This document shows, one piece after another, positions 1 through 64,000 of a stretch of 64,000 bases of DNA. How positions within the stretch are numbered: the stretch's first letter is position 1; each line of letters begins with the position of its first letter. The notes beneath the pieces are model-generated. The model was given only the letters and a program-made list of their open reading frames with translations, searched no databases and had not been told where the DNA came from. The stretch is taken from assembly GCA_035549195.1 (NCBI GenBank), contig DASZRK010000017.1:384177-448176 (forward strand), read 5' to 3'. Source of the DNA: a bacterium (GTDB taxonomy: Bacteria; Oederibacteriota; Muellerivitia; Muellerivitales; Muellerivitaceae). Made by a program: the position numbers and the translations under genes.

Positions 1-3000
1 CAGAGTTTTGCCGTGACGGTCCAGCAAACGGGGGTTTCGTTCAATGTGAACCTGGCCTGGGACGCGACTGTGAACAGCTCGAATGCGAACGTGACGAATT
101 ACAATCTAAGTCGTGGAGTCACTTCGACGAGCTTAAGTTTTTTTGCATCTGTTACATTTAGTTTTGCCCCCCCATATACCGATCCGCAGCCCCTTTCTTC
201 AGCGGGAACGACCCTGTTTTATGGAATTCGGGGTTTGGATCCGGGAGGACTAGGAACTCGGCCGGTTACCGGAATACAACTCCCTCCCAACCCGCCGACG
301 GGTGTCAGTGCGGCCCCAACCACCAGCAACGTCACCGTGAACTGGACGGCCCGTCCGGCCTCGGAGAAGGTCTCCCAATACACCATCTATCGGATAAATC
401 TGGCGGGACCCACGACGACCGTGGCGGGCTCCGCCGTTTCCACGGTGAACTCCTTCACCGATTCGACCGGCCTGTCCCGGGGAGCGACTTACGTTTATTA
501 CGTGACGGCCACCAACCCGGGCGGCGGACCGGGCATTCCCGGCGGGGAAAGCCTGGCGTCGTCCTCCGTGACCACCGGGCTGACGCCCTTGATCCCCGCC
601 GGTTTGATCGTCTCCGGGATCAATACCTCCAACGACATCACCGTTTCCTGGTCGTCGGTGACCGTGACTTCCCAAGATCCCAACGCGACCGGCGTCAATC
701 TTTTGGTCAACACGACCAATAGTTCGTCCACGGCGGTCACGACCTCCTTGGCGGCTTCGGCGGTCTCCCAGGTTTTGGCCGGCCAATCGGCGGGCACGAC
801 CTTCTTCTATTGGCTCCAGACCGTGAACCCCTTCGGGTCCGGTGCCTTGACCAGTCCGGTCAGCCAACTGACCTACCCGGGCGCTCCCGTCCTTGGTCCG
901 GTGGCCTTGGCGAATGATGGCGTTTCCCGGATCTTCAATTGGACGGCCCCGGTCCCTTCGGGTAGTGTGACCCAATACCTGATCTACCGGGAGATCCAAG
1001 GGTCGGGGAACTGGATCAACACCGCCTCCTTCCCGGCCAGCGTGGCGGGTAGTCCGGTGACCACGACCACGGCCATTAACCCGGGCCAGGTCTATGATTA
1101 CAAGATCGTGGCAGTGAACCCCACGGGCCTCGGACCCGAGTCGAATATCCGCTCCTTCAGTTCCTTGCCCTCGGCCCCGGTCAGCGTGACGGCGGCTTCG
1201 GGCATCGGTCCCTCGGCCTTGCAGGTGGACCTCGCCTGGGCCGATCCCAATGAGAGTGCCCAAGGGGTGACGGCTTATACGGTCTATCGGTCCTCCAGCA
1301 ACGCCTCCACCCTCTCCTATACGGCTTTGGTCACCGTAGGGTCCGGGACCTTCAATTATTCCGACACGACGGTGTCCGATGTGACGCCTTACTATTACTT
1401 GATCACGGCGACCAATAACGTGCCCCAGGAATCCTTCAAGTCCACGGTCAATGCCGTGGCGGTGACGGCCTATTACCAACCCAACACGCCGACTTCGCCG
1501 GCGGCGGTCCCCGCCACAGGTTCCGTGACCCTGACCTGGACGTCGGCCGTTGCCACCAGCTACCCCGTGTCCTTCTATGCCGTTTCCCGGACCGCCAACG
1601 GAGTCACCCTGGCGCCGGTGACGGTGATCAGTCCGGCCACGGTCCTCAATGACAGTGGCCTGACCAATGGGGTGACTTACGCTTATACGATCAGGACGGG
1701 GGACAACCAAGGCCACTTGAGCACGGCCACTGCGCCGGTGACAGCCGTTCCCCTGGCTCCGCCCGGAGCCCCCTTGAGTCCCAACGTGTCCGTTGGTGAC
1801 ACCCAGTTGCTCTTGACCTGGAATCCGGCTGTTCCTGGGACGCTTCCCATCGGTGCTTACAATGTTTATTCCGTTACCGCAGGGCCTACCACCACTTATG
1901 TGGGGTCCGCCCCCGCAACCCTTAATAGTTATTTGGTTACGGGACTTTCCAACTCAGGGGTTACCTATACCTACGTCGTGAACGCGGTGGACAATTCGGG
2001 TGTCACGACAGGGGTCCATGCCGGTAATTTCACGGCATTCTCGGGAAGTCCCGTCTCGGCCAAGGTCAATCCCGCCAGCGATTTGACCCTCCAGGCGGGG
2101 AACGCGCAGGTGATCTTGAATTGGACCGATTCGGTGACCATTTCAGGTGCCGCCACGGTCGTTTCTTATAGGATCGTTCAGTCCGTTGGCGGGGCCGCCT
2201 TCACGACCATCGGCACACAACTGCCGTCCGGTGCGACCGAGTCGGTCACTGAAACATCCCTGTCCAACGGGGTCAGCTACGCTTATTTCATCGTCGCGGC
2301 CTCGGCGACCACGGTGTCGGCCAACAGCGCCACGGTCTTCGGCGTCCCCTCGGCGCCGCCGACGGCCCCGGCCACCTTCCTGGCCGTCGATGGAGTGGAC
2401 CAGGTTTCCTTGTCCTGGAGTCCCTCGCCCCCCCAAGGGTCCATCACGATCTCGAACTATGTCCTGACCCAGGCGGTCTTGCCGGGGGCTCCTTCGGCCT
2501 TGGCGACCTTGGGAGGCGCTGTCACGACCTATGTGGACAATAACGCATCCAATGATGGCCAGACTGTGGTTTACGCAGTTGCGGCGGTCAATTCGAACGG
2601 CACCTTGGGGGCTTTCTCCGCTCCAGTGACCGGGTTTCCCTATCAAGCTTTTGCGCCGACCGTCACCAGCCACTTGTCCTCCTCCACGGGGGTGACCTTG
2701 AACTTTACCCCGGCCGGGTCGCCTTCTTGGCCTGTGACCGAATTCGATATCCTGAGGACCGTTGTTTCCACGGGGGTTTCCGTCCTGATCCCCGGCGGGC
2801 CGAGCTCACCGGTGACCGATACGACGGGCGTCTTGGGGACCCTTTATAGCTACAGTGTGGTCGCTCTGGACAATAAGGGGCACATGAGCGCCGCCTCCAA
2901 CGCCGTTACCGACGGTATTTCCAACCCGCCTACCGCTCCCGCGACCATCCTGCTCACGGCCGGGAGCCAGGAAGTTCTCATCGACTGGCCCGCTTCCGCT

Positions 3001-3858
3001 GCTGTGTCGGGCTCTCTGCCTGTTTCCTTCTATATTTTGGACGTCAACGGGACCCCCGTGACCCTTCCTGCCAGCCAGACCTGGTACCTGGACAGTGGGC
3101 TTACGGACCCTGCGACGGTTACGGTTTCCCTGACCGTCATAGATGCCAGCGGTCAGCAGTCGGCGGACCACAGCGTGACCCTAGCCGGGGCCGCCCCGGC
3201 CATCACAGACCCGAACAACATCAATCCGCCTACGGGGCTTACCGCCACGGCTCTGAGCACTTCCAGCGTTCAATTGGTCTGGACGGTCCCCAACGACCTG
3301 GGTTATCCGGTGACCGCCTTCAATGTCTACCGGTCAAGTTCCTTCCAGACCACCTTTGGATCGCCCCTGACCCAGGTGGCCAGTCCGCCCAGCGCCTTGG
3401 GTCCCGTGACGACTTTCACCGACGCAGGGTTGGCTCCCAGTACCACTTATTACTATGTGGTCCAGGCCGTTTATGGATTGGTCCCGTCGGGAGCGGCCTC
3501 AAATACGAGCCCCAATTCGAACCATGCTTCCGTCACGACCAATACGCCCGCGTCGGGACCACCGCCGGTCACGACCGGTGTGATGGCTTTCGACGCCAAC
3601 GTGGTCCTGCCCAACACCGGGCAGACCTTGGGGATCTACTTCATCGCGCCCCAAAGCGGGCCCGTCGAATTGGATATCTATAATATTTCGGGCAATCCCA
3701 TCCGGGCCCTTTACGCCACCGCCGTGGCCGGGACCCAGGTGAACCTAAGCTGGGATGCGAAGGACCGTAATGGCCGAACGGTCGCTTCCGGCCTTTACCT
3801 CATCGAGATCAAGGGCCCGGGCATCCACCTGGTACGGAAAGTGATCGTGGTGAAGTGA
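1..3858 (+). CDS. giant secreted surface protein of tandem fibronectin type III-like repeats with C-terminal T9SS/FlgD-Ig-type sorting domain; 5' end lies outside the window
   Basis: The 1281-aa ORF stays open to position 1 in frame. It shows repeated about 90-aa units with W/Y-x-A/T...Y-x-Y-x-V-x-A-x-N Fn3 signatures and is Thr/Ser/Val-rich. The C-terminal 60 aa (IYNISGNPIRALY...WDAKDRNGRTVASGLYLIEIKG...KVIVVK) match the type-A CTD / FlgD-Ig pattern. Confidence 0.7.
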   Translation, partial: QSFAVTVQQTGVSFNVNLAWDATVNSSNANVTNYNLSRGVTSTSLSFFASVTFSFAPPYTDPQPLSSAGTTLFYGIRGLDPGGLGTRPVTGIQLPPNPPTGVSAAPTTSNVTVNWTARPASEKVSQYTIYRINLAGPTTTVAGSAVSTVNSFTDSTGLSRGATYVYYVTATNPGGGPGIPGGESLASSSVTTGLTPLIPAGLIVSGINTSNDITVSWSSVTVTSQDPNATGVNLLVNTTNSSSTAVTTSLAASAVSQVLAGQSAGTTFFYWLQTVNPFGSGALTSPVSQLTYPGAPVLGPVALANDGVSRIFNWTAPVPSGSVTQYLIYREIQGSGNWINTASFPASVAGSPVTTTTAINPGQVYDYKIVAVNPTGLGPESNIRSFSSLPSAPVSVTAASGIGPSALQVDLAWADPNESAQGVTAYTVYRSSSNASTLSYTALVTVGSGTFNYSDTTVSDVTPYYYLITATNNVPQESFKSTVNAVAVTAYYQPNTPTSPAAVPATGSVTLTWTSAVATSYPVSFYAVSRTANGVTLAPVTVISPATVLNDSGLTNGVTYAYTIRTGDNQGHLSTATAPVTAVPLAPPGAPLSPNVSVGDTQLLLTWNPAVPGTLPIGAYNVYSVTAGPTTTYVGSAPATLNSYLVTGLSNSGVTYTYVVNAVDNSGVTTGVHAGNFTAFSGSPVSAKVNPASDLTLQAGNAQVILNWTDSVTISGAATVVSYRIVQSVGGAAFTTIGTQLPSGATESVTETSLSNGVSYAYFIVAASATTVSANSATVFGVPSAPPTAPATFLAVDGVDQVSLSWSPSPPQGSITISNYVLTQAVLPGAPSALATLGGAVTTYVDNNASNDGQTVVYAVAAVNSNGTLGAFSAPVTGFPYQAFAPTVTSHLSSSTGVTLNFTPAGSPSWPVTEFDILRTVVSTGVSVLIPGGPSSPVTDTTGVLGTLYSYSVVALDNKGHMSAASNAVTDGISNPPTAPATILLTAGSQEVLIDWPASAAVSGSLPVSFYILDVNGTPVTLPASQTWYLDSGLTDPATVTVSLTVIDASGQQSADHSVTLAGAAPAITDPNNINPPTGLTATALSTSSVQLVWTVPNDLGYPVTAFNVYRSSSFQTTFGSPLTQVASPPSALGPVTTFTDAGLAPSTTYYYVVQAVYGLVPSGAASNTSPNSNHASVTTNTPASGPPPVTTGVMAFDANVVLPNTGQTLGIYFIAPQSGPVELDIYNISGNPIRALYATAVAGTQVNLSWDAKDRNGRTVASGLYLIEIKGPGIHLVRKVIVVK

Positions 3859-3995
3859 TGATGAACCACCAAACCGCCAAGCCGCCCAGAAAGGCGATAT
3901 CCCGGGGGATGGATACGATCTCGGATCTAGTCGCGAACCAAGGAACGGTTGTTTTGTCCGTAAAACGGAAAGATCCTTTCTTCCGGTCCTTTTTC

Positions 3996-5807
3996 ATGAA
4001 AGTCGTTCTTGGCGCCTTGGCGTCTTGGCGGTTGATGGTCGTTGATGCCTCCGCCCAGAACCTCACCAGCGGTGCCGATTTCCTCAAGATCGATTCGGGC
4101 GCCCGCAGCCAGGGCATGGGCGGCGCCTTCACGGCGGTCGCCGACGACGTGAACGCGCTCACGTGGAACCCGGCCGGCCTCGCCCTCCTTAAACAGCCCG
4201 AAGTGGGCTATCTGCGCATGATCTACCTGAGCGATATCGGTTATAACTTCGGCGGGGTGGCTTTCCCCATCCAGGCAGGGGAGGACACACTCGGGTTGGG
4301 CGCGGCGGTGGTGAACCTGGGTTCCCCCAGCTTCGACAGTACCCTGGGCCTGGCGCCGGCGGTCTCGGCGGGGGACAACGCCTTCTCCCTTTCCGCGGCC
4401 TACCGGGTGAAGGACATCGTGGCCTTCGGGTTGACGGGCAAGTTCATCCTACGCAACCTGGCGGGTTACAACGCCAGCGCTTTCGGGGGCGACCTGGGCG
4501 TCCTGATCTCCCCCATTCCGCAGTTCCATATCGGCCTCGGGCTCTTCAACCTAGGGACCCAGGTTGAGTTCATTTCCGAGGGGGACCCTTTGCCCCTGAC
4601 CGGCCGTTTGGGGCTCGCCTACAAGGTGTTGGACGAGCCGCACGACAGCTTGACCCTGGCATTGGACAATGCCTATGACCTGAACGCCTCGATGTATTCG
4701 GGTTCGGTGGGAGCCGAGTTCTGGCTGGAGAACGTCTTCGCCCTTCGGGCGGGCTACACCGGCGATGCCTACCAACAGCATTGGACGGCGGGGACCGGCT
4801 TCAGCCTGGACGCCTTCGAGGTGGATTACGCCTACGCGCCCTTGGGCACGGTGGGGGACAGCCATCGCATTTCCCTCATCGTGCGGTTCGGGGCCGAGGG
4901 GGAAAATCTGGCGGCGCCCTTGGGGGCCACGGCCAATCCCGGGGACGGGTTCGTTTCCCTCAACTGGAAACCCGCCCCGTCCGGATCGATCTCGGGTTAC
5001 AACATCTATGTGCGCAAGCCCAACGCCACGAGCCTGGTGCGCGTGACCAAGCATCCCTTGAGCGCCTCGGAGACCAGTGTCAAATTGAGCCATTTGACCA
5101 ATGGCGAGACCTATACCTTCGGGCTGGCTTCGGTGAGCCCGGCGGGCCGCGAAAGCGGCCTGATCACCCTTTCGGCCATGCCCCAGGCCTCCATCGCCTC
5201 GGCGGTCTCCACCCCGCCCCCGGCCGCCCAGCTTTCGGCCCCAACGGGCCTGAAGGCGGTCCTGAACCAGGTCGGGTTCGATATTGTCTGGGATCGGGCC
5301 CTCTCCAGCGAAGTGGCCGGCTACAACCTTTACTTGGCCGATGCCGAGGGCAAACCCGGGAAAAAGTTGAACCCCCAATTGATGGTGGACCCCAAGGTCA
5401 CCCTCAAGAAGGTCGACCCGGACAAGACTTATCGGTTCCTGGTGACCGCCCAGGGCCAAGCGGGCAACGAGAGCCCCGCGGCTCTCCTGACCGTCCTCTA
5501 TAGCGACCTGAAGAAAGCCGCCGAAGCGGCCGCCTTGCCGCCACCGCCCGCCCATCTGATCCTGGAGCCGAAGGGCGCCAAGGTGCGCTTGAGCTGGGAT
5601 AGTGCCGGGGAAGGGATCCAATACAAGGTCTATGTCTCGAAGGACGGGAAGGAATTCCGCCTCCTGACCTCCAAACCCGTGGAAGGCACCTCCGCCACCT
5701 TGGGGCCCTTGAAAGCGGGGCAGTCCTATACCTTTGGGGTGACCTCCGTGAAGGCCGACGGCAAGGAAAGCGAAAAGGTCGTCCAGACCAATTCCGCCAA
5801 TCCCTGA
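3996..5807 (+). CDS. outer-membrane beta-barrel protein, PorV/PorQ/FadL-like N-terminal domain fused to two C-terminal fibronectin-III-like domains
   Basis: The ORF track gives 3855..5807. The likely start is the internal ATG at 3996, giving signal peptide MKVVLGALASWRLMVVDASA|Q with an AxA cleavage site. The N-terminal motif GARSQGMGGAFTAVADDVNALTWNPAGLA and alternating beta-strand pattern fit PorV/FadL-type barrels. The C-terminus carries Fn3-like units (GYNIYVRKPN...GETYTFGLASVSPAG; YKVYVSKDGKEF...SYTFGVTSV). Confidence 0.55.
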   Translation: MKVVLGALASWRLMVVDASAQNLTSGADFLKIDSGARSQGMGGAFTAVADDVNALTWNPAGLALLKQPEVGYLRMIYLSDIGYNFGGVAFPIQAGEDTLGLGAAVVNLGSPSFDSTLGLAPAVSAGDNAFSLSAAYRVKDIVAFGLTGKFILRNLAGYNASAFGGDLGVLISPIPQFHIGLGLFNLGTQVEFISEGDPLPLTGRLGLAYKVLDEPHDSLTLALDNAYDLNASMYSGSVGAEFWLENVFALRAGYTGDAYQQHWTAGTGFSLDAFEVDYAYAPLGTVGDSHRISLIVRFGAEGENLAAPLGATANPGDGFVSLNWKPAPSGSISGYNIYVRKPNATSLVRVTKHPLSASETSVKLSHLTNGETYTFGLASVSPAGRESGLITLSAMPQASIASAVSTPPPAAQLSAPTGLKAVLNQVGFDIVWDRALSSEVAGYNLYLADAEGKPGKKLNPQLMVDPKVTLKKVDPDKTYRFLVTAQGQAGNESPAALLTVLYSDLKKAAEAAALPPPPAHLILEPKGAKVRLSWDSAGEGIQYKVYVSKDGKEFRLLTSKPVEGTSATLGPLKAGQSYTFGVTSVKADGKESEKVVQTNSANP

Positions 5808-5840
5808 CCGGGGTTCTCTCCCCGCAGAACGAGGTGCCCC

Positions 5841-6191
5841 TTGAGCCCTGAACCTTCCCAAGACCTATCCCAGAAGAAATGTGTCCCTTGCGAGGGCGGC
5901 ATGAAGCCCCTGAACCGGGTGATGGTGGAGGGTTACCTGGCCCAATCGCCGGGCTGGGAAAAGGCGGGGGATAAGGAAGAGATCGCCAAGACCTTCAAGT
6001 TCAACAATTTCCACGAGACCATGGCCTTCGTGAACGCGGTGGCCTTCATCGCCCATCGGGAGGACCACCACCCAGACCTGGAGGTCTCCTATAAGCAGTG
6101 CCGGGTGCGCTACAGCACCCACGCCATCCAGGGTCTTTCCGAGAACGACTTCATCTGCGCGGCCAAGATCGAAAAGCTCCTCGAAAAATAA
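5841..6191 (+). CDS. phhB: pterin-4-alpha-carbinolamine dehydratase (4a-hydroxytetrahydrobiopterin dehydratase)
   Basis: TTG start. The N-terminal QKKCVPCEGG, the FKFNNFHETMAFVNAVA block, the EDHHPDL catalytic motif, and GLSENDFICAAKIE are all typical of the PCD/DCoH family. Confidence 0.85.
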   Translation: MSPEPSQDLSQKKCVPCEGGMKPLNRVMVEGYLAQSPGWEKAGDKEEIAKTFKFNNFHETMAFVNAVAFIAHREDHHPDLEVSYKQCRVRYSTHAIQGLSENDFICAAKIEKLLEK

Positions 6192-6205
6192 GCCGCGATT
6201 TTCCC

Positions 6206-6877
6206 TTATTTCTTCCGCTTCTTGGCCCCGGCTTGGGACCTGCTTGTGCCGCCTCGGGTGCCCATGAAGGCCTTGGCCACCTGCAGGAAGGTGGGGATGA
6301 GCGACACGAAGATGATCACCAAGATCACCAGCTCGAAATGCTTCTGGAAGAATTCCAGGTTCCCCAAGAGATAACCCGCGCCCAGGCAGATGGTGGTCCA
6401 AAGCAGGACCCCGATGAGGTTGTAGCGGAAGAACTTGGCGTAGGTCATGTGCCCGATACCCGCTACGAAAGGCGCGAAGGTGCGGAAGATGGGGGCGAAC
6501 TGGAAGAGAACAAGGGTCTGCACCCCATGCTTCTCATAGATCTCGTGGGTCTTGTCCAAATACTTTTTGTTCACGAACTTCCCAAAGACATTGGGCCCGA
6601 AAAAACGGCCGATCCAATAGTTGCTGTGGTCGCCCATCAGGGACGCGGCGGTCAATAGCGCCCAGGAAAAACCGATGTTCAATTGGGCGCTCCCGCAGAG
6701 GGCACCGACGGTGAAGAGGAGCGAGTCCCCGGGGAGGAATGGCGTCACCACGAACCCGGTCTCGCAGAAGATGACGGCGAAGAGGATGGCGTAAATGAGG
6801 GTGCCGTAGGTTTGGACCAATTCGGGGAGGTATTGGTTCAGGTGCAGGATATGGTCGAGATAGGCGTGCAGGTCCAT
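6206..6877 (-). CDS. DedA/SNARE-associated family inner-membrane protein
   Basis: The ETGFVVTPFLPGDSLLF motif and multiple TM segments fit the DedA family. There is a basic C-terminal tail. Confidence 0.8.
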   Translation of the reverse strand: MDLHAYLDHILHLNQYLPELVQTYGTLIYAILFAVIFCETGFVVTPFLPGDSLLFTVGALCGSAQLNIGFSWALLTAASLMGDHSNYWIGRFFGPNVFGKFVNKKYLDKTHEIYEKHGVQTLVLFQFAPIFRTFAPFVAGIGHMTYAKFFRYNLIGVLLWTTICLGAGYLLGNLEFFQKHFELVILVIIFVSLIPTFLQVAKAFMGTRGGTSRSQAGAKKRKK

Positions 6878-6980
6878 GGGGTTCCTTTAACGGGGATGAA
6901 AGCCGCGACAATCTAGCACGAAAGGAATTCGAACCCCAGGGGGCACCGAGCGCGCGGAGTAAGGCTTTTTTGATGAAAAC

Positions 6981-8450
6981 TTATTTTTTCTCGGCGCCCG
7001 GTTCTTGGCCTTCCGTCTTCTCCGGCTCGGCCGGAGCCGGGGAGGCAGGGGATCCGGGAGCGGCGGCCTCCGCGGGAGTGTCCGGGGCGGATTCGGCCGG
7101 GGTGTCGGTAGTGGCGGACCTGGGCTTGGGTTTATAGGCCCGCTTGCGGGGGTAGAAGACCTTCTGGGTCTCCTCGTCGTAAGCGAAAAGGTTCCCGAAC
7201 CGGGACCAATGGACGAAGTTCTCGAAGGTCCTCTCGTAGTTCTCGGACGGCAGGTTGAGGATGATGACCTCCTTCACCAGCTCCTCGTCCAGCCTGGCGC
7301 GGGGATGCTTGGACAGCATGTCGTTGACCTGCTTGAAGAGGCCCAGCTTCAGCAGTTGTTCCTTCCAGATGGTCTGGCGCTCCTGCGAGGTGGCCTTGAC
7401 GAAGCGCTTCCCATCGGCGGTCAACACCACCTGACGCTTGGGCGTATCGACGAAGTCGAGCAGCTCGAGGGCTTTCACGATCTTGATGACCTCCCCGAAC
7501 TCCTTGTCGGTCTCGGCGGCGATGCGGAAGACGTCCTCCTTCCCTTCGCGGGCATCCAGGTATTCGAGCAAGCCCACCATGATGCTGGGCAGGGTGTCGG
7601 GGATGGGCTCGGGCGGCGGGACCTCGTTGGGGGCCAGCACGGGTTCGGGGGCGTCGGGGATCTCGTGGCCCGTGATGACCTCGTGCAGTTGGTCCACCAT
7701 CTTCATGAACTCGGGGGACCGGTAATCGCGGGGACGGGGCAGTTTGTTCTCCACGATCTTGAGCACCCGGCCCGGATGGGCGCCCAGCACCACGATGCGG
7801 TCGGCCATATAGACGACCTCGGGGATGTCGTGGCTGACCAGGAGGATGGAGGAGGGGTTCTTGTCGTGGGAGGCCCAGATGTCGATGACCTCGGCCCGGA
7901 GGGACTCGGCGGTGAGGGCGTCCACGTGGCTGAAGGGCTCGTCCATGAAAAGGATCTCGGGGTCCACCGAAAGGGCGCGGGCCATGCCGACCCGCTGCTT
8001 CATACCGCCGGAAAGTTCCCGGGGATAGGTCTCCTCGAAGCCCGCCAGGCCCACCATCTGGATGGCTTTCTGGGCCCGCTCCTCGATGTCGGCGGCGGGG
8101 AAGCCGCGGGATTCGAGGGCGGTCTGGATGTTCTCCGCCACCGTCATCCAGGGGAAGAGGGCGAAGCTCTGGAACACGATGGAAACACCCGTATTGAGCT
8201 CGTGGAGCGGCTGATCGTGGTAGAAGACCTCGCCCTTGGTGGGGGCGATGAGGCCGGCCAGGATGCGCAGGATGGTCGATTTGCCGCAACCGGAGGGGCC
8301 CAGGAGCGCCACCACCTCGCGCTTTTCGATGCAAAGGCTGATGTTCTGAAGGACGTTCAGTTCCTTGCCGCTGGGGAGCTTGAACTCCTGGCAGACGCCC
8401 TTGAGCTCGATCAGTTTTTGGCCGTTCGCCGTCGCCGTTTCCGCCGCCAT
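6981..8450 (-). CDS. ABC transporter ATP-binding protein (NitT/TauT-like) with extended C-terminal accessory domain
   Basis: Walker A is GPSGCGKST. The [15 protein letters not shown] signature, Walker [13 protein letters not shown] and the H-loop are present, followed by a C-terminal extension of about 230 aa. Confidence 0.85.
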
Positions 8451-8463
8451 CCCGTTCCCTCCG

Positions 8464-10242
8464 TCACTTGCTCAAAGAATACTTCCCCTCGGCCAGCCGA
8501 TACAACCTCTTCCAGACCAGGCGGTTGAAGACCACCACCATGAGGGACATCATCACGACGCTGGCCGCCAGCATGGGGAAGTCGGCCCGGGAGGCCGCCT
8601 CGCTGATCTGGGACCCGAGCCCGAAGGCGGTGAGGGTCTTGCCCTTGTCGGTCACGTATTCGGCGACGATGGAAGCGTTCCAGGTCCCGCCGGCGGAGGT
8701 GACCATGCCGGTCACCAGGTAGGGGAAGATGCCGGGCAGGAGCACCTTGGTGAAGCGCTGCCAGCCCGAGATACGGTACATGCGGGAGGCTTCCAGGAGG
8801 TCCGAGGGGATGGCCATGGCCCCGGCGATGACGTTGAAGAGGATGTACCATTGGGCGCCCAGGATCATGAGGGCGACGCTGCCCCAGTTGAGCGGGATGC
8901 CCAGGAAGGCCATGGCCACCAATAGATAAGAGAAGAGCATGGGCGCGGGGAAAGAGGCGGCCACCTGCACGAAGGGCTGGCTAACGCGCGAGAGCCGGGG
9001 GGAAAGTCCGATCCAAAGGCCCACGGGGACCGTCCAAAGGGCCGAAAGGCCTACCGCCGCCATGACCCGGGCGAGCGTGGCGAGGGCCTCCTCGATGATA
9101 AGGATCCATTGGTCCAGGCGCACCCGTGAGAAGAGCTCCACGACCTTGAAGGCGCCGAAGAGCATGGCCCCGAGCAATAGAAGGAAGCAAAGGGTCGAGA
9201 CGATACGGGTGAAGGGGTTGGGGGATCCGGCGGGCCGCGCGGCCGGTCGGGCGGCCGGGACGGGGGACTCGGTTTCCGTTCCCTCGGGCCTGGGCCTGAA
9301 AAAACGCCCCAGACGCCGCAGCACTTGGGACTGGTTGAGCAGGTCCAGGAACCAGGACCGCATGGTTTCCTCGGCCCCGCCCTCCTCCACCCGGAACTTT
9401 TGCCCCCAGACCACCAGGGGCCGCCACAGCAATTGGTCCAGGGCCGTGATCATGACGACCATGGCCACCACGCCCCAGAGGCGGGCCACGTTGTCCCCTT
9501 TGTCGGCGGCCACGCTCATGTAGGAACCCAGCCCGGGAAGCCGGAAGTCCTTGTCCCCCAGCTGGAAGGCCTCGGAGACCGTCAGGAAGAACCAGCCCCC
9601 GGCCATGCTCATCATGCTGTTCCAGATGAGCCCCATGGCCGAGAAGGGGATCTCCAGCTTCAGGGCCCGGGTGACCGCGTCGAAGCGGTAGACGGCGGCC
9701 GCTTCCAGCAGGTACTGGGGGATGGAACGAAGCGACTGGTAGAAGCTGAAGGTCATGTTCCAGACTTGGCCGGTGAAGATCATGAGGACCGCAGCCAGCT
9801 CCAGGCCGATATTGCTGTTCGGGAAAAGGGCGGCCAGGGCGAGGACCAGGCCGGGCATGAAGCCCAGCACCGGGATGCTCTGCAGGATGTCCAACAGCGG
9901 GATGAGCACCTTCTCGGCCATGCGGTCCTTGGCGGCCCAGTAGCCGTAGGCCAGGGTGAAGACGAAAGAGAGGGAATAGGCCAGCAGGCCCCGGCAAAGG
10001 GAGAAGAAGGTGTATTTGGGCAGCGCCCAGGGGGAGAGGTCGATCTCGATGGCGGCCCGGTGGATGCCGGTCCACTCGGAAGCCACGGTCATGATGCCCA
10101 GGAGGAGGCCGATGAGCCCGAAAAGCAGGACCAGGTCCACCCACCAGATCTTCTGGTAGAAGGAGAGGAAGGAAGTGGCCTCGCCCCAGACCTTGCGGAG
10201 CTGTTTCGGGGCCTGGTCGCCCAGGAAGTTTTTGATAGCCAT
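8464..10242 (-). CDS. ABC transporter permease, duplicated (two fused permease domains; COG4986-like anion-transport type)
   Basis: The 592-aa polytopic membrane protein contains two ABC-permease-like halves. It lies immediately downstream of the ATPase with a 13-nt gap, and no binding-protein gene is adjacent. Confidence 0.7.
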
Positions 10243-10407
10243 CGAGCGTCGCTTTCAGGGGCTGGTGGGAAGGAGGACGTGGGGGCCTGGGCCCTTACGC
10301 GATGGGGGATCCACGCCGCTTGGGCCAATGATAGGCCCCGGCGAAAAGGCCACAAAGTAAAAAGTTTTCGGGAAAGGCCCGACGGAAGCGGGGTATAGAA
10401 TGCCCCC

Positions 10408-11244
10408 ATGACCCCTCAAGTTCTCCTCTTGCTGACCCTCTTGTTCGCCCTTCGGCCGTCCGTTTTCGCCGCGTCCCCCTGGGCCGGGTTGGAAAGCACC
10501 TTGGGGCGTCCCGGCATGACCGTGGGGAACGGGACCTGGTTCGAGTTCCCACGGACGGACCTGAATATCCTGGTCCAAGGGGTCCCCCTGGACGCCAGGG
10601 GAATGCTGATCTCCAGGGTCTCCTTCAGCCAGGAGGACAAAGGCCTCCGGATGGAGGCCTGCCTTTTCATCCTCGAATCGGAGACGGGCCGGGTCCTGGC
10701 CCAGGCCGCGCGCAACGGCCTGAAGGTGATCGGCCTCTATTCCCCTTTTCCCCAGGCCTCCCCGGAGGTCCGGTGCCTGCGCCTGGGGGGCTTGGGTCCC
10801 CCCAAGGAACTGGCTTGGCGCCTGAAGCTGGTCTTGGATTCGACCGGCACACCCATGACCCTCGGCACTCCGTCCCCGCGTCCCACCGCCCAGAAGGACC
10901 CTTGGGCCGATGCAAGGGCGGCCTTGGGGGCAGGCCAGGAAGAGGGAGAGGACCTTCTTTATCAATGGGGAGACTTCCCCTTGGAACTGCGGGTCACTCT
11001 CCAGAAGGAAGGGAACGACCTGGTCCTGTGGGGCGAATTCCAAGCCTTGCCGCAAAAGGCCGACGAATGGGTGAAGGCCCTTTCCCAAAAGGGCTTCCAG
11101 GTCACGACCGTGACGCGCCGCAACGATGAAAGGCCCGGGGTTTGGATCGATTTTTGGTGTTTGAACGATGAAAAGAAGGCGATAAAGAGCCTGGCGAGTC
11201 TTTTGAAAGATCCCGGCTTTGCATCCGGCGTGTCGGCCCCCTAA
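10408..11244 (+). CDS. hypothetical secreted protein
   Basis: Signal peptide MTPQVLLLLTLLFALRPSVFA. No confident family assignment could be made. Confidence 0.5.
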   Translation: MTPQVLLLLTLLFALRPSVFAASPWAGLESTLGRPGMTVGNGTWFEFPRTDLNILVQGVPLDARGMLISRVSFSQEDKGLRMEACLFILESETGRVLAQAARNGLKVIGLYSPFPQASPEVRCLRLGGLGPPKELAWRLKLVLDSTGTPMTLGTPSPRPTAQKDPWADARAALGAGQEEGEDLLYQWGDFPLELRVTLQKEGNDLVLWGEFQALPQKADEWVKALSQKGFQVTTVTRRNDERPGVWIDFWCLNDEKKAIKSLASLLKDPGFASGVSAP

Positions 11245-11332
11245 AGTTCCGTTGCGACCTGACGTCCCTTCCTAACTAAACGCAGGGTCCATGTTAGAAT
11301 GCGCTCCGAAAAATCCGAACGAGGAGGCTTCC

Positions 11333-12766
11333 ATGGCGGACCAATTGACGCAGGCCGATTTCGGCGTGCTGGGCATCGCGGTGATGGGCGAGAACCTGGC
11401 CATGAACATCGAGGACCACGGCTTCTCGGTGGCCGTCTGCAACCTGCGCAGCGACCGGGTGACCCCCTTCATGAAGCGCAACGCCGGCAAGAAGTTCATC
11501 GGGGCCCATAGCCTCGAGGATTTCGTGAAGGCCCTCAAATCCCCCCGCCGGGTGATGCTCATGGTGAAGGCGGGCGATCCGGTGGACGACGCCATCAAGC
11601 TCCTCAAGCCCCTGCTCTCCAAGGGCGACATCATCATCGACGGCGGGAATTCCTGGTTCAAGGACACCCAGCGCCGCGAGGCCGAGCTGACCAAGGAAGG
11701 CTTTTATTTCTTCGGCGCGGGCGTGTCGGGCGGCGAGGAAGGCGCGCGGTTCGGGCCTTCCATCATGCCGGGCGGCTCCCCCAAGGCCTATGAGTTCGTG
11801 AAGCCCATCTTCGAGGCCATCTCGGCCAAGACCAACTCGGGCCCTTGCGTGACCCATTGCGGTCCCGACGGGGCGGGCCATTTCGTGAAGATGGTCCACA
11901 ACGGCATCGAGTACGGCGACATGCAGTTGATCGCCGAGAGCTACGACATCCTGCGCAAGGTCCTGGGACTCAAGGCCTCCGAATTGGCCGACATCTTCGC
12001 CGAATGGAACAAGGGCATCCTCGATTCCTTCCTCATCGAATTGACCGCCAAGGTCTTCACCGTGAAGGACGACGAGACGGGCAAACCGCTGGTCGACATG
12101 ATCCTGGATAAGGCGGGGCAAAAGGGAACGGGCAAATGGACGGCCCAGATCGCCCTCGATCTGGGGGTCCAGATCCCCACCATCGTGGCGTCCTTGGACG
12201 GCCGTGGCATGTCGAGCATCAAGGAAGAGCGCGTGGCGGTGTCCAAGCAGATCAAGGGCCCTGCTGTTTCCTACTCGGGCGATAAGAAAGAGCTCATCAA
12301 TGCGGTGCGGGACGCCCTCTATGACTCCAAGGTCTGTTCCTATACCCAGGGCATGCGCCTCATCAAGGCCGCTTCGGACGAATACAAGTGGAACGTGAAC
12401 CTGGGCGAGATGGCCCGCATTTGGAAGGGCGGGTGCATCATCCGCGCCAAGTTGCTGGACGAGATCATGAAGGCCTATGAGCGCAACCCGAACCTGGGGT
12501 CGCTCCTGCTGGACGAGTCCTTCAAGAAGCAGGTCGAATCCACTCAGGCCAATTGGCGCAAGGTGGTCCAGGTGGCGGTGGCGAACGGCATCCCGACGCC
12601 CGCCATGAGCGCGAGCCTGGCCTATTTCGACGCCTACCGCACCGCGGACCTGCCACAGAACTTGACCCAGGCCCAGCGGGATTTCTTCGGGTCCCACACC
12701 TACGAGCGGGTGGACCATCCGGAACGAGGGTTCCTGCATACCGACTGGCTTTCCAAGACGAAATAA
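11333..12766 (+). CDS. gnd: 6-phosphogluconate dehydrogenase, decarboxylating
   Basis: Start is ATG at 11333, preceded by GGAGG. The N-terminal NAD(P)-binding GIAVMGENLAMN motif and full-length conservation (KMVHNGIEYGDMQLIAE) fit Gnd. Confidence 0.9.
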   Translation: MADQLTQADFGVLGIAVMGENLAMNIEDHGFSVAVCNLRSDRVTPFMKRNAGKKFIGAHSLEDFVKALKSPRRVMLMVKAGDPVDDAIKLLKPLLSKGDIIIDGGNSWFKDTQRREAELTKEGFYFFGAGVSGGEEGARFGPSIMPGGSPKAYEFVKPIFEAISAKTNSGPCVTHCGPDGAGHFVKMVHNGIEYGDMQLIAESYDILRKVLGLKASELADIFAEWNKGILDSFLIELTAKVFTVKDDETGKPLVDMILDKAGQKGTGKWTAQIALDLGVQIPTIVASLDGRGMSSIKEERVAVSKQIKGPAVSYSGDKKELINAVRDALYDSKVCSYTQGMRLIKAASDEYKWNVNLGEMARIWKGGCIIRAKLLDEIMKAYERNPNLGSLLLDESFKKQVESTQANWRKVVQVAVANGIPTPAMSASLAYFDAYRTADLPQNLTQAQRDFFGSHTYERVDHPERGFLHTDWLSKTK

Positions 12767-12893
12767 CAGGCCTTTTTGGCCGTTCCGGCTTGAAAAAGAG
12801 GCGGAACCCGGTCGAGGATGGGTGCGTCTTAAGGAAGGATCCCTTCGGGCCATCGGCCCCGAGGTCCCAAACTGTCGAGAAGAGGGAGGCATC

Positions 12894-13463
12894 ATGAAGA
12901 TCAAGACCCTGGTTTTGGCTTTAGGCTTGGCGACCCTGGCGGGGGCCGCGTCGGCGCAGAATTTCAATATCGGTTTGGAAGCGGGAGCCAATTTCGCGAA
13001 CCTGGTCGGAAGCGACCTGAGCATGGTCAGCAGTGCCAACGATTCCAAATTGGGGTTCGTGGGCGGCGGGTTCCTTTGCCTGAACTTCGGCCAATCCTTC
13101 GCCGTTCGTCCCGAGATCCTCTATGAACAAAAGGGGAATGCCATTTCAGGCACCAGCACCACCACCCAATTGGACTACATCGAGGTTCCGATCCTCGCCA
13201 AGCTCTCCCTGGGGACGCCGGTCCTGAACCCGGCTCTTCTTCTGGGCCCGGCGTTCAGCTGGAACATGTTGGCCAAGGACAACGGGGGCAACGACATCCC
13301 GAACCTCAACAGCTCGGACATCGGTCTTGTGGGCGGGGTCGAGTTGGACATCGATAAGTTCCTCGTGAGCGCCCGTTATGAACTGGGCCTCCAGAACGTG
13401 TCCCAGAACGTCAATGTGCAGAACGGGACCCTGACCTTCTTGGCGGGTTATTCCTTCATGTAA
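12894..13463 (+). CDS. outer-membrane beta-barrel protein (OmpA-like/OmpW-like porin family)
   Basis: Start is ATG at 12894 after GAGGGAGG. Signal peptide MKIKTLVLALGLATLAGAASA|Q, followed by alternating hydrophobic beta-strands and an aromatic C-terminus (LAGYSFM). Confidence 0.7.
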   Translation: MKIKTLVLALGLATLAGAASAQNFNIGLEAGANFANLVGSDLSMVSSANDSKLGFVGGGFLCLNFGQSFAVRPEILYEQKGNAISGTSTTTQLDYIEVPILAKLSLGTPVLNPALLLGPAFSWNMLAKDNGGNDIPNLNSSDIGLVGGVELDIDKFLVSARYELGLQNVSQNVNVQNGTLTFLAGYSFM

Positions 13464-13479
13464 GAAGGCGATCCAGAAA

Positions 13480-13508
13480 GGCCCGGGGATATCCCCCGGG
13501 CCTTTTTT
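13480..13508 (+). terminator. intrinsic terminator
   Basis: The stem GGCCCGGGG-atatc-CCCCGGGCC is followed by TTTTTTATTT. Confidence 0.8.
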
Positions 13509-13550
13509 ATTTCCAGATGTTGTGGGGGTGGCTGGGGACCTTCTAGGGCT

Positions 13551-13566
13551 TGTGAAAGATTTCACA
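13551..13566. promoter_or_regulatory. CRP/FNR-family-type palindromic operator, distal site
   Basis: TGTGAAAGATTTCACA is a perfect TGTGA-N6-TCACA palindrome. Confidence 0.55.
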
Positions 13567-13633
13567 TCTAAATTTGCCAAAAGGCCTTTTGGGGGTTTAG
13601 GAACCCCTTGAATGCCGGTGTAAAACCTGAGTT

Positions 13634-13649
13634 TGTGAAATATTTCACA
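13634..13649. promoter_or_regulatory. CRP/FNR-family-type palindromic operator, proximal site overlapping the -35 region of the nuo promoter
   Basis: TGTGAAATATTTCACA is a perfect TGTGA-N6-TCACA palindrome. It is centred about 35 bp upstream of a TATAAT hexamer. Confidence 0.55.
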
Positions 13650-13679
13650 TTGCGTTAAAGTCCCAAAAATACCTATAAT
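13650..13679 (+). promoter_or_regulatory. candidate sigma70-type promoter of the nuo operon
   Basis: TTGCGT at 13650-13655, an 18-nt spacer, then TATAAT at 13674-13679. This lies about 65 bp upstream of the nuoA start. Confidence 0.45.
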
Positions 13680-13742
13680 TCGGCCTATTCCGGCCTTTCG
13701 CCCCCGTCCTTCCCGCCGGTATTTCCCCTTCAAGAGGTCGGC

Positions 13743-14120
13743 ATGAGCTTCGACCAGATCGAGATCCTACTCCCCATCGCTTTGGGGCTGCTCCTGGCCT
13801 TGGCCGTGCCCGCCGCCATGTACCTCCTTTCGGCCCTCTTGGGCCCCCGCAAGGACAACGCCACCAAGCTTTCCTCGTATGAGTGTGGCATCCAAACGCC
13901 CGCCCTGTCGGGCGACGCGAGGCACCCTTTCCACGTGAAGTTCTACCTGGTGGCCATGTGCTTCCTGGTCTTTGACGTGGAGGTGGTGTTCCTTTTTCCC
14001 TGGGCGGTCCTGTTCCAGAAACTGGCCTGGGGCGGCTTCCTCACCATGCTGGCCTTCCTTTTCGTGCTGGCCTTTGGTTGGTTCTACCTGCTCAAGAGAG
14101 GAGCCTTGGAATGGGAGTAG
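13743..14120 (+). CDS. nuoA: NADH-quinone oxidoreductase subunit A
   Basis: The 125-aa, 3-TM protein carries YECG and FDVEVVFLFPWA motifs. Confidence 0.9.
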   Translation: MSFDQIEILLPIALGLLLALAVPAAMYLLSALLGPRKDNATKLSSYECGIQTPALSGDARHPFHVKFYLVAMCFLVFDVEVVFLFPWAVLFQKLAWGGFLTMLAFLFVLAFGWFYLLKRGALEWE

Positions 14121-14614
14121 AAACATTTCCCGCTTTCACCACCCGCCGTGACGCCGTGGTCGCCTGGGGGCAGAAGAACTCCCTTTGGCCCATGCCCTTC
14201 GGCACCGCCTGTTGCGCCATCGAGTTCATGGGCGTGGTGTCCTCGGTCTTCGACCTGGCCCGCTTCGGGGCCGAACTGGTCCGCTTCTCACCGCGCCAAT
14301 CGGACCTGCTCCTAGTGGCCGGGACCGTCACCTTCAAGCAGGCGCCTATCCTTAAGCAGATCTATGAGCAGATGTGCGAGCCCAAGTGGGTCATCTCCAT
14401 GGGGGTCTGCGCTTCGGCCGGCGGTTTCTATAACAACTACTGCACGGTCCAGGGCATCGATCAGATCATTCCCGTGGACGTCTATATCTCCGGTTGCCCC
14501 CCGCGCCCCGAGGCCATCCTGGACGCGGTGATGAAGCTCCAGCACAAGATCGAGAACCCCAAGACCACGCCGCCCGCACAGTTCCAAGCGAAAGAACCGC
14601 ATTTCAATTATTAA
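14111..14614 (+). CDS. nuoB: NADH-quinone oxidoreductase subunit B
   Basis: CCAIEFM and GCPPRPEA N2-cluster motifs are present. The start is most likely the ATG at 14111, overlapping the nuoA stop; the ORF track gives 14078. Confidence 0.9.
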   Translation: MGVETFPAFTTRRDAVVAWGQKNSLWPMPFGTACCAIEFMGVVSSVFDLARFGAELVRFSPRQSDLLLVAGTVTFKQAPILKQIYEQMCEPKWVISMGVCASAGGFYNNYCTVQGIDQIIPVDVYISGCPPRPEAILDAVMKLQHKIENPKTTPPAQFQAKEPHFNY

Positions 14615-14619
14615 AGGCA

Positions 14620-14655
14620 TTCGAACCACAGAGGGCACAGAGATCACAGAGCAAG
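14620..14655 (+). repeat. intergenic anchor plus triple tandem 9-mer repeat (copy 1, nuoB-nuoC spacer)
   Basis: TTCGAACCAC is followed by CCACAGAGG, GCACAGAGA and TCACAGAGC. Confidence 0.7.
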
Positions 14656-14662
14656 GCAAAAC

Positions 14663-15202
14663 GTGGAACAAACCGAGATCTTGAAAAAAATCGAAGAGAA
14701 GCATTCGGGGGCCGTCAAGGCTTCAACGGATCGCTACGGGGTTTTAGAGGTATTGATCGATCGAAAGGCCATCGCGGACGTGGTGAAGACCCTGCGCGAT
14801 AAAAAGGACCTGGCCTTCGACATGCTTATCGACCTAGTCTCCATCGATTACTCTCTAATGCCTGAGCGTACCGGGGACCGCTTTGGGGTGGCTTACATCC
14901 TGAAATCCCTGACCCACGGGCACCGTTTCCAATTGAAGGTGACCGCTCCCGAGGATGACGCGGTCGTTCCCTCGATCAGCGGCCTCTATAAGAACGCCGA
15001 TTGGCTGGAACGGGAAGCCTTCGACCAGATGGGCATCCGTTTTTCCGGCCACCCGAACCTCAAGCGGCTCTTGAACCACCATGAGTTCGTGGGGCATCCG
15101 CTTCGCAAGGACTATCCCATCACGCGGCGGCAATGGCTGTCGGCCAACGAATCCCTGATGGACGAGATGGACGTGCGGTTAAAAGAAAAGGGCTACGAAT
15201 AA
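14663..15202 (+). CDS. nuoC: NADH-quinone oxidoreductase subunit C (30-kDa subunit)
   Basis: GTG start. Sequence fits the Complex I 30-kDa subunit. It is not fused to nuoD. Confidence 0.88.
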   Translation: MEQTEILKKIEEKHSGAVKASTDRYGVLEVLIDRKAIADVVKTLRDKKDLAFDMLIDLVSIDYSLMPERTGDRFGVAYILKSLTHGHRFQLKVTAPEDDAVVPSISGLYKNADWLEREAFDQMGIRFSGHPNLKRLLNHHEFVGHPLRKDYPITRRQWLSANESLMDEMDVRLKEKGYE

Positions 15203-15208
15203 GCGGGA

Positions 15209-15241
15209 ATCGAACCACGAAGACACGAAGGGCATAAAGAA
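15209..15241 (+). repeat. intergenic anchor plus tandem 9-mer repeat (copy 2, degenerate, nuoC-nuoD spacer)
   Basis: ATCGAACCAC is followed by CCACGAAGA, CACGAAGGG and CATAAAGAA. Confidence 0.6.
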
Positions 15242-15245
15242 TAGC

Positions 15246-16493
15246 ATGAGCGACTTGGACACAAAAACCTTGCTTCCCAAAACACCGGAAAGCTCCGCCG
15301 GTTTGGAGTCGTCCGAAGGGAAGCGCAAGAAGGACCTGGTCTATGTGAACCTGGGCCCCAGCCACCCGGCCACCCACGGCACTTTGCGGGCCCTCTGCGC
15401 GTTGGACGGCGAAACCATCGTGGCGGCGGTCACCGAAATGGGCTACCTGCACCGGGGTTTCGAGAAGGACTGCGAGGTCCATACCTACCAGCAGGTCATT
15501 CCCTATACCGACCGGCTCAATTACGTGTCGGCCATCATGAACAACGTGGGCTATTGCAAGGCCATGGAGAAGATGCTGGACATCACTATCCCCGAGCGGG
15601 CCATGGCGGTGCGTCTCATCACCTGCGAGCTCAACCGCATCATCGACCACCTGGTCTGCGCGGGGGCGAACCTGGTGGACATCGGGGCCCTGACCAATTT
15701 CTGGTATTCCTTCAACGCCCGCGAGAAGGTCTATGACATCCTCGAGAAGCTCTGCGGGGCGCGGCTTACCTCCAGCTATCTTCGTATCGGCGGCCTGGCC
15801 CGTGACCTTTACCCCTCTTTCGCCGACGACGTGAAGGCCGTCCTCAAGGACATCCGCCACAACACAGGGGAGATCCAGAAGCTCATCGGGAAGAACCGCA
15901 TCTTCCTCGACCGCACGCAGGGCCTCTGCATTGTCCCGAAAGAAATGGCCATCGCTTATGGCTGGACGGGGCCGACGCTCCGGGCGAGCGGGGTCGAGTA
16001 CGACCTGCGCAAGGCCGAACCCTATTACCATTATGAGGACTACAAATTCGACGTGCCGGTGGGCACCACGGGCGATATCTACGACCGCATCTTCGTGCGA
16101 CTCTTGGAGATCGAGGAATCGGCCTCCATCATCGAACAGGCCTTGAAGAAGATCCCCAAGGGCCCCGTCATGACCGACGACAAGCGGGTGGCCCTGCCCC
16201 CGAAACAGCAGACCTACGGCAACATCGAAGGCTTGATGAACCACTTCAAGATCATCATGCACGGCATCCTGCCGCCCGCCGGCGAGGTCTATGACTTCAC
16301 CGAAGCGGCCAACGGGGAACTGGGCTTCTATATCGTTTCCGACGGCGGCAAGAATCCCTACCGGGTGAAGTGCCGACCGCCCTGCTTCATGAATTTCGCC
16401 GCCTTCCACGAGATGATCGAGGGACGGATGGTGGCCGACGCCGTGGCGAACCTGGGATCGATCAACATCATCGCCGGGGAATTGGATAGATAA
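15246..16493 (+). CDS. nuoD: NADH-quinone oxidoreductase subunit D (49-kDa subunit)
   Basis: NLGPSHPATHG and the C-terminal RxxxxxM motif are present in a 415-aa protein. Confidence 0.92.
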   Translation: MSDLDTKTLLPKTPESSAGLESSEGKRKKDLVYVNLGPSHPATHGTLRALCALDGETIVAAVTEMGYLHRGFEKDCEVHTYQQVIPYTDRLNYVSAIMNNVGYCKAMEKMLDITIPERAMAVRLITCELNRIIDHLVCAGANLVDIGALTNFWYSFNAREKVYDILEKLCGARLTSSYLRIGGLARDLYPSFADDVKAVLKDIRHNTGEIQKLIGKNRIFLDRTQGLCIVPKEMAIAYGWTGPTLRASGVEYDLRKAEPYYHYEDYKFDVPVGTTGDIYDRIFVRLLEIEESASIIEQALKKIPKGPVMTDDKRVALPPKQQTYGNIEGLMNHFKIIMHGILPPAGEVYDFTEAANGELGFYIVSDGGKNPYRVKCRPPCFMNFAAFHEMIEGRMVADAVANLGSINIIAGELDR

Positions 16494-16500
16494 AGGCTTT

Positions 16501-16595
16501 ATCGCGAAGATGCGAAGAGGGCGAAATAAGACGTAAGCCAAAGTAGGAATGGAAAATTAAATGATTTTCTTCGCGGACTTCGCTTCTTCGCGGTG
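16501..16595 (+). repeat. inverted pair of tandem GCGAAGA-type 9-mers (nuoD-nuoE spacer), potential about 95-nt hairpin
   Basis: The left arm is CGCGAAGAT GCGAAGAGG GCGAAATAA. The right arm, reverse-complemented, is CCGCGAAGA AGCGAAGTC CGCGAAGAA. Confidence 0.6.
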
Positions 16596-16610
16596 AAAAA
16601 AGAGGATCCG

Positions 16611-17090
16611 ATGCCGGTTCAATTCAAACCTGAGGTCAAACAAGAGTTCGAGGCGATCGCCGCGCGCTATCCCGTGCGCCGGGCCGCGCTTTTGCCCGCC
16701 CTTTGGCTCGCCCAGCGGGAATTCGGCTTCATCTCCACCGACGCCATGCGTGCGGTGGCGGACCTGGTGGGTTGCTCGCCCGCCCAAGTATTGGAAACGG
16801 CCAATTTCTACACCATGTACCAGAAACAGAAACCGGGCAAATACCACCTCCAGGTCTGCCAGACCATCTCCTGCCTCCTGGCTGGGTCCGAGGAGATCAA
16901 GAAGACCATCGAGACGAAGCTTTCCCTGAAGGACGGGGAGACCACCCAGGACGGGCAGTTCAGCTATCAGAGGGTCGAATGCCTGGCCTCCTGCCACACC
17001 GGGCCCTGCATGCGGGTGAACGACGAATACCACGAGAACCTGACGCCGGAAAAGACCGAAAAGCTCATCGATGAACTGAGGAAGAAATAA
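16611..17090 (+). CDS. nuoE: NADH-quinone oxidoreductase subunit E (24-kDa, 2Fe-2S)
   Basis: Start is ATG at 16611 after AGAGGA; the ORF track gives 16593. Cys residues at CQTISC ... CLASC match the thioredoxin-like [2Fe-2S] fold. Confidence 0.88.
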   Translation: MPVQFKPEVKQEFEAIAARYPVRRAALLPALWLAQREFGFISTDAMRAVADLVGCSPAQVLETANFYTMYQKQKPGKYHLQVCQTISCLLAGSEEIKKTIETKLSLKDGETTQDGQFSYQRVECLASCHTGPCMRVNDEYHENLTPEKTEKLIDELRKK

Positions 17091-17092
17091 CC

Positions 17093-18370
17093 ATGGCCGA
17101 TTTCCAGCCCCAATTGACCAAGCGTTTCAATGTGAAGGACGGCCATACCCTCAAGGGCTACCTGGCCACGGGCGGCTACGCGTCCCTGAAGAACCTTTTC
17201 GCCAAAAAGCCCGCCGAGATCATCGAAGAAGTGAAGGCGTCAGGCCTTAAAGGTAGGGGCGGGGCCGGGTTCCCGGCTGGGATGAAGTGGTCCTTCGTGC
17301 CCCAGAACACGGGAAAGCCCATCTATCTGGCGGTCAACGCCGACGAAGGGGAGCCCGGGACCTTTTCCGACCGTTACATGATGTATTACGACCCGCATCT
17401 CCTCCTGGAGGGGATTCTCTGTGCCTGTTACGCCATCAACAGCCACACGGCTTACATATATGTAAGGGGTGAGTTCTACGAACAGATCCAACGCCTGAAC
17501 GCGGCCATCGACGAGGCCAAGCAAGCGGGTTACCTGGGCAAGAACATCCAAGGTTCCGGGTTCGACCTGGAGATCTACGTTCATCGCGGCGCGGGGGCCT
17601 ACATCTGCGGCGAGGAAACGGGGCTCTTGGAATCCCTCGAGGGAAAGCCCGGCAAACCCCGCATCAAACCGCCCTTCCCGGCGGTGGTGGGGCTCTTCGG
17701 TTGCCCGACCATCATCAACAACGTGAAGACCCTCTCGTCGGTCCCCTGGATCGTCGAGAACGGCGCGGCGGCCTATGCGGCCATCGGCACCAAGGAATCC
17801 ACCGGCACCCACGTCTTCGGTCTCTCGGGCCATGTGAACCAAACCGGCTACTGGGAAATGCCCTTCGGGTTGCCCATGATGGATTTCATCAACAACTACG
17901 GTAAGGGCGTGAAGGGAAAGCTCAAGGCCGTCATCCCCGGCGGGTCCTCCTGCCCGGTCCTCACCGCCGAGGAATGCCAGGACCTGACCCTGACCTATGA
18001 GAGCATGCGGGACCACAAGACGATGTTCGGCACCGGGTGCGCCATCATCATGAACGATACGGTCGATATGACGAAAGTGCTGAAGAACCTGACCCACTTC
18101 TACTCCCACGAGTCCTGCGGGCAATGCACGCCCTGCCGGGAAGGGACCGCTTGGGAGGACCGCCTGATGCGGAAGATCCTGGACGGGGAAGCCACCACCA
18201 AGGAACTGGAACTGATGCTGGAGATCGCGGACAACATGGAAGGGAAGACCATCTGCGTCCTCTCGGCGGCCCTCGCCATGCCGGTGCGTAGCTTCCTCAA
18301 GAAATTCCGCGGCGATTTCGAGAAGTACTGCAAACCCGCTTCCGTGTCCGTGCCCGAGGCGGTGTCCTGA
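17093..18370 (+). CDS. nuoF: NADH-quinone oxidoreductase subunit F (51-kDa, FMN/NADH-binding)
   Basis: GLKGRGGAGFPAGMKW (FMN site), GEETGLLESLEGK, and the ESCGQCTPCREG 4Fe-4S motif are present. Confidence 0.93.
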   Translation: MADFQPQLTKRFNVKDGHTLKGYLATGGYASLKNLFAKKPAEIIEEVKASGLKGRGGAGFPAGMKWSFVPQNTGKPIYLAVNADEGEPGTFSDRYMMYYDPHLLLEGILCACYAINSHTAYIYVRGEFYEQIQRLNAAIDEAKQAGYLGKNIQGSGFDLEIYVHRGAGAYICGEETGLLESLEGKPGKPRIKPPFPAVVGLFGCPTIINNVKTLSSVPWIVENGAAAYAAIGTKESTGTHVFGLSGHVNQTGYWEMPFGLPMMDFINNYGKGVKGKLKAVIPGGSSCPVLTAEECQDLTLTYESMRDHKTMFGTGCAIIMNDTVDMTKVLKNLTHFYSHESCGQCTPCREGTAWEDRLMRKILDGEATTKELELMLEIADNMEGKTICVLSAALAMPVRSFLKKFRGDFEKYCKPASVSVPEAVS

Positions 18371-19998
18371 TGCCCAAGATCACCATCGACGGCAAACAAC
18401 TCGAGGTCAAGGACGGCACCAACGTCCTGCAGGCGGTGCTCGATAATGACATGAAGCTGGAGCATTTCTGTTATCACCCTTACCTGCCGGTGGCGGGCAA
18501 CTGCCGTACCTGCATGGTGGAGATCGAGGGGCCCAAGGGCCCCATGCTGACGGTGGGCTGCAACACCAAGGTGGCCGAGGGCATGGTTGTCCATACGCTT
18601 TCCCCCAAGGCCAAGCAGGCCCAGAAGAGCGCCATCGAGATGCTCCTGCTGGACCATCCCCTGGATTGCCCGGTCTGCGACAAGGCGGGGGAGTGCAAGC
18701 TCCAGAACCAATACATGGAATACGGCCTCTACGACTTCCGCCGGGGCGTACCCCGCTATTTCAAGGGCGGCAAGGCCGAGGACATCGGCGAACACATCAT
18801 CCTGGACCAGGAACGCTGCGTGCTTTGCACCCGCTGTATCCGTTTCGTGGACGAGGTCCCCAAGACCTCCGAGCTCGGCATCGTGAACCGCGGCCATGAA
18901 TCCAAGCTCGACATCTTCCCGGGCGTGAGATTGGACAACGCCTATTCCGGCAACGTGACCGACGTTTGCCCCGTGGGGGCCCTGACCTTGAAGGAGTTCC
19001 GCTTCAAGCAACGGGTCTGGTTCCTGAAGAAAACCGAATCCGTCTGCCATTCCTGCGCGCGGGGCTGCAACATCACGGTCGAGCACAACAAGGGCCGCAT
19101 CTACCGTTTCATGCCGCGCGAGAACGCCGAACTCAACAAGACCTGGATCTGCGACGAGGGCCGTTTCTCCTTCGACTATTACCAGAAGAACCGGCAGGAA
19201 GAGGTACGCCTGGGCCATTCCACCGCGAACTTGAACGAGGGCATCGCCCAGTTGGCCCATATCCTGGAAGGCCTGAACAAGGACGAGGTGGCGGGGATCG
19301 CCTCCCCCTTCGCGGCCTTGGAAGACCTCTATATGATGAAGAAACTCTTTGAGAAGCGCTTCAACCCCAAGAACCTCGCCGCCCCCTTCTGGGGCAAGAA
19401 GGGCGAGGGCGATAACATCCTGAAATTGGCCGATAAAACCCCCAATTCCCAGGGTTTGGCCTTGCTTGGCATAGACCCTGAGGGAGCCGACCTGCTTTCC
19501 CGCATCGAGAAGGGCGAGATCAAGGTCGTGATCATGATGCACAACAATCCCTTCGGACAGGACGAGGCCCGGGCGAACCAGGTCTATGGAAAGGTGAAGG
19601 CCCTGATCGTGTTGACGGTCCACAAAACCAAGGTGGCCGAGAAGGGGTCCATGGTGTTCCCCATGCGCACCTTCATCGAGAAGAACGGGACCTTCGTGAA
19701 CGCCACCAGCCGCTTGCAACGGGTCCGGCAGGCCATCGAACCGGAGAACGCGGACATCATCGAGGCTTCCCTCTGGATGGCCAAGCTGGCGAAGGCCCTG
19801 AAGGTGGAAGGGTTCGATTATCCGGACACCGCCTCGATCTTCAATGCCATGGCCAAGGAAGTGGAGTTGCTCAAGGGGCTGACCTTCAACGGCATCCCCG
19901 CAACGGGCAAAGTACTGGACCTAAAACCCATGGCGGCCGAGCCCTTCCAGGGCGTCAAGGCCCAGCCGAACGTGTGCGGGAAGGTGGTCCTTGGATAA
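18370..19998 (+). CDS. nuoG: NADH-quinone oxidoreductase subunit G (75-kDa), short 542-aa form
   Basis: An N-terminal 2Fe-2S ferredoxin fold (CYHPYLPVAGNCRTCMVEIEG), an HPLDCPVCDKAGECKLQ 4Fe-4S motif, and CVLCTRCIRF are present. Confidence 0.9.
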   Translation: MPKITIDGKQLEVKDGTNVLQAVLDNDMKLEHFCYHPYLPVAGNCRTCMVEIEGPKGPMLTVGCNTKVAEGMVVHTLSPKAKQAQKSAIEMLLLDHPLDCPVCDKAGECKLQNQYMEYGLYDFRRGVPRYFKGGKAEDIGEHIILDQERCVLCTRCIRFVDEVPKTSELGIVNRGHESKLDIFPGVRLDNAYSGNVTDVCPVGALTLKEFRFKQRVWFLKKTESVCHSCARGCNITVEHNKGRIYRFMPRENAELNKTWICDEGRFSFDYYQKNRQEEVRLGHSTANLNEGIAQLAHILEGLNKDEVAGIASPFAALEDLYMMKKLFEKRFNPKNLAAPFWGKKGEGDNILKLADKTPNSQGLALLGIDPEGADLLSRIEKGEIKVVIMMHNNPFGQDEARANQVYGKVKALIVLTVHKTKVAEKGSMVFPMRTFIEKNGTFVNATSRLQRVRQAIEPENADIIEASLWMAKLAKALKVEGFDYPDTASIFNAMAKEVELLKGLTFNGIPATGKVLDLKPMAAEPFQGVKAQPNVCGKVVLG

Positions 19999-21295
19999 CC
20001 AGACCTTCACCCTCATCAATATCGCGGTGATGACCGTGGTCGCTTGGCTCATCCCCCTTCAATTCATCCCGGTCTTCATCTGGCTGGAACGAAAGGGAAG
20101 CGCCATCATTCAGGACCGCATCGGGCCCAACCGCGCGAACATCCTGGGGATCCGCCTTTTCGGCATGATCCACAACTTCGCCGACGTGGTGAAGCTCTTG
20201 ATGAAAGAGAACATCGTGCCCGCCGGCGTGAACAGGCTCTACTTCTTCATGGCGCCTTTCTGGTCCATGACCATGAGCCTGCTGCCGCTGCTGGTGGTGC
20301 CCCTGGCGGCCCCCATGACCTTCAACGGCCGGCCGGTGCAGTTCGAGGCGGCGGACCTGAACGTAGGCGTTCTTTTCGTGCTTTCCATCACCAGCATGGG
20401 GGTCTTCGGCATCATCCTGGCGGGTTGGTCCTCCAATAATAAATTCTCGCTGATGGGCGGGCTTCGTTCCTCGGCCCAGATGATCTCCTATGAACTTTCG
20501 ATGGGGCTCGCCATGGTCGGACTCTTGATGGTCTATCAGGACGTGCGCTTGGGTTCGATCGTGGAGACCCAGGGGCATTCCCTCGCCGCCTGGGGCGCGA
20601 CCTTGCCCATCCCCAACTGGGGGATCTTCCTACAACCGGTCGGTTTTCTCCTCTTCTTGGTAGCCTCCTTCGCCGAAACGAACCGCAATCCTTTTGACCT
20701 GGCGGAAGGGGAATCGGAGCTGGTGGCGGGTTACCATGTGGAATATTCCAGCGTGAAATTCGCCCTCTTCTTCATGGCCGAATACTGCAACATGGTGGTG
20801 GCGGCCTTCGTGATCGCCACGCTCTTTCTGGGCGGCTACCAAGTGCCCTTCGCCTCCACCGAGACCCTGCGCCAGGACCCGCACTTGACCTTGGGGCTTC
20901 TTTGCGGGACCGTGGCCCTGCTCAAAGGGACCGCCGGGTATCTCCTCTATAAGAGGGCGGAGCAACAAAAGCATCTCTACCAGGGCGTCCAAAGGGCCGA
21001 ACCCTTCATTCTGGCGGCGCTGGGTTTCCTGGCGGCGGTGGCGGCTTTGGGTTTCTGGATCTGGGGCGCGGGCCAGGACCTTTCACCCGACTTTACGGGC
21101 ATCCTGGTGGCCCTTTTGCAGCTCTTAAGCCTCACCCTGAAGGTCCTCTTCTTTTGCTGGCTTTTCGTGTGGGTGCGCTGGACCTTGCCCCGGTTCCGTT
21201 ATGACCAATTGATGAACTTGGGTTGGAAGGTGATGTTGCCCCTGGCTTTGCTGAACCTGTTGGTGACGGGCGTGATCGTACTGACGCAAAAGTAA
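19991..21295 (+). CDS. nuoH: NADH-quinone oxidoreductase subunit H
   Basis: TTG start overlaps the nuoG stop. The WLERKGSAIIQDRIGPNRA motif is present in a polytopic membrane protein. Confidence 0.9.
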   Translation: MDNQTFTLINIAVMTVVAWLIPLQFIPVFIWLERKGSAIIQDRIGPNRANILGIRLFGMIHNFADVVKLLMKENIVPAGVNRLYFFMAPFWSMTMSLLPLLVVPLAAPMTFNGRPVQFEAADLNVGVLFVLSITSMGVFGIILAGWSSNNKFSLMGGLRSSAQMISYELSMGLAMVGLLMVYQDVRLGSIVETQGHSLAAWGATLPIPNWGIFLQPVGFLLFLVASFAETNRNPFDLAEGESELVAGYHVEYSSVKFALFFMAEYCNMVVAAFVIATLFLGGYQVPFASTETLRQDPHLTLGLLCGTVALLKGTAGYLLYKRAEQQKHLYQGVQRAEPFILAALGFLAAVAALGFWIWGAGQDLSPDFTGILVALLQLLSLTLKVLFFCWLFVWVRWTLPRFRYDQLMNLGWKVMLPLALLNLLVTGVIVLTQK

Positions 21296-21390
21296 AAGGC
21301 CTGAAGCTTTATTAAAACTGAGGTTGCTTCGTCATTGACGACCGCCTATTCGGCGGTCATTCCTCGCAATGACGGCAAAAAGGTGAGCCG

Positions 21391-21936
21391 ATGAAGGTTG
21401 TTCCTAGGCCCGGGATGAAGGGCGCCGAAAAGATCTATGTGGTGGAAGTGGTCAAGGGCCTTTGGCTCACGCTGGGCCATGTCCTGCACAATCTCCTCCA
21501 ACCAAAGGACATGCCGGTGGTGTCCTTCCCGGAGGAAAAGAAGGACCTGCCCCCGACCACCCGGGGCCGGCACCGGCTCATGAAGCGCGAGGACGGCGAA
21601 CCCCGTTGCACCGCCTGCATGCTTTGCGCCACCGCCTGTCCGGCCGAGTGCATCCATATCCTGGCGGAAGAGTCGCCGGACCCGAACATCGAGAAGTTCC
21701 CGGCGAAGTTCGACATCGACATGCTGCGCTGTGTCTATTGCGGCTATTGTGTGGAGGCCTGCCCCCTGGACGCCATCCGCATGGACATCCCCGAGGTGAC
21801 CGTGGCGGGCTACACCCGCGACAGCCTGGTGTACCACAAGGAATTCCTGATGGATCACGATAATAAGGACGTGGTGGCGGACTATAATCCGCCCCGTCCC
21901 GTCCAGTGGACCCACGGGCCGCACGCGAGGCCCTGA
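21391..21936 (+). CDS. nuoI: NADH-quinone oxidoreductase subunit I (2x[4Fe-4S])
   Basis: CTACMLCATACP and CVYCGYCVEACP ferredoxin motifs are present. Confidence 0.9.
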   Translation: MKVVPRPGMKGAEKIYVVEVVKGLWLTLGHVLHNLLQPKDMPVVSFPEEKKDLPPTTRGRHRLMKREDGEPRCTACMLCATACPAECIHILAEESPDPNIEKFPAKFDIDMLRCVYCGYCVEACPLDAIRMDIPEVTVAGYTRDSLVYHKEFLMDHDNKDVVADYNPPRPVQWTHGPHARP

Positions 21937-22076
21937 GAAACAAAGTCCTGGCCGCAAATCAGCGCGAATGAGCGCTGATGAAGGCAAGGAATGGATTAAA
22001 GGCTTAAAGACTTAGGATTTATTTGCGAAGATCTGCGCTCATTTGCGGCAAAAGACTTTGCTTTAAGGTGGATCGG

Positions 22077-22580
22077 GTGATCGAAAGCGTTCTTTTTTAT
22101 TTCCTGGCCGCGGTGTTGGTCGGGACGGCCCTATTGGTCGTCACCCGGACCAACCCGATCGCTTCCGCCATCGCCATGGTGGCGGCCTTCGCGGCCTTGT
22201 CGGGGCTCTACGCCATGCTGTCGGCGTCCCTGGCCGCCATCCTGCAGGTGCTGGTCTATGCGGGCGGCATCATGGTGCTGGTCATTTTCGTCATCATGCT
22301 CTTGAACCTGCGCAAGGAGGAATTGGAGCCCATGAAGGCGCGGGCCGGGAGTTTCCTGGCGGCCTTGGCCGCCCTTTTGGTCCTGGTGGTGGGGCCCATT
22401 TGGATGGGCTTGGCACCCTCTTGGAAACCCATGATGGCGTCCCTGGAACCCGGTTTTGGGAGCATCTCGGCCGTGGGGGCCAAGCTTTTCAGCGAATATC
22501 TTTTCCCCTTTGAGATGCTTTCCTTCGTGCTTTTGACCGCCATCGTCGGTGCCCTAGTGCTCTCGAAAAGGAAGTTGTGA
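22077..22580 (+). CDS. nuoJ: NADH-quinone oxidoreductase subunit J
   Basis: The start is likely GTG at 22077 (VIESVLFYFLAAV...), preceded by AAGGTGG; the ORF track starts at 22023. The protein has a hydrophobic NuoJ-like profile. Confidence 0.8.
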   Translation: MIESVLFYFLAAVLVGTALLVVTRTNPIASAIAMVAAFAALSGLYAMLSASLAAILQVLVYAGGIMVLVIFVIMLLNLRKEELEPMKARAGSFLAALAALLVLVVGPIWMGLAPSWKPMMASLEPGFGSISAVGAKLFSEYLFPFEMLSFVLLTAIVGALVLSKRKL

Positions 22581-22897
22581 CCATGGACCTATCACCCATC
22601 ACTCCGGCCCACTACCTGGCGCTCTCGGCGGTCCTTTTCGCCATCGGGGCCGCCGGGGTGCTGGCCCGCAAGAACCTCTTCATCGTCCTCATGAGCCTGG
22701 AGCTCATGCTGAACGCCGCGAACCTGGCACTGGTGACCTTTTCCCGTGTCCACGGGGACATGACGGGGCATCTTTTCGTGCTGTTCGTGGTGGCGATCGC
22801 CGCCGCCGAGGCCTGCGTGGGCTTGGCCATCGTCATCGCCCTCTACCGCCTGAAAGAATCGGTCGATCTGGACATCTTCAAGAGCTTGAAGGGATAG
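22577..22897 (+). CDS. nuoK: NADH-quinone oxidoreductase subunit K
   Basis: The 106-aa, 3-TM protein carries LFAIGAAGVLARKNLFIVLMSLELMLNAANL. It overlaps the nuoJ stop. Confidence 0.9.
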   Translation: MTMDLSPITPAHYLALSAVLFAIGAAGVLARKNLFIVLMSLELMLNAANLALVTFSRVHGDMTGHLFVLFVVAIAAAEACVGLAIVIALYRLKESVDLDIFKSLKG

Positions 22898-22900
22898 GCC

Positions 22901-24880
22901 ATGGGCATCGAGACCATCCAAGCCGTGAACCTGATCCAATACGATTGGATCTGGCTCATCTTCGCCGCGCCTCTTTTCGGAGGGGTGCTGAACGGCCTGT
23001 TGGTGCTCGTCGCCGCGCGCCGGGGCCGCCCCTTTCCGGAAGCCCTTTACGCCACCCTGTCCTGCGGTTCGGCCATCCTTTCCTTTTGCTTCGCCTGGAC
23101 CGCCTACCTCCACTTCAAGGACGGCGGACCGGGCACCATCCTGGCCCAGAACCTGGGGACCTGGATCGAATCGACCGACTTCCAAGTCTTCTTGAAGTTC
23201 CACCTGGACGCCCTCTCCATCACCATGACGGTCTTCATCACCCTGGTCTCCAGCCTCATCCACCTCTATTCCATCGGATACATGAAAGGGGACGCGGGTT
23301 TCGGCCGGTTCTTCACCTACATGAACCTGTTCCTTTTCTCCATGCTGGTGTTGGTCACGGCCCAGAACCTGATCCTGATGTTCCTGGGCTGGGAAGGGGT
23401 CGGGTTCTGTTCCTATCTATTGATCGGCTTCTGGTTCGAGGACATGGCCAAGGCCGACGCGGGCAAGAAGGCGATCATCTACAACCGCATCGGGGACGCC
23501 GGGTTCCTGCTGGGCATCCTGCTGCTCTTCACCCTGACCGGGACCGTGAATTTCGCCGACCTTCAGATGGGCAAGCACAGCATCAACGAGCTTTCGGCCA
23601 CCCTCATCTGCCTCTGCTTCTTCTTCGGGGCGACCGGCAAGTCGGCCCAGATCCCCCTTTATGTTTGGCTGCCCGATGCCATGGCGGGCCCCACGCCGGT
23701 CTCCGCCCTCATCCACGCGGCCACCATGGTGACCGCCGGGATCTACCTGGTGGCCCGCCTGAGCTTCCTCTTCGTGCTGGCGCCCTGGGCCTCCACGGTG
23801 GTGGCCGTCATCGGCGTCCTGACCGCCCTTTTGGCGGCCACCCTGGCGGTGGTCCAGCAGGACATCAAGAAGGTCCTGGCCTATTCCACCATCTCCCAGT
23901 TGGGCTATATGTTCCTGGGCGCGGGGGTCAGCGCCTACGGTGCCGGGGTCTTCCACCTCATCACCCATGGGTTCTTCAAGGCCTGCCTCTTCCTGGGGGC
24001 CGGGTCCGTCATCCACGCCCTCGGCGGGGAACAGGACATCCGCAAGATGGGGGGGCTCTTGAAACACGTGCCCCTGACCAGCGTGGGATTCCTCCTGGGC
24101 TGGATGGCCATCTCGGGGATCGTGCCTTTCTGCGGTGGGTTCAACAGCAAGGACGCCATCCTGTGGAACGCCCTGGCCGTTCCTAACTCCGTGTTGCCCT
24201 TCCTACCCCAGGTGCTCTACGGCATCGGGCTCCTGACGGCTTTCCTGACCTCCTTCTATATGACCCGCCTGGTGGTGCTGGTCTTCTTCGGGAACTATCG
24301 GGGGGACAAGAAGATCTTCGACCATGTCCATGAATCGCCCCGGATCATGACGGTGCCTCTCCTCATCCTGGGGGCCGGGTCGCTGGTGTCGGGCTGGATC
24401 GGCATGCCGCAGGCCATCGGAGGCGGTGACAGCCTGGGACAGTTCCTTGAGCCCATCTTCCATCTTTCCACGGTGGAACCGACCAGCCTCCCCAAGAGCA
24501 TGGAGCCCCTCTTCATGATCGTTTCCTGGGCGGTGGCCGTCGGCGGCGTCCTTTTCGCCTGGTTCGTCTATGGCTTGAAGCACAAGATCAGCCCGATCCT
24601 CTTGAAGCTGATCCCCGGCGGGGCCCAGACCCTGGAGAAGAAATACTACGTGGACGAGATCTACGAGGCTTCGGCGGTCAAAGGCGTGAAAGCCCTGGCG
24701 AGCTGGGTCTCGGACCGTTTGGTGGAGACCATCCTGGTCAACGGCCTGGTGCAGGCCCTGACCGGTGCCGCCGCCGGTCTCGCACGCTGGGTCCAGAGAT
24801 CCCAGACCGGGTTGGTCCGCGCTTACCTGGCCTATGTGGCCCTGGGCGCCGCCTTGCTGATCTATTGGATGACGCATTAA
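22901..24880 (+). CDS. nuoL: NADH-quinone oxidoreductase subunit L
   Basis: The 659-aa antiporter-like subunit carries LLIGFWFEDMAKADAGKKA and TPVSALIHAATMVTAGIYL motifs. Confidence 0.92.
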   Translation: MGIETIQAVNLIQYDWIWLIFAAPLFGGVLNGLLVLVAARRGRPFPEALYATLSCGSAILSFCFAWTAYLHFKDGGPGTILAQNLGTWIESTDFQVFLKFHLDALSITMTVFITLVSSLIHLYSIGYMKGDAGFGRFFTYMNLFLFSMLVLVTAQNLILMFLGWEGVGFCSYLLIGFWFEDMAKADAGKKAIIYNRIGDAGFLLGILLLFTLTGTVNFADLQMGKHSINELSATLICLCFFFGATGKSAQIPLYVWLPDAMAGPTPVSALIHAATMVTAGIYLVARLSFLFVLAPWASTVVAVIGVLTALLAATLAVVQQDIKKVLAYSTISQLGYMFLGAGVSAYGAGVFHLITHGFFKACLFLGAGSVIHALGGEQDIRKMGGLLKHVPLTSVGFLLGWMAISGIVPFCGGFNSKDAILWNALAVPNSVLPFLPQVLYGIGLLTAFLTSFYMTRLVVLVFFGNYRGDKKIFDHVHESPRIMTVPLLILGAGSLVSGWIGMPQAIGGGDSLGQFLEPIFHLSTVEPTSLPKSMEPLFMIVSWAVAVGGVLFAWFVYGLKHKISPILLKLIPGGAQTLEKKYYVDEIYEASAVKGVKALASWVSDRLVETILVNGLVQALTGAAAGLARWVQRSQTGLVRAYLAYVALGAALLIYWMTH

Positions 24881-24920
24881 CGAAGGCCCGGGAGATTCCC
24901 GGCTTTAGAAAGGCTTTGCT

Positions 24921-26447
24921 TTGATCCTCTCCATCCTCATCGCGCTACCCCTGGTGGGCGCCGGTCTTGCCGCCCTTTTCCCCCAGGAAAGGGCCTCGAA
25001 GGCCTTGGCCTTCCTGGCCTCCTTCACGACCTTCGTGTTCTCCCTTTCCCTGGTCCAGGGCTTCAACCCGGCGGATGGCGGGTTCCAATTCGAGGAGCAG
25101 AAGGACCTGCTCCCTTCCCTGGGGATCCATTACAGCCTGGGGATGGACGGCCTGTCCCTCTGGCTCATCCTCCTGACCACCTTCCTGACCCCCTGGGTGC
25201 TTTTGGCCAGCTGGGGTTGGATCCGCATCAACCTGCGGGGTTACCTGGCCTCGGTCCTGGTGCTGGAGTCGGCCATGATCGGGACCCTGGCTTCCACCGA
25301 CCTTTTCCTCTTCTATCTCTTCTGGGAGCTCATGCTGGTGCCGGTCTTCTTCCTCATGGGGATCTGGGGCGGGCCGAACCGGGGCCGGGCGACCCTGAAG
25401 TTCGTCCTTTTCACCATGCTGGGATCCCTCCTGATGCTGGTGGCCCTGATCTACGCCACCCACGAAGCCCATAGCTTCGATTACACCAAGCTTTTCGAAC
25501 ACACCTTCCCCGAGGACGTCCAGTTCTGGTGCTTCCTGGCCTTCTCGATGGCTTTCCTGATCAAGGTCCCGCTTTTCCCGTTCCACGCCTGGCTACCCGA
25601 CGCCTATACCGAGGCCCCGGCGGGCGCCACCGCCCTTCTCTCGGGGGTCATGGTCAAGCTGGGGGTCTATGGTTTGCTCCGCTTCTGCATCCCGCTCTTC
25701 CCGGTCGCGGCCAGGGATTTCGCGCCCTGGATCATGGTGCTGGCCCTGGCCGGGGTGCTCCATGGGGCTCTCATGGCGGTCCTGCAGACCGACTTCAAGC
25801 GCATGGCCGCTTACTCCTCCCTTTCCCACATGGGTCTGGTCCTGCTCGGGGTTTTCACCTATTCGCTGATGGGCCTACAGGGCGGGCTCATCGAGATGAT
25901 CGGCCATGGAGTGGCCATGACCGCCTTCTTCCTTTTGATCGGGGCCCTCTGGACCCGCCGCGAAAGCCATGAGGCCGAGGAGTTCGGGGGCCTGGCCAAG
26001 GTGGCGCCCTTCCTGGCCTTCACCTTCCTTTGGACCCTCCTGTCGGTGGCGGGCCTACCGGCCTTCGCCGGGTTCCCCGGGGAAGTGCTGATCCTCCTTT
26101 CGACCTATAAAGCCTGGCCCCTCTTGGCCGTGCTGGCCATCGGCGGGTTCGTGCTGACCGCCTGGTTCCTCTTCCATTTCTATGGACGGGTCTTCCTGGG
26201 CCCCCTGTCCAAGAAGCCGAACCAGAAGGTCTCCGACCTTTCCTGGAGCGAGATCCTGGCCCTCCTGCCCCTTTGCCTGGCCGCCCTTTGGGTGGGGCTG
26301 AATCCCAATCTCTTCATCGCCCCGGCAGAGAAGACCCTGCAGATGAAGGTCATCGAAAAGCTCAAGCCTCCCCCGCGGATGACCGATTTCGCCGCCGAAC
26401 AGCGCCACCGGCAGGAAACATTGGAAAAAGAGAAGAACAAAAAGTGA
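24921..26447 (+). CDS. nuoM: NADH-quinone oxidoreductase subunit M
   Basis: The 508-aa antiporter-like subunit carries the WLPDAYTEAPAGATALLSGVMVKLGVYG motif. Confidence 0.92.
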   Translation: MILSILIALPLVGAGLAALFPQERASKALAFLASFTTFVFSLSLVQGFNPADGGFQFEEQKDLLPSLGIHYSLGMDGLSLWLILLTTFLTPWVLLASWGWIRINLRGYLASVLVLESAMIGTLASTDLFLFYLFWELMLVPVFFLMGIWGGPNRGRATLKFVLFTMLGSLLMLVALIYATHEAHSFDYTKLFEHTFPEDVQFWCFLAFSMAFLIKVPLFPFHAWLPDAYTEAPAGATALLSGVMVKLGVYGLLRFCIPLFPVAARDFAPWIMVLALAGVLHGALMAVLQTDFKRMAAYSSLSHMGLVLLGVFTYSLMGLQGGLIEMIGHGVAMTAFFLLIGALWTRRESHEAEEFGGLAKVAPFLAFTFLWTLLSVAGLPAFAGFPGEVLILLSTYKAWPLLAVLAIGGFVLTAWFLFHFYGRVFLGPLSKKPNQKVSDLSWSEILALLPLCLAALWVGLNPNLFIAPAEKTLQMKVIEKLKPPPRMTDFAAEQRHRQETLEKEKNKK

Positions 26448-26458
26448 CCGAGGCCTGA

Positions 26459-27883
26459 ATGCAAGCCCTACCCATCGAATGGACCGCCCTTCTTCCCCTT
26501 TGGATCGTGAGCGGGGGAGCCTTGGGGCTCTTGCTCCTGGAAGTATTGGGGGGCGAGGAGGGGCGTAAGGCCATGCCCCTCGCCTGCGGGACCCTTTTGG
26601 TGCTTTCCCTCTGGGATATCCTGGCCCAATTGACGCGCCCCATGGCGGGGGCCTTGTTCCAGGGGACGGTGGTGGTCGACCTCTATTCACTGACCTTGAT
26701 GGGGATCTGCACCCTCTCGACCCTGCTGGCCTGTGTTTTTTCCGCCTCTTACCTGGTCCGCGAGAAGGCCGTGACAGGCGAGTTCTATGCGCTCCTGCTC
26801 CTGGCGTTGGCGGGGATGTTCACCCTCATCCTGGCCGCCGACTTCCTCACCTTCTTCGTCGGGATCGAGTTCATGTCGTTGGCGGGCTACATCCTGGCCG
26901 GTTATTTGCGGGTCAAGGAAGGATCCACCGAGGCTGCCTTGAAGTATTTCCTGCTCGGCGTCTTCGCGTCGGGGTTCCTTCTCTACGGCATCGCAGTCCT
27001 TTATGGAGCGTCCGGGATGACCCATTTCCCGGACCTTCGCCACTTCATGGACCAGGGGGGAGCCTCCTCCCCTTGGACCTACCTGGGGGTGGCGTTCCTC
27101 CTGGTGGGCCTGGGGTTCAAAACGGGTTTGGTGCCGTTCCATGGCTGGGCGCCCGATGTTTATGATGGATCCCCCGCACCCGTTTCCGCCTTCCTTTCCA
27201 CGGGCATCAAGGCCGCGGCTTTCGGGGCCATGGCCCGCCTTTTCACCGAGGCCTTCGGCCTGCCGGGCCCCTGGATCGGCGCTTTCGCGGTGCTGGCGGT
27301 CCTCACCATGACCTGGGGGAACTTGGGCGCCTTGGCCCAATCCAGCGTCAAGCGCATGCTCGGATTCTCCAGCGTCGCCCATGCGGGTTACCTGATGGTG
27401 GGCTTGTCGGTCGCGGCCGTCGCCCCCGCCAACGAGATCGAGCGCGGTGTGGCCTTCTACCTTCTCGCTTATACGCTCATGACGGGCGGGGCCTTCGGTT
27501 GGCTGGCTTGGGCCTCGGGAAAAGGGGAAAAGGAGGTCGCCTTCAACGACCTCCGGGGGCTCGGCTTCCGCGATCCCATCCTGGGATTGGTGATGGCGTT
27601 CTTTATGTTCTCGCTCGCCGGAATGACGCCCACCGCCGGGTTCTTCGGGAAGTATTTCCTCTTCAAGACCGCGGTCGACCATGGGATGACCGGACTGGTC
27701 ATCCTGGGCGTCTTGAACAGCTTCCTTTCGGCCTACTATTATTTGAAGGTGGTCGGCGTCCTTTACACCCGGACCGGGGAAGGGAAGGAAGGGGCCCTGC
27801 CGGTGACCTGGGGACTGCGACTTTCGCTGGTCCTCTGTGGGCTCGGGGTCCTGGTGGCGGGTTTGTTGAGGATGCCTTTTTGA
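26459..27883 (+). CDS. nuoN: NADH-quinone oxidoreductase subunit N
   Basis: The 474-aa antiporter-like subunit carries the HGWAPDVYDGSPAPVSAFLSTGIKAAAF motif. Confidence 0.92.
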   Translation: MQALPIEWTALLPLWIVSGGALGLLLLEVLGGEEGRKAMPLACGTLLVLSLWDILAQLTRPMAGALFQGTVVVDLYSLTLMGICTLSTLLACVFSASYLVREKAVTGEFYALLLLALAGMFTLILAADFLTFFVGIEFMSLAGYILAGYLRVKEGSTEAALKYFLLGVFASGFLLYGIAVLYGASGMTHFPDLRHFMDQGGASSPWTYLGVAFLLVGLGFKTGLVPFHGWAPDVYDGSPAPVSAFLSTGIKAAAFGAMARLFTEAFGLPGPWIGAFAVLAVLTMTWGNLGALAQSSVKRMLGFSSVAHAGYLMVGLSVAAVAPANEIERGVAFYLLAYTLMTGGAFGWLAWASGKGEKEVAFNDLRGLGFRDPILGLVMAFFMFSLAGMTPTAGFFGKYFLFKTAVDHGMTGLVILGVLNSFLSAYYYLKVVGVLYTRTGEGKEGALPVTWGLRLSLVLCGLGVLVAGLLRMPF

Positions 27884-27923
27884 TCCATGGGTCTAGGTAT
27901 GGACGGTGTTTTTAAAGGGTCCT

Positions 27924-28736
27924 ATGAAAAGACAGATTGTATCCCTGGTTTTCTTATCCTGCGTCTCAATGTCGCTTTGGCTATCTTCCTGTTCGGACAC
28001 TCAAACCCCTGTCACGCCCGACAACGCCTTGACGTTCACTTCCACCCCAACCGGCACGCCTACCGGGACTATGACTCCGGCCCCAAGTTCAACGGTTTCC
28101 GCCACTCCCACGCAAACACCCACGGCAACCTCGACTCCGGCCGTCTTTTGGTATGACGGACTTGTGGGGCGTATCGATTATGGTTACACCGTTGGACTTA
28201 CGCGGGACGTCTATTTGGACCTATTGGTCAACAATTCACCGGTCACGGACGCCGTCGTTATCCTGACGGGTTCCAATCTGAGTTCGCCGGTTACGGTGCC
28301 TTATGATAAGCCGGTGTCTTATGGAGGGGTTGGTTATGCGCAATACCACAGCCAAGACACCTTTACTTATGAGCTCGGGGAAACTTACACCCTGACCTGT
28401 ATCGCGATGGGTGTGACCACTTCCGCAACCCAGACCGCTCCGGGCGATATTTCGGTTCTCGCGGATGGGAGTGGGGCCGTTACTTACGCCAGTTGGGCCA
28501 CGGAAGGCAATTCGGACCATGTCTATATTCGCCATGCTCCTTTTATCACGACCTATTCTTTGCCACCCGATCAAGACTCGCCGGTTTCGATCGATCCGGT
28601 GACACCCTACCCCGATACCGGTTACACCTATAACGAGTTCATTGATATCCAAAATCAGACGCCGACGGTTTCCAACGGCAGTACCAGTCTGGGTTTTGTC
28701 GTGGGGGATTTCCTACAATGGGACGTGAACAAATAA
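27924..28736 (+). CDS. hypothetical lipoprotein with Pro/Thr-rich linker
   Basis: Start is ATG at 27924 after AAAGGG. A lipobox-like LSSC follows the signal sequence. A TSTPTGTPTGTMTPAPSSTVSATPTQTPTATSTPA linker precedes a globular domain. Confidence 0.55.
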   Translation: MKRQIVSLVFLSCVSMSLWLSSCSDTQTPVTPDNALTFTSTPTGTPTGTMTPAPSSTVSATPTQTPTATSTPAVFWYDGLVGRIDYGYTVGLTRDVYLDLLVNNSPVTDAVVILTGSNLSSPVTVPYDKPVSYGGVGYAQYHSQDTFTYELGETYTLTCIAMGVTTSATQTAPGDISVLADGSGAVTYASWATEGNSDHVYIRHAPFITTYSLPPDQDSPVSIDPVTPYPDTGYTYNEFIDIQNQTPTVSNGSTSLGFVVGDFLQWDVNK

Positions 28737-28765
28737 CCGGAAGGAAAAAGAAAGAGGAGGCTTCA

Positions 28766-29071
28766 ATGAAAGTCATCGCCGATCTTTGCGTCGTTCCCCT
28801 GGGCGTCGGGGTCTCGGTCTCCGAATACGTGGCCGCCTGCGAGAAGGTCCTCAAGAAAGCCGGGCTCAAGATCCAGCTCCATGCTTACGGCACCAATATC
28901 GAGGGCGAATGGGACAAGGTCTTCGCCGCGGTGAAAAGGTGCCACCAGGAGATCCACCGGATGGGCGCCCCCCGCATCACCACCACCCTCAAGTTCGGCA
29001 CCCGGACCGATAGGTCCCAGACCATGGCCGATAAGGTGAAGAGCGTCCGGGCGAAACTGAAAAAGGGCTGA
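28766..29071 (+). CDS. MTH1187/YkoF-family (UPF0045) small protein
   Basis: Start is ATG at 28766 after AGAGGAGG. The roughly 101-aa protein carries MKVIADLCVVPLG...YVAACEKVL, typical of the ferredoxin-like YkoF/MTH1187 fold family. Confidence 0.6.
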   Translation: MKVIADLCVVPLGVGVSVSEYVAACEKVLKKAGLKIQLHAYGTNIEGEWDKVFAAVKRCHQEIHRMGAPRITTTLKFGTRTDRSQTMADKVKSVRAKLKKG

Positions 29072-29176
29072 AAGCCGGGTCTTTTCCGAAAGCCACCTTC
29101 CCGGGTCTTCTTGCGATAAAATAGCCGCGGGTCAAGCCTCCTTGTCGGGGGGCTTTAGAAGGTCACGAGGTGAGCT

Positions 29177-29638
29177 ATGGGTCAAGGGCGCGGGAAGACC
29201 GCCGGATTCACGCTGGTCGAATTGATGATCGTCGTGGCCGTCATCGGCATCCTGGCCGCCATCGCGATCCCCCGGTTCGGGGAAATGGTCGAAAAGTCCC
29301 GGGAAGGCCAGACCAAGGGGAACCTCAACAGCATCCATTCGGCCATGATGATCTATTACGGGGATCAAAAAGGCATCTGGCCGACCACCTTGAACACCTA
29401 TGTGTCCTTCGCCTTCAGCCAATACCTCGATAACGTGAACCCGGTGAAGGTCACGGGGCATTTCGTCGCCAATGCTATCAACCCGGCGGGAGCGAATGTG
29501 GCCATGACGGCCAACAGCGGTACGCCTATTGGGAGCAGCACAGGATGGCTTTATGACAGCACCAATGGGGGGGTCTACGTGAACAGCACGGTGAAGGATT
29601 CCCGGTATCTCCCTTATTCCTTCTACGGGTTCGAGTAA
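29177..29638 (+). CDS. type IV pilin / pseudopilin (prepilin-type N-terminal methylation domain)
   Basis: The GFTLVELMIVVAVIGILAAIAIP class-III signal is preceded by a short basic leader. Confidence 0.85.
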   Translation: MGQGRGKTAGFTLVELMIVVAVIGILAAIAIPRFGEMVEKSREGQTKGNLNSIHSAMMIYYGDQKGIWPTTLNTYVSFAFSQYLDNVNPVKVTGHFVANAINPAGANVAMTANSGTPIGSSTGWLYDSTNGGVYVNSTVKDSRYLPYSFYGFE

Positions 29639-29646
29639 GGTCCCTC

Positions 29647-31182
29647 CTAGTTGAACAGGACCGAAAGGGTGCCCTGCACCCCGGCTTGGGTGGTGAAATC
29701 ATTGGGGTTCGGGCTGTCGTAGGTCGAGGGCTGACCCATCCAGAAGGCCAAGTCCCACCGGAAGGCTCCCTGCTTGAAGCTCGCTCCCATGGTCAGGGTG
29801 GTGGCCACGATCCGGGTGCCGGGTGGCACCTTGTAATGCACCTTGACGACGTCCTCTCCGCCCCCGTTGTAGTCATCCTCGAAGTTCAATCCTCCCCGCA
29901 GAGCCCAGTGCTCATTCAGCCATTTTTCCCCGCCAAGGCCGAAGGTATAGGCCAGATAGTCCAGGGAATAGCCCGTCCCAGAAACGGGTGCGTAGGAGCC
30001 GGACCGGGTGTCCAAGGCCGCCTGGAACCCCAAGGTGAATTCATCGGCGTTCTCCAGGCCGGCTCCCAGTCCGAATTGGACGTCGGATTCGTCGGTCGTT
30101 TGGACCTCCGCCCCGGCCGGGTCGGTCTGTTTGGCCCGGGCGCTCCCCACTAGGCTGTAAGCTCCCATGTTCAGGGTCAGCTTTTGACGGAGGGACCCGG
30201 GCAGTGGGAACTTTCCTTTGATGCCGCCGAAGACCGCCAGGCTATCGTCCGTCTCCAGGTGATATTCGGCGATGGAAGGGATCAAAAGGCCGCTGCCGGA
30301 ATCCAATTGGTAATCCAACTCGGTGTGGGTCACGCGGGTCAGCAAACAGGCCTGGAAGGAACCCGGGACCATCAGATAAAGATCGGGCCCGAAGTTCAAG
30401 TAAGTGGGGACGCTGATGGTTACGGTGAGGTCCACGGGGGTCCCGCCCGAATTCCCCGTGATCGTTTCCTTCTGTTGGGATGGGGCGATCTGGGTCCCGA
30501 AGAGGCCGCCGATCCGGAGCCGGGAGGGCTCCTTGGACCGGTCCAGAGGGAGGTCCAGCAGCAATCCCGAAGTGGAAACAAGTAGGCTGCTGTCGGCTTG
30601 GCCGTCGGGACCAGGGCCGTAAAGGTTCGTCAGCGATTTTTGGACCTGGGCGGCATCGATCCCGGTGCCCAAGACCAAGGGATCCAGGTCCGCGGCCATG
30701 CGGCCGGTTCCGCGGACCCGGTCCGCAGAGGTGTCATAAGCGCCCGAATCGGTTTGATGGGTGGTGTGGAGCAGGTCGCCGCTCAATTGGACCGCCCGGT
30801 CCTTGGCCGGGAAAAGAAGGAGGCCCTGGTAGGTGAAGGGAGAGGCGCTGTTGGAAAGGAGATTGGAAGCGGGGAAGTTGGAGCCGATATGGGAGAAGGT
30901 ACCGTAAGTCTCGACCTGGGCCGCGGCGTCGGATGCGGGAGTGTCCAAGGAAAGGGCCCCCGAGGCGTCGAACCGGCTTTGAGAAGGAAGCAGGGCCAGG
31001 CCGGCGGGATTCCCCAAATTGAAGGGAGAAAGGTCCGCTGTCTCGTCGTCCAGCACCAGGTTCAAACCGCCCACCGCATTGACCCGGGTCTCCGAGGCAA
31101 AGGTGCGGGGCGGGGAGGCCCCGGCCAGTAGGAAAGTGAGCGCAAAGGAAAGATAGGAAAATTTCCGCATAGGCAGGACCAT
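29647..31182 (-). CDS. outer-membrane beta-barrel protein, unknown family
   Basis: The start is likely ATG at 31182 (MVLPMRKFSYLSFALTFLLAGASPPRTFA signal peptide), preceded by GGAGG with 8-nt spacing. The protein shows an alternating amphipathic strand pattern. The C-terminal ...GTLSVLFN has the usual OMP terminal aromatic. Confidence 0.6.
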   Translation of the reverse strand: MVLPMRKFSYLSFALTFLLAGASPPRTFASETRVNAVGGLNLVLDDETADLSPFNLGNPAGLALLPSQSRFDASGALSLDTPASDAAAQVETYGTFSHIGSNFPASNLLSNSASPFTYQGLLLFPAKDRAVQLSGDLLHTTHQTDSGAYDTSADRVRGTGRMAADLDPLVLGTGIDAAQVQKSLTNLYGPGPDGQADSSLLVSTSGLLLDLPLDRSKEPSRLRIGGLFGTQIAPSQQKETITGNSGGTPVDLTVTISVPTYLNFGPDLYLMVPGSFQACLLTRVTHTELDYQLDSGSGLLIPSIAEYHLETDDSLAVFGGIKGKFPLPGSLRQKLTLNMGAYSLVGSARAKQTDPAGAEVQTTDESDVQFGLGAGLENADEFTLGFQAALDTRSGSYAPVSGTGYSLDYLAYTFGLGGEKWLNEHWALRGGLNFEDDYNGGGEDVVKVHYKVPPGTRIVATTLTMGASFKQGAFRWDLAFWMGQPSTYDSPNPNDFTTQAGVQGTLSVLFN

Positions 31183-31578
31183 TATAGGAGCCTCCCAAGC
31201 CGACCCTATTCCAAAAGGATGCCGGGACGGTCGATCGGCCGCTTCTAGAAAAGCATCCGGTCCTCCCCGGGATTTTGACCGGCCGGACACCCAAAATCGT
31301 TCACCCGACTTTTTCGTAGTGGCATTTCACGTTTTAACCCCCCACCGATAGTGGGGTCGGTCCTGGAAAATTCCGGCGTTGTCATCCTCCGTTTTTTGCG
31401 CCGAGCAATATGATTTTTAGCATTGAACCGGTGCAAAGGGGTTGCGATGGTGCGGACGGAAACGGTATCATGCTCGGCCTGAACCGCTCCTTTTGTTGTC
31501 TTCCTAAATAGTCCCCGGCTTTTCGGCCCAATGGCGGTTCGTTTCGATTCATAAATCTTAGAAGGAGGATGTTTTTCA

Positions 31579-33402
31579 ATGGAAAATGAAATCATGGTAG
31601 GGATCGGCGGCGCGGCCGGTGATGGCGGCGCTTCCACTGCGGACAACTTGGCCCTGACCAGCGCCCGCCAAGGTCTCCATGTCTACGTCTACACCAGCTA
31701 TCAATCCCTGATCCGCGGCGGGCATTCCTGGATCCGCCTGCGCATCTCGACCAAGAAAATCAACAATCTGAACGACCAGGTCAGCGCCATGATCGCCCTG
31801 AACCAGGATTCCATGGACCGCCACCTGCAGGAACTGGCTCCCGGCGGCATCTGCATCTACAACGGCGATAAGGTGAAGCCCGGCAAAGCCCCCGAGGGCG
31901 TGCAACTCTGCCCCCTCCCGGTCTTCGATCTGGCGGGCAAGGACGCCCTCCCCATCATGCAGAACACCGTCGCCCTCGGCGCTCTGACCGGTCTCCTGGG
32001 CCTCGAATTCGAATCCCTTGCCTCCGTCTTCGAACACACCTTCAAGAAGAAGCCCCAAGTGGTCAAGGCCAATGTGGACGCGGCCAAGGCCGGCTACGAT
32101 TTCGCGGTGAAGACCTATAAGAAGATCGCCAAGCCGCTGGGCAAGACCGACGCCAAGCTGGCCATGGTCCACGGCAACAACATGATCGCGCTGGGCGCGG
32201 CCAACGCGGGCCTTAAGGTCTATTGCGCCTATCCTATGAGCCCGGCCTCGGGCGTGCTGCACTGGATGGGGGCCCACGGGCCTTCGCTCGGCATCTGCGT
32301 GCGCCAGGTCGAGGATGAGATCGGCGTGGCCAACATGACCATCGGCGCGGCCCAGATGGGCGTTCGCGCGATGTGCGCCACCTCCGGCGGCGGGTTCGCC
32401 CTGATGACCGAAGCCATCGGCATGGCCTCCATCATGGAGATCCCCTTGGTGATGATCAACGTCATGCGCGGCGGGCCCTCGACGGGCTTGCCGACCAAGC
32501 AGGAGCAAGGCGACCTGAACCAGGCCATCGGCGCTTCCCAAGGCGATTTCCAGCGCATCATCATGGCCCCCACCTCCATTGGGGACTGCTACACCAGCAT
32601 GGAAGAGGCCTTCAACCTGGCCGAGAAATTCCAGATGCCGGTGCTCTACCTCTCCGACCTCCTGATGAGCGAAGGCCACATGACTCTGGAGACGTCCTTC
32701 CTGGACCGCGAGTTCAAGATCGACCGCGGTGAGATGATCTTCGAGGACGACGGCAAGGGAAAAGATTACTTCCGTTATAAGGACACCCCTTCGGGCGTGT
32801 CCCCCCGGGCGATCCCCGGCATTCCCAACCACCTTTACGTCTCCGCCACCGATGAGCATGACGACGACGGTGTGACCATCTCCGATGTCTACACCGATCC
32901 GGTCACCCGCAAGCGCGTGGTCGACAAGCGCGAACGCAAGATGGCGGGTGTTCTGGCCGCCTTGCCCAAGCCCAAACTGGAAGGCCCCGCCGATGCGGAC
33001 ACCACCATTGTGACCTACGGCTCCACCTGGGGCGTGGTGAACGAGGCGGTCGAGCGCCTGAACAAGGAAGGGATCAAGTGCAACCACCTTTCCATCAAGT
33101 TCCTGGTGCCCTTCCAAGAGAAGGAAGTCACCGAGCTCTTGAAGGGCAAGAAGAACATCATCGTTGTCGAGATGAACAAGGGCGGGCAATTCGCCCGGCA
33201 CCTGCGGGCCGAGACGGGTATCACCGCCACCGGCAAGGTCCTGAAGTACGACGGCGAACCCTACGAGCCGAAGCACGTGGTCGCCGGCATCAAGGAATGC
33301 CTGAAGGGCAAGAAGGTCGTCGAGGCCGAGTCCTTGGAGCCTGGATGGCGCACGCCGCACCCGCCGGGTCCCGGCGTTCTTTCCACTTCGTCCGCTCACT
33401 GA
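31579..33402 (+). CDS. korA: 2-oxoglutarate/2-oxoacid:ferredoxin oxidoreductase subunit alpha
   Basis: The 607-aa protein has the N-terminal KorA/PorA-type domain arrangement (GIGGAAGDGGAS..., YPMSPASGVL..., MTEAIGMA...). Confidence 0.85.
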   Translation: MENEIMVGIGGAAGDGGASTADNLALTSARQGLHVYVYTSYQSLIRGGHSWIRLRISTKKINNLNDQVSAMIALNQDSMDRHLQELAPGGICIYNGDKVKPGKAPEGVQLCPLPVFDLAGKDALPIMQNTVALGALTGLLGLEFESLASVFEHTFKKKPQVVKANVDAAKAGYDFAVKTYKKIAKPLGKTDAKLAMVHGNNMIALGAANAGLKVYCAYPMSPASGVLHWMGAHGPSLGICVRQVEDEIGVANMTIGAAQMGVRAMCATSGGGFALMTEAIGMASIMEIPLVMINVMRGGPSTGLPTKQEQGDLNQAIGASQGDFQRIIMAPTSIGDCYTSMEEAFNLAEKFQMPVLYLSDLLMSEGHMTLETSFLDREFKIDRGEMIFEDDGKGKDYFRYKDTPSGVSPRAIPGIPNHLYVSATDEHDDDGVTISDVYTDPVTRKRVVDKRERKMAGVLAALPKPKLEGPADADTTIVTYGSTWGVVNEAVERLNKEGIKCNHLSIKFLVPFQEKEVTELLKGKKNIIVVEMNKGGQFARHLRAETGITATGKVLKYDGEPYEPKHVVAGIKECLKGKKVVEAESLEPGWRTPHPPGPGVLSTSSAH

Positions 33403-33445
33403 TCGATCAACCCAAGCCCCTAGGGGCCAACCTGAGGAGGAAAAT

Positions 33446-34339
33446 ATGTCGACAGCGGTAGCCACCCCCCGAGATGCGAAACTCTATAAGCCGGAAGTCC
33501 CGCCCGATTGGTGTCCGGGTTGCGGGGACTACGGAGTCCTAACGGTGTTGCAGCGCGCTTGCGGCGAGTTGGGCATCCCCAACGAACGCTTGATGGTGGT
33601 CTCCGGCATCGGGTGTTCCTCCAACCTGCCCGGGTTCTTCAAGTCCTACGGTATGCACTCCCTGCATGGGCGTTCGCTGCCGGTGGCCACGGGAACCAAG
33701 ATGGCCAACCACGAGATGACCGTCATCGCCTGCGGCGGCGACGGCGACGGCTATGGGATCGGCCAAGGGCACTTCATCCACGCCATGCGCCGTAACGTGA
33801 ACCTGACCTATATCGTGATGGACAACGAGATCTACGGGTTGACCACCGGACAGACCTCGCCGACCTCCGAGACCGGCATGAAGACCAAGTCGACCCCCCA
33901 CGGCAATCCCGAGGGGCAGTTGAACCCGATCGCCCTGGCGCTGGCCGCCGGCTGCGGGTTCGTGGCGCGCGGGTTCTCCGGCGACATCAACCACTTGAAG
34001 AGCCTCTACACCCAGGCCATCCAGTATCCGGGCTTCGCCTTGATCGACGTGTTCTCGCCTTGCGTTACCTTCAACAAGCAGAACACCTTCGGCTGGTTCA
34101 AGGAACGCGTGTACAAGCTGGAGGACAAAGGCCATAACGCCACCGATTGGAACTCCGCCATGGAGCGCTCCAAGGAGTGGGGCGCCCAGATCCCCATCGG
34201 GCTCTTCTACAAGAACCCGAATCCCAAGCCTTCCATTGACGCGGCGGACCCGGCCCTTCAGGGCAAGGGTTTGGCCACGATCCAGAAGCTGGGTTTGAGC
34301 GCCGACGTGCGCAAGAAGTTGATCGAAGAGTACGTTTAA
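33446..34339 (+). CDS. korB: 2-oxoglutarate/2-oxoacid:ferredoxin oxidoreductase subunit beta (TPP-binding)
   Basis: WCPGCGDYG, the GIGCSSNLPGF motif, and the TPP-binding GDGDGYGIGQGHFIHAMRRNVNLTYIVMDNEIYGLTTGQ block are present. Confidence 0.88.
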   Translation: MSTAVATPRDAKLYKPEVPPDWCPGCGDYGVLTVLQRACGELGIPNERLMVVSGIGCSSNLPGFFKSYGMHSLHGRSLPVATGTKMANHEMTVIACGGDGDGYGIGQGHFIHAMRRNVNLTYIVMDNEIYGLTTGQTSPTSETGMKTKSTPHGNPEGQLNPIALALAAGCGFVARGFSGDINHLKSLYTQAIQYPGFALIDVFSPCVTFNKQNTFGWFKERVYKLEDKGHNATDWNSAMERSKEWGAQIPIGLFYKNPNPKPSIDAADPALQGKGLATIQKLGLSADVRKKLIEEYV

Positions 34340-34362
34340 GAAAAAAGTTTAAACGCGACAAC

Positions 34363-34402
34363 AAAGCCCTTCTTCCGGCCGGAAGAAGGGCTTTTCTTTT
34401 TT
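34363..34402 (+). terminator. intrinsic terminator after korAB
   Basis: A perfect 16-bp palindrome AAAGCCCTTCTTCCGG|CCGGAAGAAGGGCTTT is followed by TCTTTTTTGG. Confidence 0.85.
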
Positions 34403-34457
34403 GGTGATGCGTGGGTAAAATGCCTCCCGTTCCAGTTCGGGCTTCCTGAGGGAAACT

Positions 34458-34901
34458 TTGCCACACACCATTTTGCAAAATTGCATCGGATGCACCCTCT
34501 GCGAGGTCAAGTGCCCCACGGAAGCCATTGCGGGCGTTAAGAAGTCCATGTTCCACATTGATCCGGACCTTTGCATCGATTGCGGGGTCTGCGGCATCCA
34601 TTGTCCCGTCGAGGCCATCGTGGACGCCGTCGGGGTCGTGGTCCCGAAGATCAAGCCCCTCGCCATCCCCAAGGCGAAGGTGGAGGCCGACCTTTGCACG
34701 GCCTGCGAGTTTTGTGTCGATATCTGTCCCTTCGATTGCATCTCCATGCAACCCCGCACCGATCATCCCGAATTCTTCAAGATCGCGGTGGTGGACGAGA
34801 AAAAATGCGTCAGCTGCAAGCTCTGCGAGACGGTCTGCATCAAGGGAAGCATCACGGTGGAGAGACCCGCGGAGTTGATGAGCTACCAGCCGAACCGCTG
34901 A
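34458..34901 (+). CDS. ferredoxin with four [4Fe-4S] CxxCxxCxxxCP motifs
   Basis: TTG start. CIGCTLCEVKCP, CIDCGVCGIHCP, CTACEFCVDICP and CVSCKLCETVC motifs are present. Confidence 0.8.
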   Translation: MPHTILQNCIGCTLCEVKCPTEAIAGVKKSMFHIDPDLCIDCGVCGIHCPVEAIVDAVGVVVPKIKPLAIPKAKVEADLCTACEFCVDICPFDCISMQPRTDHPEFFKIAVVDEKKCVSCKLCETVCIKGSITVERPAELMSYQPNR

Positions 34902-34930
34902 ACCAGGCCGATCCAAGCCTTACCCCCAGG

Positions 34931-34960
34931 AAACGGACCGTCGGTCCGTTTTCTTTTTTT
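34931..34960 (+). terminator. intrinsic terminator after the ferredoxin gene
   Basis: AAACGGACC-gtc-GGTCCGTTT is followed by TCTTTTTTT. Confidence 0.8.
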
Positions 34961-35063
34961 GTTCCCAAGGGTTTTATGCGGGAAGTCATAGAGGTCACGG
35001 TCCGTCCCGTCTAAAGTCTCCACCCGCGAGGGCCCAATCGTTTCGACCCACTAGGAGGTCGCC

Positions 35064-36053
35064 ATGTCGGAAGAGATATTCGATGTCATCATCATCGGAG
35101 GGGGGCCCGCCGGCATGTTCGGCGGTTTCTATGCCGGCTTGCGCGGCATGAAGTTCAAGATCGTGGATTCCCTCGAGCAGCTGGGCGGACAGGTCTCCGC
35201 CATGTATCCCGAGAAGGACATCTTCGACGTGGCGGGATTCCCCCGGGTGTCCGGCAAGAAACTGGTGCAGGACCTGGAAGAACAATTGATGCGTTTCCGC
35301 CCCCCCTTGGGCCTGGGCGAGAAGATCACCGGGCTCAAGAAGCGTGAGGACAAGATCTTCGAGCTCACGACCGACAAGGGCACCCAACACCACGCCAAGG
35401 CGGTGGTCCTCACCCTGGGCATGGGGTCCTTCACCCCCAAGAAGCATCCGAACCCGGAGTTGGTTCCCTATGAGGGCAAAGGCGTCCAATACGGCGTCCT
35501 TTCCCTGGAACCTTTCAAGGGCAAGCGGGCCGTGGTGGTGGGCGGCGGCGATTCGGCACTGGACTGGGCCTTGATGCTGGAGCCCATCTGCTCCAAGGTC
35601 ACCCTGATCCACCGTCGCGACGAGTTCCGCGCCCACGAGGAATCGGTGCGGAAGCTCAAGGCCTCCAAGGTCGATATCAAGCTCTGGTACGAGCTTCGCA
35701 CGGTTAAGGGCAACGGCAAGGTCGAAGAGGCCGTGATCTACGAGAACCACACGAACCAGGACGAATCCTTGCCGGTCGATTTCGTCATCCTCAATTTCGG
35801 TTTCCAGGCCTCCCTGGGGTTCCTCAAGGACTGGGGCATCCAGATGGAGAAGAACAAGATCCCCGTGAACCAGAAGATGGAGACCAACATCCCGGGCATT
35901 TACGCGGCGGGGGACATCGTGACCCATCCGGGCAAGTTGGACCTCATCGCCACCGGCTTCGCCGAGGGAGCAACCGCGGTCAATTTCGCCAAGACCTACA
36001 TCAATCCCAACGAAAAGGCCGAGCCGGGTCACAGCTCCAACCTGAAGTGGTAG
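35064..36053 (+). CDS. ferredoxin-NADP+ reductase, thioredoxin-reductase-like type (FNR type 2)
   Basis: FDVIIIGGGPAGMFGGFYAG is the FAD site and GGGDSALDWAL is the NAD(P) site. The 329-aa protein resembles YumC-type FNRs. Confidence 0.8.
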   Translation: MSEEIFDVIIIGGGPAGMFGGFYAGLRGMKFKIVDSLEQLGGQVSAMYPEKDIFDVAGFPRVSGKKLVQDLEEQLMRFRPPLGLGEKITGLKKREDKIFELTTDKGTQHHAKAVVLTLGMGSFTPKKHPNPELVPYEGKGVQYGVLSLEPFKGKRAVVVGGGDSALDWALMLEPICSKVTLIHRRDEFRAHEESVRKLKASKVDIKLWYELRTVKGNGKVEEAVIYENHTNQDESLPVDFVILNFGFQASLGFLKDWGIQMEKNKIPVNQKMETNIPGIYAAGDIVTHPGKLDLIATGFAEGATAVNFAKTYINPNEKAEPGHSSNLKW

Positions 36054-36148
36054 GAGCGGTTCGGCGTCAATAAATTGGGATATTTTTGACCTCCCGAAAA
36101 AATCTGTCCTTTTATAGGCTGTTGTGAAATCGGTCCAAGGAGTCGTCC

Positions 36149-36970
36149 ATGTCCGTCGATGTCCGCACTAAACGTGGGTTCCTCTACACCCTCAGGAAGG
36201 ATCCCTGGTGGCTGGAACCCCTCTTCTATCAGTGTCTCTTCGGCGGGTTCACGATCTACGCCACCTGGGCCGCCTTGAACCCTTATGGGGCCGATGGAAA
36301 ACATCTCTACGAATGGGGGCCCTACCTTTCCCCCATGTTCTCGCCCTTCTTCAACCCTGCCTGGCTCCACCGGCTGCCGGCCTGGCTGGCCACTCCGGCC
36401 CTCCTGGTCCTTTGGGCCCCCGCGGGCTTCCGGGGCACCTGTTACTACTACCGTAAGGCCTATTACCGCTCCATCTTCATGGACCCGCCGGGCTGCGCCG
36501 TCGGGGAACCCTGCGTGAAATACGGGGGCGAGACTCGCTTCTTCCTTTTCCAGAACCTCCACCGTTATTTTTTCTATGTCGCCTTGATCTTCATCTTCAT
36601 CCTGACCGGGGACGCCATCCTGGCCATGATCTGGCCCACCCTGGGGGTGAACCCGATCACGAACGAATCCCTGCCCGGGCCCCACCAATTCGGTTTCGGG
36701 GTGGGAACGATCGTCATGTGCCTGAACGCCTACCTGCTGGGGGGCTATACCCTCGGCTGTCACGCCTTCCGGCATCTGGTGGGCGGCGGGCTCGATTTCC
36801 TCGGCGTGAAGAAGAACCACCCGGTGCGGTTCCTCCTCTGGCGCGTGGTGACCAAGTTGAACGAGCGCCATATGCAGTGGGCCCTGGTCTCCATGATCTG
36901 GGTGGGTTTCACCGACCTTTACATCCGCCTGTGCGCGATGGGCGTCTGGCACGACTACAGGATCTTCTAA
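36149..36970 (+). CDS. frdC: succinate dehydrogenase/fumarate reductase membrane anchor (cytochrome b-type, frdCAB gene order)
   Basis: The 273-aa polytopic membrane protein lies immediately upstream of the flavoprotein and Fe-S subunits, as in C-A-B type B enzymes. Confidence 0.55.
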   Translation: MSVDVRTKRGFLYTLRKDPWWLEPLFYQCLFGGFTIYATWAALNPYGADGKHLYEWGPYLSPMFSPFFNPAWLHRLPAWLATPALLVLWAPAGFRGTCYYYRKAYYRSIFMDPPGCAVGEPCVKYGGETRFFLFQNLHRYFFYVALIFIFILTGDAILAMIWPTLGVNPITNESLPGPHQFGFGVGTIVMCLNAYLLGGYTLGCHAFRHLVGGGLDFLGVKKNHPVRFLLWRVVTKLNERHMQWALVSMIWVGFTDLYIRLCAMGVWHDYRIF

Positions 36971-36992
36971 AAGAACGGAGCGGAGCGGGACC

Positions 36993-38870
36993 ATGAGCGA
37001 CAACTATCAATCCTTTGATTACGACGTGCTGGTCATTGGGGCCGGCGGCGCGGGCCTCCGGGCCGCCATCGAGGCGTCGGCGGCGGGCTGCAAGACCGGG
37101 TTGGTCTGCAAGTCCCTCCTGGGCAAGGCCCATACGGTCATGGCCGAAGGCGGCATCGCGGCGGCTTTGGCCACGGTGGACCCTCGCGATTCCTGGCAAC
37201 AGCACTTCACGGACACCATGATCGGCGGGAACCTGGGCAACCATTGGCGTATGGCCCAGATCCACGCCCAACAGGCCCCGGACCGCGTCCGGGAACTGGA
37301 GAAGTGGGGCGCGGTGTTCGACCGTACCACCGACGGCAAGGGCAACATGAACGTCCGTCATTTCGGCGGGCACACCTATAAGCGCCTGGCCCACGTGGGC
37401 GACCGCACGGGACTTGAGCTCATCCGCACCCTGCAGGACAAGGGTGTGCACTCGGGCATCGACGTGCACATGGAATGCACCATTTATTCCCTCGTCAAGG
37501 ACGGCGAGAGGATCGCCGGGGCCTTCGGCTATTTCCGCGAGACGGGCCGCCCGGTCCTCTTCCGCGCCAAATCGGTCATCCTGGCCACCGGCGGCATCGG
37601 GAAGATCTATTTCGTCAATTCCAACTCCTGGGAATGCACCGCCGACGGGTTCGCGCTCGGCTACCTGGCGGGGGCGGAATTGGCCGACATGGAGTATATC
37701 CAGTTCCACCCGACGGGCATGTGCTGGCCCCCTTCGGTACGGGGCATCCTCATCACCGAGGGCGTGCGGGGCGAGGGCGGCGTGCTCAAGAACAACAAGG
37801 GCGAGCGCTTCATGTTCAAGTACATCCCCCCCAAGTACCAGGGCAAGTACGCCGACACGGAGGCGGAGGCCGACGCCTGGTTCCAAAAGGTCGTGGTGGA
37901 GGGACAGAAAGAGGAAGGGGTCAAGGAACGCAAGCCCCCCGAGCTCATGAGCCGCGATGTGGTGGCCCGAGCCCTTTGGACCGAGATCAAGGAAGGCCGG
38001 GGCGGGGAACACGGCGGGGTTTTCCTGGACATCGCCTCCCGCCGCACGCCCGAGGACATCAAGAAGAAGCTTCCCTCCATGTACCATCAGTTCAAACAGC
38101 TGGCCGATGTGGATATCACCAAGGTCCCCATGGAGATCGCCCCGACCTGCCATTACATGATGGGGGGGCTCAAGGTGGACCCGGACACCCAGGCCACCAA
38201 TGTGCCGGGGCTCTTCGCCAGCGGCGAATGCGCCGCCGGCATGCACGGCTCCAACCGGCTGGGCGGTAACTCCCTCTCCGACCTAGTGGTCTTCGGCAAA
38301 CTGGCCGGGGAGCACGCGGCGGCCTATGCCAAGAAACTGAAGGACCTGCCCAAGGTGGACGAGTCCCAGCTTTCGGCCTTGAACAAAGAAATGAACAAAC
38401 CTTTTGATAATCCCCAGGGCGGTGAGGTGTCCTACAAGATCCTGGCCGACCTCCAGCACACGATGGAAAAGGGGGCCGGGATGTACCGGGAGGAAGGCCT
38501 GCTCGAGCAGTGCCTGAAGGACCTGGAAGGCCTCAAGGCCCGCTTAGACAAGGTCTCCGCCGAGGGGAACCGGATGTTCAACCCCGGTTGGCACGTGGCG
38601 TTGGACCTTCGCAACATGCTGGCAGTGGCCGAGGCCATCACCCGGGCAGCGAAGGAACGCAAGGAGTCCCGCGGGGGCCATACCCGCACGGATTACACCG
38701 GTTATTCCAAGGATTTCGCCAAGAAACGGGTCCTGGTCCGGCAGAAGGGCGGCAAGATGGAGGTGGTCCAGGAGGACCTGCCCCAGATGCCCGCCGAACT
38801 GGAAAAGGAACTGGTGGATGGGCATTTCTTCAAACCCGAGATCCTCAAGCAACTCCGCGGGGAGGGCTGA
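36993..38870 (+). CDS. frdA: succinate dehydrogenase/fumarate reductase flavoprotein subunit
   Basis: DVLVIGAGGAGLRAAIEA is the FAD motif. The active-site region HPTGM, RGEGG and the capping domain are present in a 625-aa protein. Confidence 0.9.
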   Translation: MSDNYQSFDYDVLVIGAGGAGLRAAIEASAAGCKTGLVCKSLLGKAHTVMAEGGIAAALATVDPRDSWQQHFTDTMIGGNLGNHWRMAQIHAQQAPDRVRELEKWGAVFDRTTDGKGNMNVRHFGGHTYKRLAHVGDRTGLELIRTLQDKGVHSGIDVHMECTIYSLVKDGERIAGAFGYFRETGRPVLFRAKSVILATGGIGKIYFVNSNSWECTADGFALGYLAGAELADMEYIQFHPTGMCWPPSVRGILITEGVRGEGGVLKNNKGERFMFKYIPPKYQGKYADTEAEADAWFQKVVVEGQKEEGVKERKPPELMSRDVVARALWTEIKEGRGGEHGGVFLDIASRRTPEDIKKKLPSMYHQFKQLADVDITKVPMEIAPTCHYMMGGLKVDPDTQATNVPGLFASGECAAGMHGSNRLGGNSLSDLVVFGKLAGEHAAAYAKKLKDLPKVDESQLSALNKEMNKPFDNPQGGEVSYKILADLQHTMEKGAGMYREEGLLEQCLKDLEGLKARLDKVSAEGNRMFNPGWHVALDLRNMLAVAEAITRAAKERKESRGGHTRTDYTGYSKDFAKKRVLVRQKGGKMEVVQEDLPQMPAELEKELVDGHFFKPEILKQLRGEG

Positions 38871-38871
38871 C

Positions 38872-39603
38872 ATGGGCCAAGTGAACATCAAGGTCTACCG
38901 GGGCGATTCGAACGGCGGCCAATTGAAGGACTACAACGTCGAGGTCGAAGAGGGGATGGTGGTCCTCGACGTGGTCCATAAGATCCAGGCCACCCAATCC
39001 TCCGACCTGGCCTGCCGCTGGAACTGCAAGGCTGGCAAGTGCGGGTCCTGTTCCGCCGAGGTCAACGGAAAGCCCCGCCTCATGTGCATGACCCGCATGA
39101 ACGAGTTCAAAGAGGGGGAGACCGTCACCATCACCCCCATGAAGACCTTCCCGATCCTGAAGGACCTGGCCACGGACGTCTCCTACAACTACCAGGTCAA
39201 CAAGACCATCCCGCCTTTCACTCCCAAGGAAGGGGCCGATTGGCATTGGGAGCAGGAGGATGTGGACCGGGTGCAGGAATTCCGCAAGTGCATCGAGTGC
39301 TTCCTTTGTCAGGATACCTGCCATGTGCTGCGCGACCACGACAAGATGGGCAAGTTCGCCGGGCCCCGCTTTTTCGTGCGGGTGGCTTCCCTCGAGATGC
39401 ATCCCATCGACGGGGCCGACCGGGTGCCGCTCCTCAAGGGCGAACACGGTCTGGGCTACTGCAACATCACCAAATGCTGCACCGAGGTCTGCCCCGAGTC
39501 CATCCACATCACGGACAACGCCATCATCCCGCTGAAGGAAAGGGTCGTGGACCGCTATTACGACCCCTTGAGGATCCTGCTCTCCAAGGTCTTCGGGAAA
39601 TAA
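38872..39603 (+). CDS. frdB: succinate dehydrogenase/fumarate reductase iron-sulfur subunit
   Basis: ATG at 38872. CRWNCKAGKCGSC is the 2Fe-2S motif; CIECFLCQDTC and CTEVCP are cluster motifs. Confidence 0.88.
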   Translation: MGQVNIKVYRGDSNGGQLKDYNVEVEEGMVVLDVVHKIQATQSSDLACRWNCKAGKCGSCSAEVNGKPRLMCMTRMNEFKEGETVTITPMKTFPILKDLATDVSYNYQVNKTIPPFTPKEGADWHWEQEDVDRVQEFRKCIECFLCQDTCHVLRDHDKMGKFAGPRFFVRVASLEMHPIDGADRVPLLKGEHGLGYCNITKCCTEVCPESIHITDNAIIPLKERVVDRYYDPLRILLSKVFGK

Positions 39604-39626
39604 GGGGGGGCCCGCCCGGGCCCTTC

Positions 39627-40970
39627 TTAGCGCGGGGGATTGGTCTTGGCGATGGGGAGCGTCTTGATGGGCTTCCTGTCCTTGAAGTAGACCACGTAGT
39701 ACTGTCCCACCGGCATGTCGTATCGCATCTTGTTCTTCCCATCCCACTCCACCCAGGCGTTCTGTTCGTTCGTCACCTTATGGTCATAAATGACCTCGAC
39801 CGCCTTCAGTTTGGCGTCCACCACTTCCAACTGGTAATGACCTGGCCCGGTGTCGAAGGTCACCAGGAAAGCGGCCGGGAAGGTGCTGAAGACCAGGGTC
39901 TCGGTCCTTTCCGCCGGCGGGAGGCCGCGCGGCATGCCTTGCGGACGGGCTTGGGGCGCTTGAACGGGGACCTGGGTCGGGACGGCCTGGACCCGGGGCA
40001 TGGGGGTCGGAACCGCGGCCCGCGGCAGGGAGACGGGTGGGGCATAGACCGGGACGGCCGGCAGGGGGATCGGCGTATCGGTCGGACGCGGAGCGGGCAT
40101 GACCATGGGGGGCAAGGTGGGCCAGGCTTGGGCGCGGGTCGGAAGGGCCCAAGGGGTGGCCGTCGGCACGAGCCGGGGCCAGGGGGTGAAGGTGGGCCAA
40201 CGGGTCCAGGTGCGGGTCGGGGTCCAAGGAATGAAAGGCGTGGGGGAGCGGGTGGCGGTGGGGGTCGGGGTCGTGGATCGGGTAGGCGTGGGCGTCAGAT
40301 AAGGGGTCGGGGAATAGGTCGGCAGGAAATGGGGAGGTGCGGCCACTTGGCGCCAATAGAGGACCCCGCAACCTTGGGAGGGGCCCGAGCCGTTCGCTGA
40401 GGTGTCGTAAGAGAGATAGGGGAGCAGGTCGCCGGTCTGGGCGCTTCGGATCTGGGCGGCGGTATAGGTATTGGCGGAGATCGGCACCCCGGTGCGGGAA
40501 AAGGGATTCGAGGCCGGGTCGTATTGGAACAGCATCCAACTGTGCCCGCTCTCGTCGGATAGGGGTGCAGCCCCGGCTCCGCAGGAACCGCCTCCGTTCG
40601 GGTCCCAGTAGAGCCGGATCTGGGATTTGACCGGATCGGAGCTGTTCATGACGAAAGGCGGCCGCCCCTCGCAGTCGACCTCCAGTTCCCACGAGGTATA
40701 GACCCGGGTGGGGTTGTTGTTCTCGGTGCGGAGGGTCAGGCAGATGAGGGGCCCCTGGATCAGGTCCAGGTCCATGGGGAGGCAGAGCTTGCCGGGGCCG
40801 CAACCCGACCGCCCGTCGCAGAATTCGCGTTGGCCCAGGTAGGCCCCATTGACCCAGACCTGGGTGATGTCGTCCCCGGCCACGCAGACCCGTGCGCCCG
40901 TGGGACGGCACTGGCCCCAGGCCAGGGAAGCCGGAAGGAAAAGGAACAGGAGGATCAGGGACCTTTTCAT
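39627..40970 (-). CDS. secreted protein with Cys-rich N-terminal domain, long Pro/Thr/Trp-rich linker and C-terminal T9SS/FlgD-Ig-type sorting domain
   Basis: Signal peptide MKRSLILLFLFLPASLAWG|Q, followed by a domain with 10 Cys. The low-complexity TPTPTRSTTPTPTATRSPTP...PQARPQG region follows. The C-terminal EVVDAKLKAVEVIYDHKV...WDGKNKMRYDMPVGQYYVVYFKD resembles the C-terminal domain of ORF1. Confidence 0.6.
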   Translation of the reverse strand: MKRSLILLFLFLPASLAWGQCRPTGARVCVAGDDITQVWVNGAYLGQREFCDGRSGCGPGKLCLPMDLDLIQGPLICLTLRTENNNPTRVYTSWELEVDCEGRPPFVMNSSDPVKSQIRLYWDPNGGGSCGAGAAPLSDESGHSWMLFQYDPASNPFSRTGVPISANTYTAAQIRSAQTGDLLPYLSYDTSANGSGPSQGCGVLYWRQVAAPPHFLPTYSPTPYLTPTPTRSTTPTPTATRSPTPFIPWTPTRTWTRWPTFTPWPRLVPTATPWALPTRAQAWPTLPPMVMPAPRPTDTPIPLPAVPVYAPPVSLPRAAVPTPMPRVQAVPTQVPVQAPQARPQGMPRGLPPAERTETLVFSTFPAAFLVTFDTGPGHYQLEVVDAKLKAVEVIYDHKVTNEQNAWVEWDGKNKMRYDMPVGQYYVVYFKDRKPIKTLPIAKTNPPR

Positions 40971-41080
40971 GCGTCGTTTCCTCGTGGGTGGCGCTCCATG
41001 GCCGCATTGTAACCGCTTTGGGGTGGGGGTGATATAATCCGGCCGTCCGACCGGATAGGATCCCCGAACGGCCCCTTCTT

Positions 41081-41812
41081 TTGGACGGTCGGACGGGCTT
41101 TCCGGTCCCCAGGAGCCCTCATTTGGAAAGAACCGGCGCTTCTCCCTGGCTTCCCCACTGGCATCCCGGTGCCTTACGGGACCCTTCCACTCTTTTCCTC
41201 CTGGCTGCCAACCTGATCCCGCTCCTAGGGGTCCTCTTCTGGAGCTGGGATCTTTTCCTTCTCATGATGCTCTACTGGTCGGAGACGGCCATCATCGGTT
41301 TCTGGCACATCCTGCGCATGGCCCTGGAAGCGAAGATCTTCGCCCTCTTCCTGGTCCCGTTCTTTTGCGTCCATTTCGGTGGGTTCATGGCGGGACACTT
41401 CATCTTCTTGATGGCATTGTTCGGTAAGGGCCGTGGGATCGAGGTCCACAGCGTCAAGGATTACGTGGACCATATCCTGATCGGGGCCAACCTTTGGATT
41501 CCTTTCCTCGCCCTCTTCCTGAGCCACGGCATCTCGTTCTTCCTGAACTATCTCAAGCCCAAAATGGACCAGGACTTCGGACTGGCGCCGTCGTCCCAGC
41601 GAATGGACCAGGACCCGGTGGGGATGATGTCCGCGCCCTACCGCCGGGTGATCGTGATGCACATGACCCTATTGTTCGGCGGGTTCCTGTCCATGGCCCT
41701 GCACATGGATAAACCCGCTTTTTTCCTGATGGTGGCCCTGAAGACTTTCGTGGACCTGGGCGCCCACACCCGTAAAAATTTCGCGGGACACCCGGCGGCG
41801 GACCCGGCCTAA
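41081..41812 (+). CDS. hypothetical polytopic membrane protein
   Basis: Multiple hydrophobic helices are present (LFWSWDLFLLMMLYWSETAIIGFW...). An extended -10 TGATATAAT lies at 41026-41034, about 45 bp upstream. The N-terminal 45 aa are atypical, so the start is uncertain. Confidence 0.45.
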   Translation: MDGRTGFPVPRSPHLERTGASPWLPHWHPGALRDPSTLFLLAANLIPLLGVLFWSWDLFLLMMLYWSETAIIGFWHILRMALEAKIFALFLVPFFCVHFGGFMAGHFIFLMALFGKGRGIEVHSVKDYVDHILIGANLWIPFLALFLSHGISFFLNYLKPKMDQDFGLAPSSQRMDQDPVGMMSAPYRRVIVMHMTLLFGGFLSMALHMDKPAFFLMVALKTFVDLGAHTRKNFAGHPAADPA

Positions 41813-42115
41813 AAAAGAAAAAGCCCGGGACCTTTCGGCCCGGGCTTTCATCGTGAAGTGGTCGCACGCTCCGGTAATCCGGAGATCAGGGGCTCACCCG
41901 ATCAAGTTGTGAGAGTGGCCCGTACTCTGATAGGCGGTGCGACCTATCCATATCTTTCTCCCGGAAGGATCTTCCGGCAAGAAGAAAGCCCGATCGTCGG
42001 AATTTTTACAACGCATAAAGCGGGCCACGCTCCGGCACGTGTTCCGAGAACGATCTTGAGAATGGGAAAAGGTTTTTGTGGATAACTTCGACCGGCCGTC
42101 GGCCAGAAAAAGTTT

Positions 42116-43081
42116 TTAGCCGGCAGCCGGTCGTGCCCCTTCCGCCGGATGCTGCACTTCCTGCAGGAGGAAAAGGGTTCCCCAGACCTTTCCCGAAGGG
42201 GTCGAGCCCGAAGAACTGTCCAAACGAAAACGTTTTGCGTGTCCGTTCCATTCGGCATCCAGGTATTCCCGCTTCAACTCCCTCCGGGTTTTCAGGGAAT
42301 CGGCCATTTTTTCCCCGATCGGGCCCAAGGGCTGCCCCTTGGCGGTCACCAGGGCGTTCACCAGGCCCTTGGGGTTCAGGTCCAGGATCTTGCCCACGCG
42401 GGCGTTCACGAAAAGGACATTTCCCTCCACGGAGACTGCGATGGCCCCGATGGGGAGGCTATCGAGGACGTTCTTGAGGGTCGCGGCGTATTCCAGGGCG
42501 GCTTGGTCCCCTTCCCGTACTTTTTCGCTCAAAAGGGCCGCTTTCCGGGCCAATTGGATGATCTCCCGCTCCTCCTGGACCGACCGGTAGGCCAGATAGC
42601 CGGAATGGATGGAAACAACGAAAAGAAGAGCGCAGGAAAGCAGAAGAAGGGGGTCGAGGTAATTGAAATCATCGCTCTTGTAATAGATCAAATAAACGTA
42701 AAGGCCGACCACCGCCATGGCCACCACCAGGCTGCGCCCCACCGACTGGCTCAAGGCGGACATGAAAAAGGTGAGGAAAATGAGGATCATCAGGTTGGTT
42801 TCCCAATGGTCGAACAGGTAAAGGCCGGCCAAAAGGAACACCAGATCCATGGAAAAAACGATGTATTGGAAGCGGACCTTCTCAAAACGGTCTTCCTGGA
42901 TCAGGTGGAGGGGTACGAAACTGAGCCCCAGGACGATGCCATAGGCCAAGACCAGGCTTTTATGGTCCAAATGGTCCATCAGGTAGAAATAGCCAAGGCA
43001 CAGGAGGATGGAAGCCAATAGAAGACGGATCAGGAATACGTTCTTTTTGACCTGGGGTGTAGCTTGTTGTAGTTCGTTCAT
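42116..43081 (-). CDS. membrane protein with C-terminal PAS-like sensory domain (no output domain)
   Basis: The likely start is ATG at 43081 (MNELQQ...). About 6 TM helices are followed by a cytoplasmic PAS-like region (LKNVLDSLPIGAIAVSVEGNVLFVNARVGKILDL...). Confidence 0.5.
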   Translation of the reverse strand: MNELQQATPQVKKNVFLIRLLLASILLCLGYFYLMDHLDHKSLVLAYGIVLGLSFVPLHLIQEDRFEKVRFQYIVFSMDLVFLLAGLYLFDHWETNLMILIFLTFFMSALSQSVGRSLVVAMAVVGLYVYLIYYKSDDFNYLDPLLLLSCALLFVVSIHSGYLAYRSVQEEREIIQLARKAALLSEKVREGDQAALEYAATLKNVLDSLPIGAIAVSVEGNVLFVNARVGKILDLNPKGLVNALVTAKGQPLGPIGEKMADSLKTRRELKREYLDAEWNGHAKRFRLDSSSGSTPSGKVWGTLFLLQEVQHPAEGARPAAG

Positions 43082-43138
43082 GGTAGGTTTTGCCCCTTCT
43101 TGAGCCCTTAAAACGGTCGAACGGATGGTTTTCATCTT

Positions 43139-44065
43139 ATGCCAGCCCGCCGAACCCCTCCAACATCAAAGAAAAGCCTGTCCTGGGATGTCTGGCTGGC
43201 CTTGGGGCTGGTTTATGTGGTCTGGGGCTCCACCTACCTGGCCATCCGTTTCGCCATCCGCACACTGCCCCCTTTCGGAATGGCAGGGGCGCGGTTCCTG
43301 GTCTCAGGCGGCCTTCTTTTCCTTTTCATGAGCCTGCGCGGCGTTCCAACGCCCCCTCTTCGCCAATGGCGCTCCGCGGGGATCGTGGGGTTCCTCCTCA
43401 TCACGGTGGCCAACGGCGGGGTTTGCTGGTTGGAACGCTGGGTGCCCTCCGGCATGACCGCCCTCCTGGTGGGGACGGTCCCCCTTTGGATCGCCTTTCT
43501 ATTGGTCCTGGGCCCGAAGGGCACCCAACCATCCGTGGCGACTTGGTCGGGCCTGTTCCTGGGGTTCCTGGGCATCGTCTTATTGGTCTCGGGAAGGCAC
43601 CATGGGTCCTTCGAGGTCGATCCTTGGGGGGCCTTGGGACTGGTCGGGACCTCGCTGGCTTGGGCCATCGGCTCCCTTTACGCCCGCAAGGCGGACCTAC
43701 CGGCCTCACCCCTCATGGGGACCTCATTGGAAATGATCCTGGGCGGAGCGGGACAGATCGTTGTTTCGCTCCTCTTGGGGGAGTTCGGAGGGTTCCATCT
43801 TTCCGGGATCAGTCAAGTTTCCTGGGAAGCCTGGATCTACCTGACCTTCATCGGATCCTTGGTCGGGTTCACGTCCTATATCTGGGTCCTCCAAAAGGCC
43901 ACTCCGGAACTGGCTTCCACCTACGCCTTCGTGAATCCCGTGATCGCGGTCTTCCTGGGTTGGTCCCTCGGAGGAGAAACGCTGACCGGAGGCCTCTTTT
44001 TGGCGGCGGGTTGCATCGTCGCGGCGGTCACCCTCGTCGTCTGGGGATCCCGCAAAGGCCCGTGA
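43139..44065 (+). CDS. EamA/DMT-superfamily transporter
   Basis: Ten TM segments and two EamA repeats are present (VYVVWGSTYLAIRFA; FIGSLVGFTSYIWVL). Confidence 0.8.
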   Translation: MPARRTPPTSKKSLSWDVWLALGLVYVVWGSTYLAIRFAIRTLPPFGMAGARFLVSGGLLFLFMSLRGVPTPPLRQWRSAGIVGFLLITVANGGVCWLERWVPSGMTALLVGTVPLWIAFLLVLGPKGTQPSVATWSGLFLGFLGIVLLVSGRHHGSFEVDPWGALGLVGTSLAWAIGSLYARKADLPASPLMGTSLEMILGGAGQIVVSLLLGEFGGFHLSGISQVSWEAWIYLTFIGSLVGFTSYIWVLQKATPELASTYAFVNPVIAVFLGWSLGGETLTGGLFLAAGCIVAAVTLVVWGSRKGP

Positions 44066-44217
44066 CCATTTGGTCCGTCGCGCGCGCCGATGGGCTAGAA
44101 TCAGGTCAACCATCCCGGCCCATCGGCGGATCGGCCCTTGTACTATAGTTCAGAAGCTAAGGGCTTTTGGGTTGATGGGGAAGGGTCGAAAGACCAAAAA
44201 CCACGAACTGTCCCTCG

Positions 44218-45537
44218 ATGGAGACCATGGGCGACAACAGCTTGAACATCGCGGTGGTGGGTGCCGGGCCCGCGGGGCTCACGGCCGCCTATCTCCTCCA
44301 GCGCCGGCACCAGGTCACGGTCTTCGAAAAAGCGCCGCAGGCCGGCGGCCACTGCTTCACCTGGACCATCCCCGGTGGACCGGACAAGGGCCTGTTGCTC
44401 GACCTGGGTTTCCTCGGTTTCCGGTTGCGGGAGAACCCCAACTTCGTCCGGCTCCTCCAGCTTTTGGAGGTTCCCACCGCTTCTTCGGAATGGTCCTTCG
44501 CCTTCTTCGATGAAAAGACCCGCTATCAATACGCCCTCACCGGCTGGCCGGGCTATTTCACCCGGCTCCACCAATGGGCCAGCCCCGCTTTCCTCGAATT
44601 CCTCCGGGAAAGGGCCTGGTTCCATTCCAGGATCCACCGGGACCTGGAAAGAGGAAGGTTGGAAGGGGCGGTCCTGGGCGCCTACCTTCGGGAGAACCGT
44701 TACTCGCCGGGGTTCCTCCGGGACTATGTCCTGCCGCTGGGTGCCTCCATCTGGGGTCTTTCGGTCAAGGCCATGGAGGACATGCCCGCGGGACTTTTCG
44801 CCGACCGCTTGCCGGCCCACCTTCCCCACCAAAGGCACCAATGGCGCCGCATCGAAAAGGGAAGCTCCCGGTTCATCACGGCGCTTTTGAACAAGCTTAA
44901 ATTCCGGGTCAAGGTCGCCGAGCCCGTGGAGGGGATCAAGCGGAAGTTCCCCATCCATTTCCCGGGGGAGACCGCCGACCATGAGGCCGACCCCAAGGGG
45001 CAGGTGATCCTGCGGGGCCGGGACGGGAAGGAAAGTGTTTTCGACAAGGTGGTCCTGGCCTGTCATGCCGATGAAGCCCTGGGGTTGTTGCACGAGCCCA
45101 CCGAGGACGAGCAGAGGCTCTTGTCCCCCTGGCGCTACCAGAAGAACCACGTCCTGTTGCACACCGACGACGAGATCCTCCCCCCTTCCCGCCGGTCCTG
45201 GGCGGCCTGGAACTACATCCGGGAGATCGAGACCACCAAATCCGAACCGGTGGCCGTGACGGGGCACTTGAACCGGCTGATGGGCCTCACCTGCCGGGAG
45301 CAGTATTTCATCACCCTCAACCGCGTGCGCCCTATCCCGGAAAAACATGCCCTGAAAGAGGCCTATTTCACCCATCCGGTCCCGACCCTGGAGGCCCTGC
45401 GCACCCGATCGGAGTTGGAAGGCCTCAACGGCCGCAACCACACGTATTTTTGCGGGAGCTATTTCGGCCAAGGCGCCCTGGAGGATGCGGTCCGCTCGGC
45501 CTTGCAGGTGGGCCGCCTCTTCGGGATCGAATTGTGA
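44218..45537 (+). CDS. NAD(P)/FAD-dependent oxidoreductase, amine-oxidase-like (COG2907-type, often lipid-modification associated)
   Basis: NIAVVGAGPAGLTAAYLL...FEKAPQAGGH is the Rossmann/FAD motif in a 439-aa protein. Confidence 0.7.
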   Translation: METMGDNSLNIAVVGAGPAGLTAAYLLQRRHQVTVFEKAPQAGGHCFTWTIPGGPDKGLLLDLGFLGFRLRENPNFVRLLQLLEVPTASSEWSFAFFDEKTRYQYALTGWPGYFTRLHQWASPAFLEFLRERAWFHSRIHRDLERGRLEGAVLGAYLRENRYSPGFLRDYVLPLGASIWGLSVKAMEDMPAGLFADRLPAHLPHQRHQWRRIEKGSSRFITALLNKLKFRVKVAEPVEGIKRKFPIHFPGETADHEADPKGQVILRGRDGKESVFDKVVLACHADEALGLLHEPTEDEQRLLSPWRYQKNHVLLHTDDEILPPSRRSWAAWNYIREIETTKSEPVAVTGHLNRLMGLTCREQYFITLNRVRPIPEKHALKEAYFTHPVPTLEALRTRSELEGLNGRNHTYFCGSYFGQGALEDAVRSALQVGRLFGIEL

Positions 45538-45885
45538 CACCAGTCATGGTGGGGAATGGCTTTTTTCCACAGGATGCGGGGGCTGGAAAAGACCGCTCTT
45601 TGTCCCGATCATTCCCAAGGCAGGTAAGTGCCCGCGCTTTTTTGGGGTGACCTCCGCAAAAAAGCAAAGGTATAATTACGGCAGGGAAACAGAAGATCAT
45701 CCCTCCTAGGCGGGCGGTCCGCATTCCTCCCGCACCCGGTCCCCGACGTATGAACGTCGGAAGTTCCTGAAAGAACGGGGACGGGTCCCCCAGAACTGTT
45801 CTTGAAGACAGTCGTTCGGTCCATGGCCTTGGATGGTCTCGGGCCGTCCCAATGCGATCCTAAAAAAGAAGAGGTATCCGTCTCA

Positions 45886-46848
45886 ATGCAACCAACTGAA
45901 GTCCATCCGAACATCGAAGGCATCCCCAATCTCACCCCCGTTCAAACCGCCCCCATCACCGATTACCACCGCAATTTCCTGCGCACCTTCACCAAGGAAG
46001 AGAAGATCGACTGGGGGGGAAGCATCCCCTTTTTCGGGGTCCACGTAGTGGGCCTTCTGGCCTGGTTGACCGGCATCAGCTGGGCGGCCGTCGCCATGTG
46101 TTTCTTCATGTACTACTTCCGCATGTTCGCCATCACGGGCATCTACCACCGTTATTTCTCGCACCGGTCCTATAAGACCAGCCGCTGGTTCCAGTTCGTC
46201 ATGGCCCTTTGGGGCACTTCCTGCGGCCAGCAAGGCCCGCTTTGGTGGGCCGCCCATCACCGACACCACCACAAGTATTCGGACACCCCCGAGGACATCC
46301 ATTCCCCCGGTTTACGGGGTTTCTGGTGGTCCCATTGGGGCTGGATCCTCTGCAAGCGCTACGCACCCACCAATGAGGAGGCGGTCAAGGACCTGGTCAA
46401 GTATCCCGAACTGAAATTCATCAACAAACACCACGGCATCGCGCCTTTCGTCCTGGCCACCTTGATCTTCTTCTTCGGGGCCTTCCTGGAACACGCCGCG
46501 CCCGGTCTCCACACCAACGGCATGCAGATGCTGGCCTGGGGCTTCTTCACCTCCACCACCCTGCTCTACCACGGCACCTTCACCATCAATTCGCTGTCCC
46601 ATGTTTTCGGCAAGAAGCGCTTCGAGACGGGGGACGACAGCAAGAACAACTTTTGGCTGTCCTTGATCACCATGGGCGAAGGGTGGCACAACAACCACCA
46701 CAAGTTCCCCTATGCCGAGAGCCAGGGCATCTATTGGTGGGAGATCGACATGTCCCATTACATCCTGAAGATGTTCTCGTGGGTGGGGCTGGTCTGGGAC
46801 ATCCAGAAGCACCCCAAGGAGCTTTTCCAGAAGACCGCCAAAGCCTGA
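45886..46848 (+). CDS. acyl-CoA/acyl-lipid delta-9-type fatty-acid desaturase
   Basis: Three histidine boxes HRYFSHRSY, HHRHHHKYSD and HNNHHKFP are present. The start is likely ATG at 45886; the ORF track gives a TTG at 45802. Confidence 0.8.
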   Translation: MQPTEVHPNIEGIPNLTPVQTAPITDYHRNFLRTFTKEEKIDWGGSIPFFGVHVVGLLAWLTGISWAAVAMCFFMYYFRMFAITGIYHRYFSHRSYKTSRWFQFVMALWGTSCGQQGPLWWAAHHRHHHKYSDTPEDIHSPGLRGFWWSHWGWILCKRYAPTNEEAVKDLVKYPELKFINKHHGIAPFVLATLIFFFGAFLEHAAPGLHTNGMQMLAWGFFTSTTLLYHGTFTINSLSHVFGKKRFETGDDSKNNFWLSLITMGEGWHNNHHKFPYAESQGIYWWEIDMSHYILKMFSWVGLVWDIQKHPKELFQKTAKA

Positions 46849-46871
46849 GAGGGCAGGGTAAAAAAACAAAA

Positions 46872-46903
46872 GCCTTGGAGGGTTTTCCCTCCAAGGCTTT
46901 TTT
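46872..46903. terminator. bidirectional intrinsic terminator
   Basis: GCCTTGGAGGG-tttt-CCCTCCAAGGC is flanked by an A-run upstream and TTTTTTATTT downstream. It sits between convergent genes. Confidence 0.85.
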
Positions 46904-46921
46904 ATTTGTGCTAAGGCCGGT

Positions 46922-47122
46922 TCAGAGACCGAGCAATCCCAGGACCTTATAGACCACCAGGGCGGGCCAGACCAAAGCCTTCAGGACGCCTAGGCAGCCC
47001 ATCCAAAAACCGTCGCTGTGCTGGATGAAATAGACCGCCGAACCGATGATGCCCAACCCGTAGAAAGCTCCGCTTTTCATTTCGTGCCGCCTTTCCCAGT
47101 GGAACCATTCCTTTTTTTCCAT
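46922..47122 (-). CDS. small hypothetical membrane protein
   Basis: The likely start is MEKKEWFHW... after AAGGGG. There is one or two TM helices. The ORF track allows a longer form to 47257. Confidence 0.35.
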   Translation of the reverse strand: MEKKEWFHWERRHEMKSGAFYGLGIIGSAVYFIQHSDGFWMGCLGVLKALVWPALVVYKVLGLLGL

Positions 47123-47271
47123 CCCGTCCACCCCTTGAAGACTTGGTGAGACCGAAGCACCTCTAAGGTAAGACGGTGGGAGCGGGATTCCAATGACCTG
47201 GCTCATGGAAAAAGGGCGTTCTTTCCCGATGTTGGGGGGATAATGCAGGAAGCCCACCCCAGGAGGCGCCC

Positions 47272-47763
47272 ATGGCGGACCAACCGGAATTGAACGAGAT
47301 CCTTGAGAGACTGGAAGCCGTCGAGCATAAATTAGGCGTTTACTATGTGCCCAACGCCGAGCCCATCCTGGAAGAACTCTGCGAGAAGCTCGAGCCTATG
47401 ACCCTCCAGGCCATCCTGCGGGAGGTGGACGCCAAGGTCCTGGCCCAGGCCATGATGGGTTACAAGACCCCCGCCCTCAAGAACCTCCAAAAGGCCATGT
47501 CCAAGAAGAGCTGGGAGATGATCCAGGACGACGTGCATTACTTCCTGAAATTGGGCGTCAGCGAGGCCGCCATCCGCACGGCCCGGCTTGAGATGATGAG
47601 CATCATCAAGAAGCTGGAAGCCCATGGGGCCGTCGTCCTTCATGTGAAGGAGAGCAGCGCGGAATTGGAGGATTGGAAGAAGCAGAGCCAGGAAACAGGG
47701 ACCTTGTTCAAGAAGGTCGAGGGGTTGGAGGTTTGGAAGAAGGATATTTTGGACAGGATCTAA
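47272..47763 (+). CDS. stand-alone FliG-domain protein (FliG middle/C-terminal-like fold)
   Basis: LQAILREVDAKVLAQAMMGYKTPALKNLQKAMSKKSWEMIQDDVHY aligns with the FliG consensus QxVLREVDxxxLAxALKGASxExxEKIxxNMSKRAAEMLxEDLE. Confidence 0.6.
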   Translation: MADQPELNEILERLEAVEHKLGVYYVPNAEPILEELCEKLEPMTLQAILREVDAKVLAQAMMGYKTPALKNLQKAMSKKSWEMIQDDVHYFLKLGVSEAAIRTARLEMMSIIKKLEAHGAVVLHVKESSAELEDWKKQSQETGTLFKKVEGLEVWKKDILDRI

Positions 47764-47769
47764 GGGATA

Positions 47770-48756
47770 TCAGTCCTTATTCACCATCTTCGCCATGGAT
47801 TCATTGTAGCGGTTCCCGGAAACCCGGAATTTTTCCAAGATCCCATCAATGGCCCTGAAGTCCTCGGAAGTGAAGGGGATGTCACAGGCCGCCACATTCT
47901 CCTCCAAATGCTTCACCTGGGTCGTGCCGGGGATGGGAACAATGTCCTCCCCCTGGTTCATGAGCCAAGCTAAGGCGGCCTGGGTGGCGGTGGCCCCCCT
48001 GGTCTTGGCCAGCTTCGTCACTTCCTCCACCAGCTTGATGTTCTCCTTGAAGTTCTCGCCCTGGAACCGCGGCAGGTTACGCCGCATATCATTGGGCCCC
48101 AGATCCTCATAACTCTTGATGGCCCCGGTCAAGAATCCCCGGCCCACCGGGCTGAAGGGTACCAGGCCCATGCCCAATTCCCGCAGGACCGGCAGGATCC
48201 CATCCTCAATGGCCGTCTCCCAAAGGGAATACTCGCTCTGCAGACAGGTGATGGGATGGACCGCGTGGGCTTTTCGGATCGTATTGGGTCCCACCTCGCT
48301 CAACCCCAGGTAGCGGACCTTGCCTTGCTTCACCAATTGGGCCATGGCGCCGACCGATTCCTCGATGGGGACCTTGGGGTCGGCCCGGTGGAGATAAAGA
48401 AGGTCGATGACAGGGGTCTGGAGCCTGGAAAGGCATCCCTCGACCGCCTTTTGGAGGGCGGCGGGGGAACCATCCAGGTTCTCAGGCCCGGCCTTCCCCT
48501 CTTTCCAGGCCACCTTGGTGGCCAGGACCAGCCTGTCGCGGCGGCCCTTGAAGGCTTTCGCCAGGAGTTCCTCGTTCTTGAAAGGCCCATAGGCTTCGGC
48601 GGTGTCGAAGAAATTGATGCCCAGTTCCAAAGCCCGGTCCAGGACCTTGAGGGAATCCGCCTCCTCGACCGGATGGTAAGCATAGCTCATGCCCATGCAT
48701 CCCAACCCGAGTTCGGAAACCTGGAGACCCTGGGAGCCTAGTTTGCGTTTTTTCAT
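47770..48756 (-). CDS. aldo/keto reductase (Tas/YghZ-like)
   Basis: LGLGCMGMS, GINFFDTAEAYG and the catalytic tetrad context are present in a 328-aa protein. Confidence 0.85.
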   Translation of the reverse strand: MKKRKLGSQGLQVSELGLGCMGMSYAYHPVEEADSLKVLDRALELGINFFDTAEAYGPFKNEELLAKAFKGRRDRLVLATKVAWKEGKAGPENLDGSPAALQKAVEGCLSRLQTPVIDLLYLHRADPKVPIEESVGAMAQLVKQGKVRYLGLSEVGPNTIRKAHAVHPITCLQSEYSLWETAIEDGILPVLRELGMGLVPFSPVGRGFLTGAIKSYEDLGPNDMRRNLPRFQGENFKENIKLVEEVTKLAKTRGATATQAALAWLMNQGEDIVPIPGTTQVKHLEENVAACDIPFTSEDFRAIDGILEKFRVSGNRYNESMAKMVNKD

Positions 48757-48775
48757 TTTCCGCCTTCAATTCCAG

Positions 48776-49516
48776 TCACTTGGGTTTGGCCGCGACCGCG
48801 ATGATCCCGGCGGAGTCCTCGTGGAGGGGCTTGCCCGAAAGGCCTCCGAAGAATCTTATTTTTCGGAAGCCGACGCTTTTTAGCAAGCGGGCCAGATCCT
48901 TTTTATCGTATTGATGCATGACCGAGACATAGCGATCGGTCTTGGTCTTCGATTGGAAAGTCCAATAAGTCCGGATGCTCCGGTCCTTGGCTTCCCAACG
49001 GTTCCTTTGGGTCATCCGGATGCCCGCGATGGTGGCTTCCATGACCGGCTTGAAGTTCCGCTTGATCCAGTCCTTATTGGGGCACTGCAGGACAAATCGA
49101 CCGCCGGGCTTCAGGGCCCGGAAGAAATTCGCCAGGACCTTCTTGTTCTGCCGGGCGTTAAAATAACCGAAACTGCCGAACCAATTGAAGGCGGCGTCGA
49201 ATTCGCCCTGAAAAGACGTTTCCCGCATATCGCCCACCTGAAACTCCGCCTTGAGGTGGGCCCGGTGTCCCAAAGTTTTGGCCCGGCGAATGTAATGAGG
49301 TTGGCGATCCACGCCGATGGCCCGGATGCCCATCCGGGCCAGGGCCAAGGTCACCCGTCCTTGTCCGCAGGGCAGGTCCAAGACCTTTTGGCCCTTCCGC
49401 AGGCCCAGGAGGTGTTTGATGCCGCGGGCCTGCTCCCGGGTGGCGTGTTTCGTGAAGGTATGCGCCAGGATCCGGGTGTAGGTTCCGGCAAAGAATTTGT
49501 CATGCCATTCCCGCAT
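48776..49516 (-). CDS. class I SAM-dependent methyltransferase
   Basis: VLDLPCGQGRVTLALARMG is motif I and ALKPGGRFVL is the post-II motif. Confidence 0.8.
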   Translation of the reverse strand: MREWHDKFFAGTYTRILAHTFTKHATREQARGIKHLLGLRKGQKVLDLPCGQGRVTLALARMGIRAIGVDRQPHYIRRAKTLGHRAHLKAEFQVGDMRETSFQGEFDAAFNWFGSFGYFNARQNKKVLANFFRALKPGGRFVLQCPNKDWIKRNFKPVMEATIAGIRMTQRNRWEAKDRSIRTYWTFQSKTKTDRYVSVMHQYDKKDLARLLKSVGFRKIRFFGGLSGKPLHEDSAGIIAVAAKPK

Positions 49517-49566
49517 TTGGGACTCCCGGATGACGGATCAGCGGAAAAGGCCCTCGTGACCCGGCG

Positions 49567-50124
49567 TCATTGGGCCTTGGGGAAATTGAAGCTCTTTCCG
49601 ATCTGCACGAAGGTGGGGAACCAAGCCGCGAAACTCTCCTGGGTCGAGGTGCAGGTCATGGAGTAAGCCTTTCCATGCGACAGGTAGAAGAACACGACGG
49701 CCTTGAGGGTCCCGTTGTATTGTTCCGCCACCTGGGTATAGGTCATGTAGCGGCAGGGGGTATAGGCCCCTTGCAACTCGCCGGAATTGATGAGCTGGAA
49801 CTGGTTGAGGGCCTTTTTCATGCCGGTGACGTTGGTATTGACGTATTCCGTCAAGTCGAAGGAAGGGTCCACGTTCTCGGTCACCACGTTGACGTTCTCC
49901 CGGAAAACATCGTTGGGCTTCAAGGGCCTGACCGAGACGAGGGAAATGGCGTAAAGGCCCATCTTCATGTTCTCGTTGACCTCCCAACCTTGGGGGAGGG
50001 CCACCAGGTAATAGTCGGTGGTGTGGCGGTGCCATGCCAGCGAGGTGGCGGCATCCGATCGGGCGGGGAGACAAAGGAAAAGGCCCAGAAGAAGGGCGGC
50101 GGACAGCCTCAGGCATGTTTTCAT
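49567..50124 (-). CDS. hypothetical secreted/periplasmic protein
   Basis: Start is ATG at 50124 after AAGGAGG. Signal peptide MKTCLRLSAALLLGLFLCLPARSDA. Confidence 0.55.
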   Translation of the reverse strand: MKTCLRLSAALLLGLFLCLPARSDAATSLAWHRHTTDYYLVALPQGWEVNENMKMGLYAISLVSVRPLKPNDVFRENVNVVTENVDPSFDLTEYVNTNVTGMKKALNQFQLINSGELQGAYTPCRYMTYTQVAEQYNGTLKAVVFFYLSHGKAYSMTCTSTQESFAAWFPTFVQIGKSFNFPKAQ

Positions 50125-50144
50125 CGAATCCTCCTTAAGATATC

Positions 50145-51989
50145 TCAACAACATCCATAATCCGGCAATTCATGGCCCTTGTGGGCCTTGTCGTGGACGG
50201 CCTTGGGGTGTTTTTTCAAGGCCAGGATCTGGTACCAGCGATGGCCCGATTCCCACAGCACCACCACCGCGCAGACCATGATGATGACCGTCGCGGCCAC
50301 GTTGGCGTAGGCCTGGAAGGCCTTGTCCGGATGGGCGGCCGCCAAGGGCAGGAAGTTATCGGTGATGTTCAGCCAGCAGGCCGAGAGGGTGGTGACCGCC
50401 ACGAAAAGCATGGGCACCAAGGTCGCCCAGATGTAATGGGTGCGGCCCGAATTGATGAGGGCACTGGTGGAGGCGGCCAGGGCGATGGAGGCCAAGAGCT
50501 GGTTGGCGGTGCCGAACATGGGCCAGATGGTGGCGACCGATCCGCCCCAGATGAGCCAGGCCCAAAGGAAGACGACCAAAGCGGTGGAAAGGACGGTCCC
50601 GGGCATCCAGTTGGTGTCCTCCAGGGGCTTGTAGAAGCGCCCGAAGAATTCCTGCACCAGGAAACGCGCCACGCGGGTACCCGCGTCGATGGTGGTGAGG
50701 ATGAAGAGGGCCTCGAACATGATCATGAAATGGTAGAAGTAGCCCATGAGCCGCTCCAAGCCGGGGAAGCCGCTGAAGATCTGGGCGAAACCGAGGGCCA
50801 GGGACACGGCCCCGCCGGGCCGGCCCGCCACGTTCTCGCCGACCGCCTGGGACAGGGCCTGCAGGTTCACGGGGGTCAGTCCCAGGGCGGCGAACTTGTC
50901 GGCGGGCAGGTTGATGGCGTAGTAGTCGCCGGGGAAAAGGGCGCTGGTGGACAGGAGCGCCACGATGCCGACCAGGCCCTCCATGAGCATGGAGCCATAG
51001 CCGATCACCCGCGCGTCCGATTCCTTATCGAGCATCTTGGGGGTGGTGCCCGAGGAGACCAGGGCGTGGAAACCCGAGATGGCCCCGCAGGCGATGGTGA
51101 TGAAAACGAAGGGGAAGAGCTTGCCCGGGATGATGGGCCCTCCGCCGTCCACATAGCCGAAGGCGGGCATATGCAGGTCCGGGGCCACGACGATGATCCC
51201 CAGCACCAGCAAGGCGATGGTCCCCACCTTCATATAAGAGCTCAGGTAGTCCCGGGGAGTGAGGAGCATCCAGACGGGGAGCACGGAAGCCAGGAAACCG
51301 TAGATCGCCAGGGCCCCGATGACGCCTTCCCGGGAGAAGGTGAAGTAGGGGGCGAGGGGGGAACCGGGGATATGGTCCCCGAAGACCACGGCGAAGAAGA
51401 CCAGGGCTACCCCCACGATGCTGGCCGGGACGATGGCCGAGGGGCCTTTGCGCATCCAAAAGCCCACCAGGAAGGCGATGGGAATGGTGGCCGCGATGGA
51501 GAAGACGCCCCAGGGACTGGCCTTCAGGGCGTTCACGACGGCCATCCCCAGGCCCGCCAGGGCCAGGATGACGATGATGAAGATGGCGATGGCGCCCATC
51601 ACGGACGAGAGGGGGCTGATCTCGTGGCGGAGGATATCCACGAGCGAGCGGCCTTTCCTGCGGATGGAAGCGGCCAGGATCATGAAATCATGCACGGCGC
51701 CGGCCAGGCAGACGCCCGCCAGCAGCCAGATGAAGCTGGGCACGAAGCCGAACTGGGCGGCCAGGACCGGGCCAATGAGGGGGCCCGCCCCCGCGATAGC
51801 GGCGAAGTGGTGGCCCATCAGGACCCATTTGTTGGTGGGGTGGTAGTTGTGCCCGTCGTTCAGCAGATGGGCGGGGGTGGCGCGCCGGTCGTCGAGCACC
51901 ACCACCTTGGTGGCCAGGAAGTAGCTGTAGTAGCGGTAGGCGATGATCATGACCAGAAGGGCGGTCAGGATGAGGGGCAGGACGTTCAT
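50145..51989 (-). CDS. cstA: carbon starvation protein A (peptide/pyruvate transporter family)
   Basis: The 614-aa protein is conserved across CstA (HFAAIAGAGPLIGPVLAAQFG...). Confidence 0.88.
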   Translation of the reverse strand: MNVLPLILTALLVMIIAYRYYSYFLATKVVVLDDRRATPAHLLNDGHNYHPTNKWVLMGHHFAAIAGAGPLIGPVLAAQFGFVPSFIWLLAGVCLAGAVHDFMILAASIRRKGRSLVDILRHEISPLSSVMGAIAIFIIVILALAGLGMAVVNALKASPWGVFSIAATIPIAFLVGFWMRKGPSAIVPASIVGVALVFFAVVFGDHIPGSPLAPYFTFSREGVIGALAIYGFLASVLPVWMLLTPRDYLSSYMKVGTIALLVLGIIVVAPDLHMPAFGYVDGGGPIIPGKLFPFVFITIACGAISGFHALVSSGTTPKMLDKESDARVIGYGSMLMEGLVGIVALLSTSALFPGDYYAINLPADKFAALGLTPVNLQALSQAVGENVAGRPGGAVSLALGFAQIFSGFPGLERLMGYFYHFMIMFEALFILTTIDAGTRVARFLVQEFFGRFYKPLEDTNWMPGTVLSTALVVFLWAWLIWGGSVATIWPMFGTANQLLASIALAASTSALINSGRTHYIWATLVPMLFVAVTTLSACWLNITDNFLPLAAAHPDKAFQAYANVAATVIIMVCAVVVLWESGHRWYQILALKKHPKAVHDKAHKGHELPDYGCC

Positions 51990-52020
51990 GAAAACTCCTC
52001 TCGGGTATGGAGTAAAAGCA

Positions 52021-52056
52021 TTTTCACCACCAAGGGCACCAAGTTCACCAAGAAAA
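52021..52056 (+). repeat. intergenic anchor plus triple tandem 9-mer repeat (copy 3, cstA-MFS spacer)
   Basis: TTTTCACCAC is followed by CCACCAAGG, GCACCAAGT and TCACCAAGA. Confidence 0.65.
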
Positions 52057-52134
52057 TAGAAGAAGGGAAAAAGGCCGACTCGGGGTCCTTATCGCCGGAT
52101 CCCAAGACTTCAGGGTAAAGGAGTAGGGTGGGCC

Positions 52135-53358
52135 TCAATCCATGTAATCCAGGTCGATGCCGTAGGTCTCCTTCAAGTTGCTCAGGCCGAAGAAGGCGGC
52201 CGCCAGGACAAGGGCCGCGAGGGCCGACGCACTGCCCAGGACGCCCCAGACCGGGATGAGGGCCTTGAAGGCCAAGGTCACGGGGATCGTCAATCCCCGC
52301 ACGAAGTTGGGGCCGGAGGTGGCCACGGTGGCCCGCAGGTTGGTCCCGAACTGCTCGGCGGCCGAGGTGACGGCCACCGCCCAGAAACCCGCCGAGAAGC
52401 CCATGCAGCCGCAAAGGGCATAGAAGACGGTGAGGGAGGTGCCGCCCCAGAGCAGGGTGGAGGTGACGGAGAGGGCGTTGAGGACCAGGAAGGAGGCGAT
52501 GACCTTCTTGCGGTTCTGGAACAACTGGCTCAAGGTCCCGCTCGCGAGATCCCCCAGGGGGAGTCCCAGGTAGGCGAAGAAAATGGCCCGCCCGGGCGAG
52601 GGAAGTTCCGTCATCCCCATGCCCTTCCCGATCTCGGGACAGAAGGTCAGAAGCACTCCCGCGATGAACCAGACCGGGAAGGTGGCGAGGATGAGGCTTA
52701 GGAAGATCAAGCCCTTACGGGGATATCGGAAGAACTGGAAGAAATCCCCTTTCGAGGCGCCCGTCTTCTTCTCCAGGGCCAGGAAAAGCCCCGACTCCCG
52801 CACTCCCAGCCGGAGCACCAACAGGACCAGTCCCATGCCCCCGCCCACAAAATAGGCGGTGCGCCAATCGAAACGCTGGCCCACCAAGGCGGCCACCAGC
52901 ACGCCCGTGACCCCCACGGTGGTGATGAGGGTGGTACCCCAGCCCCGTTTTTCCCGGGGCATCAGCTCGCTGACCAGGGTGACGCCCGCGCCCAGTTCCC
53001 CCGAGAGGCCGACCCCGGCGAGGAAGCGCCAGAAGGAATAACTTTCAACGCCGTGGACGAAGCCGTTGGCGATGTTGGCGACGGAATAAAGGATGATGGA
53101 ACCGAAAAGGACGGAAAGCCGGCCCTTCTTATCGCCCAGGATGCCCCAGAAGAGACCGCCCAGGAGGAAACCCGCCAACTGCCAGTTCAAGAGCCGCACG
53201 CCCACTTCCAGGGCCTGGTCCGCGGGGATGCCGAGCCCGTCGAGGCTTTGGTTGCGGACGATGGAGAAAAGCATGATGTCGTAGGCGTCGACGAAGTAAC
53301 CCAGGGCCGCCACGAAGACGGCCAACCATATACCGCCGGAGGGGTATGGATCTTTCAT
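52135..53358 (-). CDS. MFS transporter
   Basis: Twelve TM segments are present, with an MFS-type motif after TM2 (GDKKGRLSVLF). Confidence 0.8.
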   Translation of the reverse strand: MKDPYPSGGIWLAVFVAALGYFVDAYDIMLFSIVRNQSLDGLGIPADQALEVGVRLLNWQLAGFLLGGLFWGILGDKKGRLSVLFGSIILYSVANIANGFVHGVESYSFWRFLAGVGLSGELGAGVTLVSELMPREKRGWGTTLITTVGVTGVLVAALVGQRFDWRTAYFVGGGMGLVLLVLRLGVRESGLFLALEKKTGASKGDFFQFFRYPRKGLIFLSLILATFPVWFIAGVLLTFCPEIGKGMGMTELPSPGRAIFFAYLGLPLGDLASGTLSQLFQNRKKVIASFLVLNALSVTSTLLWGGTSLTVFYALCGCMGFSAGFWAVAVTSAAEQFGTNLRATVATSGPNFVRGLTIPVTLAFKALIPVWGVLGSASALAALVLAAAFFGLSNLKETYGIDLDYMD

Positions 53359-53449
53359 CCGGGGATTTTACCAGGAACCGATCGATCGCCGGAGGCTTCC
53401 AGCCCTTCGTTCCTTTTTTTATACCAGGGGTTCATTTAGACTGAACGTT

Positions 53450-55603
53450 ATGGCCTTTCAAAGGAAGAAAATCCGACCTTTCCCCGCGCCCCTGGACGGG
53501 CTCCCGGCGGCTCTCTTCATCCTCGCTTTCTTCCTTTTGGGCCATCGGACCCTTTCCGGGCCGTGGCCCTGGGCCCTGGTCCTGGGCGGCATCGTCCTTC
53601 CCTTTCTTTTCCTCTTGGGGAGGGCTTCCCGGTCCGTTCCGGATGGAAAGACCCTGGTCCGGGAGGAGTTCTTTTTTCCATCGTGGGTCCCGGCCCTGCT
53701 GTTGGCCGTGGCGGTCCTCCTCCGTTTTTGGCGGTTGGATACATTGGCCGCCTGGCCCAGTTCGGATGAGGAAACGGGAGGCTACCTGGCCGAGCATTTC
53801 GGGCAAATGGGCGTCTGGAAGGGTTTTTTCGGAGGGCAGATCCCGGCACCCTGGATCTGGGCCTGCGCGGCTGTTTGGCGCATCAGCCATGATTCCTTCC
53901 TGACGACCTGGTTCCCAGCGGCCATGTCCTCACTTCTCATCCCGATCGCGGCCGTTCCGGCTTTGCGTATCTGGACCACACGTGGACAAGGGTGGTTGTT
54001 GGGATCCCTCCTGGCCGTGAGCTATTGGCCGCTTTATCTGGGCCGTACCGGCATCTGGGGGGTCTGGCTTCCGGCCTGGGAATGCATGGCCGTTTATTTC
54101 CTGGGAAAATATTCGAAGACCGTGGGACCGGACCGACGGGTTTGGGCGGTGATCCTGGGTTTTTGGACGGCGTCGGGCTATTGGACTTTCCCGTCCTTTG
54201 CCCCCGTCTCCTTGGCCCTGGTGATCGGGTTCCTCCTCGTCTCGGGCCGGTCGAAAAGAGCGGCCGAGGAAAGATCCATTTTCCTGGCGGCCGGGGCTTT
54301 GGCGGTCGTGCCCTTGGCCTGGGAATGGACGCAGGGCAGGGTCGGTGGCCATATCCTGAGCGTCGGTTTTTGGAAAGGTCCGGATGGTTCCTGGCAGGTC
54401 CTGGATTCACTCGGCGGATACCTGCGGATCCTTTTTGGGGGCGATGGGGAAGGGGGCTATTTCAATCCCCTCCTGGGGGCCCTTTTCCTGACGGGTTTGG
54501 CCGTCCTTTACCGGGCGCGCCGCGCCTGGTTGTACCTCTTCCTGGCGGTCTTTTTCCTCTTCTTGGCCCCCGGATACTTGAGCATGAACATGGAACCCTA
54601 CCGGGTGGTCTCCATCCTTCCATGGGTGCTTTGGGCGGCAGCCCTGGGTCTTCGATCCTTTTTGGTGACCTTTCCCACGGGATGGCGGGTCCCCTTGTTA
54701 TTGTCCTTCCTCGCCGTCTCGGGGGGGATGGATTGGAGGCAGCTGAACCTTCCCTACCGGAACATCGATGACCGGCCCGATCTTTTTCGTGGGACGGGAA
54801 AATCCATCGAACGATACCGGGCTTACCGGATCCTGCGGGAGCAAGTGAAGGAACAGGGTCCGGGGGTGCTGTTCCCCGATTTTTGTCCCGACGATTCCTT
54901 CGACCTTTCCTTCATCCGGGCCGCTTCCTCCCTGGGCAACGCGGGAACGTCGACGTCCGTCGGGAAGGCCCGTTGGGCCGCGGCCTTGACGAACCTCCAC
55001 TACCGGCCTTTCCTGGACGCGGGCTTTCCCGACGCCCGATGGTATGTCCTGGGGAAGGAGCGTTCCGGGGGAGGGCCGAGCGCCTTGATGCTCCTGCCCT
55101 TGGGGGAGAAGGACCGCCCCCGGATCGAAGGATGGTTGGCCGCCTCCGTCTGCTTCGACGATATCGAGAGGGCCCGTTTCCTCGCCACGGAGAACGAACC
55201 GGCTGGAAAAGTCCTTGAGGAGGCCTTCCGGCATTATCCCCTGGTGCTCCGGGATCCCTATCTGGTCTCCTGCTTTTGGGAAAGGATGGCGAGCCTGTTC
55301 TATTATTTCTTGGGCCACCCGCCCCGGGAGTTGGAGACCGCCCTCCGCCGGTCCGTCCAGGGTTATCCCGCGGCCCATCTTTATTACAGGCTCGGGGCCC
55401 TTCTTTTGAGGCTTGGGAAACTTGAGGAAGCCCGATGGGCCTTTCAGGAGGCGGAGCGGGCGCCCTTGAACCTTTGTCCTACCGCCGAGGCCCTGGCCTT
55501 GGTCGCGGAACGGGAGGCGGCGGAAGGGGAAGCCGGGGGAGAACGCCGACCGACGGGCCTTGAGGGAAAGGACCGCGGGACCTCAGGGAGCCAGGGGAAG
55601 TGA
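53450..55603 (+). CDS. GT-C-fold membrane glycosyltransferase-like protein (ArnT/PMT family 39-like) with C-terminal TPR-like region
   Basis: An N-terminal polytopic membrane domain of about 450 aa is followed by a soluble C-terminus with TPR-like helices (AHLYYRLGALLLRLGKLEEARWAFQEAER). Confidence 0.5.
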   Translation: MAFQRKKIRPFPAPLDGLPAALFILAFFLLGHRTLSGPWPWALVLGGIVLPFLFLLGRASRSVPDGKTLVREEFFFPSWVPALLLAVAVLLRFWRLDTLAAWPSSDEETGGYLAEHFGQMGVWKGFFGGQIPAPWIWACAAVWRISHDSFLTTWFPAAMSSLLIPIAAVPALRIWTTRGQGWLLGSLLAVSYWPLYLGRTGIWGVWLPAWECMAVYFLGKYSKTVGPDRRVWAVILGFWTASGYWTFPSFAPVSLALVIGFLLVSGRSKRAAEERSIFLAAGALAVVPLAWEWTQGRVGGHILSVGFWKGPDGSWQVLDSLGGYLRILFGGDGEGGYFNPLLGALFLTGLAVLYRARRAWLYLFLAVFFLFLAPGYLSMNMEPYRVVSILPWVLWAAALGLRSFLVTFPTGWRVPLLLSFLAVSGGMDWRQLNLPYRNIDDRPDLFRGTGKSIERYRAYRILREQVKEQGPGVLFPDFCPDDSFDLSFIRAASSLGNAGTSTSVGKARWAAALTNLHYRPFLDAGFPDARWYVLGKERSGGGPSALMLLPLGEKDRPRIEGWLAASVCFDDIERARFLATENEPAGKVLEEAFRHYPLVLRDPYLVSCFWERMASLFYYFLGHPPRELETALRRSVQGYPAAHLYYRLGALLLRLGKLEEARWAFQEAERAPLNLCPTAEALALVAEREAAEGEAGGERRPTGLEGKDRGTSGSQGK

Positions 55604-57304
55604 AAGGGCGAAACAGGTGCCCTTGCCCTTCTCGGTCTCCACGGCGATCGACCCGCCCTGCACATCCAGGAAGCGTTTGACGATGTAAAGGCCGATCCCG
55701 GCGCCGGCCCGGCCCGCCTCCTCGCCCAGGATGCGTTTCTGGCTGAACATCTGTTTCATGGCGGCCTCGCTGATGCCCGGGCCCGTGTCGGCGACCCTCA
55801 GTGTCCCCCAGGGGGCCTTCACTTCCACCCGCAGGGTGATGGAGCCCCTATCGGTGAATTTCACGGCGTTGCTGATGAGGTTCCGCAGGGCCTCCACCGT
55901 CTTGTCCATGTCGGCCATGACGAAGACGTCCTTCTCCAGTCCCTCCAGCCGCAGTTCCAATCCCTTGCGGGAGATGATCTCCTTGTAGTCCCGCAGGCCG
56001 AACTCCACGATGGTGGACCAACTGGCCCGCTCCAGCGAGGGGTCCAGCAGTCCCCGCTGGATCTTGGAGAGGTTCAGGAAGTCGCTGATGAGACGGAAGT
56101 TGGCCACGCCGATCTCCCGCATGTCCATGAGGTAATCCTTCTGGGAAGCCGACAACTCCCCGGCCAGGCCGTCCAACAGGTTCTCGATGTAGCCGTTGAT
56201 CTGCGCCACCGGCGTCTTCAACTGATGGGACGCCACCGAGATGAGGCTTTGTTTCATCTCCTCCACCTGCTTGCGCTCCGTGATGTCGCTGAAGACCGCC
56301 AGGGCGAAGTTCACGTTGCCCTTCAGGTCGGTGACGGGCGTGCCCCAGACCTGGATGGGAATGATCCGTCCATCGGGATGATGGATCTCCATATCCTCGA
56401 CCGAACTACGCTCTCCGTTAAGGGCCCGGACCACCGGGCTCTTTTCATTGGGATAGGGATCCTCGGTCCCTGCCACGAAGGAGGAATAAATGGTGGAAAG
56501 GTCCTTGGATTCGGAGAAGGCCACGATGCCCTTGCCCAGGAGCTCCCGGGCCTTCTGGTTGGCGTAGAAGGGTTTCCCCTTGGCGTCCAGCACGAAGATG
56601 CCCAGGGGGATGGCCTCCAGGAACTGGAAAAGGCGGTGTTCGTTGAGCTGGAGCAACTCCTGGGCGGCTTCGCGTTTCTTGATCTCCTGGCCGATGGCGA
56701 AGAGGGCGAGGATGGCGAAAAGGGTGGCGGCCACACCGCCCGCCACAACGATCATCGAGGTCATGTGGGAGGAGCTCGTCTCCGAATCCCTCCGTTTTAT
56801 GAGGAGGTTCTCTTCCTCCGCGATCGTCTGGGCGGTCAAGTGGTCGATGGGGTCCATCGCCTGGACGGGATGCAGAGCCTTGAATTGCTCCACCGCCTTT
56901 TCAAAATGGCCGGAGAGGCAAAGGCTCCGGTTGGCCTCGAAGTTCTGCAGACGCTGTTGCAAAAGGGGCATGAGGGTCTCGAAACGTTGCTTTTCGCTGG
57001 GGTTATCCTCGGTCATCTTTTGGAGTTCCAAGGCGTCCTTATAGGCCAGGTTCATCTCGGACTCGGCCAATTGAAGGAGCGTGGAGTGGTCCGAGAGAAG
57101 ATAGGCCCGGTAATCCGCCTGGGCCCGTTTGAGGTTGATCTCAAAGGCCTCGATCTTGGAGATGACGTTCTCCGAATGGTCCACCCTACGGTCGTCGTCC
57201 AACATGCGGTTGAGGCTTGAATAACAAAGGGTCCCAATGGCAAAGATGAAGACCAGGAGGATGCCGAAGCCGGCGTAAAGTTTCAGCCGAAGCGTGGGTC
57301 TCAA
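55583..57304 (-). CDS. sensor histidine kinase with periplasmic CHASE3 domain and PAS domain
   Basis: TTG start after AAGGA. The N-terminal TM is followed by a CHASE3-like region, then a second TM, PAS, HisKA (ASHQLKTP) and HATPase_c (GTGLGLYIVKRFLDVQGGSIAVETEKGKGTCF). Confidence 0.85.
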   Translation of the reverse strand: MRPTLRLKLYAGFGILLVFIFAIGTLCYSSLNRMLDDDRRVDHSENVISKIEAFEINLKRAQADYRAYLLSDHSTLLQLAESEMNLAYKDALELQKMTEDNPSEKQRFETLMPLLQQRLQNFEANRSLCLSGHFEKAVEQFKALHPVQAMDPIDHLTAQTIAEEENLLIKRRDSETSSSHMTSMIVVAGGVAATLFAILALFAIGQEIKKREAAQELLQLNEHRLFQFLEAIPLGIFVLDAKGKPFYANQKARELLGKGIVAFSESKDLSTIYSSFVAGTEDPYPNEKSPVVRALNGERSSVEDMEIHHPDGRIIPIQVWGTPVTDLKGNVNFALAVFSDITERKQVEEMKQSLISVASHQLKTPVAQINGYIENLLDGLAGELSASQKDYLMDMREIGVANFRLISDFLNLSKIQRGLLDPSLERASWSTIVEFGLRDYKEIISRKGLELRLEGLEKDVFVMADMDKTVEALRNLISNAVKFTDRGSITLRVEVKAPWGTLRVADTGPGISEAAMKQMFSQKRILGEEAGRAGAGIGLYIVKRFLDVQGGSIAVETEKGKGTCFALSLPLAP

Positions 57305-57335
57305 GGCGGGTCCTTCGGGGGATAAAGAGGCGTCC

Positions 57336-58223
57336 TTATCCTACCCCGGAATGGGCATCCCCAAAAGGAACCAGGTCGCGGCCGCAATCCTTGCAGGAAC
57401 CTTCCAGGGACCGGTACGCCACCTCGCAACGGGGGCAATAGCTCCGGTCCTGGGGGCCCGTGGGGGCCATCGGCGCCCATAAGCCGACGGTTTCAAGGCC
57501 GCATTCCTGAAGCCACTGAACGATCGTCCGTTCCTCCCCTTCCCGGTCCTTTTCCAGAAGGAGGGGCACCTCCGCCACGCCCGCCAGGGCCGGTGGATAG
57601 CGAAGTTCCAGCACCCAACGCCGGGCCCAACCCTCGAAGTCCCGGTCCGCCAAAAGCAGTTTCCCCGCCACCAGTGGATGGAAATGATCGAAGAGCGGGT
57701 CGGCCAGGAGGTCCATGGCCCGGGAGGAGAGCCAGGGTGAGACGGCGCAAAGAAGGGTCTTTCGGATGCGCGCCCATTTCTTTTCCGGATAGAGCTTTCC
57801 GAACCCACGCCAGAAGACGACGACCAGGGTCAGGTGAACGAAGAGGAAGGCGAAGGCCCAGAGGCCCCAGGCCAGCCAGAAACCTTTCCGCAGGACGAAC
57901 AGCAGGAAGGCGGTGGCGCCCAGCCCGATCAGGATGCGGGACCAGGACTTAAGGGTCCGGTCGAAGGCCAGGAAATCCTGGTAGCGGTCCTTGGCCTCGG
58001 GGAGGGATAGCCGGGAGGGACCGTTGGGAACAGGCGAGGACGGTGGGAAACGATAGCAGAAGCCCGCCGGCCAAGGGTTGCGCGAGCGCAGGCCCGGTCC
58101 CCGGTGAAGGGTGAAGGCCTTGCCCCAACCCAGCAGGATCCAGCCCGCCTCCCCGGCATAGACCAGGCACTCGGCCAGATAGATGGCCGACGCGAGCACG
58201 ACGAAGATCTGGAAATGGCTCAT
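57336..58223 (-). CDS. hypothetical membrane protein with C-terminal zinc-ribbon (CPRC...CKDC)
   Basis: About 4 TM helices are followed by a cytoplasmic region ending ...CPRCEVAYRSLEGSCKDCGRDLVPF. Confidence 0.5.
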   Translation of the reverse strand: MSHFQIFVVLASAIYLAECLVYAGEAGWILLGWGKAFTLHRGPGLRSRNPWPAGFCYRFPPSSPVPNGPSRLSLPEAKDRYQDFLAFDRTLKSWSRILIGLGATAFLLFVLRKGFWLAWGLWAFAFLFVHLTLVVVFWRGFGKLYPEKKWARIRKTLLCAVSPWLSSRAMDLLADPLFDHFHPLVAGKLLLADRDFEGWARRWVLELRYPPALAGVAEVPLLLEKDREGEERTIVQWLQECGLETVGLWAPMAPTGPQDRSYCPRCEVAYRSLEGSCKDCGRDLVPFGDAHSGVG

Positions 58224-58258
58224 GGCCGGCCTGGAGGAAAAATTCTAAGGATCCGGAC

Positions 58259-59131
58259 CTAGACCTGGGGCGGCGGGGGCGGCGGGTTTTGGTCGTTATC
58301 CTTGCCCTTGCCGCCGCCGAAAATCTTCTTGAAGAAGGCCCCGACCGCGGCCAAGGCCACGATCAGCAGCTTGCCCAGCTTGGCGACCAGTAGGGCGAAG
58401 AAGCCGCCCAGCTTGCCCAGGAGCCCCGTCTTGGCGGCGACCGCCCCGGCGGCGCCCACGACCAGCGCGGCCAGCCCGAACTCGGCCACCTTGTCCCCGG
58501 TCTTCCACTCGGAGTATTTGTTGCCGCTGGTGTAATCGAAGCCATCCAGCGTATGGTTCAAGGGACCCAGCATGGCCTGCCAATCCTCCCCATGGGGCAC
58601 CACGATGACCCGCATGACGCCCTTGCGGCCCAGGATGCGGGTGTTGAAGTTGACGAATTGCTGGCCCTTTTCCTCGATCACTTCGGCCCATTCCAGGCGC
58701 TGGGTGTCCGGGTTGTAATGGGGCTCTTCGGCCCATTTGACCAGGTGCATCTCCTCCCAACCCTTTTTCTTGCGTTCCTCATTGGCGTCCTTCTCGTTCT
58801 CGACCATCTGCTTCCACATGGCGTCCGGGTCCAATTTCTCGTTGGCGGCATCCTTGATGTAGCCCGTGTCCTCGAACGTGAAGAGCGCCATGAAGCCGTT
58901 CTCATCCTTGGTGTAGAGGACACCCAGCTCGTCGCCGGAATAGAGGTTGTGGGTCTTTTCCATGAATTCCTTCATGTCGTCCTTGGGGAAGAACTCGTAG
59001 CCTTCCGGAACCTTGATATCGGCCATGTCGCCGATCCGGCCGGTGGCGGGACCTTGCAGGGGATGGAGTTCGGCGCGCAGGGGGGCGGAAAGGAGGAAGC
59101 AAAGGGATAGGGCGGCCAGGAAGGATTTCAT
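58259..59131 (-). CDS. membrane-anchored protein, DUF2167-like (signal peptide, soluble domain, C-terminal TM helices)
   Basis: Start is ATG at 59131 after AAAGG. Signal peptide MKSFLAALSLCFLLSAPLRA. The C-terminal hydrophobic helices GLAALVVGAAGAVAAK...LLIVALAAVGAFF are followed by a poly-Pro tail. The family call is tentative. Confidence 0.45.
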   Translation of the reverse strand: MKSFLAALSLCFLLSAPLRAELHPLQGPATGRIGDMADIKVPEGYEFFPKDDMKEFMEKTHNLYSGDELGVLYTKDENGFMALFTFEDTGYIKDAANEKLDPDAMWKQMVENEKDANEERKKKGWEEMHLVKWAEEPHYNPDTQRLEWAEVIEEKGQQFVNFNTRILGRKGVMRVIVVPHGEDWQAMLGPLNHTLDGFDYTSGNKYSEWKTGDKVAEFGLAALVVGAAGAVAAKTGLLGKLGGFFALLVAKLGKLLIVALAAVGAFFKKIFGGGKGKDNDQNPPPPPPQV

Positions 59132-59210
59132 GGAATACCTTTCGAATGGGATGGAGCCAGTATAGGAAGGGAGCTTTTCGGGCTCCAAGGAAATAAGCCG
59201 CCCGGGAAGG

Positions 59211-60959
59211 TTAAATCTGGATGATCTTGCGCTTGTGGTCCAGGAAATCCCGGAGCACATATTGGGTCAGCTTCTCGGGGGCGGGGAAGATGAGCCGGCC
59301 CTGGTTGATCTTATGCATGGCCTCCAGGAAATCCCCCTCGCCGAAATAGCCCATATCCACCTCGTTGCCCATCATGAAGGTGTTGATGGTGATGCCCTCG
59401 TCGGTCACGGCCCGGACTTCCCGCAAGGTCCTTTGATAGGTCCGTTCGTTGGGCGGATAGGTGAGGTAAAGATGGGAGCCCTCGTAAAAAGCGGTGGGGG
59501 CGCCGTCGGTGATCAAGAGGATGCTCTTGTTCCTCGTTTCAGCGTTGGCCAAGAGCACCCGGGCTAGTTCCAGGCCCTTCTGCAAGTTGGTGAAATGCTG
59601 GGGGATGGAATCCCGGTCCCGTTGGGTGAGTCCTTTGGAGAAATCGACCCGCATGTTGACCGCGCCGCCCATGATGGAAATGGGCTTGGGGGCGAGCTCG
59701 GGGATGGCCCCCACGGGGATCTGTTTGGCGAAGGTGGAGAAGCACACGAAGTAGAGCTTGTCCTCGGGATATTCGGTGTGGATGAGGGAATCCAGCGCCA
59801 GGGCCAGCTTCTTGGTGTTGTAGAAACGCCCATAGCGGCTCATGGAGCCCGACTGGTCGATCAGCATGACGATGGCCGAGGCCGCGGCGCCCTTGGTCTG
59901 GTGGACCTGGAAATCCCGGCTGTCGATCCTGATGCGGCCGTCCTTCATCCTCTCCGGTGTGCCCATCTGGCGGATGGCGGAATTGAGCAGGCTCCCGGAC
60001 AGGTCCAGCGAGGTCAGGGAATCGCCGAACTCATAGGGGCGGGTGGGGGTCATCTCCACGTTGCCGTCGCCGGTGTAGGTGGCGTGGTGGCGGCCCATCC
60101 CGTCGGTGAAGAGGCGGGAGAAAACCTCCCTTAGGGTCTTCTCGCCGATCTTACGGGCGGCCCCGGGCGTGATCTTATAAATGTCGTTGTCCTCGTCGTA
60201 GTCCACGTCGCCGGTGGCCTGGATGGCTTCGTTGAACTGCTTCTTGAGCTCGTCCCGTTTCGCCTGGAGCGCCTGGGCCGCTTCCTCGCCCAGGATGTCC
60301 TTGAGGGTCTCCGCTTCCATATTGAAGAGATCGCCGTGCTCCAGGGCGTCCTTCAACTGCTGTTCCAACCGGTCCAGGGTCTCCAGGCGTTCCTTCAGGC
60401 GGCGGGACTCCTCGGGGTTCGGGTCCTGTTGGCCGGTGAAGGTGTGTTTTTGGTAAAGGTCCTCCAGCTCGGCCATCTTTTGCCAGAGCAGGTTCAGTTC
60501 TTGGAGCAGGTCCCGGGCGATCTCGGCGTTCTTGTTCTTGAGGCGGGACAACTGCCAGTCCAGGTTGTAGAGCTGGGAAGGGTTTCGGCTGTCCAGGGCC
60601 TCGTCCAGGCGTTTGGCGATGTCCTTATCCTTGAGGCGCGCGACCTGTTGTTCCAGCTCGGCGGATTTGCGGCGGATCTCCTGCTCGAGCCGGTTGAGGA
60701 CGTTGTCCAACCGGTATTTCTCGAGGATCTCTTTCTTCAGGCGCTCGATCTCCTTCAGGTAGCCCTCCACCAGGTCGGTGAGGCCGCTGGTCTTGAGGAA
60801 CTGGTTGTAGGGGATGCCTTTCTCCTGCAGGTGGCGCAGGGCCTCGTCGAAGGTGACGTGGTAGCGCATCATGAGCTCTTTCACCGCGTTCACCAGGTCC
60901 TGCATGGTGAAGGGCGGTTCCTCGGGCTCGTGCCATTCGGAATAGTCGTGGGTTATCAA
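59211..60959 (-). CDS. von Willebrand factor type A (vWA) domain protein with N-terminal coiled-coil region
   Basis: TTG start after AAGGG. About 380 aa rich in heptad-like EK/LQ repeats precede a C-terminal vWA domain carrying the MIDAS motif DQSGSMS ... T ... LITDG. Confidence 0.75.
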   Translation of the reverse strand: MITHDYSEWHEPEEPPFTMQDLVNAVKELMMRYHVTFDEALRHLQEKGIPYNQFLKTSGLTDLVEGYLKEIERLKKEILEKYRLDNVLNRLEQEIRRKSAELEQQVARLKDKDIAKRLDEALDSRNPSQLYNLDWQLSRLKNKNAEIARDLLQELNLLWQKMAELEDLYQKHTFTGQQDPNPEESRRLKERLETLDRLEQQLKDALEHGDLFNMEAETLKDILGEEAAQALQAKRDELKKQFNEAIQATGDVDYDEDNDIYKITPGAARKIGEKTLREVFSRLFTDGMGRHHATYTGDGNVEMTPTRPYEFGDSLTSLDLSGSLLNSAIRQMGTPERMKDGRIRIDSRDFQVHQTKGAAASAIVMLIDQSGSMSRYGRFYNTKKLALALDSLIHTEYPEDKLYFVCFSTFAKQIPVGAIPELAPKPISIMGGAVNMRVDFSKGLTQRDRDSIPQHFTNLQKGLELARVLLANAETRNKSILLITDGAPTAFYEGSHLYLTYPPNERTYQRTLREVRAVTDEGITINTFMMGNEVDMGYFGEGDFLEAMHKINQGRLIFPAPEKLTQYVLRDFLDHKRKIIQI

Positions 60960-60963
60960 GTTA

Positions 60964-61104
60964 AGGCCCTTTCACCACAGAGGGCACAGAGATCGCAGAG
61001 GAAACCATTTTGAGTGAAAGAATTTGATCGTATCGTCCGTTTAGAAAAGGAGTTTGTGAACAAAAGAAGGCCTTTCTCTGTGCTCTCCGTGCTCTCTGTG
61101 GTTA
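60964..61104. repeat. inverted pair of anchor plus triple 9-mer repeats flanking a 70-bp spacer between the ChlI-like ATPase and vWA genes
   Basis: At 60971-61001, TTCACCAC is followed by CCACAGAGG GCACAGAGA TCGCAGAGG. The reverse complement of 61071-61102 is CCACAGAGA GCACGGAGA GCACAGAGA. The two arms match at 22 of 27 positions and the right arm abuts the ATPase stop codon. Confidence 0.7.
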
Positions 61105-62529
61105 GACAGGTTTCTTCTTCGGGGCGGCGGAAGTCTGGTAGTCCATCATCTCCCCCACCTTGTTGCGGGTGAGCTTGCCTGACAAATGCAGGCCTTCCAG
61201 CACGAATTCCACGCAGGAAGCCTGATAGGTCTCGCTCTTGCCCTCGGCCAGGTGCTGGACCGGCTCCCAGATCTGCGGCATCTGGGAGATCATCTTCTTG
61301 TAGTCGCCCGCGGGGGTCAGGTCCGAAACCCGGATGTGCTTCTCACCCGACATGTCGGGGATGGTCAGCTCCAGATGGTCCTTCTCCATGTGCTCCTTGA
61401 AGACGGTCAGGATGGCCTTATCCATGATCTTCTCGAAGACCTGCCGCTCGGTGACGGTCTCTTCCCGGAACGGGTCCAGGTCGATCTTGCCCGCGGAGGA
61501 GGTATAGAGATAGTTCAGGTCCGAGATGCGGGGGACGGCCTCGGCCTCGCCCAAGACCACCGCCCGGCGGCGGGAATTGGCCACCATGGTCTCGAAGTTG
61601 GCGATGGAAAGACGGGCCGAAACCCCCGATTTCTGGTTCACATAGGGGCTCTTACGCGCTTCCATGGTGATCTGCTCGATGATCTCTTCCATAAAGGCGG
61701 GGACCACCAGCTTCGCGTCCCCATCCTTCGGCATGCGGGCTTCCTGATGGATGACCTGAAGGCCCAGTTCCCGGGTCAAGGGGTAGTGGGTCCTGATCTC
61801 GGCCCCGATGCGGTCCTTCAACTGGGTGATGATCTTGCCCGCGCGGGTGTATTCCTCGGGGTTCGCGGTGAAAAGGAGCAACAGGTCCAGGTCGAAGCGG
61901 ATGGGATAACCCCGCACCTGGATGTCGCGTTCTTCCAGGATATTGAAGAGGGCGACCTGCACCAGGTATTCCAGGTCGGGTAGTTCGTTCACGGCGAAGA
62001 TGCCACGGTTCATGCGGGGGATGAGGCCGAAATGGATGGCTTCCTCGCTCGCCAGCGGGTTCCCGGCGGCCACCTTGGCCGGGTCCAGGTCACCGATCAA
62101 GTCGGCGATCTTGGTGCCGGGCGAAAGGCGCTCCCCGTAGCGGGCCTCACGGCCGATCCAGGCGATCTCCAGGTTCTCCCCGTGCTCGGCCAGCTTCTTA
62201 CGGCAGGAGGCGCAGATGGGGTGGTAAGGGTGGTCGTGGATCTCGCATCCCTTCACGACCGGGATCTCCTCGTCCAGGAAGTTCACCAGTGAGCGCATGA
62301 GGCGGCTCTTGGCCTGTCCCTTTTCCCCCAAAAGTACGATGTCGTGGTGGGAAAGGACGGCGTTGATGAGCTGGGGAACGACGGTCTCCTCGAAGCCGTG
62401 GATGCCGGGGAAGAGGGGTTCGCCCTTCTTCAGCTTGGCCAGGAGGTTCGCCTCGATCTCTTCCTTGACCGTGCGGTCGGGGTAGCCGGAGGCGCGGAGT
62501 TCCTTCAAATTAATGGGCTTGGAGGGCAT
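61102..62529 (-). CDS. AAA+ ATPase of the Mg-chelatase ChlI/BchI-like family
   Basis: Walker A is LLGEKGQAKS. A Cys-containing insertion VVKGCEIHDHPYHPICASCRKK mirrors the ChlI insertion. GLIPRMNRGIFAVNELPDL is Walker B and LFTANPEE...LKDRIG is sensor II, both aligning with ChlI blocks. Confidence 0.7.
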   Translation of the reverse strand: MPSKPINLKELRASGYPDRTVKEEIEANLLAKLKKGEPLFPGIHGFEETVVPQLINAVLSHHDIVLLGEKGQAKSRLMRSLVNFLDEEIPVVKGCEIHDHPYHPICASCRKKLAEHGENLEIAWIGREARYGERLSPGTKIADLIGDLDPAKVAAGNPLASEEAIHFGLIPRMNRGIFAVNELPDLEYLVQVALFNILEERDIQVRGYPIRFDLDLLLLFTANPEEYTRAGKIITQLKDRIGAEIRTHYPLTRELGLQVIHQEARMPKDGDAKLVVPAFMEEIIEQITMEARKSPYVNQKSGVSARLSIANFETMVANSRRRAVVLGEAEAVPRISDLNYLYTSSAGKIDLDPFREETVTERQVFEKIMDKAILTVFKEHMEKDHLELTIPDMSGEKHIRVSDLTPAGDYKKMISQMPQIWEPVQHLAEGKSETYQASCVEFVLEGLHLSGKLTRNKVGEMMDYQTSAAPKKKPV

Positions 62530-62597
62530 GGTCTTTCCTTGTTTTGGGAACTAAGCCCTAATCTTACGGTCCCCAAAAGAAAGGAAGCAAGGGCCGC

Positions 62598-64000
62598 TTA
62601 GGGAGCGACGCCCACGGCCCGGTAGACGCGCCAGATACCCGTCAAGGAAGGATGGGCGTTGGAGGGGCAATCGGTGAAATGGCGGAGCCGCAAGCCCCCG
62701 GGCGCCAAAAGATCCACTCCCTGGAGGGCCCGGGTTTCAAGAAGCAGGAGGTTCCCGGATGGCAACGCTTTCGCGGTCCCTTGACCCTGGAGGTAGTAAT
62801 GGTGGAAAGCCCCGCTGAAATAGGAGTAGCCGATGGGGATCCGGTCCCGGCCTTTGGAGACCAACCGCCCGAGGGCGGTCTCGATGCGATGGTAGGGGTC
62901 GTCCGGTACCCCTTCACGGGACCCCAGGCCCAGTTCGGGATGGGAGCGCTCGAGCTGGTCCCAGCCCCAGGTCTCGAAAAGAGTGAAGGAAGGGATCATC
63001 CGGACATCCGGCCGGCGTCCTTCCACGAGCTGGAGGTAGTAAAGCGGGAAATAATCCTCGTCGCCCTCGGCGAAGAAAAGGGAGGCCTTGGGAAGGGAAC
63101 GCAGGAGGTTCGTCCCGTAGTCGTAACGCAAGGTCTGCTTCGTTTCATTCATGAGCCGATAGGCCGTGGCGCCGTTGAAAAGGACCAACAAAGCGAAGAA
63201 CCAAAGGATGTGGGGTTTGGTCGGGCCTTCCTTCAAGCGATCCAGGATCCCAAGTCCCATGGCCGCCAATAAACAGACCAAGGCGTCCGCCGGTAAGAGG
63301 TAATTGTCCATCAGCCAGGCGTGAGGGACGTTCAGTGGGACCCAAAGGGCGACCGTGAAGACGGCCAGCAATGGGACCAAGGGCAAGAACACCAGCACCA
63401 GGATCTTTCGCGCACCCGCTCTCCCGGCCCCAAGGATCGCTAGGACCCCGAAGGCAAGGGCGAGCGGGCCCGGATTGTTCCAGAAATGGACAGGTATATA
63501 AGAGACCTGTTCCTTCCAGATCCTGGTCCAGACCGACCCCAAGACCGCCCACGAGCCGGTGCCGCGCGCGATATCCCAAAGAGAACCCAAGAGGCCGGGT
63601 TCGCGGCCGAAGGTGTAGCCCCGAAAAATGCATTTAAGGAACCGGTCCCAATGGTCGGGATGCCCCAGGTCGGGCAAGGGATCCAAGTGCGCGCGCAATG
63701 GGAGCAGGAGCAAAGGGGAAAGCCCTAGGAACAGGAAAGGCGGTCCGTACGGCGCCCATTCCTTGGGAAGGGCTGTCCTGTCGGCGGGGCCCAAGGGCCA
63801 AAAGAAGACCGCCAGCAGGGGCAGGAAGAGCACTTGGGTCTCCCAATGGTTCGCCAAACCCATGCCGGACAACAGGCAGGCGAGCAGGAACCCCTTGGGG
63901 CCCGGGACGGACAGGCGAACATAGAGGATCCCCAAGAGCAGGACCTCTTGGATCAAATAAATACCCCCTTTGGCGCCTAAGGCTTTTTCCCATTGGGTAT
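62598..64000 (-). CDS. polytopic membrane protein with soluble C-terminal domain (GT-C/DUF2723-like); N-terminus probably beyond window end
   Basis: The ORF has no in-frame stop between the TTG at 63956 and the window edge. Many TM helices are followed by a soluble domain of about 170 aa. Confidence 0.4.
   Translation of the reverse strand, partial: TQWEKALGAKGGIYLIQEVLLLGILYVRLSVPGPKGFLLACLLSGMGLANHWETQVLFLPLLAVFFWPLGPADRTALPKEWAPYGPPFLFLGLSPLLLLPLRAHLDPLPDLGHPDHWDRFLKCIFRGYTFGREPGLLGSLWDIARGTGSWAVLGSVWTRIWKEQVSYIPVHFWNNPGPLALAFGVLAILGAGRAGARKILVLVFLPLVPLLAVFTVALWVPLNVPHAWLMDNYLLPADALVCLLAAMGLGILDRLKEGPTKPHILWFFALLVLFNGATAYRLMNETKQTLRYDYGTNLLRSLPKASLFFAEGDEDYFPLYYLQLVEGRRPDVRMIPSFTLFETWGWDQLERSHPELGLGSREGVPDDPYHRIETALGRLVSKGRDRIPIGYSYFSGAFHHYYLQGQGTAKALPSGNLLLLETRALQGVDLLAPGGLRLRHFTDCPSNAHPSLTGIWRVYRAVGVAP

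Follow-up and report, generated by a model that had tools for sequence, protein, structure and literature searches.

From our analysis of the 64-kb window (the whole stretch of DNA under study, 64,000 nucleotides), a gene for a giant Fn3-repeat protein (ORF1), which ends in a C-terminal domain (CTD) related to those of type IX secretion (T9SS), is directly followed by a gene for an outer-membrane barrel of the PorV/PorQ family (ORF2). We consider it probable, though well short of assured, that the two are a co-transcribed cognate cargo–anchor pair in which ORF2 acts as the dedicated carrier and the permanent surface anchor of ORF1. We infer that ORF1 would be exported by Sec as a giant fibril of Fn3 domains and that its C-terminal beta-sandwich, the presumed ligand, would be bound by the extracellular loops of ORF2, as the extracellular loops of PorV bind CTDs (PMC10994853). 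ORF2 would then keep ORF1 on the cell surface in the way that PorV does PorU and PorQ does PorZ, via uncleaved CTDs, which have been proposed to be retained by cognate PorV-like barrels (PMC10202324); in another FadL-type barrel, BamG, it is likewise the loops that anchor a surface protein (PMC12578637). The three Fn3 domains of ORF2 would project into the periplasm and serve there as a spacer or a docking arm, and a SprA-type translocon, if one is encoded in the genome, would serve for crossing the outer membrane.

The giant Fn3-repeat protein and its C-terminal domain

ORF1 is open on the forward strand from the first base of the window to its stop at 3856-3858, with no start inside the window, and its 5' end lies beyond the window edge. 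The 1285 codons present (1..3858) encode the C-terminal part of a giant secreted protein of Fn3 repeats; its longest orthologues measure 2000-2400 aa and carry Sec signal peptides. Twelve tandem Fn3 domains (4..3504, forward strand) were delimited with Pfam fn3 and with an HMM built from ORF1's own repeats, which confirms the preliminary description of a giant Fn3-repeat protein running off the window. The match to Pfam fn3 (PF00041) reaches 108 bits (E 2.8e-31, cut-off 25), and each domain scores 57-80 bits against the own-repeat HMM. The array has a period of about 97 aa and a mean pairwise identity of about 35%; it is rich in T, S, V, and A, contains 6% charged residues, and is devoid of Cys. 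ORF1 is probably an adhesin or a surface-layer protein, and probably accounts for a dominant structure on the surface of these FCPU426 bacteria of soil and peat.

The extreme C-terminus of ORF1 (aa 1186-1285; 3556..3855, forward strand) is a 100-aa, seven-stranded beta-sandwich of the type-A CTD/FlgD_ig superfamily, as judged from HMMs, alignment, and a structural model. Sequence comparison shows homology both to T9SS type-A CTDs and to FlgD_ig, yet the domain falls just under each curated cut-off, with 20.6 bits against 23 for TIGR04183, 16.4 against 27 for PF18962, and 25.5 against 27 for FlgD_ig (PF13860); orthologues scored 18.8-19.8 in the type-A CTD test (TIGR04183/PF18962). The type-A-like CTD proposed earlier for the end of ORF1 stands as regards homology and fold, but not as regards membership by these models. 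The model of the domain (pLDDT 90.1) has seven strands; in Foldseek it comes closest to the CTDs that PorZ (5m11, E 1.1e-4) and PorU (6za2) retain, with FlgD ranking behind, but the E-values are only about 1e-4 and the Ig-like fold is a common one. The domain can be aligned with classical type-A CTDs and shares with them the terminal K..V.K motif (its last residues are RKVIVVK; type-A: K..L.K), and the IYN..G / WDGKD..G..VASG.Y core is present, whereas the N-terminal NPFNP motif of type A is absent and FDANLL.P.TGQ stands in its place. The mean column identity of the CTD among FCPU426 orthologues is 69%, an unusually high conservation of the kind expected for one fixed partner. No CTD protein beside ORF1 was found in the window or in the flanks examined; searched against the indexed protein database, the CTD profile returned mostly short orthologue fragments, which are uninformative on the CTDs of other FCPU426 proteins.

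The PorV-family barrel and its Fn3 tail

As annotated by NCBI, ORF2 (3996..5807, forward strand) is a protein of 603 aa, and the identical NCBI entry is named 'PorV/PorQ family protein'. A signal peptide (aa 1-20, …DASA|QN) is followed by a conserved N-terminal motif and a 14-stranded outer-membrane barrel of the PorV/FadL type (aa 21-300; 4056..4895, forward strand), for which HMMs, a structural model, and the orthologue alignment all speak. The GARSQGMGGAFTAVADDVNALTWNPAGLA motif is present, and the PorV/PorQ family model NF033709 is matched over its entire length (positions 1-326 of 326) with 158.8 bits (cut-off 90), in agreement with the PorV/FadL-type N-terminal half reported before. The scores against the equivalog models are far below their cut-offs, both for PorV (NF033710, 62.6 bits against 250) and for PorQ (NF033711, 83.8 bits against 220). 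In the AF2 model (pLDDT 84.9), the 14 barrel strands span aa 69-297; the sole barrels among the top Foldseek matches in the PDB are PorV structures (8gl6_F and 6h3i_F, TM 0.65-0.70), and PorV is also the only barrel matched by sequence profile (E 1e-15). Orthologues show hardly any variation in the loops FDSTLGLAP and GTQVEFISEGDPLP. A further ORF of the window (29647-31290) was considered as a second PorV-like barrel and ruled out by a score of 17.8 bits and an hhalign probability of 12%.

After the last barrel strand and a linker of ~10 residues, ORF2 continues into a tail of about 300 aa that comprises three Fn3 domains (aa 305-394, 415-501, and 515-599; 4908..5792, forward strand; PF00041 85.4 bits, cut-off 25), in place of the two domains in 250 aa that had been described. 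These domains had been taken to be of the same kind as those of the cargo. Against the ORF1-repeat HMM, however, they gave 36 bits, 18.5 bits, and no match, and their content of charged residues is 19% as against 6% in ORF1, which rules out that they are copies of the ORF1 domains. Nor is a barrel carrying such a tail very unusual, as had been thought: roughly one in three of the 150 barrels closest to ORF2 has a C-terminal tail, and among 48 scanned, 15 carry Fn3, 14 TPR, and seven OmpA domains; BamD-like modules also occur among the relatives. Because the tails of the relatives are composed of Fn3, TPR, and OmpA domains, the Fn3 tail of ORF2 probably resides in the periplasm, for which its charged composition, in contrast to ORF1, also speaks.

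Conservation of the gene pair and alternative readings

The junction of the two genes (3855..3995, forward strand) is open in the ORF2 frame from GTG 3855 or ATG 3858, overlapping the ORF1 stop, and represents either an N-terminal extension of ORF2 or an untranslated spacer. The 4-nt overlap noted before applies to the maximal ORF2 only, which begins at GTG 3855; from ATG 3858 the overlap is 1 nt, and NCBI places the start of its 603-aa protein at ATG 3996, the longer form measuring 650 aa. An ATGA or GTGA over the ORF1 stop opens the maximal ORF2 in 9 of 13 orthologues. The frame is open in orthologues but the junction is AT-rich with weak codon periodicity, so that ORF2 may start at any of these candidates and an overlap of 4 nt does not by itself demonstrate that translation is coupled. 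Neither a terminator nor a promoter was found between ORF1 and ORF2.

In each of the 14 distinct orthologous loci examined, from candidate phylum FCPU426, the two genes stand side by side, and the tight pairing persists down to 38% identity. In seven further loci (L019, L020, L022, L023, L031, L033, and L034), from Ignavibacteria, Elusimicrobia-type, and other lineages, the gene immediately before that of a PorV-like barrel encodes a large CTD protein. The proposal of a cargo with a dedicated downstream barrel is thus supported by synteny within the phylum and in other lineages. The source organism is an uncultured soil bacterium of FCPU426, a phylum without a cultured member.

The neighbourhood of the pair bears on two related readings. 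Prepilin-type genes lie ≤4 kb upstream in 11 of the 12 assessable FCPU426 loci, encoding a giant pilin of 1230-1350 aa (G|FSLVEL) and a pilin of 380-430 aa (G|WTLIELM), and in L015, the orthologue that has diverged most, just 19 nt separate them from the giant gene. Downstream of the pair in L020 and L022, two loci of Elusimicrobia type, come genes for TadE-like, CpaB, secretin, and TadA proteins. One reading, which we consider unlikely, is that in phyla beyond the FCB group (FCPU426, Elusimicrobia) the CTD protein and its PorV-like barrel would form an autonomous surface-anchoring module that does without a canonical T9SS and is connected to type-IV-filament machinery (giant pilins, Tad) by the periplasmic Fn3 arm of the barrel. 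We hold it to be rather unlikely that, independently of T9SS, the prepilin-type proteins encoded alongside (T2SS, T4P, or Tad-like) help to export or assemble ORF1 while the Fn3 arm docks to that machine, even though FadL-type barrels in pilus systems have precedent (NF050080 FilD is a weak match). L035 has the pilin module but not the pair, L011 and L019 have the pair but no pilins, the modules are usually 170-500 nt apart, and no T2SS or T4P substrate is known to use a CTD or a PorV-like barrel, which counts against such a coupling of ORF1 to the pilin machine. An alignment-based pilin scan of metagenomes yielded two weak loci only, generic pilin N-termini swamping the search.

It is distinctly unlikely that ORF2 serves a canonical T9SS of the organism as its general PorV shuttle, with ORF1 one ordinary cargo among many and their adjacency meaningless. 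Such a role would agree with the family of ORF2, with the type-A-like CTD of ORF1, and with the fact that adjacency of the porU-porV kind is common; a PorV equivalog score so far under its cut-off, the want of other CTD proteins in the window or the flanks examined, the persistence of a tight and possibly coupled pairing, and the conservation of a CTD that fits a single fixed partner all argue against it. Very unlikely is an arrangement in which the Fn3 domains of ORF2 itself are exposed on the cell exterior in the style of inverse autotransporters (intimin/invasin), the C-terminal passenger threading the barrel and ORF1 and ORF2 being two parts of a surface layer. The order of a barrel and then Ig-like domains resembles that of intimin, and the linker of only about 10 residues between barrel and Fn3 tail also speaks for it, but intimin-type barrel models (Pfam, NCBIfam) are unmatched by this 14-stranded FadL/PorV-type barrel, its closest relatives carry periplasmic OmpA, TPR, and BamD-like modules at the same position, and the composition of the tail is unlike that of the extracellular ORF1. 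Finally, a FadL/UPF0164-type channel for hydrophobic compounds with no functional tie to ORF1, hinted at by weak Pfam matches of ORF2 (UPF0164, 32.3 bits, cut-off 21.4; Toluene_X, 17.2 bits), is highly improbable, as the best matches are the PorV family model and PorV structures and the pairing of the barrel with CTD proteins is kept across phyla.

Known cognate barrels and the probable place of the pair among them

Genes porU and porV are adjacent in many Bacteroidota, and the same order, a CTD gene directly upstream of a barrel gene, recurs in the seven further PorV-like loci. The best reading of our comparison is that the fitting parallels for ORF1-ORF2 as a cognate pair are PorU-PorV and PorZ-PorQ of the Porphyromonas gingivalis attachment complex, in which a surface protein retains its type-A CTD and is held by a cognate 14-strand barrel of the PorV family (PMC10202324), and it is to the CTDs of PorZ and PorU that the ORF1 CTD model is closest. 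The ORF1 family is, however, a 2000-2400-aa Fn3 fibril and not a sortase or an A-LPS carrier, its CTD lacks NPFNP and stays under the HMM cut-offs, and ORF2, unlike PorV and PorQ, bears a three-Fn3 tail. Unlike P. gingivalis, moreover, the lineage is classified outside the FCB group. Within the 64-kb window we saw no core gene of T9SS (SprA/Sov, PorK/L/M/N, PorU), and we found no literature linking FCPU426 or Elusimicrobiota to T9SS or PorV. With the general T9SS carrier PorV of Flavobacterium johnsoniae (6H3I, 8GL6), ORF2 shares fold, N-terminal motif, and family, but it scores a quarter of the equivalog cut-off, seems to serve a single partner, and is C-terminally extended.

The preliminary description had likened the pair to SprB/SprF and PorP-type arrangements. 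Type-B CTD/PorP-like pairs such as SprB-SprF do combine a giant surface protein with a neighbouring dedicated barrel gene for anchorage (PMC9143113); they use, however, a PorP/SprF barrel and a type-B CTD, and neither the PorP_SprF nor the type-B CTD (TIGR04131) models matched ORF1 or ORF2 at E<=0.1, so that membership in this type was ruled out and the analogy was given up in favour of the PorV/PorQ family. BamG-BamH of the Bacteroidota BAM complex is similar in that the loops of a FadL-type 14-strand barrel form an attachment platform for a surface protein (PMC12578637), and different in that the partner of BamG is a lipoprotein, with no CTD involved, and in that a conserved N-terminal extension of BamG passes through the wall of the barrel. 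Intimin and invasin share the domain order of ORF2, a barrel and then Ig-like/Fn3 domains, but have a 12-strand barrel of another family and a passenger outside, whereas the relatives of ORF2 carry periplasmic modules.

In essence, the homology, the fold, and the conserved order of the genes are shown, and ORF1-ORF2 is most likely a conserved variant of the known cognate-barrel theme. If so, the principle of PorU-PorV and PorZ-PorQ would reach as far as a giant structural protein and a candidate phylum without a cultured member. That roughly one in three of the nearest PorV-family barrels has such a probably periplasmic tail (Fn3, TPR, OmpA) suggests that many of these barrels may tie surface proteins to the periplasm or the cell wall. 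If the pair were an autonomous module wired to type-IV-filament machinery, it would be a hybrid route of export and display new to description and a hint at the origin of the CTD/PorV recognition of T9SS. Should complete genomes be without SprA and PorKLMN, CTD-PorV recognition would predate T9SS or stand apart from it, which would bear on the evolution of T9SS.

The ORF1 C-terminal domain and the junction with ORF2

We consider it fairly probable, and the best supported reading, that ORF1 and the gene directly 3' of it, ORF2, are a cognate cargo-anchor pair. ORF1 is open in frame 1 of the + strand from position 1 to the TGA at 3856-3858 (1285 codons, the start codon being absent from the window). 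Residues 2-1168 are 12 tandem Fn3 domains, which score 57-80 bits each with an HMM built iteratively from the repeats of ORF1 itself (Pfam fn3, 108 bits), and the composition is T/S/V/A-rich, with just 6% charged residues and no Cys. The orthologues, which reach 2000-2400 aa at their longest (shorter gene calls are possibly incomplete), carry Sec signal peptides of the ordinary type.

The last 100 aa of ORF1 constitute a distinct domain (CTD) scoring slightly under every curated cut-off: TIGR04183 (20.6 bits vs 23), PF18962 (16.4 vs 27), and FlgD_ig (25.5 vs 27). Mean column identity is 69% across the 15 aligned orthologous CTDs, and in alignment with database matches the domain shares IYN..G..IR.L, WDGKD..G..VASG.Y, and a terminal K.V.VK with classical type-A CTDs, carrying FDANLL.P.TGQ where these have the N-terminal NPFNP motif. 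A sequence-profile search of the PDB returned FlgD as best (E 6e-6), followed by the PorU CTD (E 0.047) and PorZ (E 0.26); with the AF2 model (7 strands, pLDDT 90.1), Foldseek placed PorZ 5m11 (E 1.1e-4, rmsd 2.9) and PorU 6za2 as the top two and FlgD lower. PorZ and PorU are the two type IX secretion (T9SS) proteins with retained CTDs, bound to PorQ and PorV, respectively (PMC10202324). The fold being a widespread one and the E-values modest, the structural match is supportive, short of proof. Though under curated thresholds, the domain belongs to the type-A CTD/FlgD_ig superfamily. Elsewhere in the window, a 447-aa secreted protein (39627-40970, - strand) has a Cys-rich N-terminal domain, a long Pro/Thr-rich linker, and a C-terminal beta-sandwich whose WDGKN…G.YYV signature resembles FlgD_ig/CTD domains; the CTD HMM gave no significant match to it (E=5).

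The maximal ORF2 frame begins at GTG 3855, overlapping the ORF1 stop by 4 nt; ATG 3858 would overlap it by 1 nt, and the identical NCBI protein ('PorV/PorQ family protein [bacterium]', 603 aa) begins at ATG 3996. An ATGA/GTGA over the ORF1 stop likewise opens the longest frame in 9 of 13 orthologues, and several lack any other ATG. Any of the three may be the true start, because the stretch between the overlap start and the annotated one is AT-rich (29-53% GC), without the GC3 bias seen in the rest of ORF2. Between ORF1 and ORF2 we found nothing resembling a terminator or promoter, and the two are likely co-transcribed whichever start holds. In ORF2 (3996-4070) and nearly all orthologues, Gln directly follows signal-peptide cleavage (…A↓QQLTSGADFL), as it does in several ORF1 orthologues, which recalls the 'Q-rule' described for Bacteroidota.

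Conservation of the pair and the upstream pilin genes

The full ORF2 architecture occurs in about 60 clusters (38-75% identity), which a search of a single genome from each species assigns to candidate division FCPU426, some records being labelled proteobacterium; NCBI places FCPU426 among the candidate phyla, outside the FCB group. In every orthologous locus, the gene immediately preceding ORF2 encodes a large Fn3 protein that ends in the same CTD. On the 3' side in the window are housekeeping genes (Pterin_4a, VTT-domain protein, ABC transporter, 6PGD, nuo, PFOR, and a fumarate-reductase-like flavoprotein). A run of - strand genes at 57336-63998 encodes AAA-like, VWA-domain, and DUF2167 proteins along with a small membrane protein and a partial multi-pass membrane protein.

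Upstream of the ORF1 orthologues, beyond the edge of the window, four conserved genes precede the giant Fn3 gene (e.g., L029:7339-15290 and L030:6846-14855). They encode a 286-317 aa protein with a hydrophobic N-terminus, a 571-714 aa secreted protein, a 1230-1350 aa prepilin-type protein (G↓FSLVEL), and a 380-430 aa prepilin-type protein (G↓WTLIELM; TIGR02532, 16.6 bits vs 16.3). Of 12 assessable loci, 11 have pilin-type genes no more than 4 kb upstream; one of these is L015, the most divergent orthologue, with a gap of 19 nt before the giant gene. Coupling of the pair to type-IV-filament machinery without T9SS is thus an alternative to be weighed. The organism has such machinery, given a typical 153-aa type IV pilin/pseudopilin gene at 29177-29638 (+ strand; G↓FTLVELMIVVAVIGILAAIAIP). 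A strict link is disfavoured because the pilin module occurs alone in the Elusimicrobiales contig L035 and the pair alone in loci L011 and L019, and we regard this coupling as unlikely. Homologues of the giant pilin (~1050-1300 aa) are found in Elusimicrobia, Thermoanaerobaculia, and Planctomycetes MAGs; these giant prepilin-type proteins appear uncharacterised.

The ORF2 barrel and its Fn3 tail

ORF2 (3996-5807, + strand) matches NCBIfam PorV_fam (NF033709) at 158.8 bits over the full model (cut-off 90) and falls far under the equivalog cut-offs of PorV (62.6/250), PorQ (83.8/220), and PorV2 (60.3/325 bits). By these profile scores it is a PorV/PorQ family member outside PorV proper and PorQ proper. 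That ORF2 is the general PorV of a canonical T9SS is somewhat less likely still than coupling to filaments. No T9SS core genes lie within the 64-kb window, and no report tying FCPU426 to T9SS or PorV was found in the literature searched. In the AF2 model (built from 33 orthologues; pLDDT 84.9), aa 69-297 form a barrel of 14 strands and Fn3 domains occupy aa 305-394, 415-501, and 515-599, three in about 300 aa and not the two in 250 aa of the preliminary description. These domains were also thought to be of the cargo's kind, which they are not, scoring 36 bits, 18.5 bits, and no match with the ORF1-repeat HMM and having 19% charged residues.

Nor is the fusion itself an oddity, as had been supposed. 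An exhaustive search with the barrel alone returned 14,167 cluster representatives (E<=1e-3), and about one third of the best 150 are at least 440 aa with the barrel N-terminal. The tails of 48 such proteins comprise 15 Fn3, 14 TPR, 7 OmpA, 4 CsgG-like, and 3 BamD/YfiO-like, so the ORF2 fusion is one version of a widespread arrangement. The majority of these domains are familiar from the periplasm, and a barrel with an even strand number has both termini in the periplasm. On these two grounds, and because its composition is unlike that of ORF1, the Fn3 tail is probably periplasmic; its surface display in the manner of an inverse autotransporter is improbable. With PorV the only barrel matched by sequence profile (E 1.1e-15), F. 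johnsoniae PorV the sole barrel in the top 50 Foldseek matches from the PDB (8gl6_F, E 7e-13, TM 0.65; 6h3i_F, TM 0.70), and the adjacency to ORF1 conserved, a FadL-type transporter unrelated to ORF1 is very improbable. A 547-aa secreted protein at 29647-31290 (- strand), whose N-terminal motif (…DDETADLSPFNLGNPAGLALL) is reminiscent of the PorV/FadL motif, is probably a distant outer-membrane barrel; its matches are weak, at 17.8 bits for PorV_fam and 17.3 bits for BamG, with an hhalign probability of 12%.

CTD-protein and barrel pairs in other lineages and a possible mechanism

Using CTD HMMs, we found seven non-orthologous loci in which the gene just before a PorV-like barrel encodes a large protein with a terminal CTD: L019 (Ignavibacteriaceae, 2375 aa), the Elusimicrobia-type L020 and L022, L023 (Elusimicrobia, passing TIGR04183 at 28.1 bits), the TonB-receptor/glycosidase loci L031 and L033 (1047 and 1211 aa), and L034, where the CTD is at aa 741-811 of the reading frame upstream of the third barrel. 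No such protein was present upstream of the barrels of L021, L024, and L032. Judged from sequence, the pairing appears general and not confined to FCPU426 orthologues, mirroring the neighbouring porU-porV genes of many Bacteroidota.

In L020:4338-16083 and L022:4389-16094, an 1800-aa protein with repeated FlgD_ig and a CTD overlaps a 334-349-aa barrel by 4 nt and is followed by a Tad pilus set (genes for a TadE-like protein, CpaB, a secretin, and TadA, an ATPase here fused to a MinD/CpaE-like domain). L031:341-19014 and L033:1129-10020 have a PUL-like order of LacI regulator, TonB-dependent receptor, CTD protein, and barrel, followed in L031 by glycoside hydrolases with Por_Secre_tail; the barrel would seem to be a PorV paralogue serving a polysaccharide-use locus alone. 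In L034 (7820-11644 and 21574-21644; GCA_035485275.1, DATHOE010000034.1), two PorV-family barrels in tandem, each with a beta-sandwich tail at its C-terminus (701 aa, PorV_fam 126 bits, FlgD_ig-like tail; 547 aa, 89.4 bits, Fn3), adjoin, on the upstream side, flgF-flgG-flgA-flgH-flgI-flgJ…flgK, and a third barrel-Fn3 gene after the flg cluster follows the CTD-bearing ORF; these tailed barrels may be outer-membrane scaffolds of flagellar rings.

The pair had previously been likened to SprB-SprF/PorP; this is rejected because ORF1 and ORF2 match no PorP/SprF or type-B CTD model. PorU-PorV and PorZ-PorQ fit instead, and the pair may work in their manner. As a cargo and its anchor, ORF1 would cross the outer membrane by a route we can only infer, the extracellular loops of ORF2 would bind its retained CTD, and this binding would keep the Fn3 fibril on the cell surface, while the presumed periplasmic Fn3 arm may be a spacer or docking element. 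PorV uses its loops for CTD binding (PMC10994853), and BamG indicates that FadL-type barrels can serve as platforms for surface proteins (PMC12578637). In essence, the ORF1-ORF2 pair is real, conserved, and uncharacterised, a new variant of a principle already known.

What the first reader, a model, noticed from the sequence alone, without database searches (positions are those of the whole stretch)
13551..13679. Two perfect TGTGA-N6-TCACA (CRP-type) palindromes upstream of the complex I promoter
TGTGAAAGATTTCACA at 13551-13566 and TGTGAAATATTTCACA at 13634-13649 match the CRP half-site consensus exactly and lie 83 bp apart centre to centre. The proximal site overlaps the -35 region of a TTGCGT-18-TATAAT promoter about 65 bp before nuoA, which is class II-like positioning. 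The distal site sits at class I-like spacing. Two exact 16-bp palindromes in a 280-bp high-GC intergenic region are very unlikely by chance. This implies that the whole 14-gene nuo operon is under a cAMP-CRP or other CRP/FNR-family redox or carbon signal in this organism.
Basis: partly seen in the sequence, partly recalled or inferred. Interest (0 to 1): 0.6.

Follow-up and report, generated by a model that had tools for sequence, protein, structure and literature searches.

The report
Paired Rex-type operators at nuo promoter
The two palindromes are real and strongly conserved regulator-binding sites in front of the complex I operon of an uncultured bacterium, but they match the operator of the NADH-sensing repressor Rex rather than a CRP activator site, which makes this a familiar redox feedback circuit in a new phylum.

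Summary
Observation confirmed. TGTGAAAGATTTCACA (13551-66) and TGTGAAATATTTCACA (13634-49) are the only TGTGA-N6-TCACA matches in 64 kb (0 expected) and lie 83 bp apart upstream of a 14-gene nuoA-N operon. The window is from a MAG of candidate phylum FCPU426.

In 18 related genomes both sites recur as TTGTGAAAt.TTTCACA, with 16 of 18 positions invariant, 82-83 bp apart. The DNA between them is only 45% identical. The proximal site abuts a conserved TTGnnn-17/18-TATAAT promoter.

The 18-mers match the Rex operator TTGTGAA-N4-TTCACAA at 13 of 14 specified positions, against 13-14 of 22 for the E. coli CRP consensus. Rex directly represses nuo in Streptomyces.

In 120 metagenome contigs carrying the same 17-mer, a rex gene lies directly downstream in 3, complex-I-type genes flank it in 24, and no CRP/FNR gene appears. 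The geometry (centres about -44.5 and -127.5, near-consensus promoter) does not fit CRP class II or class I. One relative keeps the promoter but has lost both sites.

Best reading: NADH/NAD+-responsive repression of complex I by Rex through two phased operators. Not shown: a rex gene in this genome (none in the ~78 kb examined).

This is a known kind of system in a new phylum. The rigid dual-operator spacing is the only unusual feature.

The parts
13475..13512 (+). Intrinsic terminator of the upstream outer-membrane beta-barrel gene. It insulates the nuo promoter from read-through.
   Evidence: RNA fold -27.3 kcal/mol, z -4.07, 14-bp stem followed by a U run. The hairpin plus T run is conserved in most relatives. 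The upstream gene carries PF13505 OMP_b-brl.
13550..13567 (.). Distal operator TTGTGAAAGATTTCACAT (Rex-box type), centre about -127.5
   Evidence: One mismatch to TTGTGAANNNNTTCACAA. Present in 18 relatives with 16 of 18 positions invariant.
13568..13632 (.). Spacer between the operators: 65 bp, length-constrained but poorly conserved in sequence, with recurrent A-tracts
   Evidence: Operator spacing is 83 bp in 14 genomes and 82 bp in 4. Mean pairwise identity of the spacer is 45%. A-tracts recur at about +21, +41 and +64 from the distal centre in relatives.
13633..13650 (.). Proximal operator TTGTGAAATATTTCACAT (Rex-box type), spanning about -53 to -36; its last T is the first base of the -35 hexamer
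   Evidence: One mismatch to the Rex consensus. The block AGTTTGTGAAATnTTTCACATTG is invariant across 17 aligned genomes.
13650..13655 (+). -35 element TTGCGT (TTG invariant; TTGACC or TTGATT in most relatives)
   Evidence: Alignment and per-genome table.
13674..13679 (+). -10 element TATAAT, invariant; inferred TSS near 13686
   Evidence: Invariant in all 19 genomes, including L019; the -35/-10 spacer is 18 bp in 14 genomes and 17 bp in 4. The TSS is inferred, not mapped.
13686..13742 (+). Inferred 5' leader with a GAGG ribosome-binding site at 13734-37
   Evidence: Read from the sequence. No significant fold (z -0.36), no Rfam match, and leader length is variable in relatives.
13743..27883 (+). 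nuoA-N, the 14-gene NADH:quinone oxidoreductase (complex I) operon, including the NADH-oxidising module NuoEFG: the regulated target
   Evidence: ORF map and Pfam families of the called genes.

Best explanation
The two palindromes are a pair of Rex-type operators (ROP sites) controlling the sigma-70-type promoter of the complex I operon in a bacterium of candidate phylum FCPU426.

Proposed mechanism. When the NADH/NAD+ ratio is low, a Rex dimer sits on the proximal operator (about -53 to -36). Experimentally measured Rex footprints run several bp past the 18-mer, so a bound dimer should cover the adjacent -35 hexamer and block RNA polymerase. A second dimer on the distal operator lies 82-83 bp upstream, about eight helical turns and therefore on the same face of the DNA. 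It probably stabilises repression cooperatively, perhaps through a small loop helped by A-tract curvature. When NADH accumulates, Rex releases the DNA and complex I is made, which oxidises the NADH. That closes a negative feedback loop.

Shown here: the sites, their extreme conservation, the fixed spacing, the promoter arrangement, the match to the Rex consensus, and the link between this exact motif and rex or NADH dehydrogenase genes in environmental DNA.

Inferred: that the binding protein is Rex, that it represses, the position of the TSS, and cooperativity or looping.
For: 1. Motif. Both sites are TTGTGAAAnnTTTCACAT, 13 of 14 specified positions of TTGTGAANNNNTTCACAA. That consensus is experimentally defined for Rex in S. 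aureus (TTGTGAAW4TTCACAA, PMC2883068) and S. avermitilis (PMC5355995), and generalised across phyla (Ravcheev 2012, as quoted in PMC5317091). L024's distal site is the perfect palindrome TTGTGAAATATTTCACAA.

2. Target precedent. Rex directly represses nuoA1-N1 in S. avermitilis via TTGTGACCTGCTTCACAT, a site encompassing the -35 (EMSA, ChIP, footprint -42 to -16).

3. Footprinting. In 18 FCPU426 relatives (NuoA 66-82% identical) both sites are kept with 16 of 18 positions invariant. The surrounding DNA is barely alignable (spacer identity 45%). Operator spacing is 82-83 bp while leader length ranges from 62 to 341 nt.

4. Independent association. A metagenome scan for the lineage's 17-mer gave 120 contigs. 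The unspecified 18th base is A in 109 of 142 matches, completing the palindrome. A bona fide rex gene (PF06971 + PF02629; 29-44% identical to the L105 Rex, T-Rex 44%) starts 25-80 bp downstream of the site in 3 contigs. Complex-I-type genes flank the site in 24 of 120 contigs, and in 23 of these the site is 55-720 bp upstream of the gene's 5' end. ATP synthase subunit a, multihaem cytochromes and lactate permease also recur.

5. Repressor-type architecture. The promoter has an invariant TATAAT and a TTG -35. L019 retains that promoter with both operators decayed.

6. The L105-type Rex belongs to Verrucomicrobiota, so Rex with this operator form exists outside Gram-positive bacteria.
Against: No rex gene was found. 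tblastn with T-Rex (validated against PDB 1xcb) and B. subtilis Rex found nothing in the 64-kb window, in ~14 kb of extra flank from the same contig, or in ~370 kb from relatives. That is about 2% of a genome, so it says little either way, but the defining component is unverified.

TGTGA-N6-TCACA is also the core of many CRP/FNR-family sites, so the motif alone does not exclude that family. In S. aureus the CRP-family protein ArcR binds Rex-box-containing promoters in vitro.

No other site was found in ~430 kb of FCPU426 DNA, so no regulon could be defined within the phylum.

The TSS is unmapped. Rex is known only as a dimer, and looping between distant Rex sites has not been described.
Confidence: 0.77

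Rival explanations
1. The sites are bound by a CRP/FNR-family regulator (cAMP-CRP, or a redox- or gas-sensing paralogue), which either activates nuo as the first reader proposed (proximal site class II-like, distal site class I-like) or represses it.
For: Both sites have perfect TGTGA-N6-TCACA cores. Many CRP/FNR-family proteins use this core (own knowledge: Vfr, Clp, GlxR, mycobacterial Crp, HcpR-type TTGTGA-N6-TCACAA). ArcR binds Rex-box promoters in vitro in S. aureus (PMC2883068). The proximal site is adjacent to the -35.
Against: AAA/TTT inside the half-sites is invariant in all 36 sites. That is a Rex-box feature and not part of the CRP consensus, which the sites match at only 13-14 of 22 positions. 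The site centres, about -44.5 and -127.5, miss the class II (-41.5) and class I (-61.5 to -92.5) positions. The promoter is near-consensus and persists without the sites in L019. No CRP/FNR homologue was found in 1.15 Mb of held DNA, including the 120 motif-bearing contigs, and the one marginal hit is a CoA ligase. By contrast, 3 rex genes sit directly behind the motif. In S. aureus, arcR deletion did not affect the Rex-box genes.
Confidence: 0.13
2. An unrelated, phylum-specific transcription factor recognises a palindrome that resembles the Rex box by convergence.
For: The phylum is uncultured and its regulators are unknown. No regulator gene was identified, and no other sites were found in 430 kb.
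Against: The match to a 14-position consensus is nearly perfect at both sites and in 19 genomes. The target, an NADH dehydrogenase, is the canonical Rex target. The identical 17-mer is tied to rex and nuo in unrelated environmental bacteria.
Confidence: 0.08
3. The palindromes are not protein-binding sites. They could be RNA hairpins or terminators, or copies of a small repeat element (REP/MITE).
For: They are inverted repeats, and two copies occur close together.
Against: As RNA they fold weakly (-5.1 and -5.5 kcal/mol; z -1.55 and -1.95) and lie upstream of the inferred TSS. There is no Rfam match. Only two copies exist in 64 kb and none elsewhere in 430 kb of related DNA. Their position and spacing relative to the promoter are conserved in 19 genomes.
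Confidence: 0.02

Closest known systems
Rex operator (ROP) at the nuoA1-N1 promoter of Streptomyces avermitilis / S. coelicolor
   Same: 18-bp inverted repeat of the TTGTGAA-N4-TTCACAA class (S. avermitilis nuoA1: TTGTGACCTGCTTCACAT, which also ends in CACAT). It sits at the -35 of the complex I operon promoter. Rex represses it and NADH relieves the repression (PMC5355995).
   Different: Streptomyces has a single site lying between -35 and -10 (footprint -42 to -16). Here there are two sites: the proximal one is just upstream of the -35 and shares one base with it, and the second is 83 bp further upstream. The central N4 is A/T-rich here (as in Firmicutes) rather than GC-rich. The organism is a diderm of an uncultured phylum, and Rex itself is not yet identified in it.
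Staphylococcus aureus / Bacillus subtilis Rex box TTGTGAAW4TTCACAA
   Same: Same consensus, including the A/T-rich centre. The window's proximal site differs from it only at the last base (PMC2883068). The logic is also the same in B. subtilis, where Rex and the NADH dehydrogenase Ndh form a regulatory loop (title of Gyan 2006, cited; paper not held).
   Different: Targets in those species are mostly fermentation genes, cyd and ndh (type II NADH dehydrogenase), not a 14-subunit complex I.
E. coli cAMP-CRP class I / class II activator sites
   Same: TGTGA-N6-TCACA core, and a site close to the -35.
   Different: Flanks and inner positions differ (13-14 of 22 match to the CRP consensus). The centres (about -44.5 and -127.5) are off the class II and class I positions. 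The promoter is not activator-dependent in design, and there is no association with crp genes.
Dual-operator, loop-forming repressors (LacI O1/O3, GalR, DeoR, NagC) - own knowledge
   Same: Two operators an integral number of helical turns apart, with the spacer conserved in length but not in sequence.
   Different: Those repressors are tetramers or are bridged by HU. Rex is known only as a dimer, and no looping has been reported. Two Rex sites in one promoter are known (S. mutans rex and adhE) but their significance is described as unclear (PMC3441419).

Membership tests
Rex operator (ROP) / Rex regulon | 18-bp inverted repeat matching TTGTGAA-N4-TTCACAA | tested here: met
   Both sites match 13 of 14 specified positions. 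All 36 sites in 18 genomes match. L024's distal site is a perfect match.
Rex operator (ROP) / Rex regulon | Site overlaps or abuts core promoter elements of the repressed gene | tested here: met
   The proximal 18-mer ends on the first base of the conserved -35. The promoter is inferred from conservation; the TSS is not mapped.
Rex operator (ROP) / Rex regulon | Target gene belongs to NAD(H)-linked energy metabolism; nuo is an experimentally verified Rex target | tested here: met
   The target is nuoA-N with NuoEFG. Precedent in PMC5355995.
Rex operator (ROP) / Rex regulon | The same motif co-occurs with rex (autoregulation) and with other Rex-regulon genes | tested here: met
   Among metagenome contigs with the 17-mer, rex lies directly downstream in 3 of 120, nuo-type genes flank it in 24 of 120, and atpB, cytochromes and lactate permease also occur. 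This was shown in other organisms, not within FCPU426.
Rex operator (ROP) / Rex regulon | A rex gene (PF06971 winged helix + PF02629 Rossmann domain) in the same genome | not testable with these tools
   None in the 64-kb window, ~14 kb of added flank, or ~370 kb from relatives. A Rex profile search lists only the best 120 of ~8000 candidates, and those with organism names are Verrucomicrobiota.
Rex operator (ROP) / Rex regulon | NADH-sensitive binding of Rex to the site | not testable with these tools
   Requires EMSA or footprinting with purified protein.
CRP (class I / class II) activator site | TGTGA-N6-TCACA core | tested here: met
   Exact match at both sites.
CRP (class I / class II) activator site | Match to the full 22-bp consensus AAATGTGATCTAGATCACATTT | tested here: not met
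   13 of 22 and 14 of 22. All mismatches fall outside the two pentamers, at positions that are invariant here as the Rex-type T...AAA/TTT.
CRP (class I / class II) activator site | Site centred at -41.5 (class II) or at -61.5, -71.5, -82.5 or -92.5 (class I) | tested here: not met
   Centres are about -44.5 (-43.5 in the genomes with a 17-bp -35/-10 spacer) and -127.5, relative to a TSS inferred 7 nt after TATAAT. The TSS is not mapped, so there is +/-1-2 nt of uncertainty.
CRP (class I / class II) activator site | Activator-dependent promoter (poor core elements; loss of the site abolishes the promoter) | tested here: not met
   TATAAT and the TTG of the -35 are invariant. L019 keeps TTGACC-18-TATAAT with both sites decayed.
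CRP (class I / class II) activator site | A CRP/FNR-family gene (PF00027 + HTH_Crp) in the genome | not testable with these tools
   None in any held DNA.

The most novel reading that the evidence does not exclude
The strictly conserved 82-83-bp (about eight-turn) phasing of the two operators, the unconstrained spacer sequence, and the recurrent A-tracts at about +21, +41 (the exact midpoint, in 16 of 18 genomes) and +64 together suggest a looped or otherwise cooperative repression complex bridging two Rex dimers. That architecture has not been described for Rex, which is known only as a dimer. Alternatively, the protein could be a new FCPU426-specific regulator that has taken over a Rex-type box.
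Probability: 0.2. Interest if true: 0.5.

Novelty: new member of a known kind. Interest (0 to 1): 0.3.

Why it matters
This gives a concrete, testable regulatory prediction for an uncultured, rare-biosphere phylum (FCPU426) with no known physiology. Its complex I would be switched on by a rising NADH/NAD+ ratio, which implies a lifestyle with fluctuating electron-acceptor supply.

It also illustrates a general trap. A perfect CRP core (TGTGA-N6-TCACA) is contained within the Rex box, so scans based on the core alone will misassign Rex sites to CRP.

The metagenome sample shows that the Rex-box-to-NADH-dehydrogenase link is widespread in environmental bacteria (20% of sampled occurrences).

The conserved two-operator geometry gives a simple experimental handle for testing whether Rex can act cooperatively at a distance.

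Tried and rejected
1. Looking for the regulator gene.
- tblastn with T-Rex, B. subtilis Rex, E. coli CRP and FNR found nothing in the window, in L001-L027, or in the two 10-kb flank extensions.
- A Rex-profile search of the 5.8-billion-protein collection lists only the best 120 hits. These are Verrucomicrobiota-type and an insertion-bearing type, with none traceable to FCPU426.
- Two long-contig hits (P0107, P0109) are syntenic with the Verrucomicrobiota-type L105 and not linked to FCPU426.

2. Defining a regulon within the phylum. A PWM scan of ~430 kb of FCPU426 DNA found no sites other than the nuo pairs. None of the 120 metagenome contigs reuses the operator/-35 fusion.

3. A second promoter downstream of the distal site. 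There is a -35-like TTGTCA/TTGCCA, but no conserved -10. Rejected.

4. RNA-level function. The hairpins are weak and there is no Rfam family. Rejected.

5. Repeat element. Only two copies exist. Rejected.

6. A marginal CRP-like tblastn hit next to a site in L031 turned out to be a CoA-ligase-type protein.

7. The built-in promoter/terminator scanner reported nothing in 13300-13900. Its thresholds miss the 3-of-6 -35, and it also missed the terminator that folding clearly shows.

8. Ravcheev 2012 and Gyan 2006 are not held and are cited only through papers that quote them.

Full report
OBSERVATION. They are the only TGTGA-N6-TCACA matches in the 64-kb window, and 100 dinucleotide-preserving shuffles produced none. 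They lie 83 bp apart, centre to centre, in the 279-bp gap between an outer-membrane beta-barrel gene and nuoA. That gap is 50% GC, against 61% for the window. Downstream is a contiguous 14-gene nuoA-N operon (13743-27883) that includes the NADH-oxidising NuoEFG module. TTGCGT-18-TATAAT is present as described, and TATAAT ends 63 bp before the ATG. The upstream gene ends in a strong intrinsic terminator (13475-13512; -27.3 kcal/mol, z -4.07), so the nuo promoter stands alone.

SOURCE ORGANISM. The window is part of a 591-kb contig of MAG GCA_964638935.1. Its NuoA has 20 relatives in the species-representative genome collection, mostly labelled candidate division FCPU426. This is an uncultured, rare-biosphere candidate phylum.

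PHYLOGENETIC FOOTPRINT. In 18 of the 20 relatives (NuoA 66-82% identical) both sites are present upstream of nuoA.
- Of the 18 positions, 16 are invariant in all 36 sites: TTGTGAAA-t-n-TTTCACA-n.
- In the alignment of the intergenic regions, the only conserved blocks are the distal 18-mer, the proximal block AGTTTGTGAAATnTTTCACATTG, an invariant TATAAT, and the terminator of the upstream gene.
- The TTG that ends the proximal block is the start of the -35 hexamer (TTGACC or TTGATT in most genomes). It is followed by a 17- or 18-bp spacer.
- Operator spacing is 83 bp in 14 genomes and 82 bp in 4. The 65 bp between the operators averages only 45% pairwise identity, and the leader from TATAAT to ATG ranges from 62 to 341 nt. 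The spacing is therefore selected, not merely inherited.
- L019 (NuoA 70% identical) is a natural experiment. It keeps the same upstream gene and the same promoter (CACATTGACC-18-TATAAT), but both operators have decayed.

WHICH REGULATOR. The extended motif matches TTGTGAA-N4-TTCACAA at 13 of 14 specified positions at both sites.
- This consensus is the experimentally defined Rex operator: TTGTGAAW4TTCACAA in S. aureus (PMC2883068), TTGTGAANNNNTTCACAA in S. avermitilis (PMC5355995), and generalised across phyla by Ravcheev et al. 2012, as quoted in PMC5317091 and PMC13077300.
- In S. avermitilis, Rex directly represses nuoA1-N1 through TTGTGACCTGCTTCACAT, a site that encompasses the -35 (EMSA, ChIP, DNase footprint -42 to -16).
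- The match to the 22-bp E. coli CRP consensus is 13-14 of 22. All mismatches fall at positions that are invariant here in the Rex-type form.
- The S. aureus work also records the same confusion. The CRP-family protein ArcR binds Rex-box promoters in vitro, but its deletion has no effect, and Rex is the real regulator.

INDEPENDENT ASSOCIATION TEST. I scanned the metagenome collection for the lineage's own 17-mer, TTGTGAAATNTTTCACA.
- The unspecified 18th base is A in 109 of 142 matches, completing the perfect Rex palindrome.
- tblastn with T-Rex (my recalled sequence, confirmed as PDB 1xcb at E 1.9e-137) and B. subtilis Rex found a rex gene starting 25-80 bp downstream of the motif in three contigs, L105, L037 and L048. 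These proteins align with T-Rex and B. subtilis Rex over the winged helix and the GxGxLG Rossmann motif and retrieve PF06971 + PF02629 proteins annotated as Rex. Named relatives of the L105 type are Verrucomicrobiota.
- tblastn with the window's 14 Nuo proteins found complex-I-type genes in 24 of the 120 contigs. In 23 of these the motif lies 55-720 bp upstream of the nearest such gene's 5' end.
- A Pfam survey of 178 ORFs flanking the motif adds ATP synthase subunit a (6), multihaem cytochromes c7/c3 (about 9), lactate permease and pyridine-nucleotide oxidoreductases. This resembles the experimentally defined Rex regulon (atp, nuo, cyd, rex, ndh).
- No CRP/FNR homologue occurs in these contigs or in any FCPU426 DNA held, 1.15 Mb in total. 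The one marginal hit is a CoA-ligase-type protein.

GEOMETRY AND MECHANISM. Taking the TSS as 7 nt after TATAAT (about 13686; inferred), the proximal 18-mer spans -53 to -36 (centre -44.5) and the distal one -136 to -119 (centre -127.5).
- These are not the CRP class II (-41.5) or class I (-61.5 to -92.5) positions (established knowledge). The promoter itself, with a perfect invariant -10 and a conserved TTG -35, is not built like an activator-dependent promoter. It also persists without the sites in L019.
- Measured Rex footprints are 23-29 nt for an 18-nt ROP. A dimer on the proximal site should therefore cover the -35.
[quoted passage not shown] Complex I then consumes the NADH, which is a negative feedback loop of the kind described for Rex and Ndh in B. 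subtilis (title cited).
- The distal operator is about eight helical turns away, on the same face of the DNA. A-tracts recur at about +21, +41 (the exact midpoint, in 16 of 18 genomes, though not in the window itself) and +64. This suggests curved DNA and cooperative or looped binding. That step is inference. Two Rex sites in one promoter are known, but their significance is described as unclear (PMC3441419).

WHAT IS NOT SHOWN. No rex gene was found in the window, in the extra ~14 kb of flank from the same contig, or in ~370 kb from relatives. The remainder of the MAG cannot be reached with these tools. No further sites occur in ~430 kb of FCPU426 DNA, so no regulon could be defined within the phylum. 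The TSS is unmapped. A CRP/FNR-family protein with Rex-like specificity, or an unknown factor, therefore cannot be excluded.

REJECTED ALTERNATIVES.
- RNA hairpins: -5.1 and -5.5 kcal/mol, z -1.55 and -1.95, and upstream of the TSS.
- A known RNA family: no Rfam hit anywhere in the window.
- A repeat element: only two copies.
- A second promoter after the distal site: no conserved -10.

VERDICT. Assigning them to CRP with class I / class II activation is not supported. The evidence points to a pair of Rex operators repressing complex I in response to NADH/NAD+ (confidence about 0.77). This is a well-known circuit found in a new, uncultured phylum, so it counts as a new member of a known kind. 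The strictly conserved 82-83-bp dual-operator geometry is the only unusual aspect. Interest is modest (0.3).

Noticed in passing
window 13475-13512: Strong intrinsic terminator (14-bp stem, -27.3 kcal/mol, z -4.07, U run) after the upstream OMP beta-barrel gene, conserved in most relatives. The built-in terminator scanner did not report it.
   Followed up: yes
window 13568-13632, and the equivalent spacer in L007-L024: A-tracts recur at about +21, +41 and +64 bp from the distal operator centre, roughly two helical turns apart. The +41 tract is at the exact midpoint and is present in 16 of 18 genomes, but not in the window itself. This may be intrinsic curvature that favours contact between the operators.
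   Followed up: partly
window 13575-13586 (TTTGCCAAAAGG); TTTGTCAAAAG in about 9 relatives: A half-site-like element (TTGTCAAA against the operator half TTGTGAAA) is conserved 8 bp downstream of the distal operator in the closer clade only. Rex is reported to touch isolated half-sites in S. avermitilis.
   Followed up: no
L019 9780-10000: This relative keeps the upstream OMP gene and the TTGACC-18-TATAAT promoter, but both operators have decayed; one 4-mismatch remnant remains at -182. It would be informative to know whether this lineage has also lost the regulator.
   Followed up: partly
L014 about 9790-10000; L024 about 9660-10000: The nuoA leader is 62-94 nt in most genomes but 213 nt in L014 and 341 nt in L024, so these carry insertions between the promoter and the start codon. 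Their content was not analysed.
   Followed up: no
window 13650, and the proximal sites of all relatives: In metagenomes the 18th operator base is A in 77% of matches. In FCPU426 proximal sites it is an invariant T, because that base doubles as the first T of the -35 TTG. The operator and promoter are encoded in overlap.
   Followed up: yes
L094 (7 sites in 2.6 kb), L030 (3 sites), L131 (3 sites within 90 bp), L068 (3 sites): Some metagenome contigs carry dense arrays of Rex-box-like palindromes. Their origin and function are unknown.
   Followed up: no
metagenome loci such as L118, with counts: The same motif recurs upstream of multihaem cytochrome c7/c3 genes, ATP synthase subunit a, and CarboxypepD_reg-domain proteins in high-GC soil contigs. 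This hints at large Rex regulons covering respiratory chains in uncultured diderm bacteria.
   Followed up: partly
L105, L152, L153: The Verrucomicrobiota-type rex is always divergently adjacent to a cluster of circularly permuted ATP-grasp, Alpha-E and transglutaminase genes, with the Rex box in the shared intergenic region of L105.
   Followed up: no
L007-L026 record titles: NCBI organism labels for these closely related MAGs are inconsistent (Proteobacteria, Candidatus Firestonebacteria, Leptospiraceae, uncultured bacterium, FCPU426), so name-based taxonomy is unreliable for this lineage.
   Followed up: no
window 27887-28718: Directly after nuoN there is an 89-codon ORF with the lowest GC3 in the window (0.62), followed by about 560 bp without a convincing ORF. 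There is no Rfam match. Not examined further.
   Followed up: no

Follow-up and report, generated by a model that had tools for sequence, protein, structure and literature searches.

The 64-kb stretch of bacterial DNA analysed in this study (hereafter the window) includes nuo genes whose nuoB-nuoC, nuoC-nuoD and nuoD-nuoE spacers are each occupied by short tandem arrays headed by a non-repeated anchor. A sequence-only reading of the window had described such copies, composed of an anchor plus three 9-mers, as a dispersed repeat family that extends into the nuo operon, and every copy that it listed was found where it had been placed, including those at the three nuo sites. The window contains ten arms in total, each comprising one anchor and its array, organized as three convergent inverted pairs (3862-4035, 16494-16599 and 60963-61110) and four solo arms (starting at 6922, 14614, 15206 and 52015). 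The copies originally counted, at least five in number, are all present, but they are not similar solitary motifs, because 60963/61070, 16494/16566 and 3862/4008 form convergent inverted pairs with long hairpins. The original list was genuine but incomplete, in that it lacked the solo arm at 6922-6962 and a third inverted pair (3862-3895 on the plus strand with 4008-4035 on the minus strand). These additional arms were found by reading all intergenic spacers and by following a TRF match.

Within the nuo operon, the nuoB-nuoC spacer carries a plus-strand solo arm (14614-14657; AAGGCATTCGAACC ACAGAGGGC ACAGAGATC ACAGAGCAAGGC) that was detected by TRF, by a triple-motif search, by a generic repeat finder and by nhmmer (E 7e-7). 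This arm ends 5 nt before the GTG start codon of nuoC (14663), and its last 9-mer unit ends 11 nt before the same codon. A degenerate plus-strand solo arm with one 8-nt period (15206-15240; GGAATCGAACCAC GAAGA CAC GAAGGG CAT AAAG) was detected in the nuoC-nuoD spacer with a looser triple motif and ends 6 nt before the nuoD ATG. The nuoD-nuoE spacer, which lies between co-transcribed nuo genes, holds an inverted pair with GCGAAG-type units in its plus-strand arm (16494-16530; AGGCTTTATCGCGAAGATGCGAAGAGGGCGAAATAAG) and a second arm on the minus strand (16566-16599; TTTCTTCGCGGACTTCGCTTCTTCGCGGTGAAAA).

Elsewhere in the window, the plus-strand arm of the pair at 3862-4035 is built from CGC/CAAG-type units with an 8-nt period. 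This arm (3862-3895; TGAACCAC CAA ACCGC CAAG CCGC CCAG AAAGGC; TRF 3864-3886) begins 4 nt past the TGA of the upstream gene (3856-3858). The minus-strand arm (4008-4035; reverse complement TCAACCGC CAAG ACGC CAAG GCGC CAAG), which was detected by TRF and the looser triple motif, overlaps what is probably the beginning of the next ORF (ATG 3996, MKVVLGALASWRLMVV...). The description of all copies as strictly intergenic is therefore accurate for those listed originally but does not extend to this arm. Two solo arms on the plus strand are antisense to the minus-strand genes that neighbor them. One is degenerate (6922-6962; AAGGAATTCGAACC CCAGGGG GCACCGAGC GCGCGGAG TAAGGC) and was recovered by the repeat finder at 78% to the reference, and the other carries CACCAAG units (52015-52055; TRF, triple motif, repeat finder and nhmmer) and has no partner within 300 nt. 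The third pair comprises a plus-strand arm (60963-61003; AAGGCCCTTTCACC ACAGAGGGC ACAGAGATC GCAGAGGAA; triple motif, repeat finder and nhmmer) and a minus-strand arm (61066-61110; reverse complement TCTAACCAC AGAGAGCAC GGAGAGCAC AGAGAAAGGCC; TRF, triple motif, inverted repeat and nhmmer). Positions 14626-14652 and 60975-61001 match at 25 of 27 nucleotides rather than the 26 reported at first.

TRF independently called 9-nt arrays at 14627, 52028 and 61075, and the generic repeat finder returned the family as four direct 41-nt copies (6922, 14614, 52015 and 60963) plus one inverted copy (61070). Chance expectations were derived from 100 first-order Markov simulations of the window sequence. A strict triple motif (CAC[ACG][AG]AG..CAC[ACG][AG]AG..C[AG]C[ACG][AG]AG) occurs four times in the window and a looser version six times, and neither appeared in any of the simulations. 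The 9-nt anchor by itself is approximately 2-fold enriched (17 occurrences versus 8.7 expected). A coding origin of the 9-nt (3-codon) period was rejected, since the arrays of the nuoB-nuoC and nuoC-nuoD spacers are in different frames with respect to the preceding stop codon and no frame is consistently open. Likewise, derivation of TTCGAACC from a tRNA T-loop was rejected, since the flanking bases form no T-stem and the anchor of the family is mostly TTCACC or TTAACC.

Each of the three pairs is predicted to fold into a hairpin, with values of -69.2 kcal/mol (z -2.3) for 3862-4035, -39.6 kcal/mol (z -3.07) for 16494-16530 with 16566-16599, and -49.2 kcal/mol (z -3.59) for 60963-61003 with 61066-61110. 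Single arms lack a fold of their own (five arms evaluated as DNA, MFE -0.3 to -4.7 kcal/mol, z +0.74 to -1.96). Searches of two pair regions (16400-16700 and 60900-61200) yielded no sigma70-like promoters and no terminator-like sites with a U-tract, and the hairpins of these two pairs differ from intrinsic terminators in that the combination of a short-loop GC-rich hairpin and a U-tract is absent. No Rfam family matched the window at the gathering threshold. At a permissive threshold, sub-threshold matches to hairpins resembling miRNA precursors were returned, which we regard as noise.

The distribution of the repeat was examined by scanning 185,579 GTDB species genomes with a degenerate pattern (ACCACNRAGNGCACNRAGNNCRCNRAG). 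Far from being no more common than base composition predicts, the pattern gave at least 120 matches where base-frequency arithmetic predicts only a handful. The matches listed represent about 20 phyla, including Acidobacteriota, Chloroflexota, Planctomycetota, Verrucomicrobiota, Desulfobacterota, Nitrospirota, Cyanobacteria, Bacteroidota, Firmicutes, Spirochaetota, Thermotogae, Alpha-, Beta- and Gammaproteobacteria, and several candidate phyla, with Labilibaculum, Rhodovibrio, Salinisphaera, Shewanella and Microcoleus among the isolates. The same kind of scan of viral contigs also produced at least 120 matches.

The arm consensus begins with a T-rich lead and the anchor TT[C/A]ACC[A/G]C, followed by two to five tandem 8/9-nt units of the form RR-C[A/G]C-NR-AG. 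Alignment of 133 copies among the matches listed gives aaaA..tTT[C/A]-ACCAC-RRAG-RGCAC-RRAG-RACAC-RRAG-AAa, and in the same alignment the composition of the flanks returns to background within ~12 nt. The arm is therefore a short module rather than the tip of a long element. The two central bases of the unit vary freely between copies even within one genome, and periods of 8 and 9 bp coexist.

The arrangement of arms follows a strong polarity. Among the matches listed, a reverse-complement partner within 300 nt was present on the array side of 71 of 139 strict copies and on the anchor side of 2, with none in controls. Because partners lie on the array side, the element can be written as anchor-array, spacer, array-anchor, and the initial assertion that the repeats are unlike MITE structures does not hold, since two arms that converge as an inverted pair, with the anchors outermost, make up the basic unit. 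The spacers of these inverted pairs span 11-241 nt, and about half of the strict copies are solo. In the viral-contig set, 60 of the 79 adjacent plus/minus pairs listed have a gap of at most 250 nt. Spacer lengths among the matches listed form two groups, one shorter than 250 nt and one of 370-560 nt in which a complete gene is present. Other cargo between arms in the listed viral contigs consists of heterogeneous ORFs with no recurrent family.

Copies among the matches listed are mostly intergenic. Relative to co-directional neighbors, 11 of the listed solo arms are sense and 10 antisense, and their distances to the next start codon range from 22 to 828 nt. The listed pairs avoid divergent promoter spacers, with one pair in a divergent, 9 in convergent and 32 in co-directional spacers. 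These findings bear on two roles that had been suggested at first. A strand-specific mRNA element is contradicted by the absence of orientation bias, even though paired copies are bound to form stems of ~25-30 bp in the nuo mRNA. The other suggestion, that the arrays are iterated operators read by a transcription factor of the OmpR/PhoB type, draws on the presence of three direct repeats with invariant CAC and AG. However, OmpR/PhoB operators are phased at ~10-11 bp and located at promoters, whereas the arrays described here have a period of 8-9 bp, occur in random orientation within operons and at the 3' ends of genes, and avoid divergent promoter spacers. Moreover, neither pair region tested contains a sigma70-like promoter, the central unit bases differ between copies of one genome, and the element is found in about 20 phyla among the matches listed. 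The regulator-operator reading of the window motifs is thus not supported, and we consider it scarcely credible.

Units within an array resemble each other more than expected. Among the matches listed, 73 of 135 arrays have the same core in all three units, compared with 10.8 ± 2.9 expected if units were independent, and the two arms of a pair have a common majority core in 56 of 69 listed cases (17 ± 3.4 expected). The fate of arms over shorter evolutionary distances was assessed by using 34 related nuo loci whose NuoC proteins are 57-97% identical. In these relatives, the nuoB-nuoC, nuoC-nuoD and nuoD-nuoE spacers occur in three states, being empty (12-26 nt), occupied by a solo arm, or occupied by a full pair, and the unit types (CAAG, GGAG, GCGAAG, CACAATG and CACAGGG) are unlike those of the window. 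For example, a clade of three loci (L140, L142 and L146; 92-96% NuoC identity) carries an arm of ~40 nt directly after the nuoB stop codon. The same site is empty in the sister loci L139 and L141 and in the outgroups L138, L143 and L145, while the rest of the spacer is homologous, which leaves a clean indel of ~40 nt. The more parsimonious account is that the arm was gained by the ancestor of L140, L142 and L146. No target-site duplication of 2 nt or more is present at the one junction that was resolved, where the filled L142 site (stop codon, 40-nt insert, GT(A)TTTTAAT) was compared with the empty L141 site. Three near-identical loci (L002-L004) are uninformative on fresh insertions because they are 100% identical to the window. 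Some of the relatives' nuo spacers carry other short tandem 7-mer arrays (CAGTCNA and AGCTAAC).

Such data might also be read as the product of slippage, by which simple repeats similar to the STRR or TAACTGA repeats would arise in situ and convergently, with neither mobility nor a link to a nuclease. Unit numbers from two to five, the coexistence of 8- and 9-nt periods, the homogeneity of units within arrays and the other tandem 7-mers in the relatives' spacers all fit this explanation, and heptamer repeats with a patchy distribution across phyla have been documented (PMC4679880). We nevertheless consider it improbable, because slippage provides no source for the non-repeated anchor or for the fixed polarity of partners (71 versus 2), the clean 40-nt indel takes in the anchor, and one gene family is specifically bracketed by arms, as described below.

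An unbiased search for a master gene was conducted by clustering all ORFs of 120 scattered loci. One cluster of small proteins adjoining arms in several unrelated loci corresponds to PF13366 (PDDEXK_3) / TIGR04256, the 'GxxExxY protein' (E 1e-24 to 1e-47). By tblastn, the 120 listed loci contain nine GxxExxY genes or fragments in eight loci, all nine of which abut arms or are bracketed by them. In the reverse test, loci were picked via the protein and their DNA was then inspected, and arms were present in 10 of 11 contexts. Seven of the 11 are bracketed exactly or have an arm abutting the ATG (CP065000.1, a restriction-modification locus, L182, L184, L186, Bacteroides finegoldii and Sphingomonas). 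The contexts taken from encoding contigs all have proteins at least 64% identical to one seed protein, and only four plasmid matches (37-60% identity) sample more distant members.

The Acidobacteriota chromosome CP065000.1 provides a representative cassette between sufD and sufS, which reads ...gatcTAACCACAGAGGACACAGAGAGCACAGAGGgcaggaa-ATG[gene]TGA-aa-CCCTCTGTGTGCTCTGTGCTCTCTGTGGTG.... Versions with CGC units occur in the restriction-modification locus, L184 and L186, and the gene of L182 is exactly bracketed by arms. A bracketed gene lies between radA and the gene for a FAD-dependent protein in cultured Bacteroides finegoldii, and in Sphingomonas parapaucimobilis a 5' arm abuts the ATG of a gene located between fabD and fabG. 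Degenerate arms are found on both sides of the GxxExxY gene in Bernardetia, and only a degraded arm remnant is found in Trichlorobacter lovleyi. Gene-less pairs lie adjacent to a GxxExxY gene in Gemmatirosa and in the loci L187-L192, and in the latter the number of 116-nt pair units varies among samples that encode an identical protein, such that pair copy number changes between near-identical strains. Cassette geometry is constant across phyla. The ATG follows within 0-9 nt of an arm in six cassettes and at a distance of 35-108 nt in L104 and L116, and the stop codon is 2-14 nt from an arm. A general rule that the stop codon lies within the anchor was rejected, although this is true for several cassettes.

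Two loci carry reduced forms of the cassette. In L111, the 103-nt spacer, when translated from a GTG just after the 5' arm, reads (V)DFDDVSSQVFGCVNEVHR-LHNSR-LKNGIQRFLL*. Judging from this translation, the spacer is an internal-deletion derivative of the gene in which the GxxExxY N-terminus is fused to the C-terminus. It is the only one of 72 short spacers among the matches listed with a recognisable gene remnant. L072 is a decayed cassette that retains an arm and a 44-aa gene fragment. No GxxExxY gene is present in the window, which has only gene-less forms (three pairs and four solo arms), and none was found in the related nuo loci (175 kb) or in the viral-contig loci among the matches listed (1.06 Mb), although the latter carry 334 arms. 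These absences indicate that arms can persist far from any copy of the gene. The gene is also absent from 50,697 phage genomes and was found on 8 of 72,556 plasmids. No identical cassette was found at two different places among the sampled loci, which thus give no direct sign of recent transposition by the gene-carrying form.

The GxxExxY protein (123-140 aa) is predicted to be a single-domain nuclease of the PD-(D/E)XK family (PF13366 E 1e-46), and its own family includes 24,158 cluster representatives at 50% identity (E <= 1e-3). Residues E27, D67, E77 and K79, which correspond to the E...D...ExK catalytic constellation, are invariant in 32 homologues. An AF2 model (pLDDT 94.3) has an alpha-beta-beta-beta-alpha-beta core topology, and its Foldseek neighbors, although weak, are all PD-(D/E)XK proteins (tRNA-splicing endonuclease, AddAB/AdnAB nuclease domains, lambda exonuclease, Cas4, Hjc and XisH). 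A search by sequence found no solved structure, PADLOC gave no defence family apart from a weak match to the Cas4 core, and PHROG gave no match. PDDEXK_3 has been listed as a family of unknown function in 'Prokaryota & Viruses' with 'multiple transfers, mixed clades' (Steczkiewicz et al., PMC3424549), a description that matches the spread of the arms across phyla.

Based on these findings, we propose that the window motifs represent, as pairs without a gene and as solo arms, a non-autonomous element similar to REPINs and MITEs, whose full-length form is the GxxExxY nuclease cassette. We assign this proposal a probability of roughly 60%. We hold much more firmly to their structural classification as arms of an inverted-repeat element that occurs across phyla and is associated with GxxExxY genes. 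The architecture and polarity, the distribution, the linkage to the nuclease gene, the filled and empty orthologous sites, the L111 derivative and the changes in pair copy number are direct observations, whereas action of the nuclease on the arms is an inference. Each copy of an anchor plus three 9-mers constitutes one arm of a small palindromic element, and two convergent arms with their anchors outside form the element. In the putative full-length form, of about 0.45-0.65 kb, the arms tightly bracket the 123-140 aa GxxExxY gene wedged between host operon genes, whereas gene-less pairs (spacers of 11-250 nt) and solo arms, which are far more numerous, are scattered through intergenic spacers. 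The arms may serve as cis-acting ends for the action of the nuclease, and gene-less pairs might be propagated or maintained in trans, much as REPINs are by RAYTs and MITEs by a parent IS. The homogeneity of units within an arm could result from slippage-type gain and loss. Transcribed pairs in nuo mRNA would fold into the stems mentioned above, and these may be processed or may stabilise the upstream RNA, although probably as a side effect and not as the reason that the element exists. Solo arms are perhaps inert remnants, which would now form the immediate 5' leaders of nuoC and nuoD.

A different explanation reverses the relationship between arms and gene. The pairs could be punctuation hairpins of benefit to the host (RNase III sites, 3'-exonuclease blocks or DNA structural sites) that are maintained by selection, in which case GxxExxY would be a separate selfish gene that lodges preferentially in their loops, with the arms as its target and not its ends. 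The strong predicted folding of the window pairs agrees with this possibility, as do the location of pairs inside conserved operons (nuo, suf and fab), the covariation of partner arms that is expected if pairing is selected, and the vast excess of arms over genes, which includes the 334 listed viral-contig arms that occur without any GxxExxY gene. Indeed, static data fit both arms as cassette ends and insertion of the cassette into pre-existing hairpins. However, half of the copies are solo and unable to fold, and the orthologous spacers of close relatives are often empty, which implies that individual sites do not depend on a conserved function. Selective maintenance of stems also leaves unexplained the conservation of anchor and unit sequences across phyla and the homogeneity within arms. 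The constant geometry of the cassettes and the L111 pair, which arose through deletion of the gene, likewise favor arms as ends. We therefore regard host punctuation as unlikely, while taking it seriously.

REP/REPIN-RAYT systems and IS-derived MITEs are the textbook small dispersed repeats of bacteria. Each relies on transposases of known types and is for the most part restricted to particular lineages. The resemblance to REPINs and to REP-RAYT loci (REPtrons) is considerable, as both systems have short, abundant intergenic repeats that form inverted doublets around a short spacer as well as singlets and clusters of variable copy number, both are tolerated within operons and at the 3' ends of genes, both avoid promoter spacers, and both include a small, single-domain nuclease-type gene that is itself flanked by repeats. 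In addition, Acidobacteria possess TIRYT genes with flanking TIR families (PMC3733652). One could therefore ask whether the arms are simply a REP/REPIN family whose movement depends on a tyrosine transposase (RAYT or TIRYT). A REP unit is an imperfect palindrome, whereas a single arm consists of a tandem array and is not self-complementary. The definition of REPs includes a GTAG (or CGTC) tag at one end (PMC3733652), but the arm ends in TT[C/A]ACCAC, with GTAG and CGTC absent from the consensus of the 133 copies among the matches listed, and it has no GGGGWSAS motif. The only recurrent small neighbor protein in the loci examined is a PD-(D/E)XK GxxExxY protein and not a Y1/HUH transposase, and its gene is often multi-copy. 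Finally, REP sequences are lineage-specific, whereas the arm sequence is common to many phyla. On these grounds, a family moved by RAYT or TIRYT appears very improbable.

Similarities to IS-derived MITEs include terminal inverted repeats around a short non-coding core, a longer gene-carrying relative with the same ends, and one demonstrable internal-deletion derivative (L111). The same arms bracket GxxExxY genes, although GxxExxY is not a recognised transposase and only one of the 72 short spacers listed retains a remnant of its gene. The element differs from MITEs in having no visible target-site duplication at the one junction examined and a parent with no recognised transposase, in having terminal inverted repeats made of tandem 8/9-mers, and in having solo arms that are as common as pairs. 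The possibility that the copies are fragments of a known IS or MITE is thus borne out to the extent that they are related, in the manner of MITEs, to a cassette that carries a gene, but no known IS corresponds to this cassette.

The STRR heptamers of cyanobacteria and the TAACTGA repeats of Beggiatoaceae, Cyanobacteria and Bacteroidetes (MacGregor 2015, PMC4679880) are similar to the arms in consisting of two to six intergenic tandem direct repeats with a patchy occurrence over distant phyla, which suggests horizontal spread. However, these are 7-mers that lack an anchor, whereas the arms have units of 8-9 nt and a conserved non-repeated anchor. The heptamers also do not form inverted pairs, most of them lie immediately before start codons, and no gene has been reported in association with them.

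Intervening sequences of 23S rRNA can carry a small ORF within a long inverted-repeat stem of a host operon transcript. They and the cassette both enclose a small ORF between long inverted repeats, but the intervening sequences differ in ORF family and in host site and are not known to have tandem-repeat arms.

No description of the element was found in the searchable full-text literature (8 million texts), which omits most subscription journals and database family notes. Publications on STRR and other heptamer repeats, REPINs and RAYTs, GxxExxY/PDDEXK_3 and cyanobacterial small dispersed repeats, as well as a 2024 review of MITEs, do not describe it, and searches for the core strings of the arm gave no relevant match, returning only eukaryotic connexin primers. 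Within that literature, the family is previously unrecognised, as had been claimed. The element is apparently undescribed, and it misses defining features of each of the closest known systems.

More tentatively, and at what we judge to be somewhat below even odds, the GxxExxY protein and the tandem-9-mer arms may together define a new class of minimal mobile element, ~0.5 kb in length and distributed across phyla. Its sole enzyme would be the ~125-aa PD-(D/E)XK nuclease, which would recognise the arms, perhaps as a hairpin or cruciform. Hundreds of gene-less REPIN-like copies per genome would have been seeded in operon spacers of Acidobacteriota, Chloroflexota, the PVC group, Bacteroidota and Proteobacteria, as well as in their viruses. 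REPINs and MITEs live in operon spacers as inverted doublets, solos and clusters, and here this genomic lifestyle is tied to a predicted minimal PD-(D/E)XK nuclease and to an arm sequence that spans about 20 phyla. If the link is functional, it would provide a testable role for a very large orphan family (the 24,158 cluster representatives noted above) that is now annotated by motif name only. It would likewise explain where many of the contig breaks and spurious small ORFs that pervade metagenome assemblies come from, and would offer a new candidate for the recognition of DNA by sequence or structure. For the window itself, annotation of the nuo operon motifs as regulatory sites should be avoided.

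Two-domain GxxExxY proteins were inspected for a linker encoded by a translated arm, and none was evident. One such protein has a tail (…SSVVSSVSS) that looks arm-encoded.

Gene-less pairs of convergent arms, arranged in tandem clusters with a 116-nt period, flank the GxxExxY gene at loci L187–L192, all of which encode an identical GxxExxY protein (P0112). The upstream host gene at these loci ends at 559, 327 or 443, depending on the sample, which indicates that the clusters comprise one to three pair units and have recently expanded or contracted. Locus L104 carries two GxxExxY cassettes (1401–3375), each bracketed by arms, that lie 1.4 kb apart with a 278-amino-acid ORF between them. Their two GxxExxY proteins are roughly 80% identical as judged by eye, suggesting that a duplication may have occurred inside one genome. 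Three other members of this protein family (P0122, P0123 and P0125; 275–295 amino acids) comprise two GxxExxY domains in tandem. The C-terminal end of P0125 (...SSVVSSVSS) looks like a translated arm that would have been reached by read-through.

At 3996–4040 of the window, what is probably the 5' end of the following gene overlaps the minus arm of the inverted pair A. Because reading from the ATG at 3996 yields MKVVLGALASWRLMVV..., this arm seems to have been co-opted to code for part of a signal-peptide-like N-terminus. ORF calling gives an alternative start for this ORF at GTG 3855.

A stretch located just inside the array (AG-TAAGACG-AAAAG / GGCGTAAAAG) is also conserved in this lineage, both at 16520–16545 of the window and in the L126, L128, L130, L144 and L157 spacers, and therefore local subfamilies exist whose similarity reaches into the loop. 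In the nuoB–nuoC spacer of L146–L148, the solo arm of the type that directly follows the nuoB stop codon in L142 is split by a nested 26-nt insertion with its own small hairpin (CCCTTCGCACCGCAGCGAAGGG), such that one repeat is inserted within another.

The window nuoH–nuoI (21296–21390) and nuoI–nuoJ (21937–22022) spacers carry hairpins unrelated to the arms (GTCATTGACGACCGCC...GGCGGTCATTCCTCGCAATGAC; ATCAGCGCGAATGAGCGCTGAT) and also a short tandem array (TTAAAGGC TTAAAGAC TTAGG), and thus several repeat types reside in this nuo operon. Among relatives, spacers orthologous to those with arms (L125 nuoB–nuoC and L134 nuoD–nuoE) contain a distinct hairpin repeat (GTCATTCTGAGG...GAAGAATC...GATCCTTCGC...CTCAGGATGAC), which appears to be a further palindromic element of wide distribution. 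Tandem arrays of heptamers (CAGTCNA x4; AGCTAAC-type x4), similar to the cyanobacterial STRR repeats, are located in the nuoB–nuoC spacers of L131, L132 and L127 and in the nuoC–nuoD spacer of L134, at the position held by 9-mer arms in other relatives.

Upstream of nuoA, the 279-nt spacer includes two perfect TGTGA-N6-TCACA palindromes (13551–13566, cTTGTGAAAGATTTCACAtc; 13634–13649, tTTGTGAAATATTTCACAtt) that are 83 bp apart. These palindromes are candidate regulator sites of the nuo operon, since they match the operator consensus of the CRP/FNR family.
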